DNA of 64,000 nt from Rhizophagus irregularis. Lineage: Eukaryota. Position numbers and translations under genes: made by a program. Of this stretch, positions 1 to 64,000 are shown in pieces. The first letter of the stretch is position 1; each line of letters begins with the position of its first letter. Location of the stretch: positions 992,001-1,056,000 of the forward strand of contig NC_089430.1 in NCBI RefSeq assembly GCF_026210795.1, read 5' to 3'. The notes beneath the pieces are model-generated. The model was given only the letters and a program-made list of their open reading frames with translations. It was not told the DNA's origin and made no database searches.

Positions 1-1112
1 ACATACAGGAAGCACAGGTAGATCAAGAGGAAGTGGAGCCAGTTGTTGAGAAACCTGCTGAGGAAAAACCCGCTCCTGTTGAGAAGAAGCCTACTGAAGA
101 GACCAAAAAGACTCCACCACCAGTACCACTTAAGCCCGATTGCTTGAAGGTAAAACCCGCACCTGTCATCAAAGAGGATCCTATTCCTGAGGAATCTCCA
201 GCTCCTATAGAATCAGATACTGATGAACCTATAGATAGCTTCTCGAACTGTTATCTATCTGATGAGGAACCTGATCAAGAAAATGAGCCGCCTGCTGAGG
301 AACCTGCATTTAAAGCTGATGATGACTATGACGTTTTAGATGACTTGCTATCTGACTCAGATTTTACAACTGTGAACCCAGCTCCTGAACAACAACCCGA
401 GTCTCCCGCAGAATTTTCTGCATCTGTCACTAAGCCTGACCCAGAACCGGCTCCTGAAAAACAATACGAGTCTCCCGCAGAATTTTCTGCATCTGTCACT
501 AAGCCTGACCCAGAACCGGCTCCTGAAGAACAACCTATCCCAGAACACGACACAGAACTAGAAGTTGACTGGGACCCTGAACCAAAGGAAGGTACTCGAG
601 CACACTGGGCTTGGCATGAAAGGCACCGATGGGATCGTAAGCCATGGGTCAAGAATTCAAAGGACCAGGTCTTCAATGATCTCTACAATACAGGTAAGGA
701 TTTATGGGCTAAGTACCAAGACGTGTCAGACGACTATGACTGGGAAATACTCGCGTTTGAAGTAGAGGAATGTCCCACAACACGTATTGAGGACGAGTAC
801 CAGTACTACCTTAGGGAGGTAGTAGACCGCTTCAAGGACTGGATAGAATATAATGGGTACTTACCTAAAACACCTAGCCGTAAAGAACTCACAGATCTAA
901 TAAGAGCATATAAGGAGGATCATGATGCCGAGATTATCCCTACCACCTCCGGTTATGAAACTATGAAGATGAATAAGGGTAAAGCACGAGAGATCCCTGA
1001 GGAACGTCCAAAAACTGATATGGAACGTGAATGGGAAGCCGCCAATGGAATTGTCGACGACTGGGATGAAGAGGATCTTGATCGTGTATGCAGCAAGATT
1101 GACTCCTTTTAA
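1..1112 (+). CDS. C-terminal Pro/Glu-rich tail of the putative D5-like primase-helicase of element 1 (5' part outside window)
   Basis: Near-identical to the 3' part of ORF 16170-17705, whose N-terminal part looks like a D5 helicase C-terminal wHTH. Contains a 69-bp internal duplication (399/468). Confidence 0.6.
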   Translation, partial: IQEAQVDQEEVEPVVEKPAEEKPAPVEKKPTEETKKTPPPVPLKPDCLKVKPAPVIKEDPIPEESPAPIESDTDEPIDSFSNCYLSDEEPDQENEPPAEEPAFKADDDYDVLDDLLSDSDFTTVNPAPEQQPESPAEFSASVTKPDPEPAPEKQYESPAEFSASVTKPDPEPAPEEQPIPEHDTELEVDWDPEPKEGTRAHWAWHERHRWDRKPWVKNSKDQVFNDLYNTGKDLWAKYQDVSDDYDWEILAFEVEECPTTRIEDEYQYYLREVVDRFKDWIEYNGYLPKTPSRKELTDLIRAYKEDHDAEIIPTTSGYETMKMNKGKAREIPEERPKTDMEREWEAANGIVDDWDEEDLDRVCSKIDSF

Positions 1113-1195
1113 TAAGATAAGCACTTCTTAGTTATCTTATATTTTTTGTATAAATAACCTATATTACAACTGAACACAATTCATAAATACATCAA

Positions 1196-3075
1196 ATGGT
1201 TTATTCAGAGATTGTCCGTGCTTTACCTACAAGACCGGATATCAAAGAATTACAGTATTCAGGCGCAAGATTTTCCAGAGGAGCAATAGCAAGACTTGGA
1301 CAGCGACTCCAATCCCGGTATCCGACACATAAATTTCAGATTCTGCTCCCCTATGAAGACTGGAAACCCGGTGGATGGACATCAGGAAACCAACCAGCCA
1401 GCCTCTTCTCACTCTTGGACCACTACGACGAAGCACAACTACCGGATGACGCAGACCCTGATTATTTTGAACGATTCATAATTTATGTGAGAGATGCCCC
1501 ACCGGTTGCAGATGGTTGCAACGGGGAGCTAAATGATTGCCTGTATGAATGCCTAAAATATATCTACGGCACATTCTCTAAAATGCCAAAGTCAATCGAA
1601 AAGCCCGAGTATATCAAAAAGGCATTAGGTCTCAATCGTGATGCTCCAGTTCCAGTCTCATATATGGATAAGGTTGAACAACTTGCAGGAAGCCTTGCAC
1701 TTAATATTGTAGGGGATTCCACTCGAATTTCCAAGAGCAAATCTGACAGACGTGCAACACTTATCCTGTCTGAAGGCCACTACTCTCTTGCACTGAATCC
1801 CGGAAGACTCCACCCTAGCAAATTAGATAGAAAACAAAAGTCTCCCTTTGTTTATCGTGAAGATGGGGTTAATAATGTAGTAACAATATACAATGGTAAG
1901 ACAGTTAAGTCTCTTACAGTTGGACAGTTTCAGAAAGGTAAGAACTCTGATAGTTACTCCTTCATCCCTATCGAGAAGAATTGTAAAACTGGAATATATG
2001 AAACACTTGAGGAAACATACCAGAGGATCCATGAAGAGCGGGATTCCTTCCTACAGGCTACAAAGAAGTTCGGTCTAGGAATCGACTTATCTTACCACAA
2101 CTGGTCGTACAAGAGAACTGCACTCTGGCTTTTTGAACGGTTTAGTGTAGGGGTTCCAGCCAATGATCCTCTTGACCCAGTCGAAGCAGAGTGGATAAGT
2201 GATGCAATGATGGGAGGTCTTATCTGGGCAGATAATGAATGGAAGGGCTATGGAAGGCAATACGACGTGACAAGTTTGTATCCAAGTATTCAGCAATCAA
2301 ATGCAAACTTTCCAATCTGACAAGGTAAGTTTCAAATACTCAAAGACTTTGTAGACCATAGAGGTTATGCCTTGTATGGATTATTTCGTGCTAGCTCCCA
2401 GGAGCGCCCAAGGGCAAGATAAGTGGTAATGACATTCTCTTCCGACAGAATAAGAGGGGAGTCTATACATTCATTGACTTACAACGAGCAAAGAAACTTG
2501 GACTCGATATACAGTTAATCCAGGATGGAAAGCCAAATGCCTTGATATATGACAGAGAAGCAAGAATTCCTGGGACTGTAATATTTGGTGAGTATGTCCA
2601 CTTTCTCTTTAATATAAAGAACCAGGGTGGCGTGGCCGGTCGTGTTGCAAAGAGAGTTCTCAATACACTATGGGGAGCATTCTGCCAGAGGAAACGCAAT
2701 TACAAGACACTCACCACAGATCAAACAGATCCATTCAAGTTTCCAGAAGGCCACACACTTGACTCCATCGTACCAGTAGGATCTGACCAGTGGCGATTCC
2801 AGTTCACAAACCCAGGTAGTCCCTTCAAGGATGAGTATCCTAGGATCGCTCCATTCTTATTAGCACATGGACGGAAGATGACTTCAGAGTTATTAGAACC
2901 ATATAAGGATAAAGTACGACGCATCCATACAGATGGATTTATTCTAGAGGAACAGCCGAGTAGTCCTACACTTATCACTTGTCCAGAAAATGCATCCAAA
3001 GCATTGAAAGCTCTCAAGTTTGAAACCGCAGGATACTGCCATGTGAAAAATGCAAACAAGGTTATCTGGATATGA
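1196..3075 (+). pseudogene. Family B DNA polymerase, protein-primed type (Polinton pPolB), disrupted
   Basis: Motifs GG...YDVTSLYPS (A), KRVLNTLWG (B), IHTDGF (C). Premature TGA at 2318 and a ~23-bp insertion at ~2394-2416 relative to copy 2. Confidence 0.85.
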
Positions 3076-3188
3076 TTGCCAAGAATGCGGTTGGGTTTAC
3101 AGTAGGTATATATATTTTTTCTTGCTTGAATGTAAAGTCAATTTGAAGATTCCTATTTATTACAAAGTACAAAAAAGTATAAGGAATT

Positions 3189-3659
3189 ATGTCAACATAT
3201 ACCGAATTAGCAAGCATTATTAACAGCACTGACAGCATTAGTGATAAAGTTATTTATGATGCATCATGCAATCAGTTCACCATTGTTTCTGATGAAACTG
3301 TCTTCAAGATTATCCGTGCATTGAAAGACACTATAGTAGTCGCATTAGTATCTGGGTTTAGCAAAACCAGCTACCTTGTCCAGGATCATGTGAAGTATAT
3401 CAAGCGAATCCAGACGGCAAATTCTCCTGTATCATATGTGAAGTTCGTGGCCAGAAAACTCTTCCCAGATAATGCGGCATATACTGCTAAGATAGCAAAA
3501 ATCTGTGAATCATACAAGAATAAACAAGCTCTCCTAGATAAGCTTGAGGTCCTCTTCGAATTGTATTATAATGCGACTAAGGACTCATCAACCGGTCCCC
3601 CAAAGCGAGCTATTACTAAAAACGAGGCTGAGAAAACCTTAGCAGAACTTCTTGCATAA
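3189..3659 (+). CDS. Hypothetical 156-aa element protein
   Basis: Open ORF conserved in element 2 (19760-20391). Confidence 0.7.
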   Translation: MSTYTELASIINSTDSISDKVIYDASCNQFTIVSDETVFKIIRALKDTIVVALVSGFSKTSYLVQDHVKYIKRIQTANSPVSYVKFVARKLFPDNAAYTAKIAKICESYKNKQALLDKLEVLFELYYNATKDSSTGPPKRAITKNEAEKTLAELLA

Positions 3660-3752
3660 GCGGCTCCTGTACGAATTTAGTTTATATTTTTTATCCATTT
3701 GTAATGTGCATACAGTAATTGAAGATGGCTATAGTATAAGTAACATAACATC

Positions 3753-4151
3753 ATGTTGGACCGATTACCAGTAGAAATAGTCGAACGTATTGTTGCAAAG
3801 ATCCCAGATACTGACCTTATTGCAGCGAGTAAAGTAGATAGTGTGTGGTGGCAGGAGGTTCGTCAAGAAGCATATAAGAGATGGAAAAATTACGCTACTA
3901 CGATCGGGGATGTGTACTGGGAAATCCAGGCTCTTGGAAAGCGGTTTGAAAAGAGGGATATTGAGTGGATGACATTTGAAGATGTAAACGACACCTATAA
4001 AAACTGGATAGACCGCCTCACCGAGGATCAGCTTTATATTATGGAGAAAATGCTTAGGAATGAGATGGTTGTGAACCCCCAAGAAAGGGAAACCATAGAG
4101 CATGCATTAAGTGAACATAGATGGGGAGGCGATCCTTGGGGAGTGGAATGA
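3753..4151 (+). CDS. F-box-like protein
   Basis: N-terminus LDRLPVEIVERIVAKIPDTDLIAASKVDSVW matches the F-box pattern. Conserved in element 2. Confidence 0.7.
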   Translation: MLDRLPVEIVERIVAKIPDTDLIAASKVDSVWWQEVRQEAYKRWKNYATTIGDVYWEIQALGKRFEKRDIEWMTFEDVNDTYKNWIDRLTEDQLYIMEKMLRNEMVVNPQERETIEHALSEHRWGGDPWGVE

Positions 4152-4484
4152 TTGGACTCAACAGGAGTAAGCATTTTGTACTTGACTTTCGTAGGAATTA
4201 CCCTGCAGAGTCATATTTTTTAGATCCGGCCGGCATTACCGCGTAATCCCAAATTACCTAAAAAGGAAATTTATGTTACACAGGGTTCCAAACGCATTCT
4301 TACCAAATCGATTTTTTGTGGAACGGGTATCGCCCAAAAAGGAAATGATCTACGTACCGCATGAAATCACGTGACACTCTACACATTTGTTCAGGGTATC
4401 ACGTGACATGAACTCCGTTCACATTTTCTGTAATACTGTATAATCCATAGTTTTTCCATGAATGCATTCTAGGCCAATAACCCA

Positions 4485-4645
4485 GTAACCTTATCATCAG
4501 GTATCCTTGCATTTTTTCGACAAGGACTGATGACCATGTAACCTTATCATCAGGTATCCTTTCATTTTTTCGACAAGGATTGATGACCATGTAACCTTAT
4601 CATCAGGTATCCTTGCATTTTTTAATAAGGACTGATGACCGTGTC
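4485..4645. repeat. 3 x 53-bp tandem repeat in element intergenic region
   Basis: GTAACCTTATCATCAGGTATCCTT... at 4485, 4538 and 4591. Equivalent array at ~21212-21366. Confidence 0.9.
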
Positions 4646-4705
4646 ACTTGGTTATTGTAAATTGAAGAAAACTATTAGGTATGTAGACACGTACAGAAAA
4701 AAGAC

Positions 4706-5287
4706 ATGTCTTACCCTTATATAGCTAACCCTATAACTGGATGTCCAATTATTATCGGTGGAGATACCTTTAATCGAATAGTTATGGAATCCCATGATTA
4801 TATTGATGGAAGGCTTGTCCGTAGACAAACTGCACCTCCACCTGAAGAGCAACCTGTATATTTGAATACAGATACAGGACGTTATGTTCGACGTGGTACT
4901 AGAACATATCATAGACTGATTGAGAGTGACTATGAGGTAGTTGAGGATTACTACCTTGTCCATTATGAAGAAGAGGCGCTTATAAAGGAAATCATCAATG
5001 AAACACGCTATAATGAGGAAAATCTTGATGGGCAGCGGTTAACTTTCAATGATATACAACAAATCAGGGCCGCTATTCAGGCTGACCAAGATGAATATAA
5101 TGATTTTATCTTACAGCAAGATATGACTAACGGGACACCTTCCTCTGGTCCTTCCGGTCGTCCACGAACTTTGGAGGACCATACCCCGAGACTTGCAGAG
5201 CTTAATATTGAGTTGTGTAGGGAATGTCTCATGCCTGTAAGCCCAAGTGACTTAACGGACAAGTTGTGCAAGGACTGCTCCGAATAG
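4706..5287 (+). CDS. Hypothetical protein with two NPxTGR-type motifs and C-terminal CxxC...CxxC
   Basis: NPITG(C/R)PIIIGGDTFNRI and NTDTGRYVRRGTRTYHRL resemble the viral 2-cysteine-adaptor motif. CRECL...CKDC at the C-terminus. Conserved in element 2. Confidence 0.65.
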   Translation: MSYPYIANPITGCPIIIGGDTFNRIVMESHDYIDGRLVRRQTAPPPEEQPVYLNTDTGRYVRRGTRTYHRLIESDYEVVEDYYLVHYEEEALIKEIINETRYNEENLDGQRLTFNDIQQIRAAIQADQDEYNDFILQQDMTNGTPSSGPSGRPRTLEDHTPRLAELNIELCRECLMPVSPSDLTDKLCKDCSE

Positions 5288-5332
5288 TTACTTAATTTTG
5301 AATAATTCTTTTTTACATAAAGAAAGATAGCC

Positions 5333-5893
5333 ATGTCAACATCAATCGTAATAAACCAATGCCAAAACTGTGGAGTAATCACTCCAAAAACAGCATATAG
5401 AGGATTATCCAGCGTGTTGTATAGACAGATTATAAAGAAGATTGGCGACGAGAGTGAACCTTTACAAGCCTTGGGACTTGCTAGGGATAAGTTAGTTCAG
5501 ATCATTCGTCGGGGAAGTAATGTGGACTTTACACAATTGTTTACACAAAAACTGGATATGAATATTATGGATGGAGAGCCATATGAAGATATTAGGAAGT
5601 GGCTTCTCGAACAGCTTATAGCCATAGGTTATGACAGTGGAGAAATTGCTTTATATCAATTTCTAAGGGATACATATCCAGATGGTATTGACAAGCCTTT
5701 CACTACATTCTATGAGAACTATGTAAATCATATAAGTAATCCAATGACTAAGAACTTTGCTTCTCGTGCTTTAGGAGCAATAGGGTTGAAGGCTAAGATG
5801 TTAAGGATTGACTTTGAAGGCCGTAAAAAAAGTGCTATGATTCTTAGAGCTTCTGCAGACGAATTACTTGATATTCTCACAAGATACTATTAA
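5333..5893 (+). CDS. 186-aa protein with N-terminal CxxC and C-terminal putative winged-helix domain
   Basis: Intact in both elements. C-terminal ~80 aa align by eye to the helicase C-terminal domain at 16260-16500. Confidence 0.7.
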   Translation: MSTSIVINQCQNCGVITPKTAYRGLSSVLYRQIIKKIGDESEPLQALGLARDKLVQIIRRGSNVDFTQLFTQKLDMNIMDGEPYEDIRKWLLEQLIAIGYDSGEIALYQFLRDTYPDGIDKPFTTFYENYVNHISNPMTKNFASRALGAIGLKAKMLRIDFEGRKKSAMILRASADELLDILTRYY

Positions 5894-8800
5894 TCCCTAC
5901 TTGTAATGCTCGATGGTCCATGTGGCTCTTAGAAAAGATTTGTAGAAGGACTTCAATACCTTCTATTATTTGTTTATTATCCAGAGGGCAACTAGACTTC
6001 AGGGCTTCATATCGGGAGAATAACTCCTTCACATTCTCAGTTTTCAGAGTTTCAGTCTTTGCAGTCCTACCCTGTACTTTTGCTAAGAAATCCTGAAAGT
6101 CAGCTCCTAGGGTCTTACCAGAGAGTCCATAAGCTTCCCGAAAGACATATTTAATCCAGGTATCTGCATTCTTGGCTAAGACACCAGGTACAAGTAAATG
6201 TTGACATTCTTTAGGGGATGGAAATACCCGAGCAAATTCAATCAAGTGTCCACCTTTTTTTGCTTCAAATACAGCTTTCTGACCATAGGGACTAAACTTG
6301 GATCGAACTGTGATTGAACTGGGTTCAGACTGAGATCGAACTGGATTCAAACTTGGATCAAACTGAGATTGAACTGAGATCGAACTAGGATTGAACTGAG
6401 ATTGCTCTGTGATCGAACTGAGACTAGTATCCCATCTTACTCGAATGGACAGTGGATCACTTTTGGACCGTCTAAGATCAAACACTACAAATTCACGTTG
6501 CAGAGTAAGATCATCAATTACTGGTGCTAATGACTCTGATTCTTCTGTATATAGGCGGATGATTCTCTTGGTATCTGTAAGGCTCCCATGACCTCCATGC
6601 AGTGAGATGTAGTTAACATTTTCTCGAATAGCCTTCACTGGTCAAAATCTATGCTATCGGGTATATATCGGGCACCTATATATCGGTAATAAATCGGATA
6701 TATATCGGGCAGTTACATATATCGGGTACACATCGGGTACCCAATATATCACCGATACACACTTGTCAAAATCTATGCTATCGGGTATATATCGGGCACC
6801 TATATATCGGTAATAAATCGGATATATATCGGGCAGTTACATATATCGGGTACACATCGGGTACCCAATATATTACCGATACACACTGGTCAAAATCTAT
6901 GCTATCGGTTATATATCGGGCATCTATATATCGGTGAAAAGTGAAATGTTTCGGCATAGTATGTCATATATATGACTTACAGTACGGTATAGGTATGCCC
7001 CGAAATCCATCAGAAAATTGGGATTGAATCCGTTCAATCCGATAATTTTTTTATTATTATACCGAATTTTTTTTTCGGATTTTAATTCAAGCCATAATAT
7101 ATTCATTAGTTTATAGTTTATTATATAGTAATATGAAATTATTTATTAATTTGAACCAAAATAAAATTATTATGTTTGTTTAAAGTAAACCCACCCCACA
7201 CACTACCCATATCCCAATAAAAAAGAAACATTAGTATGTTTCTTCAAAGTAAATTCCGAAACTCCCTACACATTTACCCAATATCCCAAATAATCCAGGA
7301 AGCTGAAATCTACAAAAAAGAATAAAAAAAGAAACGTTAGTATGTTTCTTCAAAGTAAATTCCAAAAGAACCCACCCTCACACACTTACCCAATATCCCA
7401 AATAATCCAAGAATCCAAAATCTACAATTGTAAAAAATAAAAAAAGAAACGTTAGTACGTTTCTTCAAAGTAAATTCCGAAAAAACCCACCCCCACACAC
7501 TTACAAAGAACCCGGAAAGACGAAATCTACAAAAAAGAATAAAAAAAGAAACGTTAGTACATTTCTTCAAAGTAAATTCCGAAAAAACCCACCCCCACAC
7601 ACTTACAAAGAACCCGGGAAGATGAAATCTACAAAAAAAGAATAAAAAGAAACGTAAGTTCGTTTCTTCAAAGTAAATTCTGAAAGAACTCCCACACATT
7701 TACCTAATATCCCAAATAATCCAGGAAGCCGAAATCTACAATAAAGAATAAAAAAGGAAACGTTAGTATGTTTCTTCAAAGTAAATTCCGAAAAAACCCA
7801 CCCCCACACACTTACAAAGAACCCGGGAAGACGAAATCTACAAAAAAGAATAAAAAAAGAAACGTTAGTACGTTTCTTCAAAGTAAATTCCAAAAGAACC
7901 CACCCCACACACTTACCCAATATCCCAAATAATCCAAGAAGCCGAAGTCTACAAAAAAGAATAAAGAGAAACGTTAGAAAAATAAATAAATAAATAAAAA
8001 CAAAAAAGAAACGAAATCCCCTCCTCCTAACTTACCTTCAAGCCGAAATCCAGTTCCAGGAAGGTGTTCCCTTAGAAAAACGAACGTCCTAAGCCGTTTA
8101 AGCCGAATTCCGAAGGGGAAGACCGAAGGAGAATAAAAAATATTTTTTTTTAAAAAAAAAATAAAAAAAAATAGGATTTGACCAGATTATCTGATCAATC
8201 CGGTCAATCCAGTCATCCGTGTAACATCCGATCTAGGATTGCTTGCCGAAACTAGGGTTTCGCAAAATCACCCGAAGTTTCGGTTAGGATCCAATCATTT
8301 ATTGATCGTTGATAATCTAATAAAAATCAATACTTAAAAAAAAAATATTTTATTTTTTATTTTTTTTTGTAGGTCGGACTCCTATTTTTTGTAGAATGCC
8401 GGACCTTGGAGACCAGGACGAACCGTCGAACCAATAAAGGTAATGTGGGAGAAGGAGACCGGGGTTATGTGTTTTACTGTAATTAAGAAACGTTTTTAAC
8501 GTTTCTTTCTTTTTTTTGTAGAACTAGGACGCCGGACTCTTGGAAACGAACCCGGACTTGGAATGTGTGTAAGGAAAGAGGAAGGGTTAATATTAAAGAA
8601 ACATTTTTAACGTTTCTAAAAACGTTTCTTTCTTAATTTTTTTTATAGAACTAGGACGCCGGACTCTTGGAAGCGAACCCGGACTTGGATAATGTAAGGA
8701 ATGGGAAGAGGGGAAATGTTTTTTTAATATTATGTAAAGAAACGTACTTACGTTTCTTTCTTTATTTTTTTGTAGGGCTAGGACGCCGGACTCTTGAAAA

Positions 8801-11134
8801 TGAATCCGGACTTGGATAATGTTAGGAATAGGGGAGGGAATTGGTTTTTTGAATATTAAAGAAACGTACTAACGTTTCTTTCTTTGTTTTTTTGTAGGAC
8901 TAGGACGCCGGACTCTTAGAAGGTGGACTTACACTTGATGTAAGTTGGGTGGGTGTAATGTGTCATGTGTGTTAAATAAGAAACGTTTCTAACGTTTCTT
9001 TCTTCTTTTTGTAGGAAAGCCAGACGAAATTACGAACCGAACTTTTGAGTGAAGGTATTAATGGGAGAGAAATTTACTTCTCTTAGTAATATTACTAATG
9101 TTACATTTTTTTCTTTTATTGTAGGAACGCCAGACGAATTATACGAACCGGACTTTAGTGAAAGGTAAATGGGGAAGGGGAGTTTCACGTTTATTTTTTT
9201 TCCTTAGTAACATTACTTTTTTTTTCTTTTGTAGGTTCTTGGAGTTTCTAAATAAATATTTATTATTTGATATTACGAAAAATCAGTGATTTTACCATGT
9301 TGACTGGTATGCATGATAGGTGACAAATAGGCTACCGATAGGTACCCGATTTGTGACTAATTGGTATATTTAAGTAGGGTTTTGTATTATTTAAAGCGAT
9401 AAAGAGTTTAACTTGCAGTGTAATTCTAGTATAAATAGTATAAATGCATTTTTTTTATTAATTATAATAATCCGGTTAAAATCCATGGCCCAATCAGAAT
9501 TTGTTATTGTAATCAGGCGATTGATCACATGATTTCGGTATTTATATTTCGCACTTTGTTTATTTTTTTTTTCTTTCGTAAAAGCCCTTTCTCTTAAACT
9601 TTTTATTTAAAACAAACTCTTTACTTAGTTATTATGAAATAATATTAATATATATTTTTTTTTTATTTTTATATTTAGAAATAAACATAAAGGTATATTT
9701 TCATTATGCTTGTTTTTTTCTTTTTATATATACATTTTCTATTGACGTTCTAATACTTTTTTTTCTTTTCTCTCACTAATGTTTTCTACCACTTAACATT
9801 TTCTATTAATATTAAATACTACTAACATGTTTTTATTAACATTCTCCTATTAACATTTTCTATTTTACTAACTTTTCTTTCTTCCTACTAACATTTTTAC
9901 TAATATTTTCTATATTTACCACTAACGTTTTTATTAACATTTCTATTTTATTTTCTCCTATTAATTAATATACTTACTAATATTTTCACTGATATTTCTT
10001 TTAAATAATAAACAGATATAACAAAACAAGCAAAGAGGTAATTTTATTATCATTGCTACTTTCAGTAGAACTTAACATATTACATAGTATAATTATGTTC
10101 AACTTTATTTGATTTTACGTAGCAGATAGTGTAAGATTTGTATTATTGCTTTTATGTAAATAAATTTATAAATTTTAATAAAATTGAATTTCATTTAGCC
10201 CAAATTAAAATAAAAAAAAGAGATATAAATCTATTAGTTTTAATATGAAATTGTCAAACGTATACAATAAAAATATATATTACCAATATTTTACATATTT
10301 TACTACCCGATATATGTGTGTTAAATGTATGATATCTATAATATATATCACTGATATTTTACTACACGATATGTGTGTGTTAAATGTATGATATCTATAA
10401 GATATGTCACTGATATTTTACTACCCGATATGTGTGTGTTAAATGTATGATATCTATAAGATATGTCACTGATATTTGACTACCCGATATGTGTAAGATG
10501 TATATATGATGTTTACATGATGTGTCACCGATTTTCTACATTTATACTACACATATCAGGTACCAGATATGTGTAGTATTGTTAAATATCATACACATAT
10601 ATTACATATATTATACACATATCAGGTACCCGATATGTATCCAATAGCACCAATTTTGACCAGTGCTTAGGAATGGCAAAGAATCTTTGAGCTACATAAA
10701 TACATGAAATATTTTTGTGTCGTCCATGTGTAAAGTAACCAGTGATGAGATCCTGGATTTTTTTAGGTGCATCCATCAGATCCTCGAAGATTACCACAGT
10801 AGCTTGAGTAGGGTCAAAGGAGTCAATCTCTGGAATCTCACTATGGGTTACTGCAGTGAATGGGATCTTCTCCTCTTCGAAAAAAATCATGTACAACTGC
10901 CCACTTCGGCTCGTCAAGATATCTGCCAACTAAAAGTACTGCATCACATAGTACATACCGATTACCATCCTCCTTTGCTTTCTTGTCACCCATTAACAAA
11001 TTAATGATCATAGTTGTCTTACCTGAGTCTGAGCTACCTGCTACGGCTAATCGAAAGGGCCATGATGGAGCAAACTCATTGCCTTGTCTTGAGTCGGTCG
11101 TGTATTCGTCCAAATTGTATACATAAAGATCCAT
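5877..11134 (-). pseudogene. A32-like (FtsK/HerA) packaging ATPase of element 1, split by a CACTA insertion and frameshifted
   Basis: Halves 10666-11134 and 5877-6635 rejoin to match the intact 22606-23829 copy. Confidence 0.9.
6636..10665. mobile_element. Non-autonomous CACTA/EnSpm-type DNA transposon (4030 bp)
   Basis: TIR CACTGGTCAAAAT...ATTTTGACCAGTG and 3-bp TSD CTT (6633-6635, 10666-10668). Empty site visible in element 2 (~23360). Subterminal repeats present; no transposase. Confidence 0.92.
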
Positions 11135-11165
11135 TTGAATTTTATTCTAACTTAGTTTAAATACT

Positions 11166-11963
11166 ATGTCGACATCAACACCAATTCCAGTTTATACTCC
11201 TTCAGAACCTACTGGACCGCCTCCTGCACACTTGGTCAATGAAAAAGACGATGATGAATTAGTTAGAATACTAAAGGCTCATGCAAATTTATTGACTACC
11301 AGGGGTCGTTTAACTGTTGATTCAGAGATACAGGAGGCAAATAATCAAATCAAACATATTATTAATATATTAATGTATCGCTGTAAAGCAAAACATGAAG
11401 AACTTGGTATTACAAAAGATTTGTTAGTTTTTGCACAAGGTAAGATAAATGCATTTGATGAAACGTTTACTAATTTAGAACGTCAATTAGTTATTATACG
11501 TGCTGCCAATGATAATTTCATAGAAGAAAACCATAACCTGCAAAGAGATTATGATACTATGGTAGAGCTTCGTCGACGGGCTATAGGTGAACGTAATCAG
11601 GCACGACATGAACGTAATGTATTACAAGCAGATTATACTCAAGCAGTAAGGGATCGTAATGAGGCTCAAAATGCTGTGAATCGTGGTAATATCCTTTTAA
11701 ATCATTGGCGGCTGAGGGCTACTCGGACTGGAGGATAACTTGTATTGGTTAATGCGCAACTTGGACAGGTTAATGCACAGCTAGCACATGCTAATAATAG
11801 GGTGCGTTTTGGGATTCAGACATTAGGGAGACTTAGAAATAGACTTTTCCAACAGATAGCTGCTCTTAGAATTCAGGTACAATGGTTTCGAATTAGACAA
11901 TTGAACCCTCCTCCACCTATATTAAACAATCCACTAGAGACGATATGGCTACCACTGCGATAG
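11166..11963 (+). pseudogene. Coiled-coil protein upstream of gag (one premature stop at 11736)
   Basis: Two in-frame ORFs separated by TAA, where copy 2 has CAA. Heptad-like sequence. Overlaps the gag start by 19 nt. Confidence 0.7.
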
Positions 11964-13375
11964 GATTGCCGATTTTTGAGGGTAAAGCTACTGATGATAT
12001 TGATACATTTGTTAGGCTTTATATGGGTTATCTTGATACTATTAATCTTAACCCATATGCTGCTGGAGGGCCACCAGAGTCTTGGAAAAGAGCTATGGGT
12101 ATACTTAGAAGCTGCATGGCTGGTGAAGCGGCTGAATGGTTTGATCGAGAAATTACAGGAAAAAATTGGGAACTTTCTGGTATCACTTCAGCTGGTGGAG
12201 CTAATTTAGCTGCTTTTGTAGCATTAGTAATACCAGAAGCTGCAGGAGGACCAAATGCAGGTACCTATGTAAATGGGTCTGAAGCACAAATCTATTCAAG
12301 AGATCCAGTTAATGCATTAGTAACTATTAGAGCAGCATTTATTCCTACTCATGATTTAATGGGTGGAGATGAAGCTTGGAAAAGAGCTGGTGCTCGTTTG
12401 ACAGATAGAGCTGCTCCGGCTACTGCAGATGCTGGTGTTGCTGTTAATAATAATCATCCTATAGTTTTTCCAGGTATTAAACCTAATCAGGCACTTTATT
12501 GGCTTAGAACACAATTTCCAACTGTTTTAGATGAAAAGAAACGTATCCGTTTTAACAGTCTTTACCAGGAAAATGAGCCAGTTGATGCATTTTATAGAAC
12601 TGTAAAGAGGGCTGGAAAATTATTAAGACTAACTGATGATCTTATTATCGACCAGTTCTTTAGAGGTCTTTCGGCTGATAATATTTTTGAAGCAGAAAGG
12701 TTTCACAATCTTAATCCTGATGACTTGGTTAAACATCTGAGAAATTTAAAACGGAGAAGGGCTGAAATGCGCTTGGGGTTACAAGATAGAAATCGGCGAC
12801 TTTGAGCAGATTACAGTAATGCAACTCAACCTCCATTAGGAAAACAGGAACCTGTCGTACTGACATCAAAGTCAACTGAGGTTACTCAAGAACAATTACA
12901 AGAGTTGCTTAAGGCTCAGGCTGAAGAACTTACCAAGAATTTTCAGGTGCAATTTAAACAATTACAGGCTCGGCCAGTTCGTAATCCACCAGTCTATAGA
13001 CAGCAGATTAAACCTGTTCGACCAAAACCACAGAGACGTGTTATTCAGGATCCTCAGGATCCTGATTGGGATGATGGTTATGTAGATCATGATGTTGGTG
13101 ATGATCCTGATGCTCCTGAGTGGACTTTGGATGATCATCAAAATGCTATTGATCTTATTATGGGATATAAACGTGGGACGTCTAAAATACTTACAAAACA
13201 ACTTCAGAAGGCTAAAGATAGACGTGATGATCTGGATTTGGCCTGAGCAATGAGAAACCTCGATCTTAATGATGATGCTATGGACATTGATACTGCGAGT
13301 TTTGGTGAAAAGGTAGAATTGAGAGAAAAAGATGGTGATGTCTATATGGTTCGTGTTGGGTCAAAAAAAAAGTAG
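11945..13375 (+). pseudogene. Ty3/retrotransposon Gag-like capsid protein (two premature stops)
   Basis: LPIFEGKATDDIDTF..., MAGEAAEWF, LYQENEPVDAFY and QFFRGL parallel the gypsy Gag at 55772 (IEPFSGKEDED, LRGAASDWY, LRQGSNETVDDY, MFLFGL). Stops at 12803 and 13244 are sense codons in copy 2. Confidence 0.8.
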
Positions 13376-14112
13376 GTTCGAGTATCTCAAAACTTCTTAA
13401 GTCGTCCCCAAATAAGACAGCAGTTAGCTCTTCTAGTGTGCCATTGAAAGGCAAAGCAACCCCTGTTAAGATTCCTGTGAAAGTTACTGGTAGTAAGTCT
13501 ACACCTGCAAAAGCTGTTACTAAGAATGACTTATTAAGCCTGTTAAGGTCTGCAGACTTTAGGAAATTACTCCGTGAGATTCTTCAGGAGGAGTTATTGT
13601 CTGCTAGAAAAGTCACAGAGATTCCGGAGGACCTAGTTGAGGAGGAACAAGAAGAGGATATCAGGGTAGACGATCCTATGGATATTGACATAGCTCGTTT
13701 AGAGAATACTAAAGATCTTTTAGCACTGGATGGGGAGGTTAATGGAATAGCAATTCAGTGTTTAGCAGACACTTGTGCTAATGCGTCTTTTATTCAGAGA
13801 GAAGCTACTGAGGAATTAGGGTTGGATATCGACAAGAGTATTACATACAACATATTTGGTGCTTCAGGAACAGGTAGGACATTCAGCATGGTAAAGGGAG
13901 TGTTAATCAAACTTACCCCTGATTATGCTATCACTGAGGATCTTGCAGTCTTAAGTGGTTACAAGCATAGGGAAATTGGGTTAAGCCGAACGTGTCTGAA
14001 ACGTTACAATTATAATATCCATGAATCACGTAAACATATAGCCTTTACCTGTGATGGGAAGAATGTTTTTATCCCGATAGTTCCTGATGCTAATCGAGAG
14101 GATAAAAAATAA
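13372..14112 (+). CDS. Retropepsin-like aspartic protease (-1 frame relative to gag)
   Basis: GEVNGIAIQCLADTCANASFIQREATEELGL, with a C-terminal EIGLSRTCL in place of ILGxD. Frame opens at the A9 run at the gag end. Confidence 0.8.
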   Translation, partial: VGSSISKLLKSSPNKTAVSSSSVPLKGKATPVKIPVKVTGSKSTPAKAVTKNDLLSLLRSADFRKLLREILQEELLSARKVTEIPEDLVEEEQEEDIRVDDPMDIDIARLENTKDLLALDGEVNGIAIQCLADTCANASFIQREATEELGLDIDKSITYNIFGASGTGRTFSMVKGVLIKLTPDYAITEDLAVLSGYKHREIGLSRTCLKRYNYNIHESRKHIAFTCDGKNVFIPIVPDANREDKK

Positions 14113-14136
14113 GACCCTTTAATTCTTCTATTTTTT

Positions 14137-15264
14137 TTATTCCCAAAATTTGCAAATTAAGTCAGGGACATCCTCCTTCAATTGGTCAGCAGGTTCCCAA
14201 GTAGCCTCAGTGTCTGGATAGCGCTCCCACTTAACCAAATACTGGTCTTGACCTTTTCTAATGCGATGCCGAAGTATCTGCTCAGGAACAAATCTTTCAG
14301 GTTGTCCTCTTATCACAGAGTCAGGTGGAGGCTTTTCATTAATAGGAACTACTTGCAATTCCTTTCGGGTATATGCACATCTGGATACACCTAATCGACC
14401 ATGTGGTCCATTAAGGAGATATGTAGGAGGCTGTTCGGGTGAGAGTATCATTTTTTTGATTACACGAATGTTTGGGTTCCATCTTATGTCTCCTGTACGG
14501 AATTTTCCGTGAAGTTTATTACCAAGTACTGAGATAGGTTCATCTAACTTGACTCTGACACGTGCTCCTTCAGAGAGGAGATCCGTCTTTTTTGACACTT
14601 TGGGTGACCCTGTCGGAATGTCTGGGGGATTTCTCTGCCAGAGTTCATTTACTTTACTCACTATATTATGGAAATCTTCTGACCATTCCACGGATGTCAC
14701 CCCAATTTTCAACTCCTGTGCTACCATTCGTTTAAGAAGGGGTTCTTGGATGGCTTGGATAGCTCTTTCAGCATAAGATTGCTGTTTATGCCTTCCTGGC
14801 TCTCCGAACCTCATCATTACCCCTAGGCTGTTCAGGAAAAAATCACGTACCTGGTCGTTAGTGAATTCTGATCTGGAGTCTGTCTCCAGTCGGTGTGTTG
14901 GAGGCTTGATACGATTTCTTTTGTAGATTTTGACAAACCCGTTTAGAACTCTATTTGCAGTCTTATCCTTTAGGGGTTCTGCATCAACTCTCTTTCCTGC
15001 AACTTCTACCACTACGAGAAAATAGTGGAATCCTTTGGGGTCAACTGGCATCTCTGCAAGATCTGCCTGATGTGTTGCATTTGGTTTCCATACAATTACC
15101 TTTGGGCGTTCTGTTGACTTCTCCTTTAGGGGCTTTTTGTATAGGTTGTAGTGCTCCTCACCTTTTAGAATTCGTGCTGGTACTCCAGAGAGATTGTAGT
15201 ATTTGTAATAATTCTCTAAATGCGACATATTACGACAAATTAAAGGAATGGTTTTAGACTTCAA
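14137..15264 (-). CDS. Retroviral-like (rve/DDE) integrase with C-terminal chromodomain
   Basis: HQADL, LETDS(G/R)SEF and SYAERAI provide the D,D,E triad. PEQILRHRIRKGQDQYLVKWERYPDTEATWEP is a chromodomain. No HHCC domain seen. Confidence 0.92.
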   Translation of the reverse strand: MKSKTIPLICRNMSHLENYYKYYNLSGVPARILKGEEHYNLYKKPLKEKSTERPKVIVWKPNATHQADLAEMPVDPKGFHYFLVVVEVAGKRVDAEPLKDKTANRVLNGFVKIYKRNRIKPPTHRLETDSRSEFTNDQVRDFFLNSLGVMMRFGEPGRHKQQSYAERAIQAIQEPLLKRMVAQELKIGVTSVEWSEDFHNIVSKVNELWQRNPPDIPTGSPKVSKKTDLLSEGARVRVKLDEPISVLGNKLHGKFRTGDIRWNPNIRVIKKMILSPEQPPTYLLNGPHGRLGVSRCAYTRKELQVVPINEKPPPDSVIRGQPERFVPEQILRHRIRKGQDQYLVKWERYPDTEATWEPADQLKEDVPDLICKFWE

Positions 15265-15272
15265 ATCTTAAA

Positions 15273-15593
15273 ATGACACGTTTTTACTGCCTAAAGTGCA
15301 AGAAGGAAACTGAGACGGCTAGTGAAATACAAGATATGACTACAAATGGGCGTTACCGGCTGCATAATGACTGCACAATTTGTGGTATGCATAAGAATAC
15401 TTTTACTGGAATAGACTGGGTGATCAAGAAGAAGACTAAGGAGAAAAGGAAAGAAACCGCTGCTAAGAGACAGCAGACGGCTTATAATCGGCAATGCAAA
15501 AAACTTGGACAGAAAATCTTAGATTCTGATGACGCGTGTAAACAGTGTATTGATAAATGCCTTAAGGAGGCAAAAAAGAGGAAGACGGATTAG
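15273..15593 (+). CDS. Small zinc-ribbon protein (DUF5679-like) with basic tail
   Basis: FYCLKCKK...TTNGRYRLHxDCTICG pattern. Confidence 0.65.
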   Translation: MTRFYCLKCKKETETASEIQDMTTNGRYRLHNDCTICGMHKNTFTGIDWVIKKKTKEKRKETAAKRQQTAYNRQCKKLGQKILDSDDACKQCIDKCLKEAKKRKTD

Positions 15594-15632
15594 TACTGTC
15601 TTCTAAACTTATCTGGATATGCTCTATTCTCA

Positions 15633-16205
15633 ATACCCATTGTTCAATTACTTATTTTTTCTGACGGGGAAAGTGGCCATAGTTCGGTGGTCATAGTTCG
15701 GCGGTCATAGTTTGGTGTCCCAGGTATGTAGATAAAGGGTGGTCATAGTTCGGCGGTCATAGTTCGGTGGTCATAGTTCGGCGGTCATAGTTCGGTGGCA
15801 TAGTTCGGTGTCTCAGGTAAGTAGATAAAGGGTGGTCATAGCTTAAATCGGGTTTTGGAGCCTGAGGGGCTAACTAAGGTGGCCATAGTATTATCATAAG
15901 TTTTTTGAACTGTGGCCAGTACTATGACCGGATATTCTGTCTGATTTCAGCTTTATTCGCGTTTTTATCCACTTTTTAGTAGTCTGGTCATAGTGGTCAT
16001 AGTGGTCATAGTAGTTTTATATATAAGAAAAAATGGATAAAAAAAAGGAGTTGGAAAGTAGTGTGACCAGCCATGGCCACTGTGGCCATGGTAGTAGTAT
16101 ATATGGGGGATTCCTGATCCCCCGTAGGGGGGATATAGGTACTGCGACGGGTCGTAGACCCGGAGGTGGGTGGTGCTTGCACCTCCCACATCCAGCCTGA
16201 TGACT
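15633..16205. repeat. Right terminal inverted repeat of element 1 with GGTCATAGT-type internal repeats
   Basis: Inner ~37 bp and outer ~100 bp shared with 28580-29048 and the reverse complement of 53682-54153. Confidence 0.8.
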
Positions 16206-17705
16206 GGGAATCCACCACCTATGACAACATCTAAGCAGGATCACATTATATCGACTCTTCCACCCCTATTTCAATTCATAAAGGACACTTACCTCATAGT
16301 AAAAAATCATATAACCGACCTACCTGTTCAAGAATTTTATAGGGTATATACTTCATACTGTGAAACTCATTGCATCTCACCATTATCAAAGATAAACGCT
16401 TCTAGAATCCTATCAAATGAGTTGAGTATAAATAGTAATCGGACTTATATAAATAAAAAGTTAACCCGAGTATATAGCATATCCAGGGAGGATCTTTACA
16501 AGAAATATCTCGGCAAAAAATGGATCCACGAAACAGATGAAATCAATATAGAAGGAATAGATGTAGAAACTCCTGAGAAGCCCGCATCTGATCCAAATGC
16601 CTTGGTGAAATTCTTGGCAAATATATATAATCCAGCTAGTAAATCACAAGTAGATCAAGAGGAAGTGGAGCTAGTTGTTGAGAAACCTGCTGAGGAAAAA
16701 CCCGCTCCTGTTGAAGAAAAACCTACTGAAAAGCAACCAGTTGCTCAAAAGGCTCCTCCACCAGTACCACCTAAACCTGATTACTTGAAGGTAAAACCTG
16801 CACCTGTCATTAAAGAGGATCCTATTCCTGAGGAATCTCCAGCTCCCATAGAGTCAGATACTAATGAAATTATAGACAGTTTCTCAGACTGTTATCTATC
16901 TGATGAGAAACCTGATCAAGAAAATGAACCGCCTGCTGAGGAACCTGCATTTGAAGCTGATGATGACTACGACGTTTTAGATGACTTGCTATCTAACTCA
17001 GATCCTACAACTGCAGACCAAGTTCCTGAGCAACAACCCGAGTCTCCTGCAGAATCTTCAGCAAAATCCAAATCTCTCGCAGATTCCAAATCTTCAACAG
17101 AACCTTTAGTAGAACTGACTCTCAAAGAGCAACCTATCCCAGAACCCAACACAGAACTAGAAGTTGACTGGGATCCTGAACCAAAGGAAGGTACTCGAGC
17201 ACACTGGGCTTGGCATGAAAGGCACCGATGGGATCATAAGCCATGGGTCAAGAATTCAAAGGACCAGGTCTTCAATGATCTCTACAATACAGGTAAGGAT
17301 TTATGGGCTAAGTACCAAAACGCGTCAGATGAGTATGACTGGGAAATACTTGCGTTTGAAGTAGAGGAATGTCCCACAACGCGTATTGAGGACGAGTACC
17401 AGTACTACTTTAGGGAGGTAGTAGACCACTTCAAGGACTGGATCGAATATAATGGGAACTCACCTAAAACACCTAGCCGTAAAGAACTCGCAAATCTAAT
17501 AAGAGTATACAAGGAGGATCGTGATGCCGAGATTATCCCTACTACTTCTGGTTATGAAACTATGAAGATGAATAAAGGTAAGGCACGAGAAATCCCAGAG
17601 GAACATCCAAAAACTGATATGGAACGTGAATGGGAGGCCGCCAATGGAATCATCGATGACTGGGACGAAGAGGATACTGAGGGCGCTATCAACGACATAT
17701 TGTAA
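16206..17705 (+). pseudogene. 3' part of D5-like primase-helicase gene (wHTH + Pro/Glu tail), 5'-truncated by element 1
   Basis: GNPPPMTTSKQDHII...LFQFIKDTY...FYRVYTSYCE resembles the post-SF3-helicase region. The called ORF start lies inside the element 1 TIR. Confidence 0.65.
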
Positions 17706-17789
17706 GTGCTATTTGAGATTATTTCTTTTTTTTTCGTATATATATAGAAAGATATTATTTATAGTTGAAAACAAATCATATACATAAAA

Positions 17790-19646
17790 ATGCAATACTC
17801 AAGAATCGCCCGCACTTTACCAACACGACCTGACATCAAGGAACTTCAGTATTCCGGTACCCGCTTTTCCAGAGGAGCTATTGCCAGACTCAGTCAGACT
17901 CTCCAGGCGCGATTTCCAGATAGAAAGTTCCAGATCCTACTTCCTTATGAAAACTGGAAACCCGGTGGATGAACATCAGGAAACCAACCAGCCAGCCTCT
18001 TCTCACTCTTGGACCACTATGATGAAGTACAACTACCGGATGATGCAGATTCTGATTACTTTGAACGATTCATAATTTATGTGAGACATGCTCCACCGGT
18101 TGCAGGGGGATGCAATGGGGAGCTAAATGATTGCCTGTATGAATGCCTGAAGCATATCTATGGTATATTCTCTAAAATACCTGAGACTATAAAAAAGCCT
18201 GAATATATCAAAAAGGCATTAGGTCTCAATCGTGATGCTCCAGTTCCAGTCTCATATATGGATAAGATTGAACAACTTGCAGGAAGCCTTGCACTTAATA
18301 TTGTAGGGGATTCCACTCAAATTTCCAAGAGCAAATCTGACAGACGTGCAACCCTCATCCTGTCTGAAGGCCACTACTCTCTTGCACTGAATCCTGGAAG
18401 ACTTCACCCTAGTAAATTAGATAGAAAACAAAAGTCTCCCTTTGTTTATCGTGAAGATGGGGTTAATAATGTAGTGACAATATACAATGGTAAGACAGTT
18501 AAGTCTCTTACAGTTGGACAGTTTCAGAAAGGTAAGAACTCTGATAGTTACTCCTTCATCCCTATTGAGAAGAATCGTAAAACTGGAATATATGAAACAC
18601 TTGAGGAAACATACCAGAGGATCCATGAAGAGCGGGATTCCTTTCTACAAGCTACAAAGAAGTTCAGTCTAGGAATCGACTTATCTTACCACAACTGGTC
18701 GTACAAGAGAACTGCTCTCTGGCTTTTTGAACGGTTTAGTGTAAGTGTTCCAGCTAATGATCCTCTTGATCCAGTCGAAGCAGAGTGGATAAGTGATGCA
18801 ATGATGGGAGGTCTTATCTGGGCAGATAATGAATGGAAGGGCTATGGAAGACAATACAACGTGACAAGTTTGTATCCAAGTATTCAGCAATCGAATGCTA
18901 ACTTTCCAATCCAACAAGGTAAGTTTCAAATACTCAAAGACTTTGTAGACCACAGAGGTTATGCCTTGTATGAATTATTTCGTGCTAAGGTAAGTGGTAA
19001 TGACATTCTCTTCTGACATAATAAGAGGGGAGTCTATACATTCATTGACTTACAACGAGCAAAGAAACTTGGTCTTGATATACAGTTAATCCAGGATGGA
19101 AAGCCAAATGCCTTGATATATGACAGAGAAGCAAGAATTCCTGGGACTGTAATATTTGGTGAGTATGTTCACTTTCTCTTCAATATAAAGAACCAGGGTG
19201 GCGTGGCTAGTCGTATTGCAAAGAGAGTTCTCAATACATTATGGGGAGCACTCTGCCAGAGGAAACGCAATTACAAGACACTCACCACAGATCAAACAGA
19301 TCCATTCAAGTTTCCGGAAGGCCACACACTTGACTCCATCATACCAGTAGGATCTGACTAGTGGCAATTCCAATTCACAAACCCAGGTAGTCCCTTCAAG
19401 GGTGAGTATCCTAGGATTGCTCCATTCTTATTAGCACATGGACGGAAGATGACTTCAGAGTTATTAGAACCATATAAGGATAAAGTACGACGCATCCATA
19501 CAGATGGATTTATTCTAGAGGAACAGCCGAGTAGTCCTACACTTATCACTTGTCCAGAAAATGCATCCAAAGCATTGAAAGCTCTCAAGTTTGAAACCGC
19601 AGGATACTGCCATGTGAAAAATGCAAACAAGGTTATCTGGACATGA
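17790..19646 (+). pseudogene. pPolB of element 2, disrupted
   Basis: Same motifs as element 1. In-frame stops at 17970, 19014 and 19359; motif A Asp changed to Asn (YNVTSLYP). Confidence 0.85.
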
Positions 19647-19759
19647 TTGCCAAGAATGCAGTTGGATTTACAGTAGGTATATATATTTTTTCTTGCTTGA
19701 ATGTAAAGTCAATTTGAAGATTCCTATTTATTACAAAGTACAAAAAAGTATAAGGAATC

Positions 19760-20391
19760 ATGTCAACATATGGGGACACGCACAGCAAAACAAGGGGATA
19801 GGATTTAAAAATTTTTTTTTGAGACTTCATTACAACTGTAATTTTTGGATAAATTGGAGCATAATTATCATATAAACTTAAGAAATTTTTTTTTGAGGCT
19901 ATCCCCTTGTTTTGCTGTGCTTATCCCCATATACTGAATTAGCAAGCATTATTAACCGCACTGACAGCATTAGTGATGAAGTTATTTATGATGCATCATG
20001 CAATCAGTTCACTATTGTTTCTGATGAAACTGTCCTCAAGATTATCCATGCATTAAAAGACACTATAGTAGTCACATTAGTATCTGGGTTTAGCAAAACC
20101 AGCTACCTTGTCCAGGATCATGTGAAGTATATCAAGAGAATCCAGACAGCAAAGTCTCCTGTATCATATGTGAAGTTCGTGGCCAGAAAACTCTTTCCAG
20201 ATAATGCAGCATATACTGCTAAGATAGCAAAGATTCGTGAATCATACAAGAATAAACAAGCTCTTTTAAACAAACTTGAGGCCCTCTTCGAGTTGTATTA
20301 TAATGTAACTAAGGACTCATTAACAGGTCCCCCAAAGCAAGCTGTCACTATGAATGAGGCTGAGAAAACCTTAGCAGAACTTCTTGCATAA
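19760..20391 (+). pseudogene. ORF156 homologue interrupted by a MITE
   Basis: Matches 3189-3659 once 19772-19928 is removed. Confidence 0.75.
19772..19928. mobile_element. 157-bp MITE with GGGG...CCCC termini and 4-bp ATAT TSD
   Basis: ~30-bp imperfect TIR (GCACAGCAAAACAAGGGGATAG / CTATCCCCTTGTTTTGCTGTGC). Absent from element 1. Confidence 0.9.
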
Positions 20392-20485
20392 GCGGCTCCC
20401 CGTACGAATTTAGTTTATATTTTTTATCCATTTGTAATGGGCATACAGTAATTGAAGATGGCTATAGTATAAGTAACATAACATC

Positions 20486-20902
20486 ATGTTGGACCGATTA
20501 CCAGTAGAAATAGTTGAACGCATTGTTGCAAAGATCCCAGATACTGACCTTATTGCAGCGAGTAAAGTAGATAGTGTGTGGTGGCAGGAGGTTCGTCAAG
20601 AAGCATATAAGAGATGGAAAAATTACGCTACTACAATTGGGCATGTCCAAGCTCTTGGAAAGCCGTTTGAAAAAGGGAATATTGACTGGATATCATTTGA
20701 AGATGTAAACGACTTCTATAAAAGATGGATAGACCGCCTCACCGAGGATCAGCTTTATATTATGGAGAAAATGCTTAGGAATGGGATGGTTGTGAACCCC
20801 CAGGAAAGGGAAACTATAGAGCATGCATTAAGTGAACATAGATGGGGAGGCGATCCTTGGAGATTGGACTGGAAGTGGAATGATTGGACTCAACAGGAGT
20901 AA
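20486..20902 (+). CDS. F-box-like protein (element 2)
   Basis: Homologue of 3753-4151. Confidence 0.7.
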   Translation: MLDRLPVEIVERIVAKIPDTDLIAASKVDSVWWQEVRQEAYKRWKNYATTIGHVQALGKPFEKGNIDWISFEDVNDFYKRWIDRLTEDQLYIMEKMLRNGMVVNPQERETIEHALSEHRWGGDPWRLDWKWNDWTQQE

Positions 20903-21431
20903 GCATTTTGTACTTGACTTTCGTAGGAATTACCCTGCAGAGTCATATTTTTTAGATCCGGCCGGCATTACCGCGTAATCCCGAATTACCGAAAAAGGAA
21001 ATTTATGTTACACAAGGTTCCAAACGCATTCTTACCAAATCGATTTTTTGTGGAACGGGTATCGCCCAAAAAGGAAATGATCTACGTACCGCATGAAATC
21101 ACGTGACACTCTACACATTTGTTCAGGGTATCACGTGGCATGAACTCCGTTCACATTTTCTGTAATATAATCCATAGTTTTTCCATGAATGCATTCTAGG
21201 CCAATAACCCAGTAACTTATTTATCAGGTATCCTTGCATTTTTTCGACAAGGATTAATGACCATGTAACCTTATCATCAGGTATCCTTGCATTTTTGATA
21301 AGGACTGATGACCATGTAACCTCATCATCAGGTATTCTTGTATTTTTTGATAAGGACTGATGACCATGTCACTTGGTTATTATAAATTGAAGAAAACTAT
21401 TAGATATGTAGACACATACAGAAAAAAAGAC

Positions 21432-22016
21432 ATGTCTTATCCTTATATAGCTAACCCTATAACTGGACGTCCTATTATTATCGGTGGAGATACCTTTAAT
21501 CGAATAGTTATGGAATCCCATGATTATATTGATGGAAGGCTTGTCCGTAGACAAACTGCACCTCCACCTGAAGAGCAACCTGTATATTTAAATACAGATA
21601 CAGGACGTTATGTTCGACGTGGTACTAGAACATATCATAGACTGATTGAGAGTGACGACTATGAGGTAGTTGAGGATTACTACCTTGTCCATTATGAAGA
21701 AGAGGCGCTTATAGAGGAAATCATCAATGAAACACGCTATAATGAGGAAAATCTTGATGGGCAGTGGTTAACTTTCAATGATATACAACAAATCAGGGCC
21801 GCTATTCAGGCTGACCAAGATGAATATGATGATTTTATCTTACAGCAAGATACGACTAACGGGACACCTTCCTCTGGTCCTTCCGGTCATCCACGAACTT
21901 TGGAGGACCATACCCTGAGACTTGCAGAGCTTAATATTGAGTTGTGTAGGGAATGTCTCATGCCTGTAAGCCCAAGTGACTTAACGGACAAGTTGTGCAA
22001 GGACTGCTCCGAATAG
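21432..22016 (+). CDS. NPxTGR-motif protein (element 2)
   Basis: Homologue of 4706-5287; start placed at MSYPY by comparison. Confidence 0.65.
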   Translation: MSYPYIANPITGRPIIIGGDTFNRIVMESHDYIDGRLVRRQTAPPPEEQPVYLNTDTGRYVRRGTRTYHRLIESDDYEVVEDYYLVHYEEEALIEEIINETRYNEENLDGQWLTFNDIQQIRAAIQADQDEYDDFILQQDTTNGTPSSGPSGHPRTLEDHTLRLAELNIELCRECLMPVSPSDLTDKLCKDCSE

Positions 22017-22061
22017 TTACTTAATTTTGAATAATTCTTTTTTACATAAAGAAAGATAGCC

Positions 22062-22622
22062 ATGTCAACATCAATCGTAATAAACCAGTGCCAAAACTGT
22101 GGAGTAATCACTCCAAAAACAGCACATAGAGGATTATCCAGTGTATTATACAGACAGATTATAAAGAAGATTAGTAATGAGAATGACCCTCTACAAGCCT
22201 TGGGACTTGCTAGGGATAAGTTAGTTCAGATCATTCGTCGGGCAAGTAATGTGGATTTTACACAATTGTTTACACAAAGACTGGATATGAAAATTATGGA
22301 TGGAGAGCCATATGAAGATATTAGGAAGTGTCTTCTTGAACAGCTTATAGCCATAGGTTGTGATAGTGGAGAAATTGCCTTATATCAATTTCTAAGGGAT
22401 ACATATCCAGATGGTATCGACGAGCCTTTCAATACATTCTATGAGAACTATGTAAATCATATAAGTAATTCAATGACTAAGAACTTTGCTTCTCGTGCTT
22501 TAGGAGTAATAGGGTTGAAGGCTAAGATGTTAAGGATTGACTTTGAAGGCCGTAAAAAAAGTGCTATGATTCTTAGAGCTTCTGCAGACGAATTACTTGA
22601 TATTCTCACAAGATACTATTAA
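22062..22622 (+). CDS. 186-aa putative wHTH protein (element 2)
   Basis: Homologue of 5333-5893. Confidence 0.7.
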   Translation: MSTSIVINQCQNCGVITPKTAHRGLSSVLYRQIIKKISNENDPLQALGLARDKLVQIIRRASNVDFTQLFTQRLDMKIMDGEPYEDIRKCLLEQLIAIGCDSGEIALYQFLRDTYPDGIDEPFNTFYENYVNHISNSMTKNFASRALGVIGLKAKMLRIDFEGRKKSAMILRASADELLDILTRYY

Positions 22623-23829
22623 TCCCTACTTGTAATGCTCGACGGTCCATGTGGCTCTTAGAAAAGATCTGTAGAAGGACTTCAATACCTTCTATTATTT
22701 TTTTATTATCCAGAGGGCGACTAGACTTCAGGGCTTCATATCGGGAGAATAACTCCTTCACATTTTCAGTTTTCAGAGTTTCAGTCTTTGCAGTCCTACC
22801 CTGTACTTTTGCTAAGAAGTCCTGAAAGTCAGCTCCTAGGGTCTTACCAGAGAATCCATAAGCTTCCCGAAAGATAAATTTAATCCAGGTATCTGTATTC
22901 TTGGCTAAAACACCAGGTACAAGTAAATGTTGACGCTCTTTAGGGGATGGAAATACCCGAGCAAATTCAATCAAGTGTCCACCTTTTTTTGCTTCAGATA
23001 CAGCTTTCTGACCATAGGGACTAAACTTGGATCGAACTGTGATTGAACTGGATTCAGACTGAGATCGAACTGGGTTCAAACTTGGATCAAACTGAGATTG
23101 AACTGAGATTGAACTAGGATTGAACTGAGATTGCTCTGTGATCGAACTGAGACTAGTATCCCATCTTACTCGAATAGACAGTGGATCACTCTTGGACCAT
23201 CTAAGATCAAACACTACAAATTCACGTTGCAGAGTAAGATCATCAATTACTGGTGCTAATGATTCTGATTCTTCTGTATATAGGCGGATGATTCTCTTAG
23301 TATCTGTAAGGCTCCCATGACCTCCATGCAGTAAGATGTAGTTAACATTTTCTCGAATAGCCTTAGGAATGGCAAAGAATCTTTGGGCTACATAAATACA
23401 TGAAATATTTTTGTGTCGTCCATGTGTAAAGTAACCAGTGATGAGATCCTGGATTTTTTTAGGTGCATCCATCAGATCCTCGAAGATTACCACAGTAGCT
23501 TGAGTAGGATCGAAGGAGTCAATCTCTGGAATCTCACTATGGGTTACTGCAGTGAATGGGATCTTTTCCTCTTCGAAAAAATCATGTACAACTGCCCACT
23601 TCAGCTCGTCAAGATATCTGCCAACTAAAAGTACTGCATCACATAGTACATACCGATTACCATCCTCCTTTGCCTTCTTGTCACCCATTAACAAGTTAAT
23701 GATCATAGTTGTTTTACCTGAGTCTGAGCTACCTGCTACGGCTAATCGAAAGGGCCATGATGGAGCAAACTCATTGCCTTGTCTTGAGTCGGTCGTGTAC
23801 TCGTCCAAATTGTATACATAAAGATCCAT
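22606..23829 (-). CDS. A32-like packaging ATPase, intact, with Ser/Gln repeat linker and C-terminal extension
   Basis: Walker A GSSDSGKTT, Walker B VVIFEDL, and FTHGRHKNISCIYVAQ...IPKAIRENVNY, typical of poxvirus A32/Polinton ATPases. Confidence 0.92.
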   Translation of the reverse strand: MDLYVYNLDEYTTDSRQGNEFAPSWPFRLAVAGSSDSGKTTMIINLLMGDKKAKEDGNRYVLCDAVLLVGRYLDELKWAVVHDFFEEEKIPFTAVTHSEIPEIDSFDPTQATVVIFEDLMDAPKKIQDLITGYFTHGRHKNISCIYVAQRFFAIPKAIRENVNYILLHGGHGSLTDTKRIIRLYTEESESLAPVIDDLTLQREFVVFDLRWSKSDPLSIRVRWDTSLSSITEQSQFNPSSISVQSQFDPSLNPVRSQSESSSITVRSKFSPYGQKAVSEAKKGGHLIEFARVFPSPKERQHLLVPGVLAKNTDTWIKFIFREAYGFSGKTLGADFQDFLAKVQGRTAKTETLKTENVKELFSRYEALKSSRPLDNKKIIEGIEVLLQIFSKSHMDRRALQVGINSIL

Positions 23830-23860
23830 TTGAATTTTATTCTAACTTAGTTTAAATACT

Positions 23861-24658
23861 ATGTCAACATCAACACCAATTCCAGTTTATATTCCTTCAG
23901 AACCTACTGGACCGCCTCCTGCACACTTGGCCAATGAAGAAGACGATGATGAATTAGTTAGAATACTAAAGGCTCATGCAAATTTATTGACTACCAGGGG
24001 TCGTTTAACTGTTGATTCAGAGATACAGGAGGCAAATAATCAAATCAAACATATTATTAATATATTAATGTATCGCTGTAAAGCAAAACATGAAGAACTT
24101 GGTATTACAAAAGATTTGTTAGTTTTTGCACAAGGTAAGATAAATGCATTTGATGAAACATTTACTAATTTAGAATAACAATTAGTTATTATACGTGCTG
24201 CCAATGATAATTTCATAGAAGAAAACCATAACCTGCAAAGAGATTATGATACTATGGTAGAGCTTCGTCAACGGGCTATAGGTGAATGTAATCAGGCATG
24301 ACATGAACGTAATGTATTACAAGCAGATTATACTCAAGCAGTAAGGGATCGTAATGAGGCTCAAAATGCTGTGAATCGTGGTAATATCCTTCTAAATCAT
24401 TGGCGGCTGAGGGCTACTTGGACTGGAGGACAACTTGTATTGGCTAATGTGCAACTTGGACAGGTTAATGCATAGCTAGCACATGCTAATAATAGGGTGC
24501 GTTTTGGGATTCAGACATTAGGGAGACTTAGGAATAGACTTTTCCAACAGATAGCTGCTCTTAGAATTCAGGTACAATGGTTTCGAATTAGACAATTGAA
24601 CCCTCCTCCACCTCTTTTAAACAATCCACTAGAGACGTTATGGCTACCACTGCGATAG
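23861..24658 (+). pseudogene. Coiled-coil protein upstream of gag (element 2), several stops
   Basis: Collinear with 11166-11963. Confidence 0.7.
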
Positions 24659-26094
24659 GATTGCCAATTTTTGAGGGTAAAGCTACTAATGATATTGATA
24701 CATTTGTTAGGCTTTATATGGGTTATCTTGATACTATCAATCTTAACCCATACGCTGCTGGAGGGCCACCAGAGTCTTAGAAAAGAGCTATGGGTATACT
24801 TAGAAGCTGCATGGCTGGTGAAGCGGCTGAATGGTTTGATCGAGAAATTACAGGAAAAAATTGGGAACTTTCTGGTATCACTTCAGCTGGTGGAGCTAAT
24901 TTAGCTGCTTTTGTAGCATTAGTAATACCAGAAGCTGCAGGAGGACCAAATGCAGGTACCTATGTAAATGGGTCTGAAGCACAAATCTATTCAAGAGATC
25001 CAGTTAATGCATTAGTAACTATTAGAGCAGCATTTATTCCTACTCATGATTTAATGGGTGGAGATGAAGCTTGGAAAAGAGCTGGTACTCGTCCGACAGA
25101 TAGAGCTGCTCTGGCTACTGCAGATGCTGGTGTTGCTGCTAATAATAATCATCCTATAGTTTTTCCAGGTATTAAACCTAACCAGGCGCTTTATTGGCTT
25201 AGAACACAATTTCCAACTGTTTTAGATGAAAAGAAACGTATCCGTTTTAACAGTCTTTACCAGGAAAATGAGCCAGTTGATGCATTTTATAGAACTGTAA
25301 AGAGGGCTGGAAAATTACTAAGACTAACTGATGATTTTATTATCGACCAGTTCTTTAGAGGTCTTTCAGCTGATAATATTTTTGAAGCAGAAAGGTTTCA
25401 CAATCTTAATCCTGATGACTTGGTTAAATATCTGAGAAATTTAGAACAGAGAAGGGCTGAAATGCGCTTGGGGTTACAAGATAGAAATCGGCGACTTCAA
25501 GCAGATTACAGTGATGTAACTCAACCTCCGTTAGGAAAACAGGAACCTGTCGTACTGACATCAAAGTCAACTGGGGTTACTCAAGAACAATTACAAGAGT
25601 TGCTTAAGGCTCAGGCTGAAGAACTTACCAAGAATTTCCAGGTGCAATTTAAACAATTACAGGCTCGACCAGTTTGTAATCTACCAGTCTATAGACAGCA
25701 GATTAAACCTGTTCGACCAAAACCACAGAGACGTGTTGTTCATGATCATCAGGATCCTGATTGGGATGATGGTTATGTAGATCATGATGTTGGTGATGAC
25801 CCTGATGCTCCTGAGTGGACTTTGGATGATCATCAAAATGCTATTGATCTTATTATGGGATATAAACGTGGGACGTCTAAAATACTTACAAATCAACTTC
25901 AGAAGGCTAAAGATAGACGTGATGATCTGGATTTGGCCCGAGCAATGAAAAACCTTGATCTTAACGATGATGCTATGGACATTGATACTGTGAGTTTTGG
26001 TGAAAAGGTAGAATTGAGAGAAAAAGATGGTGATGTCTATATGGTTCGTGTTGGGTCAAAAAAAAGTAGGTTCGAGTATCTCAAAACTTCTTAA
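24640..26094 (+). pseudogene. Gag-like capsid protein (element 2), one stop at 24778
   Basis: Collinear with 11945-13375; open for 434 aa after the TGG>TAG lesion. Confidence 0.8.
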
Positions 26095-26806
26095 GTCTTC
26101 CCCAAATAAGACAGCAGTTAGCTCTTCTAGTGTGCCCTTAAAAGGCAAAGCAACCCCTGTTAAGATTCCTGTGAAAGTTACTGGTAGTAAGTCTACACCT
26201 GCAAAAGCTGTTACTAAGAATGACTTATTAAGCCTGTTAAAGTCTGCAGACTTTAGGAAATTACTCTGTGAGATTCTTCAGGAGGAGTTGATGTCTGCTA
26301 GAAAAGTCACAGAGATTTCAGATGACTTAGCTGAGGAGGAACAAGAAGAGGATATCAGGGAATACGATCCTATGGATATTAATATAGTTCGTTTGGAGAA
26401 TATTAAAGATCTATTAGCACTTAATGGGGAGGTTAATGGAATAGCAATTCAGTGTTTAGCAGACACTTGTGCTAATGCGTCTTTTATTCAGAGAGAAGCT
26501 GCTGAGGAATTAGGGTTGGATATCGACAAGAGTATTACATACAACATATCTGGTGCTCCAGGAACAGGTAGGACATTCGGCATGGTAAAGGGAGTGTTAA
26601 TCAAACTTACCCCTGATTATGCTATCACTGAGGATCTTGCAGTTTTAGATGGATACAAGCATAGGGAAATTGGATTGAGCCAGACGTGTCTGAAACGTTA
26701 CAATTATAATGTCCATGAATCACGTGAACATGTCGCCCTTACCTGTGATGGGAAGAATGTTTTTATCCCGATAGTTCCTGATGTGAATAGAGGAGACAAA
26801 AAATAA
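26066..26806 (+). CDS. Retropepsin-like aspartic protease (element 2)
   Basis: LADTCANASFI motif; overlaps the gag end at the A8 run. Confidence 0.8.
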   Translation, partial: VGSSISKLLKSSPNKTAVSSSSVPLKGKATPVKIPVKVTGSKSTPAKAVTKNDLLSLLKSADFRKLLCEILQEELMSARKVTEISDDLAEEEQEEDIREYDPMDINIVRLENIKDLLALNGEVNGIAIQCLADTCANASFIQREAAEELGLDIDKSITYNISGAPGTGRTFGMVKGVLIKLTPDYAITEDLAVLDGYKHREIGLSQTCLKRYNYNVHESREHVALTCDGKNVFIPIVPDVNRGDKK

Positions 26807-26831
26807 GACCCTTTAATTCTTCTATTTTTTT

Positions 26832-27959
26832 TTATTCCCAAAATTTGCGAATTAAGTCAGGGACATCTTCCTTCAACTGGTCAGCAGGTTCCCAAGTGGC
26901 TTCTGTATCTGGGTATCTCTCCCACTTAACCAAATACTGGTCTTGACCTTTTCTAATGCGATGCCGAAGTATCTGCTCAGGTACAAATCTTTTGGGTTGT
27001 CCTCTTATCACAGAGTCAGGTAGAGGCTTTTCATTAATAGAAACTACTTGCAATTCCTTTCGGGTATATGCACATCTGGATACACCTAATCGACCATGTG
27101 GTCCGTTAAGAAGATATGTAGGAGGTTGTTCAGGTGAGAGTATCATTTTTTTGATTACACGAATGTTTGGGTTCCATCTTATGTCTCCTGTACGGAATTT
27201 TTCGTGAAATTTGTTACCTAGTACAGAAATAGGTTCATCTAACTTGACTCTGACACGTGTTCCTTCAGAAAGGAGGTCTGTCTTTTTTGATACTTTAGGT
27301 GATCCTGTCGGAATGTCTGGGAGATTTCTCTGCCAGAGTTCATTTACTTTACTCACTATATTATGGAAATCTTCTGACCATTCCACAGATGTCACCCCGG
27401 TTTTCAACTCTTGTGCAACCATTCGTTTTAGGAGAGGTTCTTGGATTGCTTGGATGGCTCGTTCGGCATATGACTGCTGTTTATGTCTACCTGGTTCGCT
27501 GAACCTCATCATTACCCCTAGGCTGTTCAGGAAAAAATCACGTACCTGGTCGTTAGTGAATTCTGATCCGGAGTCCGTTTCCAGTCGGTGTGTTAGTGGC
27601 TTGATACGATTTCTTCTGTAGATTTTGACAAACCCGTTTAGAACTCTATTTGCAGTCTTATCCTTTAGGGGTTCTGCATCAACTCTCTTTCCTGCAACTT
27701 CCACCACTATGAGAAAATAGTGGAATCCTTTGGGGTCAACTGGCATCTCTGCAAGATCTGCCTGATGTGTTGCATTTGGTTTCCATACAATTACCTTTGG
27801 GTGTTCTGTTGACTTTTCCTTTAAAGGCTTTTTGTATAGGTTGTAGTGCTCTTTACCTTTTAAAATTCGTGCTGGTACTCTGGATAGACTGTAGTACTTG
27901 TAGTAATTCTCTAATTGTGACATATTACGACAAATTAAAGGAAAGATTTCAGACTTCAA
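26832..27959 (-). CDS. Chromodomain-bearing DDE integrase (element 2), intact
   Basis: HQADL / ETDSGSEF / YAERAI plus chromodomain. Confidence 0.92.
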   Translation of the reverse strand: MKSEIFPLICRNMSQLENYYKYYSLSRVPARILKGKEHYNLYKKPLKEKSTEHPKVIVWKPNATHQADLAEMPVDPKGFHYFLIVVEVAGKRVDAEPLKDKTANRVLNGFVKIYRRNRIKPLTHRLETDSGSEFTNDQVRDFFLNSLGVMMRFSEPGRHKQQSYAERAIQAIQEPLLKRMVAQELKTGVTSVEWSEDFHNIVSKVNELWQRNLPDIPTGSPKVSKKTDLLSEGTRVRVKLDEPISVLGNKFHEKFRTGDIRWNPNIRVIKKMILSPEQPPTYLLNGPHGRLGVSRCAYTRKELQVVSINEKPLPDSVIRGQPKRFVPEQILRHRIRKGQDQYLVKWERYPDTEATWEPADQLKEDVPDLIRKFWE

Positions 27960-27967
27960 ATCTCAAG

Positions 27968-28539
27968 ATAACACGATTTTACTGTCTAAAGTGCAAGAAG
28001 GAAACTGAGACTGCTAGTGAAATACAAGATATGACTACAAATGGGCGTTACCGGCTGCATGGTGACTGCACAATTTGTGGTATGCATAAGAATACTTTTA
28101 CTGGAGTAGACTGGGTGATCAAGAAGAAGACTAAAGAGAAAAAGAAAGAACCCGCTGCTAAGAGACATCAGACGGCTTACAATTGGCAATGCAAAAAACT
28201 TGGACAGAAAATCTTAGATTCTGATGACGCGTGTAAACAGTAAGGTTGCTTGTTAAACCTCTTCAAAATCCTACGATTAGTTTCGTCAAAATTTTACTAT
28301 AGATTTATTATAGTTTTGGCAGAGTTTCGGCAGTTTCGGCATTTATAATAAGTTTTGGCATTTTCACCTTTCTCCAAAGTTTCGCCAGTTTTTTAATATA
28401 ACTTTAATATAGTTTCAGCAGAATTTCGCTTTTCGGCAAAACGCCATCTTGCCTAAACCCCTAGGTTTCGGCAAGCAACCTTAGTAAACAGTGTATTGAT
28501 AAATGCCTTAAGGAGGCAAAAAAGAGGAAGACGGATTAG
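27968..28539 (+). pseudogene. DUF5679-like protein (element 2): start mutated (ATA) and interrupted by hAT MITE
   Basis: Matches 15273-15593 when 28241-28483 is removed. Confidence 0.7.
28241..28483. mobile_element. 243-bp hAT-type MITE
   Basis: TIR TAAGGTTGCTTG...CAAGCAACCTTA and 8-bp TSD GTAAACAG. Empty site in element 1. Confidence 0.92.
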
Positions 28540-28579
28540 TACTGCCTTCTAAAAGTATTCTTTATCATCTGAATCGTCT

Positions 28580-29048
28580 TGGTATACCCATTGTTCAATT
28601 ACTTATTTTTTCTGACGGGGGCGGGACGGAGTTGGTCTTACTGGCTCTATAGACCTTCTAGGGGCTTACCTGCTAACTTACCTGGTTTGCTATCTCACTG
28701 CTTCCGACAGATGAATAGACTGAATCCTGATCATATGATAGAACTATGACAGAATGACAGATCTGGGGGGTAAAATCAAAACTTTTTTCTGGAGATATCC
28801 TCTCCCGATTTTTCTGAAACATCTGTCATATCTGTCATATCTGTCATGCCTCTCTGATTCTATCGTATTTTCCTCTCTTTTCCCTTATTTTATCCTTTTT
28901 TAGTATATTGTTATATGACAGATGTTAATGACAGATGGTGACAGATATAGGGGATTCCTGAGCCCCGTAGGGGCCATATAGGTACTGCGACGGGTCGTAG
29001 ACCCGGAGGTGGGTGGTGCTTGCACCTCCCACATCCAGCCTGACGACT
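28580..29048. repeat. Right TIR of element 2 (~470 bp)
   Basis: Aligns along its length with the reverse complement of 53682-54153. Confidence 0.85.
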
Positions 29049-30371
29049 ACAATTTGTCTATTAATCCTTTACGGTAAGAAATTTGTGAATCCGGATAGTA
29101 CGAAATAATGTGTTTTAGAGGAGGTTCTAGAAACCTACGTTCATAGGCTTGAAGAGCAAAATTATTCTCCTTTCGGGAGGTTCTACTGGAATGACGAATG
29201 TGGGAAAATGGCTTTATTAGACGGTTTTTTATGCCTAGATTCCATCTAGAACTGGAGTAACTAGGACTTCGTCCTAGAAGAGATGCACCCATTAATGGGT
29301 TTGTGATAACCATCATTTATATGTTATGATTAATAAATCAATGGTTGCAAAAAAATCTCTATGATTTTTCGAGGAACGAGGAAAATTATAGAGGGTGGAT
29401 CCTTTTTGCCTATGAAAAGTAAACAGGTTTAATAGGGTAGTTTTCTCTAACACAAAAGCTAGTAACAGTATTATACCTGCATCAGTAAATTTTTTGGAAT
29501 ATGGATCCTTAAAGATTCCATAAATTGCTTTAGAATCCTTAAGGATCTGTAATTTTATGGATTCTTTAAAAATCCATACTGATTTGTAAAATACCCTTAA
29601 GGAATCTATAAGTTTACAGATCCTTAAAGATTCTTTAAAGATTCCATATAAAAAATCCTTATATATTCCTTATATCTAAATCTTTAAAAAATTTTATTTT
29701 TATTTTAAAATTAAAAAATTACGTGTATCACGTGTTATAATCTTAATGTTTAATGATCAGCCATCTGATATCTTGATATGGAATTTTTTTTTACATAACT
29801 TTCGTCTTTATTCCCTCTCTCACCTTTTCCCTTTCTCGTTCTATTTCTTTACCCTATTCTTTCCCCTCTTTCTACAAAATCCATAATGAAACATTAAATA
29901 ATGTTTCGCTATTTTTTTAGTTAGCAGTCAGATTTTGGTAAGGTTTTTTTTTATATATTTATCAGGTTCTAATTCATTTTTTTGTTTTTTTTTTCTAGAC
30001 AGTTCTTTTGGATTACTTTGAAGGTGATAGGGATTGAAATCGATTATCATTATTAGAATCGATTTTAAAATCGATTAATCGCGATTAATCATTTCGCAAA
30101 ATTTTGATTCTATAATTTGATTTTCGATTTTTGATAATCGGATTTATACTTCAAAAACAATACTATTTTATGTCGCTAGCATCTTGTTAAACGTTTTAAT
30201 GAACTTTTTATTTTCTATAATTTGTAATTATAGAATTTTTTTATACTTAAAATAATGTATTTTTTATATTTTAAATTTAAAATAATGAATTTTAAAACTT
30301 ATTTTTCGGTGTAACAGATAAATTTGATGATGATCATTTAATAAACTACTTTTATTATCAATACTGCTATA

Positions 30372-30958
30372 GGTGTCATCGAAATTAATTACGGATTTTA
30401 CCACGATTACGGCACGTGCCGCATTGCCAACTGTAAAAACCGTAAAATTTTATTACAGCAAAATTCAAAATATACGGGACACTTGAGAATTTTGATTGTT
30501 GGGTTGTCGGGTAGCCGGGTTACTCGGCAGTAGGTTATTATATAATCTGATATACTACTATTACACTCATGTCACGTGTTATTTATAAAATAACCTATTG
30601 CTGAGTAACCCGGCTACCCGACAACCCGACAATCAAAATTCTTAAGTGTCCCATATATTTTGAATTTTGCTGTAAGGCATTAAGTTCGGCCAGAGTTAAA
30701 TGATCTTCATGATAATTTCCTTTTTTGGAATATGGTGTAACCATTGTGTAACTCGATTCTCCATTTTTGATGGAAAGCAAAATTTCCTTTTTTGGAATTT
30801 TGTGTAATGTCACGTAATATAACAACAAAAATTCGGCCGGCATTACTGGCATTACCGGCATTATAAACTTATTTACGGCATTACAGATAATTTACGGATT
30901 TCGCCGAATTAATTACGGTATAGCCAAAATGCCAAAATTCATGAATTTCGACGACAAG
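30372..30958. mobile_element. Probable TA-flanked non-autonomous element nested in the hAT
   Basis: Imperfect TIR TGTCATCGAAATT / AATTTCGACGACA with TA flanks. Confidence 0.55.
30456..30672. mobile_element. Tc1/mariner-type MITE with ~85-bp TIRs
   Basis: CAGCAAAATTCAAAATAT...ATATTTTGAATTTTGCTG with TA on both sides. Confidence 0.85.
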
Positions 30959-33275
30959 TATAAATTTCGATTTTTGTTCAATAATCGATTTAAAATCGAT
31001 TCTTATCAATTTTCGATAAATTCGATTATTGTAAAATCGATTCCGATCCCTAGAAGGTGATATTCTGGTAAGTTTTAAACTTTTTTTTTCTTTCTTTTAA
31101 TGAATGGTTTCTAACAGTTATTTCTTTTTTAGACGGTTCTTTCAGATTTTCTTGCGGCAAGTTTTTTTTTACAATTTTTTTTATTTTAACGGAACATTAA
31201 CTAATGTTTCATTTTCATTTTTCTTTTTTTAGATAGTCGGGTCTTTTCTTTTTAGGTTCTTTCAGATTTCCTTTGCATGTGGCATTTCGGTAAGCTTACA
31301 CTTTAATTTTTTATTTATTTTAATGATATGTTGCCTTAACTAACGTTTCATTTTATTTCCTTTTTTTAGACGTCCTTTTTTTCAGGTACTTGAACATGGA
31401 TTTCGGCAAGTAAAAAAATATTATTCATTTTTTCATATTAATGAATATTATTAACTATTCTATTTTTTCTTTTTTGGGTTTGGATATTCGAATAGGACTT
31501 TTACAAGTAAACAAAAAAAATTTCATTTTTTTATATTAACGAACATTACTAACTGTTCGTTTTCTTTTTTAGGTGATTTTGAGCCTTTTTGGACGTGAAA
31601 TACTGGCAAGTAAGAAAAAAAAATTATTTTTTTTCTTTTTATTTATTTTAATGAACATCACTAACTGTTCGTTTTCTTTTTTTTAGGTGGTTTTGAGCCT
31701 TTCTAGACGCAGAATACCGGTGTGTAAAAAAAATTATTTTTTTTCTTTTTGTTTATTTTAACAAACATTGCTAATTGTTCGTTTTTTCTCTTTTTTAGGA
31801 ATTTTTTTGATGTGGGATACCAGTAAGTTTCATAAAAAATTTGTTTCAATTTTTTTTTTTATTTTGACGAATACTAAATATTCATTTTTTTTTCTTTTTT
31901 AGGTGTTTTTTTCAACTTGGATACTGGTAAGTAACAAAAAAAGAAGTTATTTCAGATTTTTTTATATTAATGAGCATTACTAACTGCTCATTTTCATTTT
32001 TTTTAGGCGTTTTTTTTTTAAATATCTCTGGACGTAAAATACTTACAGAATAACGGCAAAGGAAAAAAGATATTGAAGATGACATCTTTCGGATTAATTT
32101 CAGTATTAGACACGCACTATAAGTTATTTCAACAAGTGTATTGAAAACAAAAAAAATCAATTTTTTCTTTTCTTTAGATGGAATGGGTCATTAATGCGTT
32201 AGAAACTGGTGGGGAATTATTTAAATTTTTATTTTACTGTAGCGAAATATCTACTAATGTTTAATTTTTTTCTTTTTAGATGGCCATTTCTTTTGATTTC
32301 TTTAGACGTGTGGGAACTTGGTAAGTGAAGACTTCTTTAAATTATTTATTTTAATAAAATGTTTATTAACGTTTCAATCTTTCTCTTTTTTTTAGACGAG
32401 TAGGTTTCAATAGAGGAATACTATCGCTTGCTATAGATCAGCTATTAGTGAATCCACAAACAGATTGATACTTTTTCAATTGGAAATCACCCGGATATTG
32501 TAAAAGCCATGCAAGCAATTAGGATTGATAACCCTCCTGCTTCAAAATCAAATGACGCTATTGACATTATACTATGATCTGGGGTATCGATTAGAGAGAA
32601 AATAATTTAATAATAGGTAAGTTTCATTGCGAAACTTCAATTGCTTCCTTTTTAATAAAAGCGTTAAATAATGTTTAATTTTTTTTAGGTTGTCTGGATA
32701 TCAACAGAAGAATTAAGGAAAAGCAATAAGTTTCATTGTGAAACTTACATAATTATTTTTTTTTAACTTTATTTATTAGTTGTTTTTGTATTTTATATTT
32801 AAATTATTGTTTTATTTTTATTAACTGGAGAAATACATAATATATACAATAATATTAAAGATAAATAAATACACATTAAATATATAAATTAATAAATAGA
32901 TTTTAATAAAAATCAATAAATAATATATTAATAAAAATTAAATAAATATCCCTAAGGATTCTTTCCTATCCTTAGGGATTCTTTAAACTTTTTAATTCCA
33001 AGGATCCGTTGAGGTGGGGAAGGATCCACGCAAATCTTTACTATTTACGGAAAATAAGGATTTCACGTGGATCCTGACTCCTAAAACATTACCGATGTGG
33101 AGGTACCTTTGGTGTGTTCGTATGGAGGCACAGATATCACTGGTATAATTGTTTACGCTGTTTATTATGTCAGAAGACAAAAGCCTATCTAGTCAAGTAT
33201 TTACCTTCTCATGTGCACAATAGTATGTACAATGCATTACTCTCCAGGTTTTTTGCTCTATTCCTCTGGGTAGCA

Positions 33276-33746
33276 TTAACACATGAATCCATTACCATGG
33301 ACATCTAACTCATCGGTACCACGTATTGCCAAACGGTTCAGCTGATCTATTATATCCTGATTGATCTGATTCATTTTAGCTAATTCCCTATTTATAGATA
33401 GAAGCAAGGAATCAACGATAACATGTGTACAGCCTTCTTTTGGTAGCCTTTCTTCGTCATCCCAAAAATCTTCAACCTTTCCTCGAAGCTTTATCATATT
33501 TTTCATTTTATCGTTATTCAAGACAAGATAAGAATATTCTTCACCGTTATTATCAATTTCTACCTTTCACAAACTTAAGTCATCGGCTTCAATATCAAGG
33601 AAATCATTATTTGTCATCTTGACTTTTCGTAAATTTTCTCTTTAAGATCATCAATATAATTGGTGGTGTGGATAAGAACGGTGAACGCTTTAGAATTTTT
33701 TTCGATACATTTGAAGAGTCAGCAGATCAACTTGACGTCCACCATG
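33276..33746 (-). pseudogene. Crinkler (CRN)-type N-terminal domain pseudogene
   Basis: Fragments IDDLKEKIYE, DIEADDLSL*KVEI (LWKV-like) and KVEDFW...CTHVIVD (HVLV-like), with stops and frameshifts. Confidence 0.65.
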
Positions 33747-34420
33747 ATTCTGTAATTATTGCCCATGATTAATGCTACTTATTTATGATTCAATTATCAA
33801 TCACCCATTTCACCAAGTGATCTGCTAATCACTGCGGTTAATGATATGGGAAAATTATGGTACTTTCATAGGGAGTAAAAGATTGTAGACCCTGATACAA
33901 TTGTAGGGTTTCCACACACTAACAACATATGATTTTTTATTACTAATATCATCAAGAACTGATAAACCCTTCCCTTTTATAGAATACTCAGGTTGCCTTC
34001 TGCGAATGTCCTCATTGAAAAAAATTATGTGTATTTCTTTGAAAGAGTAATAAATGTATGTGAAAATTAATATCACATCACACAGGACAGATGATTTTGG
34101 TAAAAAATTATCCAACTGATGGAGTCACTTTGGACTAGCTGGTTGAATGACCCTTAATACTGCACATAAAACATATTGCGGTAGAATACCCTCTATTTCA
34201 TCTATTGAATCGATAATGAATCGCACATGTTGGGATATATTCCTATTCAAAAGTGGATCAACGAGTGATTAGCCTATACACGTAATTTACATGCACTAAT
34301 ATTAATAGGATGGTAAAATCTACCGTTTATCTGGGATCTAGATTCTAATAGCATAATTTCCTTTTTCGATTAATTCTATCAACACAATCGATCTACAAAT
34401 GTAAAACGACATGTCTTTAT

Positions 34421-35605
34421 TAAAGCTCTGAACGGTTCTGGTTTGAACCGGGAACCGATCCGGAACCGGCAAAAAATTCAGTTCGGTTCTCGGTTCGGTT
34501 TTGGACTTGGAACTGTCCGGTTCAGTTCAGTTCTATCCGAAATTAAGAAAAAATGCGAAAAAACGAATATGCGACTATCCAGTGATCGTACAAGGACGAG
34601 CCATAGCTCGTTGGAATCCTCTCATCAAGACGCGTCGAATAATGGTAAAATCAAGTCTCTAGCATCGATAGATCACGAGATAGCATATGATGAGTGTTTC
34701 TTAAAAAATTTGCATTAGAAAACGATCCATTGATGCTAGAGACATGAATATACCACCATTCGACGCATCTCGACGAGACGAATCTAATGAGCTATAATTC
34801 GTCTTTTTACAATCACTGGATGGTCGTGTATTCGTTTTTTCGCATTTTTTTTTAAATTTTCGAACGTCAAAAATTAAAATTCCGATACAAGCGATTAAAC
34901 GCTATCTATTGATCACACAAAGACGAATTTTAGCTCATTGGATTCGTCTCACTGAGACGAGTCGAATGGTGGTAAAATGATGTCACTAGCATCGATAGAT
35001 CGTTTTCTAATGCGAATTGTTTAAGAAACACTCATTATGGGCTATCTTACGATCTATCGATGCTAGAGACTTGTCTTACCACCATTCGACTCGTCTCAGT
35101 GAGACGAATCCAATGAGCTAAAATTCGTCTTTGTGTGATCAATATATAGCGTTTAATCGCTTGTATTGGAATTTTAATTTTTGACGTTCGAAAATTTAAA
35201 AAAAATGCGAAAAAACGAATACACGACCATCCAGTGATTGTAAAAAGATGAATTATAGCTCATTAGATTCGACTCGTTGAGATGCATCGAATGGTGGTAA
35301 ATTCATGTCTCTAGCATCAATGGATCGTTTTGTAATACAAATTTTTTAAGAAACACTCACCATGTTCTATCTCGTGAACTATCGATGGTAGAGACTTGGT
35401 TTTACCACCATTCGACGCGTCTCGATGAGAGGATTCCAACGAGCTATGGCTCGTCACTGGATGGTCGTATATTCATTTTTTCGCATTTTTATTAATTTTG
35501 GATAGAACCGAACTGAACCGGACGGTTCCGGTTCGGTTCCATTTCGGTTTTCGTTCTACCCGAACCGCAAAAAAACCGAACCGACCCGACCCATTCAGAG
35601 CTTTA
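34421..35605. mobile_element. Non-autonomous hAT element, largely palindromic
   Basis: TIR TAAAGCTCTGAA...TTCAGAGCTTTA, 8-bp TSD GTCTTTAT, GAACCG/CGGTTC subterminal motifs and internal inverted modules. Confidence 0.9.
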
Positions 35606-37671
35606 GTCTTTATTAGTTATGTAAAACTGTTGCTAGAACCTTCGAGTAAAAATGGCTTCATACAGTATGACGAAATTCTTACATCTTTACTTCTACCTAA
35701 TTTATGTGCATAATATATACGAAGTGCCTTTCAGCTAAACCGTGTGATACGGACTCATAAAAAAGAAGCAGCCAGAAAAAAGGTTGGGCAAGAATTTTCC
35801 CGATATTGCCTGCGCATCTTCAGGTGATCGATTCCGCATGATGAAGTTTCTTTCGCATAAATTACCACGTCATTCAGAAAAAAAGATACGATGATCCAGT
35901 ATATGAGTGCGATCCACCAGATAATTCACCGACAGTTACTGGGAGATAATAGGACTCATCTTTGGTGAAACTTTCTTTTCATATCTTCTGTCACGATAAT
36001 AATAACCTCTATTATACCTATTATATCTATTGTATCTATTATACTCATAATGGATCACAGTCTAGTAGTTTGACTATTTTTTCTGTAACTTTCTTTCACT
36101 ATATGTGGAATATGCATTTCTTCCGTAATCTCCAAGCGACACTTTATTCCCTTTAGAGTTCACTAAAAAACTAAAACAATACTCTCAGTAGATTATATGT
36201 TCTCGAAATTGGTTGTCTTTAACTGTTCACAAAAATGGAAAGAGAAGAGTTCCCAGTTCCCACTAATGTTAAAACATTTATTACTAGAAAACGGAAACAG
36301 CAAAGCGAAAAAGATTTTTTTCATAAATCTTGTTCGTATGTTGTTATATGATCTATGTGTCTAAAATATTTATTTAGTATATTACAGGGGTATAATTATA
36401 GTAGTATTACATATAATCGTGATACTGTAATACACAATTAGTATAAAAAAAAAATAAACTCGATTGTGACAGGGTTAAAACAAATGCTAGTTCAGTACGG
36501 TAAATATTCCTTTGGGACGAAACAATTCAGGCATGGAATTTCTATAACTAGTGTTACATGAGATAATCGACACAGTTGGCACATGTCAAATTGACTTTCT
36601 TGATCGTTCCATTCCTGTTATGTGAAGAAATAATAAACCTATTAATGTAATGTTGCTCTATAATAAAATAGAGATAAGCAAAAGTTGTGTAGTTATTTTT
36701 GTTACGTGTGTGTCTTAAAAAATCCTCTAGTACTATAGTATACTTTTTTCGGAGCAGAAAGCTTTAACTGGAACATTTGACACTATGTTAATAACAGAGT
36801 GGAATCGAACGGGAAGATAGTCAAAACTATTAAGAATCTAATGACATTCACTATCTACTAATACCTACTGTTTGTTTTTTATCTGTTGTTCATTATTGTA
36901 ACAAGATAAACATCTGTCGTTACAAACTATAGACATCTACCGACTTTATCGTTACCAAAAACATGGAGGCTTTATTATCATCATACATATTCGTATTATA
37001 ATGGAATTAATATGTCATCAACACAAATCATTACGATATTGAGCATTATTTTATAGGCGAAGCCAGTTTCGATATCACTATGGGACATGTTTACGGTCTT
37101 ACATTGTAACGATGGAATGGGTGAAACTAGTTAAAGCTACAGTTGTTATATTTATTGATCTCATTACGTGCAGGAATCGCAAACATATGATTGGTTCTAG
37201 AAACTTTAGTAGAGAATATATCTGGAGGGTATCCTTTGAGATGTATACGAAAAATCCTTGGTCTATGAAATGGTAGCACTCTCCCGCAGTTACTCAAACC
37301 TGTTACCATTGGTAACAAGTTTTCCATGTAGACAGTGCCCTCTGAGCACCCTGCAGCACAGCTGTCTACGTTCTTCTTTCGCATGAGCGTCTTGCCCTAT
37401 GAACTAACCGTCTTGTTCTAGATTCCATCTACCCTTTGGGTACAAAGTAGAACTGGAGTAACTAGGACTTTATCCTAGAAGGATATACCCATTAATTGGT
37501 TTTTGATAACTATTATTTATACGTTATGATTAACACAGGTCGAATGAAAAAAAATCGGATTTTGACCCTTTTAAAATAGTTTTGCCGATATTAGCATATA
37601 CATGCCGATTTTTCGCGTATTTATGTATAGATTTGCCCATTTATGCCAATTTTTAATAAAATCTGATACAT

Positions 37672-38375
37672 CAGTCGGAAATACCAATTTTTAATGGCCG
37701 ATCTTTGTTAATATTAAATTCGGATGTTGTTATTATTATATAGTATTGTCCGCTTTTCATATCGGAGGTTTGATGTACAAATCGGAATTTGCTCCTTTAA
37801 ATATAGCCATGCCAATTTCAGTATAGCTTTCGATGAAATCCGATAATTCAGTCGGAAATACCAATTTTTAATGACCGATCTTTGTTAAATAAAACCGATA
37901 TTAAATTCAGATGTTGTTATTATTATATAGTATTGTTCGCTTTTCATATCGCAGGTCTGATGTACAAATCGGAATTCGCTCCTTTAAATATAGCCATGCC
38001 AATTTCAGTATAGCTTTCGATGAAATCCGATAATTCAGTCGGAAATACCAATTTTTAATGACCGATCTTTGTTAAATAAAACCGATATTAAATTCGGATG
38101 TTGTTATTATTATATAGTATTGTTCGCTTTTCATATCGCAGGTCTGATGTACAAATCGGAATTCGCTCCTTTAAATATAGCCATGCCAATTTCAGTATAG
38201 CTTTCAATGAAATCCGATAATTCAGTCGGAAATACCAATTTTTAATGACCAATCTTTGTTAAATAAAACCGATATTAAATTCGGATGTTGTTATTATTAT
38301 ATAGTATTGTTCGCTTTTCATATCGCAGGTCTGATGTACAAATCGGAATTCGCTCCTTTAAATATAGCCATGCCG
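37672..38375. repeat. ~3.8 x 187-bp tandem repeat (left subterminal)
   Basis: CAGTCGGAAATACC at 37672, 37849, 38036 and 38223. Confidence 0.92.
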
Positions 38376-38792
38376 ATTACAGCATATCTTTGCCGATTTA
38401 AAGTATAATACTGTCGCGGTAATACTGCAGACTTAATAATTTTAATATATATATATATATACACTAATGTACCGACTTCATAACAATGAAAATTCGGATA
38501 GAGAAGAAAAAAAGGAAGCATTGGAAAATAAGTGAATTAAACCTTCACGATATACTTAAAGATAATAAACTTAGGACCTTAGGTGGAAAATTAGTTAAGT
38601 GCTTCTTAACTTAACAAATGGAAATATACTTATACCATATAAGAAAAAGAGAACATAATTATTTAAAAAAAAAATTATTTTAATTTTTTTTATTATTATT
38701 ATTATTATTATCAGGTAAGTTGGAGCGCGAACGTAATAAGTTTCTCGGATTTTTTAGAGTTTGATTTTCCGCTGAAATTAACAAAAGATATG

Positions 38793-39501
38793 TTAATGAA
38801 ATAATATGAAATAATAGGACAAAGATATTTTTAAGTAATAAGGAAGATACTTACATCGTAATTTGCGTATTTGCCGGTGAAGAGTAGAAATTGATTCTAC
38901 TTCATGGTTCTCCAGCTCCTCAACCCTATCTTCTGCGTCCCAGAGTGCATTAATAGTCCTTTGGTAAGCATTTTGGAGCTCTTGTAGTGCATTAGTAGTC
39001 CTACGATGAGCATTTTGGAGCTCTTGTATCTTGGTTTGCGAAGCATCTAATGCTTTTTTCATTGCTTTTAACTCCGCAAGGCATGTTCCCAGGCCTCTGT
39101 TATAACAATCGACATTCACTGAGCAATAAAAAAAAATACATATATATAAAAATAATGGGTGGTTAGCAAAAGCTAAGTGAATAAGTCGATAGTCCTTGGA
39201 AGCATTCTTCAGGATTGTTCCATTTAAGAACCGAGACTGCCCTGGAGGTACAAGACCTCGTCTTCAGGTGACCCATCTAAGAACCGGACAGCTCTGGGAG
39301 TATAAAACTCCGTCTACAGGCGACTCCATTAGAGAAATACAACCATGAACCTTGCGTACGATACCCACTTTTCAAAAATTTTACGGTCGTCATACGCTTC
39401 GCTTTGAGCGTCTTAAAACGCTTCTTAGATTTTTTCTGCGAGGTTGTGGAATGGCGAGAACCCATAATGGCGTTAATAAAATATAATTGATGAAAAGACA
39501 A
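38793..39501 (-). CDS. Putative spliced gene: basic N-terminus plus coiled coil
   Basis: ORF pieces MGSRHSTTSQKKSKKRFK... and ...LAELKAMKKALDASQTKIQELQNA... with plausible splice sites. Exact structure uncertain. Confidence 0.4.
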
Positions 39502-39736
39502 AAATTATTGAGCGAAAGTAAAGGGCATGGAATGATGAAAGGTAGACTTTATATAATAAAAATACGCGTCCTGAAAAACACGAACAAGCTGATGAAAATA
39601 CACGTGAATTTTAGAATAATTATTTTTAGAATAAGGAGAATAGCAACTTTAAATTAGTAATATATTATTTTGAGATTTGAGCCGATTTTTAATAACGTTA
39701 TTCAAATTTATAGAAAATTCATTTTATTAAAATGTT

Positions 39737-39945
39737 ATTTTTTTATTTAAAGGAATAACTGCCATATAAATTTTTTATCTTTCTCACTTCAACATTAAAT
39801 TACATGTAATAATACATTATATATTGGTATTATACTATCTCTATCCATAATTCTATATTACATGATTTTATGTCGTTATATACTTGACAATAAAATCTTA
39901 TCTTGAAAATCATGAATCGGTTTATACCATTTAACTAGTGCAAGT
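39737..39945 (-). pseudogene. Degenerate remnant of a second CACTA transposase 3' end
   Basis: Nucleotide similarity to 42870-43110 (e.g. CCATAATTCTATATTACATGATTTTATGTC; TACCATTTAACTAGTGC). Confidence 0.7.
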
Positions 39946-40607
39946 AATTATTTAAATAGACCTGTCCCTTAAGGTCTATAGGTCCGGAATGTCTAAAAAT
40001 TTGCAAATCACATGAATTTTCACTCTGGACCCACAATGGTTAGTATTTACGAGTGATAGTTTAGCCGTTTCCAAACTGATACATACGCCCAATTGCAACA
40101 ATCATGATTAAAAAAATACTTTTGTCAATTGATTGGTTACTATAAAATCGCCTTATATTGTTCGACATTCCAATTGTCGAAAACGGCAATAATCGTAGTA
40201 TAATTATTTGTTAATATTTCACGTGAACAAACAAATCAATAATTATTTATATAAAACTTTCTCCATCCCTTTATCGAATTTTAGAACGATGGTTGATTGA
40301 TTATTTTGCTAAGTAAATTTTATTTTGCGATTTTTAATAGTGATATATACATGATAATTAATTAAGTGATATCGATGGTATCAATTTTTAGTTTAATTTT
40401 AATAGTGATATACACATGATAATTAATTTAGTGATATCGATGATATTAATTTAATTAAGTGATATCGATGATATTAATTTTTAATTAAGAGATAACGATT
40501 ATGATATTATTTTAATGATGTAAGTAATAGTTAAATAGGTGATTTTTCACCTTTCTTTTCGTTTCAATCTTGTTTCTTTACATTATTAAAATAAAAAAAA
40601 AAATAAA

Positions 40608-42642
40608 TTGACGCTTATTCCTATTTCACGTAGCGAATCACATCCTCGTTCTCCTTCTCAGGGTCGCTCTCAGCAATATCATCAATCTCCTTCCTCTCAC
40701 TCCCATCGATGTCGACGTCGACATCATTCTCGTTCTCTCTCCCCTCTCCCTCCTCTCACTCTCGTCGACGTCGACGTCGACATCATTCTCGTTCTCGACA
40801 CCATTATGATTCTCTCTCCTCCTCCTCCCTCCTCCTCCTCACTCGTCGACGTCGACGTCGACATCATTCTCGTTCTCGACACCATTATCATTCTCTCTCC
40901 TCCTTTCTATCCTCTCACTCTCGTCAACGTCGACATCATTATCATTCTCGTTCTTCCAATTCTCATTCTCAACAATCCTCTCTCCCCTCTAGGGGGAGAT
41001 CGTTAACAAAAAGTATTATTATTTATATTTTTATTGAAATTATATTTAATATGACCTGTACTAATTACTTGTAAAATAATAGGAAATTTGCCGGATTTAT
41101 CGGAAGGTGGTTATATATATATATATTATTATCAAATCAATTAAAAATATAATAAATTTATAATATTTTATTAACTTCTGATAGGTGGACAACAGCAACA
41201 TCATCAAGAAGAGCAATCTTCGCAATCTTTAGGTGAGGACCCATTCATATCATCGCTTCATCAACTTCGCGCTTCTTTGCATAACTGTTTTTCCTATTAT
41301 AAAATTATTAAATCAAGAAATTCAAGAACTAAAAAGCGCGGTATCACAATTGTCTAGTCGACTGGAGGCTTTGACAGGCAGTAACTCCAGCCATTCCAGT
41401 GATAAGACGATCGCGAGTATAACAACAAGTGTTAATCGAAGTCTATCACCCGTAATAAGCAGAAATAAAGGAAAAAAACTATCACCAATGACTCCAGGCT
41501 TTAAAAAAACACTTCGTGTAAGTTACACCTCTATTATAAAATATTTATCTTTTATAATCTTTAATCATATTCATTATTATTTTAAATAGGATGAAGTTGT
41601 TCAAATCATTAATAATTTAGGTTCCAGAATTTCATTTGATGTTTCACAAACGTTTAGTGACCAGAAGAAATCAATAAACAAAAAACTTTTACCAGCGGTA
41701 AAAGCGGCAATGAATCCATCGATTGAAGTATACGATACCGAGATTGTTAATGTAATCAAACAGCTTCATAAGTCTCGCCGAGATATCTGGAAAATAACCC
41801 AGGATGGCAAATTAGATACGCACAGTAGACGTCAACATATGACTTCTCGGCGAGACCAAGTACGAAATTTAATAAAATGCAAAATTTGTCAATTATTTCT
41901 AATTGTCTATGCAATCAATTAACATTATTAATTAACTATTAATTAACTTTTTAACAGAAAATGACGCGACGTAAACGCGGTTTACAACACATGATTAACA
42001 CAAAAGACAAGGTTTTAAATGACTGCAAACCTCAAGAAATTACCTGGGACGAGTACATGAAAGATTGTGAAAAAATTGTAGTGATCTCGGAACTTCATTC
42101 CGATGAGTGGTCATCGGAAGATGAAAATCTTGCCAACAATGAAAAAAATCTAGAGAAAAGACCAGAACGTTTAGATAAATCGAATTCTGTAATCAAAATA
42201 CATGAAAAAAAATGGAAATCTACGAGAGTATGTAAAGTTATTTCTTTATCAATATAACATTTATAAATAATATTTTTTTTTAATTAGATTAGGAGAATTC
42301 TAAGTAGGGCGGATGAAATCGGGGAGAGTATTGGAACTGGTCTAATCCGTATGCGTCATCGTTTAGATAATGTCATCGATAATAAAAGTAGACCGACAGA
42401 AAAAATGCCAGACTGGTGGATTTCTTCCACCTGGGCGCCAGTTAGCGAAGACAGCGAAGACAGCGAAGACAGCAATGAAAGTCATAATGAAGGTGGCGAT
42501 AATAATGATGACAATAATAATAATGATGACAATAATAATAATGATGACAATAATAATAATGATGACAATAATGATGATGACAATAATGATGAGAATGACA
42601 ATAATAACAATAGTGCCAATAATAATAACAACGAATTCGATG

Positions 42643-42674
<32 letters not shown>

Positions 42675-42698
42675 AATAACCCTTTAGTAGTTTTATAA
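40608..42698 (+). CDS. Multi-exon CACTA accessory gene A (Arg/Ser/His-rich N-terminus, conserved core, Asn/Asp tail); frameshift near 40740
   Basis: Exons joined by GT-AG introns. Core MNPSI..YD.EIV..IKQLHKSRR, HSDEWS.EDE, PxWWISS.W is paralogous to gene B. Confidence 0.65.
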
Positions 42699-42861
42699 AT
42701 ATAATATATGTAACAATAATATAATAATAATATAATAAAAATATGATATATCCTTTAATAAAAAAAATTAGTTATAATTTAATCAAATACAAATGTTATA
42801 TAATTCAAATTCGTCATTCCGATTTACATATAAACAATTTTATATAAGATTCATTTGTTTT

Positions 42862-45800
42862 TTAAAACGAAATTTTTTTATTTAAAGGAATCACGGCCAT
42901 ATATTCTTTTATCTTTCTCGTTCCAATATTAAAATCACATTTTATAAATTTTCCTAATATATGATGTACCGGTATAATACTATCTCGACTCATATCATAA
43001 AACCCATTTGTCCATAATTCTATATTACATGATTTTATGTCATCGTCTACTTGACAAAAATATCTTGTCCTATGATCTTGGACCGGCCTGTACCATTTAA
43101 CTAGTGCTAGCGAATGAGTTGATGATGAATTTTTTAAATAAATAGTATGTTCAAAATAAAATTGAACTTGACCGGGGTATGTGTCTATAGTTCCATCTTC
43201 CTGCTCAAAACGAGCTAATATGTATGATGATTTCTCATGACGAGCTGCCTGAATGGAACCAAATATATCCGCCCCAATTCTTATTCTACCGTATTGTATA
43301 ATTTTGGAAATTACAACAATATCGTTATTTGGACATGTTATAGAATAAATGGGGACGAAATGTTCTTCATACAAACTATTATAAAACTCAACCAGTAAGT
43401 CCAAGACGCGGTTTGGGAGACATGTTTCTTGGCGCGGTTTCATTAACAACCCGGGAAAACGTTCTGTTCCATAAGCCGATTCATTTTCGATAAGTGAAAG
43501 CCTCAGAAAATTTTGATACTCATCACTTGTAAAATCGTCAAGTGCAGCCAAGCTTCCTGCAGATTTTCTAGGCTTTATAATGTCCAAAGTGGTGTTTAAT
43601 ATATTGCTATCGCAATTTGTGAGGTAATAGTTTAAAAAGGAACTTTCAACCATTATTTTTAATAGCTCTGGTTCAATGTTACGTTTGCTATTTTTATACG
43701 ATCCTATTTTCTTAAGAAATAAATTGGTCAATCTGTATAAATTAAAAAAAACAATCTGATTTTCAAATCGGCGAAATTAATATATCATACCTAGAATTCC
43801 GTTCATTCGTTCGAAGCTAAAACACCAAAATGAGGATAAAGGTCCATAATCTAAAGCGCATTCACATATGTGAAGGCATAAATGAAGATTTGGGCTTATT
43901 TTTTTTTTGTCCGTATTTTTTTTCAATTAATTTATTCATTTCGAGTAGTTTTGTAAATGCTTCGTTTAGATCACTTTTTTGTAGTTCCCGATTTGTTAAA
44001 ATTTTACAGGAACGTACGAAATAAGCAAGAATTTTTCGATCGATCTCTCCCAAGAGATTCCATGTGATAGGTATTGCAAAAATTAGAACAAACGTTTTCC
44101 ACATATCCGCCGTAAAATTTGAAAAGCCGTCGCCAGTGGCTATTCTAACGGGACGGCGACCGAGGTCACTTGGAAATTTTATCAAGTCGGCTCGCTCTTG
44201 CATTATTTTGAGCTTTTCATTATTTAATATACCTTCGTCGATCCAGAGCTTCATTACAATCCACTTTGCTACCCCGAGAAAGAGGCAGTGCATGGGATCA
44301 ACTACGCAAAAGCGCACAGAATTAAAATAAGGTAATTGGTATACTTCCGACCAACGAACATGATACTGTGAGACATGAGCCTTACGCGATTCTTCGGTTG
44401 CACATTTCTTCCATTCACGTGCCTTCTCCCTTATTAAATTAATATCTCTCTCAACAAACCAGTCGTCAATGTCTTCAAACCCACCAAAATTGGGTTGATT
44501 ATTTATCAAGTTTGCTGATTTATAGCATCGATAACATGCGATTCGAGCTGATATAAAACCACATAATTTTCGAGTCGCAGGAACGTCACTAGCACAACCT
44601 ATTATCGCGCCACGGATAAAACGACCGTTGTTATATTCGTAGGTTTTTATATGATACCCTTCCCATAACCGATTCAGCTGATTTATGATGGGGTATAAGT
44701 AATTGTTGATTTCATGTTTCTTTGGCTCTTTAGGACCGGGTATAACTGCTAGTGTGAGAATATTGTAGGGCTTGAAACGTTCGCTTCGGGGTAAGTTACA
44801 AATAATGGCATATATTACACCAACAGAATATTGGGAATTTATATAGGGTTGAAACCAATCTATGTTTAGCATTAATCCGATATGAGTTTCGGCGTATTCT
44901 TTTTTGAAGAATGGTTCTCCTTTGCCATCTTCAAAACTCATCCAAATCCTCCCATCATAGATGTCAAATAAGGCTTCAGTTTCGTTTTCCCTTTCTGCCC
45001 ACTTTCGACATGTCACTTCAAAATCTTTGCGACCGAAAAATAGGGTTAGTTGGCGCCTAATGTTAACTAATGGAAATGTCATTATCGGACGGATAATTGG
45101 ATTATTTCCACCATCTTTATTACTATCTATTTTTTTGACTAGAGGGTTATTACATTTTTGTCGAAATCTTTCTATGCTATGATTCGGGTAGTTTATAAAA
45201 CTACATGTTGGTACTTCGGTTGTGTTTGATATTTCATTTATGTCATACAATTTGTGACATTTATTACATGCGGCATATTTGATAATATTCATTGATATTC
45301 CCAATATTTTTTTGGCTACGTACAGGGAGGAAGGAAAAGATGAAAATTTATTTTCATCTACCGTTAAAAGAAAAAACCTTAGAAATTTAAATAAAGAATC
45401 TATTGAAACATTAGGAAGCTTATATCTTTGTTGATATTGTAATATCCATAAGATAATCCAGGTATAATTATCATTGTTGATATTAGGAAGTTTTGGTTCA
45501 CCATCATCAAAATCTTTTGACGCAAAATTGACTTCTTCCTCATAATCATCTTCAAAATCTTCAGAGTCTCTATAATCTTCATCGCTTTCAAAATCTCCAA
45601 AATTACTGTCTTCGTCATCATCTTCAAAATCGCTAGAAACACCATTTTCGTCATCATCTTCAAAACTTTCAGAATCTCTATTTTCATCGTCATAGTCTTC
45701 AAAATCTCTATCTTGATCATCATTCATATCTCTTCCGTTATCCGATAATAAATTTTCAAGAACGTGATCAGATATTTTCCCTTTCTTTGTGAATTTATGT

Positions 45801-46123
45801 TTTGCCGATTCATGTATAGGTATCATCTCGAGTAAAGGTTCGCATTCCATTGCATTATTATCGTCAGTATATTGTCTAACATCAGAAGGCCCAGCCTCTT
45901 GATAATCATCACCAAAATTATTAGATGGATTAGCATTAGAAGGCTCAGCTTCTTGATAATTGTTACTAAAATTATTATTCGCATAAGATATATTATATTT
46001 TAACCCATGTTTAGTTTTCGTTCTTGGGTCCACTAACTTGCCATTACATTCTTTACAAAAGCAGTATACTTTAGTTCTTGTTCTTGTTCTATTAGATTTG
46101 GCAACAGCTCGAGGGTTAGACAT
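42862..46123 (-). CDS. CACTA (Tnp2/Transposase_21-like) transposase; intron 43704-43790, +1 frameshift in T10 run at 43899-43908
   Basis: DIYDGRIW, LNIDWFQP, NLPRSERFK, IPGPKEP, SDVPATRK, VDPMHCLFLG. After frame correction: PNLHLCLH...DYGPLSSFWCFSFERMNGILG. Confidence 0.9.
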
Positions 46124-46562
46124 TTTTTTATCTAGAAAATTTTTCGAAAATTTTTTTTTATATAGGAAATTTTTTTGAAAAATTTTTTTATCTAGGAAAT
46201 TTTTTGAGATCCTGAATTAATATATTATTTTCTTTAATCCGCATATATTATTATGTTTCATTAGGAGAATTATTTATATTAAAAGTTAATTTCTGATTCA
46301 CAAAAAGCCGCTAGAACAATCAGCCACATTTTTTTAATTTGTATTAATTATAATATTACAAATATTTACTCAAAATCTTTCGGGATTTTAACCAATTATA
46401 TATATATATGATTGGAAAATACCACCTGACAGGCACTTTTGCGCCTCTCCCACCCCTAAAATATAGCATAATGAATGTTATTAGCCATTTTTAGCAATAA
46501 TACATGCTTTATTCATCGAATTATAAATTCCGAGATTAGCCAGAAAGATTATTTTCGCAAAA

Positions 46563-46955
46563 ATGGGCAAACCATCGTTGAATTCTCGCAAATCCTCGCA
46601 AAATCGCAAAAAAAATAGAAGAGAGCGAATGCTAAAGGAATTAAAGGGGAAGGATGAGGAAGTTGCCGATTTGCAAGTCCAGTTGCTGGACTTTAAAAAA
46701 GTTGTGTACGATTCGGGAGAGAAATTACTTAATAAGTTGGAGAAAAGTTCCCGTGAAAACAATAATTTGGTGGAGTGGTTAAAAATATACGACGAAAAAA
46801 TAAAAGACTATGAAAAAGAAATTTATGATTTAAATTTACGATTATATTTTTCGCAACAACATCAACAAACGCAGCCGCAACAACAATCGCAACAACAATC
46901 GCAATCACCTACATTTAGCAGCTTATCAGAATACTTCAAATTTCACAAGTCATGA
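46563..46955 (+). CDS. Small basic/coiled-coil protein, divergent from transposase
   Basis: 130-aa ORF with K/R-rich N-terminus, heptad pattern and Q-rich tail. Confidence 0.55.
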   Translation: MGKPSLNSRKSSQNRKKNRRERMLKELKGKDEEVADLQVQLLDFKKVVYDSGEKLLNKLEKSSRENNNLVEWLKIYDEKIKDYEKEIYDLNLRLYFSQQHQQTQPQQQSQQQSQSPTFSSLSEYFKFHKS

Positions 46956-47639
46956 TTAATCAATTATATTTCATTTTTTCATTTTTTTGGCTTTTGCGTC
47001 TAGATAAATTTGAAAATTCCTTTATATTTTGTAAATATGATGTTTTTTTTGGCTATTAAACCAGCTTCTTTTTCATAATATAAGATAAGATAATATTAAT
47101 ACCTTTAAAATCGATTTAAAATGTCATAAATTTTGTATAAAATCTAATAGTAATTAATCATCATACTGCATGTAACAAGTATCTCAACGAACGATTTGTC
47201 TATCAGCGCCGAATGATCGTGATAAACTTGCATCTATCATTTTAGTAGTAATACATATGAACTATAATTTAAACAAAAAAGTCAGTCTAGTATGGGGATC
47301 ATCCTCCCTATTGACATGGGGAACATCTCCCTGTAGATCATGTACGCAGGCAGAATGGAACTCAGAACTTTATTACATCAACGATGTTAAAAATTAATTG
47401 ATTGAGTTATTTTTAATCAAAATATCAAAATCACATATAAAAGTATAAAAAGTTATTCTTTTATTGCCCAATAAGTACTAATTTTACTAATTTTCTGCCT
47501 TGGGCGCAGTTTGTTACTACACGTGACTGGATGACACATAAGCGTCACGCGCCAGATGCATAAATCCTACAAAATCGGAGGTGCCGATCATGATATATTT
47601 GTGTATGTTTACCACGCTTTCTTCGACGATATTTATATC

Positions 47640-48000
47640 GCTTTTTTTCGTTCACATCACAGTTCGAAATATTTCCTCTCTCTTTTCGTTCACATTACAG
47701 TTCGAAAATATTTCCTCTCTCTTTTCGTTCACATCACAGTTTCGAAAATATTTTCTATCGCTTTTTGCGTTCACATCACGGTTTCAAAAATATTTCCTAT
47801 TGCTTTTTCGTCACGTATCGCTATTTCGTCGCGTCACAGATTTCCTACCGGAAAAACACAAAAATATTTCCTATTGCTTTTTCGTCACGTATCGCTATAA
47901 ATTTCCTACCAGAAAAACACAAAAATATTTCCTATTGCTTTTTCGTCACGTATCGCTATTTCGTCGCGTCACAGATTTCCTACCGGAAAAACAAACTTCC
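47640..48000. repeat. Imperfect tandem repeats (AAAATATTTCCT...TTTTCGT) upstream of gene B
   Basis: Recurring 34-110-bp units ending at a GTAAGT donor-like site (48001). Confidence 0.75.
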
Positions 48001-48264
48001 GTAAGTAATTAATTTAATTAAGTTTAATGATATTAATTGGTTATTGATATATTTAATTGATGGATAGTGATGTAGTATATATAAATTTATTGATATGTGA
48101 TAACGAAGTTAATAATTTATTTTATGTTTATTTTGATTAGGCAATTACGCGTTAAATGATAGGATGATTCAAAATATGTATATAAAGTGCCTTTTTATCT
48201 CTTGTCCGATCTTTAATAATAAATACCATAATGAAAAGATTTAAATTTTTACAAATTTCTCGGG

Positions 48265-50482
48265 ATGCACAATACTAGATCTCAACAAAAAGAATCAGAT
48301 TCCCGTTCTCACTCACATCGTTCTCATCAACGATCCCATTCACGTTGTTTCCATCGTCGTTCTCACTCACATCGTTCTCATCAACGATCCCATTCACGTT
48401 GTTCCCATCGTCGTTCTCACTCACGTCATTCTCATCAACGATCCCACTCACGTCGTTCCCATCGTCGTTCTCACTCACGTCGTTCACATCGTCGTTCTCA
48501 TTCACGTCGTTCCCATCATCGTTCCCAACCTCGTAGTCGTAGTCATTCCCAATCTCGTAGTCGTAGTCATTCCCAATCTCGTAGTCGTAGTCATTCCCAA
48601 TCTCGTAGTCGTAGTCGTTCCCAATCTCGTAGTCACCGATTACGACAACAACATACCTCTCTATCCCATTCTAGTTCCCCTATCCGTTCACGTCGACATC
48701 ATCGATCACATAAATCACAATCTAGATCCCACAGTTCTAACCATCATCGATCCTATTATGAAGTATCTGATTCTAATGATCAATTTACCACTCTCTCATC
48801 CAAAGATTCATCACCACAAAATAGAGGGAGATCATTAACAAAAAGTAATATTATTTTAAATTAGTCTTAATTACATTTCAAAACATATACCGATTTAACA
48901 TAATTATTATAGGAACACTTACAAATCAATCTTCGATATTGCAAAATCAACCTTCCTCTTCAATTACTCCGGCTCTAAATAGCGGTATTATTTCCCTCAC
49001 GCTCCTATTCTGACTTACATGTAAAAAAAAAAAATTTCAAAATGAATTATATTAAATACTGACTTATAATAGGTGGCGTTGAAAACCAAGAAATTCAAGA
49101 ATTAAGAAATGTAATCTTAAATCTCACACAACGCTTAAATAACCTAACCGAAAAAAATGCTAGTCATGAAGAACCTTTAGTTAATCGTCCCAATAGAAGC
49201 TTATCGCCTATTCTTATTAGAGAACAGAAACGTGAGCTGCCACTCATGTCAAGTAATTATAAGAAGACACTTCACGTAAATATACATTTTTATTAAAATT
49301 TATCTTTATTAAATTAAATATTTGATCATTTAATGACTGTTTTATTAAATAGGATGAAGTAGTCCATATTCTCAATAATCTTAATCAGTCGCTTCAATTC
49401 GACCTATCAAAGACGTACAGTGAACAAAAAAAAACAATAGAAAGAAAACTTTTGCCAGCAGTAAAATCGGCCATGAATCCTTCTATTGTAGCATATGATA
49501 TAGAGATAGTAAGAATCATAAAACAATTGCATAAATCTCGCCGAGAGATTTGGAAACTGCAAAAAGAGGGTAAAATGCCGGAACATACCAAAAGACAACA
49601 CATGATATCCAGAAGGGATCAGGTATAAAATTCATTATTTAATAATAAAAACATATACAATTAATTAATTTTTTAATTTACTCTTCAATAGAAGATGTCC
49701 TGGCGCAGAAGAGGATTGCAGCACATGATATCGACACGAGACAAACTTTTGACTGAATGCCAACCTCGTAACTTAAAATGGGAAGAATTTATCAAAGATT
49801 GTATAAAGGCGACTAATACTTCAGACATACACTCGGACGAATGGTCCACAGAAGACGAGGAATTAGCAAACAAAGAACGCAGTAAAAATACAAGATCAGG
49901 TCGATTAATTAACAATAATTCAGTAATAAAGATTTACGACAAGAAGTGGCGGTCGTCGGGAGTATGCGAAGTCGTGATGTTATTAATGAATATAACATTT
50001 ATGCTTAATAAATTATAAATTTTTATTAGATTCAAAAAATTCTACATCGATCGGAAGAAATTGGTATTAGCATCGGATCTGGTCTAAGTCGTCCACGTTA
50101 CCGCTCAGATGAAAATTTTGACAAAAAAAGCAAACCAAAGGAGAACATTCCCAGTTGGTGGATTTCGTCAAGCTGGATTGCACAAGAATCTGACGAAGAT
50201 GGTGATGAAGAGGATAATAGTGACGACGATAACAATGACGATAACAATGACGACAATAACGACAAAGATAAAAACAATGCTAGTAACGATAAAAATGACA
50301 ATAACGTTAACGATGATAATAACGATAAGAATGATGACGATAAGAAAACCGATAATAATGATTATATTCTTATCGATGACAGCGATGAAAAGGATGATCC
50401 ATTTCGACTAGTGGTTCCAAAAGAAATTATTAGGGGATCAACTACTAAAAAACGTTCTCTTTTAAAAAGTGAAAGAAAATAG
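48265..50482 (+). CDS. Multi-exon CACTA accessory gene B, paralogue of gene A
   Basis: Same architecture and intron positions (after RGRSLTK, TL(R/H)|DEVV, RRDQ|KM, W(K/R)S..|I). Confidence 0.7.
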
Positions 50483-50708
50483 TAAGATGATTATAACACA
50501 TAGTAATGATAAATATAGCAAGAATATAATAATAAATATATCATAATAATAAATATAGCAAGAATATAATAATAAATATATCATAAACTGCAAAATAAAA
50601 AAAACGTATATTACAATGTGTTCATATAAATTAAAATTGGTCAATAATAGAAAAAAACGGGTAATGATGAATTATGAAAAAATCAAAAATAGAAAGATTC
50701 TGGCTTAC

Positions 50709-51536
50709 TCGAAATAAAAACAGGCATAGGTTATTTTAAGTATTGTTTTTACCGATCTATGAATCGGCATTCCTTTTCAATTCTATTTGTGATCGAAATA
50801 AAAACAGGCATATGTTATTTTAAGTATTGTTCTTACTGATCTATGAATCGGCATTTCTATTCAATTCTATTTGTGATCGAAATAAAAACAGGCATATGTT
50901 ATTTTAAGTATTGTTCTTACTGATCTATGAATCGGCATTTCTATTCAATTCTATTTGTGATCGAAATAAAAACAGGCATATGTTATTTTAAGTATTGTTC
51001 TTACTGATCTATGAATCGGCATTTCTATTCAATTCTATTTGTGATCGAAATAAAAACAGGCATATGTTATTTTAAGTATTGTTCTTACTGATCTATGAAT
51101 CGGCATTTCTATTCAATTCTATTTGTGATCAAAATAAAAACAGGCATATGTTATTTTAAGTATTGTTCTTACTGATCTATGAATCGGCATTTCTATTCAA
51201 TTCTATTTGTGATCGAAATAAAAACAGGCATATGTTATTTTAAGTATTGTTCTTACTGATCTATGAATCGGCATTTCTATTCAATTCTATTTGTGATCAA
51301 AATAAAAACAGGCATATGTTATTTTAAGTATTGTTCTTACTGATCTATGAATCGGCATTTCTATTCAATTCTATTTGTGATCGAAATAAAAACAGGCATA
51401 TGTTATTTTAAGTATTGTTCTTACCGATCTATGAATCGGCATTCCTTTTCAATTCTATTTGTGATCGAAATAAAAACAGGCATATGTTATTTTAAGTATT
51501 GTTCTTACTGATCTATGAATCGGCATTTCTATTTGT
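50709..51536. repeat. ~10 x 84-bp tandem repeat (right subterminal)
   Basis: AAATAAAAACAGGCATA recurs every 84 bp from 50711 to 51467 with near-identical units. Confidence 0.95.
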
Positions 51537-53681
51537 GAGAATGGCATGATTATCGCAGTCCGATTCTGCATGAATCTGCATGGTAGTATAAGTCTATTGT
51601 GCCAATTTATAAATCGGCACTTATTTTTTGAAAAATTATTATACGAATCAGTACAATAGGCAGTCTGATTTGGGAGATTATTGAAGAATCGGCAGGTTCT
51701 GATTTAAAAATCGGCACTTCTATATGTTATGAATCAGCATGTTTATTTTCATGCCGGCAGTCTGATTGTGATGATATTTTGTAAATTTATTTACAAGTCG
51801 GCAGTCCGATTATTGTTTGAATCGGCATGATGGTTTAAAATGCGGCATTCCTATTTTTTGTCATTAAAAAGAGGAATTTCTATTTTTAGCAATTCGTGCC
51901 ATAAAATCGGCTGAATAAAGCCACGAATCGGACAAATACAGCCAAAAATCGGCAGTCCGATATTTGACTGATTTTTACTTATTTGACGTGTGTAATAGAT
52001 CAATGATCGCAAAAAAATATCTATGATTTTTCGAAGAACGAGGAAAATTATAGAGGAGGATGTTCTAGGAACCTAGGTTCATAGGGCAAGAGCCCTTAGC
52101 TGGGCAAAGCCCACGGTCAGTTTATAGTCCCGTTGTCCACTTATTATGCTAACATAATATATGAAAGTCCCCTCTGAGAGAGTTTCATTTTGACCTATGT
52201 TGCCTATGTTATCTCTCCCGAAGCTTTTCACATCTACGTTATTTTTCTGCAGTCACTCAAAGTCATGTGATTTCTGAGACAGCCCGTCCTGGAAATTACG
52301 AACGGTATGATCTGTAAAAATTTCAACGACCAGAAGTCGTCAAAGTTACGTGACTTTTATCGAAATTTGTGCCCATTTGGGGCAGTTTCCGACTGGGCTT
52401 CGCCCACGAAGTGAATTCTATTCACAGAATTTAATAGTTACCAATAGTTACTTAATATGTACTGCAGCTAATAACGCAGTATCAAAAAGAGTAACTGTTA
52501 TACCAAACATTGTTACCAAACGATTAATTGATCAGCATAATATTTTTAGTTTGGAACCAACAAAAATCACATATCACAGAATATACATAATATTTATTTC
52601 TGATGAAATATTTTGGTAACGATAACGATACATTGTTGATAATAAAGAATGTTTATTCCTCATAAATATCGGGATATTATACTGTCTGACCCGTTATACG
52701 CTGATGATGGCACTTTTATTATTTCTGGATCACGTGAATAGTTTACGTATGTGTAAATACGAATTAAATACTTGAGAAGAACATCTTAAAAGAGCTCAAC
52801 AAGCTAAATGGGAACAGAAACTGCAAGAAGAACATCTCCCAATGGAGGCCACTAAACAAGCCTTGTAAAAAAAGTCGATCCATTTTTTATGTTCCATCTT
52901 TTTTCCGTAAAAGGCTCATATTTCCAGAATTAATAACCTTATATCGCGGAATTTATTGAATTATTTACATTTTTCGTGAATGGATCCGTGAAAGGCTCAT
53001 TTTTACGGAGTTTTACAGAAATAACGGATAAAATTTTTTATAGGGAAGCTGATATAGCTGAAAAGAAAAGTAAAAGCCGCATTTATTGGCACCAGTTGGA
53101 ATCACGTTCTCATGCGTCAACCAGATTAACATCTCTCAGTAATTATTATCATAATCATATGACACGACATCATAAAGAATATACGAAAGCTTCAGGTGAC
53201 CGTAAACTTCAAAAGAAATTACGTCAAGAATTGAATCAATTTACCCGGCAGTTTCCTGGTATAATCTTTTATCACATCGTAACCTGATTAAAGAGAAACA
53301 GCTCCGCTATACTTTTATATCTGTTTTTTTTTCCTTTTTACCCTTTTCGTTATTTGGAGTCAGTTACCCCTTTTAATATAGATTTTCTATTTCTATGTCA
53401 GTATTATACCTTAATGGTTTGGTTTATTTACTTTAACAACTTAGAATAGTGTGAATCATTCCACCTATGACAGTATTTACAGGTGGCAGCTTTTAGTCGA
53501 AAGAAAAATACGGATTATTAATTTTATTTTTTGATTGTACTAGAGATTTTCTTTTTTGGTACCCTTTATTATTATATTCCCTATTTGATTCGGTCGGATT
53601 TCTTGATAGTTCTCATTATATTTTTAGTTGGGGCTTGATTTCTTTTTTTCAATTTTAATTGAGGCGAAGTTTTATATTGTG

Positions 53682-54153
53682 TGTCATCAGGCTGGATGTG
53701 GGAGGTGCAAGCACCACCCACCTCCGGGTCTACAACCCGTCGCAGTACCTATATAGCCCCTACGGGGCTCAGGAATCCCCATATATCCGCCACAATCTGG
53801 GATAACATCTGGAACAAATATATATACCAAATAACTAGAAAACAATAGAAAAGGAAGCAATAACGGATATAATGAGAGGGTTGTCCCAGATGTGGCAGAT
53901 GTGGCAGATGTTTCAGAAAAATTATGAGAGGACATCCCCCCAGAAAAAGTTTTATTTTTACCCCCCAGATCTGCCACATCCGGAACATCTGGAACAAGTC
54001 AGGATTCCATCTAATAATCTGTTGGAAGCAGTGAGATAGCAAACCAGGTAAGTTAGCAGGTAAGCCCCTAGAAGCAAGATCTATAGAGCCAGTAAGACCA
54101 ACCCCGTCCTGCCCCCGTCAGAAAAAATAAGTAATTGAACAATGGGTATACCA
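53682..54153. repeat. Left TIR of element 3
   Basis: TGTCATCAGGCTGGATGTGGGAGG...GAACAATGGGTATACCA. Confidence 0.85.
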
Positions 54154-54166
54154 TAAGTAACATACA

Positions 54167-54604
54167 ATGATGAACTTACACGCAGCCACTTCTCTTACCG
54201 AAGATCTTGGTCTTGATCTTGTAGACATCTATGGAATCCATAAATGGATCCAAATGCAGGCATCACCTCTCAACAACCTGGACATAGTAAGAGAGATGGT
54301 CAGAAACCTTCCAGTCAAAGAATTTGGAAAGCATCTCAAGATAAACAGACTCTGGTACAACTGTTGTAAAGCCAAGTTATGGAAGCGGCATAAAGAAGCC
54401 GAGGAGGCATACAACAGGGCAGTAGAAAAGAAGGAAAAAGCGGGGGATGATCTTGGTCAGTCATTTGAGGAAGAGGGTATTGGAAATCGTGAACTTCATG
54501 AGCTTAATTGGAAGGCATATCAAAAGGCTTGTAAAGAGTTATTGGAAGCTAGAAAAGAGCATTGTATGGTAAGGTGGGCTGTTGAGCGGTGTGGATTTCA
54601 CTAG
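54167..54604 (+). CDS. Hypothetical 145-aa protein, first ORF of element 3
   Basis: Clean intronless ORF directly inside the TIR. Confidence 0.6.
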   Translation: MMNLHAATSLTEDLGLDLVDIYGIHKWIQMQASPLNNLDIVREMVRNLPVKEFGKHLKINRLWYNCCKAKLWKRHKEAEEAYNRAVEKKEKAGDDLGQSFEEEGIGNRELHELNWKAYQKACKELLEARKEHCMVRWAVERCGFH

Positions 54605-54753
54605 ATATATGTGGATTGAAAAGGGGGAAGGGAAGATTTAGAGCAGTCGTAAAGGTTCGTGGTTTATAGTTTTTTTTTACCCCTAGAAGATAACCAGATA
54701 TAACCGAAGGACTGCAGAATTGCAGGACCACAGGACTAAAGGAGGATAACCGG

Positions 54754-55245
54754 TGATAACGAAGATTATGGTGCAGTAAAAATCACGAGATTCAAAAATC
54801 AGATGATTAATTAGTAGATCAATCATTATGTAATCAAATAATTTTGTAGATCTGATTAACGTTACAATTGTTATTTTTGTTATTTATATTATTTATGTTA
54901 TTTTTATTATTTTTATTATTTCTTTTATTTATTACATTTATTTTATTTACTTTATTTATTTTAGTTATATTATTTTCTTTATATTTTATTTTTATATAAA
55001 TATCTTTTGATTTTTTTAAGTTAAAGTGTGTGTCAGTGTGTCAGATAGATAAAAAATAGATAGTATAAGTTAGGGATTAACTTGTATTAACTATTTAATA
55101 AACTCTTATATTAAAAACGAACTGTGATTGTGTTATATTTTGCATATTGTGTTTTTGCGTGTCTTGCTGATATAAACTACATTATAGCTATTGACTCCCT
55201 AACGTTTAGTTATAGTTGACAGAGTCTGAGACGGACCTGTTAACA
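54754..55245 (+). repeat. 5' LTR
   Basis: TGATAACG...TGTTAACA, repeated at 62813-63305. Confidence 0.97.
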
Positions 55246-55248
55246 AAG

Positions 55249-55266
55249 TGGTGATTCCTGCCAGGT
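55249..55266 (+). promoter_or_regulatory. tRNA primer-binding site
   Basis: TGGTGATTCCTGCCAGG 3 nt after the 5' LTR. Cognate tRNA not determined. Confidence 0.8.
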
Positions 55267-55278
55267 CATAAGAGATTT

Positions 55279-58200
55279 ATGATCATACAAGATCATTTCG
55301 AACAACAATTACAATTAACTACTCGCCATACTGCTCAACATCTTTCAAATATAAATCCACCTACTACTGTAGATCATTCTTGTCGTATCTGTTATCCTTC
55401 ACCTCTTGTTTTACCACCTGCCTTTCAAAATTTCTGGAATTGGATTAGTAACTACTTCTTTGCAGTTAGTTATACCTCCTACACTATAAGGGCTTTACCT
55501 ATCTTCTGTCAAGCATATCAATTAGATAACAATAGAATCAAAGGACGTTTTAATTCTATCTAGTAAACTACTTTTTAGTATTAGATACCAGCAAAGACCT
55601 GATCCTATCAGAAATCTAGTATTTTTCTTTTTCAATCTTACTCATAGAACAAACTATTTTAATAATCCTGTTACACCTCAATTAGTTGCTCAACTTAACA
55701 CTGATATCCAAACTGAAAGAAATAATAACCCTAATAATCTCATAGATAACCCTCCTGTTTATAATCAAAATATGGCTGACGAAGCTGCTATCACCAATGC
55801 TTTGCAAACTGTTTTTGGTAATAATGCTGCCAATCTTTTGAGCAGAGGAAGTAATATTGCAAAAATTGAACCCTTTTCTGGAAAAGAAGATGAAGATCCT
55901 ATCGAATGGTTAGCTATTTTTGAAAAGGCTGCTGCTACTAATGGTTGGACTACTCCTGAGAGAAAACTAGCAGTTGCAGCTTCTTATTTAAGAGGTGCTG
56001 CATCTGATTGGTATGATACTAATTCTGCTACAATAGGTAACTACTGGGAATCTGAACAAAACACTGGCAATAATTTTACAGACCTTTTTAAAAAATATTT
56101 TGCAAATGATACTCGCAAAAATAAATGGTATCAGGAATTACTCACCTTAAGACAAGGTAGTAATGAAACAGTAGATGATTATGCCGCTAAATTCCAAAGG
56201 TTATTAAAGAGAGTTGATACTACCAATGCTATTCCTGATGCTCAGAAAATTAGAATGTTCCTTTTTGGATTAACTCCTACTATCACTCCTATGGTACATT
56301 TACAAGATGCTAATACTTTATCTGATGTCATTGGTAATGCAAGAAAAGTTGAAACCGGATTAAATTACGCACATTTAGGACCAAGTGTTACTGGAATTGC
56401 TACTAAAGTAGCTACTGTATCAACCACACCTGCAAAAACTGAAAGTCCTCAAATGGAAGCAATTGAAGCATTAACTCAACAAATGCAGAAACTTTCACTT
56501 AACTATGCAAATTTATCTAGTGCTTTATTAGCTCAAACTCAACCCATTCAACCACAACCTGTTAGAAGAATCCAACCTACGAGATATACTCAACCAAATA
56601 ATTTAACCCAAATTTTCAGACCTAATAGACCCAGAACTGATATAAGAGATATCGAATGCTACAGATGTAGAGAAAAAGGACATTACGCTAGAGATTGTAT
56701 GTCAGAAAGAAATGCAAGAAGACCTCAAAGAAGAGATGCTCATTATTTGGAAACATATGAAGAAACTTATGATTCTTATGATAATTATTATGAAGATGAA
56801 TATTATCAAGATTATTACGATGACAATTATGAGGAAGCTGAAGCCTATGTTACTACTCGTTCTAGATCTCAACCAATCACTAACTATAGGCCAAAACCTA
56901 AACAACCAAGAGCTGTAGAAAATATTATTTTATCTGAATCACAACAAGAACAGAGATTGAGAAGACCCCAACCAAGACAAAATATCAATATTCCAATGGA
57001 TGAAGTTATTGAAACAACTGCTACTCCTGCTGTTCCACCAAAAAGAACTGTTAAAAAAACCCCAAGAATGCCCTCAATTATTGAACAGATGCCTCCTTAT
57101 CGCATTTCAGATGACATATTAAATATGCCATCTTCAGCAAAGATTGGACAACTTTTGAAATATAACGACCAAAAGAAAGATTTTGCCAGAATTTTGAGAA
57201 GACCACCTAAGACTCAAGAAACTAACTATGTAGATAGAATCTCTGATTCAGAAGAAGGTGATACTAGAGACACCACTGCTGTGAAATGTGCAGTGAGAAT
57301 TAAAGGAGATCCTGTTTATGCAATTTTAGATTCAGGAGCTGCTGTTTGTGTTATCACCAAATCTCTTGCTCGAAAGTTGAGATTGGAAATCACTAAACCC
57401 TCCAACACTATTGTAGTCACTGCGGATGGGACAAGAAACAGAGCCTTAGGACAAATAGAAAAAGTACCTATAGTAATTCAAACTCTCCTTATCCCTACCA
57501 CTTTCCATGTTATTGACTCAAAGGATGAAACCCTACTCTTAGGAACTGACTGGTTTAGGCGTACCAGAGCTGTACTTGATTTCAATAATAAATCAGTTCA
57601 ATTGACTTTCCTAGCTAAAACTATTCTTGCACCTATTTCAATTCATATTGGAGAAGTTTCCAGATATGTATCTTTCCAAGAAGAAGAAATTGACAATGAA
57701 ATAGACGAAATTTTTGATGAATATGAGTATGAGGATGACCTAATTGAAAAAGAGATTCACCTTCTTAATAGTGAATCAAGTGAAGATGAAGAAATATGGG
57801 AACAATGGTATCAACAACCACTAAACTATAACCCTTTGGATGAAAAGGAGGAAATTCCTGACCAATATAATTTATTAGAAGATATTTTAAATGATTACCT
57901 AACTGAAGATGATGAAGATAAAACTAATAATCCTGCACTATTCTTAGCTCAAGCAGAAAAAGGAAATGAGTGGAATATCCAAAAAGACCTACATGTTGGA
58001 CCGCTTACAGATTATCAACAGACACAATTCCAACAAGTATTGAACAACAATGAAGATATTTGTGCAAAGAGCCAGACTGATATTGGGAGAACTGGATTAA
58101 TTAAACATCAAATCCACACTGGAGACGCTGCACCTCAAGCAAGAAGTCCCTACAGAACTAACCCTAAGAAGAAAGAATTCCTTAGAGAAGAAATAAAGAA

Positions 58201-59611
58201 GTTGGAACAACAAGGAATGATAAAGAAATCCATGAGCCCATGAGCTGCACCAGTAGTAATAGTAGACAAGAAAGGAGGAGACCTGCGAATGTGTGTTAAT
58301 TATAGACCGCTCAATAAAGTTACAAAACCTGACGCATATCCCTTACCTCGTATCAATGATTTGCTTGAATCCTTCAGAACTGCTAATTGGTTCTCTACAT
58401 TAGACCTTGCTAGTGGCTTTTGGCAAGTGGAAATGGATTCTAAAGACAAGGAAAAAACAGCTTTTATAACAGATTTTGGATTATATGAATTTAACGTCAT
58501 GCCTTTTGGATTGAGGAATGCTCCAGGAACCTTCCAAAGGTTAATGAACTATGTATTACAAGAGTTTTTGGGAAAATTCGTGGCTGTTTATTTAGATGAC
58601 ATAATTATTTACTCAAAGACCTTTGAACAACATCTGGATAATATTACTCAAGTTTTCCAAGCGCTCAGAAATGCTAATTTAAAAATTAAGCTGAAGAAAT
58701 GTTATTTTTGCCTTCCTAGTATTGCTTTCCTTGGACATATCGTAGGAAGAGATGGTATAAGAGTTGATCCTTCAAAAATAGAGAAGATTAGAAATTTTCC
58801 TGCACCCACCTCTGTTACTGAAATTAGATCGGTTTTAGGATTATTCTCCTATTACAGAAAATTTATCAAGGATTTTTCTAAAATTGCGAAGCCTATCTCT
58901 AAGTTATTACAAAAAGAAACTTCATTTCAATGGACAGAGAAGCAACAGAAAGCATTTGAATACCTGAAAGAAAGATTAATCTCAGCACCTATTTTGAGGT
59001 ATCCCGACTTTGAACAACCTTTTATTTTATATACTGATGCTTCTGGAACAGGATTAGGAGCTGTACTCTCTCAAAAAGATAAAGAAGGAAAAGAATATGT
59101 AGTTGCTTATGCAAGTAGAAGTTTAAATAAACATGAACAAAACTATGCTGTAACAGACCTAGAATGTTTGGCTATTGTATGGGCAATTAATTATTTTCAG
59201 CATTATTTAGGATTATTACCTTTCTCAGTAGTTACTGACCATTCTGCCCTCAAATGGTTACAAACTTCAAAAATTCCAACTGGAAGGAGAGCGAGATGGA
59301 TTATGCAACTACAGCAATATGATTTTACTATTCAGCATAGAGCTGGAAAAGCCAATGCCAATGCAGATGCTCTCTCAAGAATTAATCCAACAGAAAAACC
59401 TATTAATTCAGCTGAATGTTTTCTAGCAATTATTGGCGAAGAAAAGAATATTTATGAAGTACAAAATGATGGATATAGTAGACCACAAAGAATTCCTAAG
59501 AAATTCAACATTATTCAACCTGAATTTAAACCTGAATATTTAATTAATGAACCATTTTGGGAACACTCTCAAAGGAAATATCGATTTAATTTCTTTTCCC
59601 ATCTTTATTAA
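55279..59611 (+). pseudogene. gag-pol (Gag with CCHC knuckle, aspartic protease, RT, RNase H); TGG>TGA stop at 58241 and a frameshift in the 5' extension (~55525-55560)
   Basis: CYRCREKGHYARDC, ILDSGA, SP*AAPVV, YLDDIII, LYTDASG. The gag frame is open for >70 codons upstream of the ATG at 55772. Confidence 0.92.
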
Positions 59612-59731
59612 ATTTTCTTTTTTTATTTTATTATTTATTATTATTATTTATTTATTATCTATATAATTATCCAATTCAATTATTAACCAATTAAAACAAC
59701 AAAACCTTTAATAATAATCAATCAAAACAAT

Positions 59732-61024
59732 ATGGAACTACAACAATACCAAAACCTTTATCAATATTTACAATCACAACAACTACCACCAAATTTAACA
59801 ATACAACAAAAGTGCAAATTTATTAATTTTTCTAAAAATTTTATCATCAAAAATAACTTTATCTACAAAATAGACAAAAGACAACAAAACAATTTACTCA
59901 GAGTAATCAGAAATTATGAAGCAGAACCTGTTCTTTTTATGATGCATAATGATCCAACAGCTGGACATTTTGCTACAGATATAATGTTTGAGAAAATACG
60001 TTCCAGGTATTACTGGCCTCAAATGTATGAAAATATAAGAGCGTATGTTCAAGCATGTGATCAATGTCAAAGAAGGGGAAAGTATAAAAGAACAGAACCA
60101 TTACACCCAATACCTGCCTTTGAACCTTTTTATCAAATTGGAATAGATATAGTAGGACCTTTACCACGCTCTAAAAAAGGTAATAGATATATTGTAGTCG
60201 CAATAGATTATTTAACAAAATGGCCTGAAGCGAAAGCCTTATCAGAAGCTACAGCAGAAAATGTTGCTACCTTTATTTATGAAAATATTATTTGTCAACA
60301 TGGATGTCCTTCAAGAATTTTATCAGATAGAGGATCTCATTTCAATAATAAAATGATCGACAGTCTTACCCAGCGATTTCAAATTAAACATCATTTTTCT
60401 ACTCCTTATCATCCACAAACAAATGGATTAGTGGAACGATTTAATAGAACACTATGCGAAGCTTTAGCAAAAACTGCAACAGATACTGATGAATGGGATT
60501 TATTTATCGCACCAATTTTATTTGCATATAGAACCAGTAAAAATTCTTCAACAAAAATAGAACCTTTCTTTTTAGTATATGGACGATCAGCAAAATTACC
60601 AATAGATAATGATGATAATTTGTGTAATAATTCTGATACTTTATTAAAACGTGTCAAACATTTAATTGATGATGTACCACAAATCAGAGAAGAGGCACGT
60701 GTGCAGATCAATAAATCACAGCAGAAACAAAAGGATCGACATGACGCAAAATTAAAGAAAAATATTTCTTACCAAATAGGAGACAAAGTTCTTTATTTTA
60801 ATGCAGCTAAAGAAAAACAATGGTCTGAAAAATTAGACCCTAAATGGAAAGGACCATTTTACATCCATCAAGTTTTATTAAATGGATCATACAAATTAAG
60901 AACTTTGGAAGGACGAGTTTTAATAACTCCAGTTAATGGAACGTTACTTAAATTATATCATGATCGACAAAATTGGCAACCTATGGTTGTTATAAATAAT
61001 ATAAAAAGACTAGACGTTCAGTAA
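59732..61024 (+). CDS. Gypsy integrase as a separate ORF
   Basis: HHCC (HNDPTAGH...CDQC), GIDIVGP, SDRGSHF, PQTNGLVERFN and a GPF module. Confidence 0.95.
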   Translation: MELQQYQNLYQYLQSQQLPPNLTIQQKCKFINFSKNFIIKNNFIYKIDKRQQNNLLRVIRNYEAEPVLFMMHNDPTAGHFATDIMFEKIRSRYYWPQMYENIRAYVQACDQCQRRGKYKRTEPLHPIPAFEPFYQIGIDIVGPLPRSKKGNRYIVVAIDYLTKWPEAKALSEATAENVATFIYENIICQHGCPSRILSDRGSHFNNKMIDSLTQRFQIKHHFSTPYHPQTNGLVERFNRTLCEALAKTATDTDEWDLFIAPILFAYRTSKNSSTKIEPFFLVYGRSAKLPIDNDDNLCNNSDTLLKRVKHLIDDVPQIREEARVQINKSQQKQKDRHDAKLKKNISYQIGDKVLYFNAAKEKQWSEKLDPKWKGPFYIHQVLLNGSYKLRTLEGRVLITPVNGTLLKLYHDRQNWQPMVVINNIKRLDVQ

Positions 61025-61043
61025 ATAAGAAATAATTTTCAAA

Positions 61044-61445
61044 ATGACTCCAGTAGATATTTTCAACGATTTAATGGAAATTGAACCAATAGAAATAATT
61101 TTTCCTGAAGATCCTGTAAATGACGAATCATCATCAGACCAAAAATTTATCCAATACTATCAATTATTACAAAGATATTCACGACTAAAAAGGAGACAAT
61201 ACACTTTATTTTATGCTTATAAACTTGGACAATTATTAGAAAATCAAATATTATCACGTGCTTAGAAAACTTTATTTAGATCTAGAATGACGACACACTT
61301 TTATCAAGGATGTATTAGAACCTATCATATTTTTCTTAATATAGGAGTAGAACAAATATTTAGAACAAAATTAGTAACTTTTATGATGTTGAAAAAGTTA
61401 AAGTCACAAGAATTTCGATTATTATGTGGAGCTGAATTTAGTTAA
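61044..61445 (+). pseudogene. Extra ORF downstream of integrase (one internal stop at 61263)
   Basis: Frame continues after TAG as KTLFRSRMTTHFYQGCIRTYHIFLNIGVEQIFRTK... Confidence 0.5.
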
Positions 61446-61701
61446 TGATAATCCTTAAAATCGATAAATTAATCGTAAATGATTGACAAAATTAGAAATC
61501 AATGATGATCGACAAATCAAATTAGTTTTTATGTTGAACAAACTGATCAAAAATGATCAGCATGAATATGCGACTCAATGCCCCAGAAAATTTACAAAAT
61601 TTTTTTAAAAAAAAAAAAAAAAAAATTTTTTTTTATCATATATATATTATATTTATTATATAACAAAATAATAAAAGATGATTACATAATAGAAAAGAAA
61701 A

Positions 61702-62409
61702 TTATACGGAAGAAGGAGGATTACGAGAATTATCTCTATTTCTAAGCAAAACTATCATCCCTTCAGCCCTATGGTGTGCAGCATTTCTTTCCCGACGCAA
61801 CCTATTGCAATCTTCCTTCAAAGCTGAAATTTGCTGACGAAAAGCAAGATGTTCATTTACTCTCTCATTTTTAAGCCGTTGAATGAAATCGTCACATTCC
61901 TGGATATCATTCAACATAATTTCATTCTCGGTGACCAGTTGATACTGTTCGGAACTAGTAAGAGGAAGAGGAGGAGGAGCTTGTTGTTGTTCAACTAATT
62001 CGTCATGTGACGAAGCTTCTTGGAGTTGCTCCTGGAGCGACGATAATTGTTGTTGCAGTTGTTGAACTTGTTGTTGAAGTTCTTGTCGCACCTGAGATTC
62101 TTGAGAAGATTTTATAATCGAAAAATCTTCTCGGACTTGTACTTCCTCCTGAAGTTCTTGAACTTCTTGACGTAGTTGAATTATTTCTTCACGAAGTTCC
62201 CTGTTTTGAAGAAAAAATTCAGAGGCCACTCGAACTGCCCTTTGTGATAATTTTTGCGTTTCCTTTCCTTCTTCTTTTTCTTTCTTAGATTTGCGAACAA
62301 AAAACTGCTTATTATGGTTTTTTTGAGAACTACATTTATTTTTCTTTTTAGTTAGTCTGATACGTTCTCTTGGCGTAGATTTCTGGTTATTGTATTTTTT
62401 GTATACCAT
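61702..62409 (-). CDS. Antisense 235-aa basic/coiled-coil ORF inside the retrotransposon
   Basis: Long ATG-initiated ORF in AT-rich DNA; K/R-rich N-terminus and Q/E heptads. Confidence 0.7.
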   Translation of the reverse strand: MVYKKYNNQKSTPRERIRLTKKKNKCSSQKNHNKQFFVRKSKKEKEEGKETQKLSQRAVRVASEFFLQNRELREEIIQLRQEVQELQEEVQVREDFSIIKSSQESQVRQELQQQVQQLQQQLSSLQEQLQEASSHDELVEQQQAPPPLPLTSSEQYQLVTENEIMLNDIQECDDFIQRLKNERVNEHLAFRQQISALKEDCNRLRRERNAAHHRAEGMIVLLRNRDNSRNPPSSV

Positions 62410-62799
62410 GATGACGAGAAAAGAAAGGAGACGAGAAAAATCTTAATTAGGTTACCAGATTTTCAACATTTATGGAAAAAAAAAAAAAAAACTTACAACA
62501 ATTTTCTGATGATTTACCAGCCCATCCCGATCCCATAATTCATGATTTTCTTTTAAATTGATAATGAATTTCTTCCCAGAATCGATGTCACCCGTGTCCT
62601 GATCATTTGATAGCCACATTTGAGAAGGCTAATACCTTAGCTTTACATGGACTTTGGTTTGTGTCCCTTTCGAGGGCCTACTGTTTTGGTATTACATGGA
62701 TGACCAGTTTTTTTCATTTACTAGCGGGTTGGGAGTGAAGTGAAAAGAAAAGATAAAATTTATTTGGCTTTAATTATTTTTCGTGGGAACTCAAAATTT

Positions 62800-62810
62800 A
62801 GTGAGGGAGA
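62800..62810 (+). promoter_or_regulatory. Polypurine tract
   Basis: AGTGAGGGAGA just before the 3' LTR. Confidence 0.75.
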
Positions 62811-62812
62811 TT

Positions 62813-63305
62813 TGATAACGAAGATTATGGCGCAGTAAAAATCACGAGATTCAAAAATCAGATGATCAATTAGTAGATCAATCATTATGTAATCAAATAA
62901 TTTTGTAGATCTGATTAACGTTACAATTGTTATTTTTGTTATTTATATTATTTATGTTATTTTTATTATTTTTATTATTTCTTTTATTTATTACATTTAT
63001 TTTATTTACTTTATTTATTTTAGTTATATTATTTTCTTTATATTTTATTTTTATATAAATATCTTTTGATTTTTTTTAAGTTAAAGTGTGTGTCAGTGTG
63101 TCAGATAGATAGAAAATAGATAGTATAAGTTAGGGATTAACTTGTATTAACTATTTAATAAACTCTTATATTAAAAACGAACTGTGATTGTGTTATATTT
63201 TGCATATTGTGTTTTTGCGTGTCTTGCTGATATAAACTACGTTATAGCTATTGACTCCCTAACGTTTAGTTATAGTTGACAGAGTCTGAGACGGACCTGT
63301 TAACA
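62813..63305 (+). repeat. 3' LTR
   Basis: Near-identical to 54754-55245; followed by TSD CCGG. Confidence 0.97.
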
Positions 63306-63396
63306 CCGGGTAGGAATGCACATATTTGGAAAAAATATATTCAACAATTGAAGATTAGGTAACTATAAATTAGTACTCGATTTGATAGAACAAAAA

Positions 63397-64000
63397 ATGA
63401 CTGCCCAAACTAGCACTCAAGCTCAAGTTATCCCCAAGTTCGGTGAACAGAAGAAGGCTTTTAGTATTGATGAGCTTAAACGGCTCATTAACGCTGCTAA
63501 AAGTATGAGTGACCTTGATCAAGCTAAAGGTTATCTTTGCAGTTACTTTATCCCCTGCTCCAACCTGCATGGAGTCTTCATGTGGCGGTCAGAAATCAAA
63601 AACCTCGAGCACATCCCCGATAAAAATATTAGTAAACTTATCCGTCCAATTACCAAAGTCTTTTACACACAATCCGAACAAGGTCCCTCATAAAAGGTTG
63701 AATTTAATATTAACAAATGGTTTATGATCGAATATAGTACTGTATGTGTAGCTACCTATGACCCTCAAAAATCTCGTATCTTTAAACTAGGTGGCCAACT
63801 TTATCTCAATATCTTCCCAGGATTTCTCTATGTCCTGCGTCCGATATCCACTTTTGAGTCTACAACCCATCAGGCAGTTAAATTTATCTTCTTTCACATT
63901 CAAAATATCTGGTGTTCAGGCAATTGGAATCTTACTGAGTATATCATAAAGTGGTTGGCCAGTGTGGCAGCTGGAAGGAAAATGTATTCGATTCTCTACC
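63397..64000 (+). pseudogene. 5' part of D5-like (SF3) primase-helicase of element 3; stop at 63691
   Basis: Frame continues past TAA as ...LYLNIFPGF...HIQNIWCSGNWNLTEYIIKWLASVAAGRKMYSILY, resembling the region preceding Walker A in D5-like helicases. Walker A itself is beyond the window. Confidence 0.7.

What the first reader, a model, noticed from the sequence alone, without database searches (positions are those of the whole stretch)
22606..27959. Polinton-like DNA element that appears to use a retrotransposon-type Gag + aspartic protease in place of the jelly-roll capsid module
Seen: two copies (also 5877-15264) of a TIR-bounded element carry pPolB, D5-like helicase, A32-like packaging ATPase and chromo-integrase, plus a coiled-coil ORF, a Ty3-like Gag and a retropepsin between the ATPase and the integrase. 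There is no RT, RNase H, LTR, PBS or TSD around this module, and the integrase is on the opposite strand, so it looks like a stable part of the element rather than a retrotransposon insertion. Established: canonical Polintons pair the A32 ATPase with double/single jelly-roll capsid proteins and an adenain-like cysteine protease; none is recognisable among the ORFs here. Inference: a chimeric DNA mobile element or virus whose shell is built from retroviral-fold CA matured by an aspartic protease, possibly filled with dsDNA by the ATPase. I am not aware of this combination having been described.
Basis: partly seen in the sequence, partly recalled or inferred. Interest (0 to 1): 0.93.

Follow-up and report, generated by a model that had tools for sequence, protein, structure and literature searches.

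The report
Fungal Polinton with retrotransposon-type capsid
A family of self-copying DNA elements in root-symbiotic (mycorrhizal) fungi has no recognisable copy of the shell genes of its viral relatives and instead keeps, under selection and next to its predicted DNA-packaging motor, a protein predicted to fold like a retrotransposon capsid plus a retroviral-type protease, so it likely moves its DNA inside a borrowed retroviral-type coat.

Summary
Two 95%-identical, decayed copies of a Polinton-like element (host Rhizophagus, by homologues) carry pPolB, SF3 helicase, A32 ATPase and chromo-integrase. Between ATPase and integrase lie coiled-coil, Gag and retropepsin genes.

The module is integral:
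- In 25 metagenomic loci (Gag 29-95% identical) the ATPase lies upstream in 14 of 14 informative loci, the integrase downstream in 6 of 7, RT in 0 of 25.
- Two overlapping contigs give a whole element between inverted ends, 96% coding, with no room for a double-jelly-roll capsid.
- Gag models as two-domain retroviral CA with a ~100-residue insertion, has dN/dS 0.19-0.37, and ends at an A AAA AAA/G slip site with protease in the -1 frame (13 loci).
- A related virus sharing helicase, pPolB, ATPase and integrase has a jelly-roll capsid block beside its ATPase instead.

Particles, DNA packaging and protease activity are untested, and gag RNA was near zero in three runs. It is not wholly unseen: a Starrett 2021 figure legend lists 'Matrix/Capsid/NC/Pro' among PolB elements, without discussion in the sections read. 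Interest 0.85.

The parts
16206..17705 (+). Copy 2: C-terminal part of the D5-like SF3 helicase (winged helix plus acidic tail); the 5' part is cut off by the right end of copy 1
   Evidence: Pox_D5 E 8e-4; matches the intact 797-aa helicase of L003, which carries DUF5906 and Pox_D5
17788..19646 (+). [quoted passage not shown]
   Evidence: PF03175 E 1.5e-6; copy 1's polymerase is 47% identical to the intact 626-aa ORF of L003
19897..22622 (+). Copy 2: four small ORFs (164 aa unknown; 141 aa F-box; 220 aa 2-cysteine adaptor; 190 aa unknown, possibly winged helix)
   Evidence: atlas leads under 0.9 only and no usable hit
22606..23829 (-). Copy 2: A32/FtsK-like packaging ATPase, open frame, head-to-head with the coiled-coil gene (31 nt between start codons)
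   Evidence: Pox_A32 E 2.3e-9; Walker A invariant in 11 of 11, later motifs kept in the 10 rows that reach them; spacing
23861..24658 (+). Copy 2: coiled-coil ORF with three internal stops; its stop codon lies 16 nt inside the gag start
   Evidence: L016's coiled coil is homologous to the N-terminus of the one-ORF CC-CA-knuckle-protease protein P0354 (E 7e-8)
24640..26094 (+). Copy 2: Gag (two-domain CA with ~100-aa insertion, no zinc knuckle); one internal stop, slip site damaged
   Evidence: models of copy 1's CA; fold searches
26018..26806 (+). Copy 2: spacer plus retropepsin-type aspartic protease (D-T-C motif); no RT follows
   Evidence: Asp_protease_2 E 1.9e-7; motifs
26832..27923 (-). 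Copy 2: RVE integrase with C-terminal chromodomain, no H2C2 finger
   Evidence: 34% to the integrase of virus L026 versus 24% over 107 aa to the resident Gypsy integrase; tree
27963..28540 (+). Copy 2: DUF5679 zinc-ribbon ORF, interrupted by a ~243-bp insertion at about 28242-28484 (limits approximate)
28580..29048 (.). Copy 2: right terminal repeat, ending in CT, with a triple 9-nt repeat inside
   Evidence: 83% inverted match to 53683-54153
1..16205 (+). Copy 1 (left end outside the window): same gene order. ATPase split by a 4-kb insertion (6636-10665); CC 11160-11963; Gag from 11945 with two internal stops but an intact slip site; protease to 14112; integrase 14137-15228; right end 15633-16205
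53682..64000 (+). Copy 3, left part: left terminal repeat (53682-54153), 147-aa ORF, then the helicase N-terminus (63352 onward). An unrelated Gypsy LTR element (54754-63305) is inserted between them
   Evidence: 32% to L003 helicase residues 19-205

Best explanation
This is a Polinton-like DNA element of arbuscular mycorrhizal fungi whose jelly-roll virion genes were likely replaced long ago by a coiled-coil-Gag-protease module likely taken from a Ty3/Gypsy retrotransposon, and it likely uses the predicted Gag shell to carry its own DNA. SHOWN: gene content, linkage, selection, the slip-site signature, and no room for a DJR gene. PREDICTED: the CA fold. INFERRED working cycle: (1) an integrated copy is released and copied as linear DNA by helicase and pPolB from the inverted ends; (2) Gag is made in bulk and a minority of ribosomes slip -1 at the A-run to make Gag-protease; (3) CA assembles a retroviral-type shell and the protease trims it; (4) the retained A32 ATPase helps load the roughly 14-kb genome, with the coiled-coil protein as scaffold or adaptor; (5) the chromo-integrase inserts the genome again. 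A likely advantage in a walled, multinucleate fungus is movement between nuclei and across hyphal fusions without cell lysis. That last step rests on general knowledge of retrotransposon capsids and was not tested.
For: Linkage in 25 metagenomic loci: ATPase upstream in 14 of 14 with at least 600 bp of 5' DNA, integrase downstream in 6 of 7 with at least 200 bp after the protease, RT/RNase H in 0 of 25.

Complete relative L003+L002: 12,462 bp between inverted ends, 11 ORFs, 96% covered, largest gap 190 bp, largest unassigned ORF 211 aa.

CA fold: the top 33 rows of two wide structural searches are all retroviral, retrotransposon or Arc-type CA. Best rows: HERV-K Gag Z 9.8, rmsd 6.9, 150 aligned; PEG10 CTD Z 9.2, rmsd 2.5, 84 aligned.

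dN/dS: Gag 0.19-0.37 in the 10 printed pairs with dS over 0.1; protease 0.13-0.37.

Slip heptamer at 13 of 13 intact gag ends versus 0 of 28 other ORF ends.

ATPase motifs kept, dN/dS 0.08-0.21 in diverged pairs.

Virus L026 shares helicase, pPolB, ATPase and integrase and has a DJR MCP (PF21738 E 1.2e-13, over cut-off) in a gene block head-to-head with its ATPase, the slot Gag-Pro holds here.
Against: No particle, packaging or binding data. A32-type pumps are known (own knowledge) only with jelly-roll or related shells, and retroviral CA lattices have no known portal.

Z-scores of 8-10 are moderate for helical folds, and Foldseek gave no E under 0.001.

Bases 24346-25213 (end of CC, first half of gag) had zero depth in three RNA runs with about 11 million reads read each.

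No co-divergence signal between ATPase and Gag (Mantel rho 0.03, p 0.44, 7 lineages; ATPase tree unresolved). L013 shows a CA swap (CC 92%, CA 39% to the window).

The glycine of the D-T/S-G motif is kept in only 3 of 12 proteases. No stable RNA structure follows the slip site in 11 sites tested.

The scan started from Gag, so ATPase-bearing elements without Gag would be missed. One Gag-protease locus (L017, sister clade) has no integrase in the 816 bp after it.
Confidence: 0.57

Rival explanations
1. The element spreads as a capsid-less, self-synthesising transposon. Gag-protease is a selected accessory, for example a dominant-negative or decoy capsid against resident Gypsy elements or a cage for RNA or protein, and the ATPase does something other than packaging.
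For: Gag is more variable than the ATPase and is swapped between subfamilies. It is near-silent in RNA runs. The protease motif is non-canonical in 9 of 12. Capsid-derived restriction factors exist in fungi (Ty1 p22 and Drt2 entries appear).
Against: Restriction factors are usually truncated CA without protease (own knowledge). Here both CA domains, the slip site and the protease are kept together. The module sits in the virion-gene slot beside an ATPase with intact motifs. Krupovic 2014 notes that ATPase and protease tend to be lost together with the MCP, yet the ATPase is kept here.
Confidence: 0.27
2. The ATPase serves a jelly-roll capsid supplied in trans by a helper virus or by other Polinton copies, and Gag-Pro is secondary.
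For: Relatives with DJR capsids share the ATPase, helicase, pPolB and integrase. R. irregularis holds a giant endogenous viral region (listing).
Against: Zhao et al. found no MCP in five R. irregularis strains. They also missed these A32 genes, so their sensitivity to Polinton proteins is limited. No similarity to L026/L027 capsid proteins was found in the window or in L001-L025.
Confidence: 0.07
3. Gag packages an element RNA that is reverse-transcribed by an RT borrowed from resident LTR elements, so the element has a retro-phase.
For: Gag-Pro with a -1 slip site is retroelement machinery. Sister-clade Gags keep a CCHC knuckle.
Against: No LTR, RT or RNase H. The ends are inverted, pPolB is intact in L003, genes lie on both strands, and the window's clade has lost the RNA-binding knuckle.
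Confidence: 0.06
4. A retrotransposon fragment inserted by chance and is decaying.
For: Both window copies carry stops. Two near-identical pairs give dN/dS of 0.82 and 2.03, on very few changes.
Against: Same position and orientation in lineages down to 35% Gag identity, open frames in the metagenomic members, purifying selection, a conserved slip site and a conserved 16-nt overlap. The ATPase and pPolB of the window copies are equally damaged.
Confidence: 0.02

Closest known systems
Glomus/Rhizophagus Polintons P_Gi1.1, P_Gi1.2 and Polinton-1_GI (Krupovic et al. 2014, PMC4028283; passages and Table S1 rows seen)
   Same: Same host group, 11-12 kb. P_Gi1.2 is scored ATPase-positive and MCP-, penton- and protease-negative. 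Probably this family or a relative (not compared by sequence).
   Different: The table has no column for Gag or aspartic protease; they were read as capsid-less transposons.
Unnamed element in Fig. 5 of Starrett et al. 2021 (PMC8502044; legend and sections 10 and 12 read, figure not held)
   Same: [quoted passage not shown] Rhizophagus PolB is named in the Fig. 3 legend. The label fits the one-ORF sister protein P0354.
   Different: I could not see which element or host carries the label, nor whether it has an ATPase. The sections read do not discuss it: no fold, selection, distribution or mechanism.
Polinton-like virus L026 (IMG/VR record, handle G001) and virophage L027
   Same: Homologous SF3 helicase, pPolB (27%), A32 ATPase (26%) and chromo-integrase (34%) in L026; integrase and pPolB in L027.
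   Different: They encode DJR major capsid proteins and gave no Gag match. The fungal element has CC-Gag-Pro beside the ATPase instead.
Ty3/Gypsy retrotransposons (Metaviridae), e.g. the element at window 54754-63305
   Same: Homologous CA, retropepsin, and a gag-pro slip signature.
   Different: No RT, RNase H, LTR or H2C2 integrase; a ~100-aa insertion inside CA-NTD; knuckle lost in the window's clade; DNA polymerase and inverted ends.
Caulimoviridae and foamy viruses; Bidnaviridae (recalled; caulimovirus coat proteins appear as weak rows)
   Same: Caulimoviruses and foamy viruses show that a retroviral-fold CA can hold dsDNA. Bidnaviruses show a Polinton-type pPolB joined to a foreign capsid.
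   Different: The former make their DNA by reverse transcription and have no packaging ATPase. The bidnavirus capsid is a parvovirus-type jelly roll.
Adintovirus 'Cah' proteins (Buck et al. 2024 preprint, PMC11071296; passages)
   Same: A handful are reported as remotely similar to retroviral capsid.
   Different: They are described among the virion proteins of hexon-bearing adintoviruses; no retropepsin is mentioned (0 occurrences).

Membership tests
Polinton/Maverick (Polintoviricetes) | protein-primed PolB | tested here: met
   PF03175 in both copies and in L003; intact 626-aa ORF in L003; L019 carries a different PolB type
Polinton/Maverick (Polintoviricetes) | RVE integrase | tested here: met
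   rve plus Chromo; groups with the L026 integrase, away from the Gypsy integrase, which sits on a long branch
Polinton/Maverick (Polintoviricetes) | terminal inverted repeats, AG...CT termini (rule recalled) | tested here: met
   123 bp, 100% inverted between L003 and L002 (cut by the contig end); 470-bp 83% inverted match between copy 2 right and copy 3 left; CT at 2 of 2 right ends, copy 3's left end begins TG
Polinton/Maverick (Polintoviricetes) | 6-bp target-site duplication | not testable with these tools
   no copy with both outer ends was held; no whole genome
Polinton/Maverick (Polintoviricetes) | A32-like packaging ATPase | tested here: met
Polinton/Maverick (Polintoviricetes) | double jelly-roll major capsid protein | tested here: not met
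   complete coding region 96% covered, largest unassigned ORF 211 aa; no Pfam capsid hit; no match to L026/L027 MCPs
Polinton/Maverick (Polintoviricetes) | single jelly-roll penton | tested here: inconclusive
   no significant hit with a profile of L026's penton candidate (best E 0.19), but the 115-211 aa unassigned ORFs were not folded; atlas leads only
Polinton/Maverick (Polintoviricetes) | adenain-like cysteine protease | tested here: inconclusive
   no Pfam hit; small ORFs not folded
Metaviridae (Ty3/Gypsy) | Gag with two-domain CA fold | tested here: met
   (predicted model, mean pLDDT 79)
Metaviridae (Ty3/Gypsy) | retropepsin after Gag | tested here: met
   Pfam; Asp kept in 12 of 12, Gly in 3 of 12; activity untested
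Metaviridae (Ty3/Gypsy) | reverse transcriptase and RNase H | tested here: not met
   0 of 25 loci; protease frame ends in a stop in 10 of 10 loci that reach it; 0 of 8 longer homologues with a precomputed RT domain; none in 40 distant proteins scanned
Metaviridae (Ty3/Gypsy) | long terminal repeats around gag-pol | tested here: not met
   no direct repeat in 23500-27200; flanks are ATPase and integrase genes 31 and 25 nt away
Metaviridae (Ty3/Gypsy) | integrase in pol, with H2C2 finger | tested here: not met
   separate gene, opposite strand, no H2C2 hit, while the resident Gypsy integrase has one
Metaviridae (Ty3/Gypsy) | particles that package the genome | not testable with these tools
   needs bench work

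The most novel reading that the evidence does not exclude
An uncharacterised class of dsDNA virus of fungi: a cross-realm chimera that replicates with a Polinton protein-primed polymerase but builds its virion from an Ortervirales (retroviral-fold) capsid matured by a frameshift-made retropepsin and filled by an A32 motor. It is spread across Glomeromycota and adapted to move between nuclei of a coenocytic host.
Probability: 0.45. Interest if true: 0.96.

Novelty: new variant of a known kind. Interest (0 to 1): 0.85.

Why it matters
Capsid type is the basis of virus megataxonomy, and the A32 ATPase is treated as part of the jelly-roll module. An element that keeps the ATPase, lost the jelly roll and kept a retroviral-fold capsid and protease under selection would be a capsid swap between two realms, like bidnaviruses or cruciviruses (recalled) but with Gag. 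It would show that a retroviral CA shell can serve a DNA-to-DNA replicon.

It also offers an explanation for the 'capsid-less but ATPase-positive' Glomus Polinton. It gives a testable candidate for a dsDNA virus of fungi, of which Zhao et al. 2023 state none is known (abstract start). Mavericks are among the most recently expanded elements in R. irregularis, so the family may shape the genomes of these plant symbionts.

Tried and rejected
- No whole genome is held, so there was no genome-wide census or TSD test.
- IMG/VR scans with the ATPase, Gag (38) and sister Gag (83) found nothing; only the integrase scan found relatives (95).
- Run search: no RNA holder listed. A second read-laying for other species gave no answer.
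- A -1 frameshift or conserved intron joining CC to Gag was rejected: the gag frame is open only 2 codons upstream in 8 of 20 sequences, no shared slip or splice signal was seen, and RNA reads did not cover the junction.
- No stimulatory hairpin after the gag-pro slip site (z -1.5 to +2.4 in 11 sites).
- ATPase-Gag co-divergence: not detected.
- A suspected integrase piece in Entrophospora model P0273 was not supported.
- The window's CC is not significantly similar to L002's CC by BLASTP; only the C-terminal tail is visibly shared.
- L026's penton candidate is unconfirmed: best solved-structure hint is adenovirus penton at E 0.059, no Pfam.
- In the Gag tree (quick method), rows P0180 and P0181 were probably mis-cut, and the Gypsy outgroup is on a long branch, so no donor or root is claimed.
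- The fold of the CA insertion was not searched alone.
- Rfam: 0 matches in 1-30000.
- Natural intact relatives made a consensus of the two window copies unnecessary.
- Literature: 10 searches listed no paper devoted to this combination. Starrett's supplement zip was cut when stored and gave 0 hits. Its Table S1, the figures and bioRxiv supplements were not seen and may name the element.
- Earlier scan findings: none on this element.

Full report
OBSERVATION. Self-comparison shows two copies of one element, 89-96% identical over about 11.5 kb. Pfam finds in them pPolB, a Pox_D5 winged helix, Pox_A32, an aspartic protease, rve plus chromodomain, F-box, 2C_adapt and DUF5679; Retrotrans_gag is only weak (E 0.011, 0.041). 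Copy 1 runs from before base 1 to 16205 and copy 2 from 16206 to 29048. Only right ends are visible, both ending in CT. Copy 1's end abuts the middle of copy 2's helicase gene, which suggests nesting (inference). A left end at 53682-54153, 83% inverted to copy 2's right end, starts a third copy. Its first ORF and helicase N-terminus are separated by an unrelated Gypsy element. Both full copies are damaged: CC has 1 and 3 internal stops, Gag 2 and 1, pPolB is broken, and copy 1's ATPase holds a 4-kb insertion. Of the 120 listed Gag homologues, all that name an organism name Rhizophagus, the best at 99-100% identity, so the host is an arbuscular mycorrhizal fungus.

IS THE MODULE INTEGRAL? A metagenome scan with a Gag alignment gave 25 loci at 29-95% identity. 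Fourteen have at least 600 bp upstream of gag, and all 14 carry the ATPase there on the opposite strand. They include near-identical sets (L002/3/4, L016/18, L008/19), so about ten lineages. Seven have at least 200 bp after the protease: six carry the integrase on the opposite strand and L017 does not. The resident Gypsy RT/RNase H hit 0 of 25. The protease frame ends in a stop in 10 of 10 loci that reach it. L025 has a truncated gag abutting a helicase gene. Longer homologues (8 found) are CC-Gag-protease gene models with no RT domain, and none of 40 distant relatives scanned had RT. The scan began from Gag, so the reverse question (ATPase elements lacking Gag) is open.

A COMPLETE RELATIVE. 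L003 and L002 overlap by 5.2 kb at 99% and their outer ends match as a 123-bp perfect inverted repeat, cut by the contig end. Between the repeats lie 12,462 bp, 96% covered by 11 open frames, with a largest gap of 190 bp. The frames are helicase 797, pPolB 626, ORF 211, F-box-like 184 (label by eye; no F-box Pfam hit), ATPase 416, CC 457, Gag 444, protease 238, integrase 369, DUF5679 154 and ORF 115. No unassigned frame is long enough for a double jelly roll. A single jelly roll or small cysteine protease among the 115-211 aa frames is not excluded by folding, though no profile hit supports one.

GAG. Copy 1's first 286 residues were modelled with 12 and 43 sequences (mean pLDDT 72.5 and 79.3). 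In both wide structural searches the first 33 rows are retroviral, retrotransposon or Arc-type CA, some spanning both domains. Examples: HERV-K Gag Z 9.8, rmsd 6.9, 150 aligned; PEG10 CTD Z 9.2, rmsd 2.5, 84 aligned. The first unrelated row is at Z 5.2-5.3. Foldseek ranks the same families first but with no E under 0.001. The profile matches the resident Gypsy Gag (91%, E 1.1e-6) across a gap of about 90-100 residues: all members carry a Gly/Ala/Asn-rich insertion in CA-NTD that models as a small mixed domain. Of 19 loci examined at the gag end, 13 reach it intact; five stop early and one runs off, as one search shows. All 13 have an in-frame A AAA AAA/G heptamer with the protease in the -1 frame, against 0 of 28 other ORF ends. 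No stable hairpin follows. The CC stop lies 16 nt inside the gag start in 19 of 20 sequences, 18 of them with a long open CC frame.

SELECTION. Nei-Gojobori estimates, most similar 14 pairs printed per gene. Gag: 0.19-0.37 in the 10 pairs with dS over 0.1; the four near-identical pairs gave 0, 0.39, 0.82 and 2.03. Protease: 0.13-0.37. ATPase: 0.08-0.21 in diverged pairs. Integrase: 0.08-0.34. The ATPase keeps Walker A in 11 of 11 and the Walker B, arginine-finger and glutamine motifs (labels recalled) in the 10 rows that reach them. The protease keeps its aspartate in 12 of 12 but the glycine in only 3 (DTC 6, DSG 2, DSA 2, DSC 1, DTG 1).

ORIGIN. A profile search of 1.84 billion representatives gave 354 hits. 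Those named among 30 looked up are Rhizophagus, Entrophospora, Diversispora, Acaulospora and Racocetra, all Glomeromycota. A sister group has CC in frame with CA, often a CCHC knuckle, then the protease; P0354 is CC-CA-knuckle-protease in one 1081-aa frame without RT. Its N-terminus is homologous to L016's separate CC (E 7e-8). So CC is likely the split-off head of an ancestral Gag (inference; the tree gives no root). The genomic context of that sister group is unknown except for L017. An integrase scan of IMG/VR found L026 and L027. L026 shares helicase, pPolB, ATPase and integrase. It has, head-to-head with its ATPase, a block ending in a 616-aa DJR capsid protein (PF21738, E 1.2e-13, over cut-off, 0 of 14 control genomes). 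L027 has a virophage MCP. Neither gave a Gag match, and their capsid proteins find nothing in the window or L001-L025. The fungal CC-Gag-Pro block thus occupies the slot beside the ATPase that the jelly-roll block holds in L026. L019 pairs the same ATPase-CC-Gag block with a different PolB type, as expected if the block moves as one unit.

RESULTS AGAINST. In three RNA runs of the same species label, 307, 354 and 331 reads of about 11 million lay on the 13-kb copy. Of these, 69-78% ran on into unlike sequence, and 24346-25213 had zero depth: no sign of gag expression in those samples. ATPase and Gag distances do not correlate (rho 0.03, p 0.44), and L013 shows a CA swap. No binding prediction could be obtained. 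ATP-driven filling of a retroviral lattice has no precedent known to me.

MECHANISM. The most likely reading (0.57) is a DNA replicon that uses a Gag shell for its own genome: pPolB and helicase copy linear DNA, Gag and a frameshifted Gag-protease build and mature a shell, the ATPase helps load it, and the chromo-integrase reinserts it. Retroviral-fold shells can hold dsDNA (caulimoviruses, foamy viruses; recalled), and the window's clade has lost the RNA-binding knuckle, which fits DNA cargo. The main rival (0.27) is a capsid-less transposon with Gag-Pro as a selected accessory. A helper jelly-roll capsid (0.07), a retro-phase (0.06) and a decaying insertion (0.02) are less likely.

PRIOR WORK.
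- Krupovic 2014 (PMC4028283; passages and Table S1 rows) scores Glomus Polinton P_Gi1.2 as ATPase-positive and lacking MCP, penton and protease.
- Starrett 2021 (PMC8502044; passages, sections 10 and 12, cut supplement; preprint passages) has in its Fig. [quoted passage not shown] The figure is not held and the sections read do not discuss it, but it probably shows this kind of element.
- A 2026 preprint (10.64898/2026.06.19.733378; passages) places Glomus and Rhizophagus A32 ATPases near Maverick-Polintons and has no occurrence of 'gag'.
- Zhao 2023 (PMC10640383; passages and section 9) found no MCP in five strains.
- Buck 2024 (PMC11071296; passages) notes capsid-like adintovirus Cah proteins.
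- Dallaire 2021 (PMC8647823; passages) lists Mavericks among recent expansions.
- PMC11296320, PMC5751038 and PMC10120064 (passages) add nothing on Gag.
Ten searches listed no dedicated study; subscription journals and unseen supplements may hold one.

VERDICT. A real, conserved, selected architecture. It works like a Polinton in replication and integration and likely like an LTR element in particle assembly. It fails the DJR test for Polintoviricetes and the RT and LTR tests for Metaviridae. Filed as a new variant of a known kind because it was probably glimpsed before and particles are unshown; it would be categorically new if they are shown. Interest 0.85.

Noticed in passing
window 6636-10665: 4,030-bp insertion in copy 1's ATPase, with CACT-starting terminal inverted repeats and a 3-bp target duplication (CACTA-like), mostly internal tandem repeats and no long ORF.
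   Followed up: partly
window ~28242-28484: About 243-bp inverted-repeat insertion in copy 2's DUF5679 ORF with an apparent 8-bp target duplication. It is the RNA read peak of the region, with loose ends on both sides, so probably a high-copy MITE.
   Followed up: partly
window 54754-63305: Young Gypsy LTR retrotransposon (493-bp LTRs, 99% identical; gag-pro, RT-RNase H, H2C2 integrase, and an extra 246-aa coiled-coil ORF on the minus strand at 61702-62442) inserted in the third element copy.
   Followed up: partly
window 15594-16205, 28580-29048, 53682-54153: The terminal repeats share their outer ~105 bp and an inner block, but each holds a different triple 9-nt repeat at a similar place. 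These may be iteron-like sites for the helicase's winged helix; the helicase region is also the most diverged between copies (89%).
   Followed up: partly
window 42862-46216: Transposase_21 (Plavaka/CACTA-type) ORF of 784 aa plus a 304-aa ORF, minus strand.
   Followed up: no
window 34509-35529: 1-kb nested palindromic (foldback) element, 89% self-complementary.
   Followed up: no
window 50541-51680 and 37651-38391: Tandem arrays of an 84-bp unit (about 10 copies, 97-98%) and a 187-bp unit.
   Followed up: no
window 41502-42626 and 49260-50359: Two diverged (64%) copies of a multi-exon-looking gene with an Asn/Asp-rich tail and a Ser/Arg/His-rich upstream exon.
   Followed up: no
L019:371-901: An element with the same ATPase-CC-Gag block but a YTDTD-type pPolB rather than the HTDG type, pointing to exchange of replication modules.
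   Followed up: partly
L013: CC 92% identical to the window but CA only 39%, with a window-like gag end: a CA-domain swap between subfamilies.
   Followed up: partly
L026 (handle G001): 23-kb virus record with inverted ends and at least two paralogous capsid-like genes; possibly a multi-capsid PLV and the nearest viral relative found.
   Followed up: partly
window 23829-23861 and equivalents in L002, L006, L016, L019, L021: Divergent start codons are only about 31-76 nt apart and genes are intronless with short AT-rich leaders, more like a virus than a host gene.
   Followed up: partly
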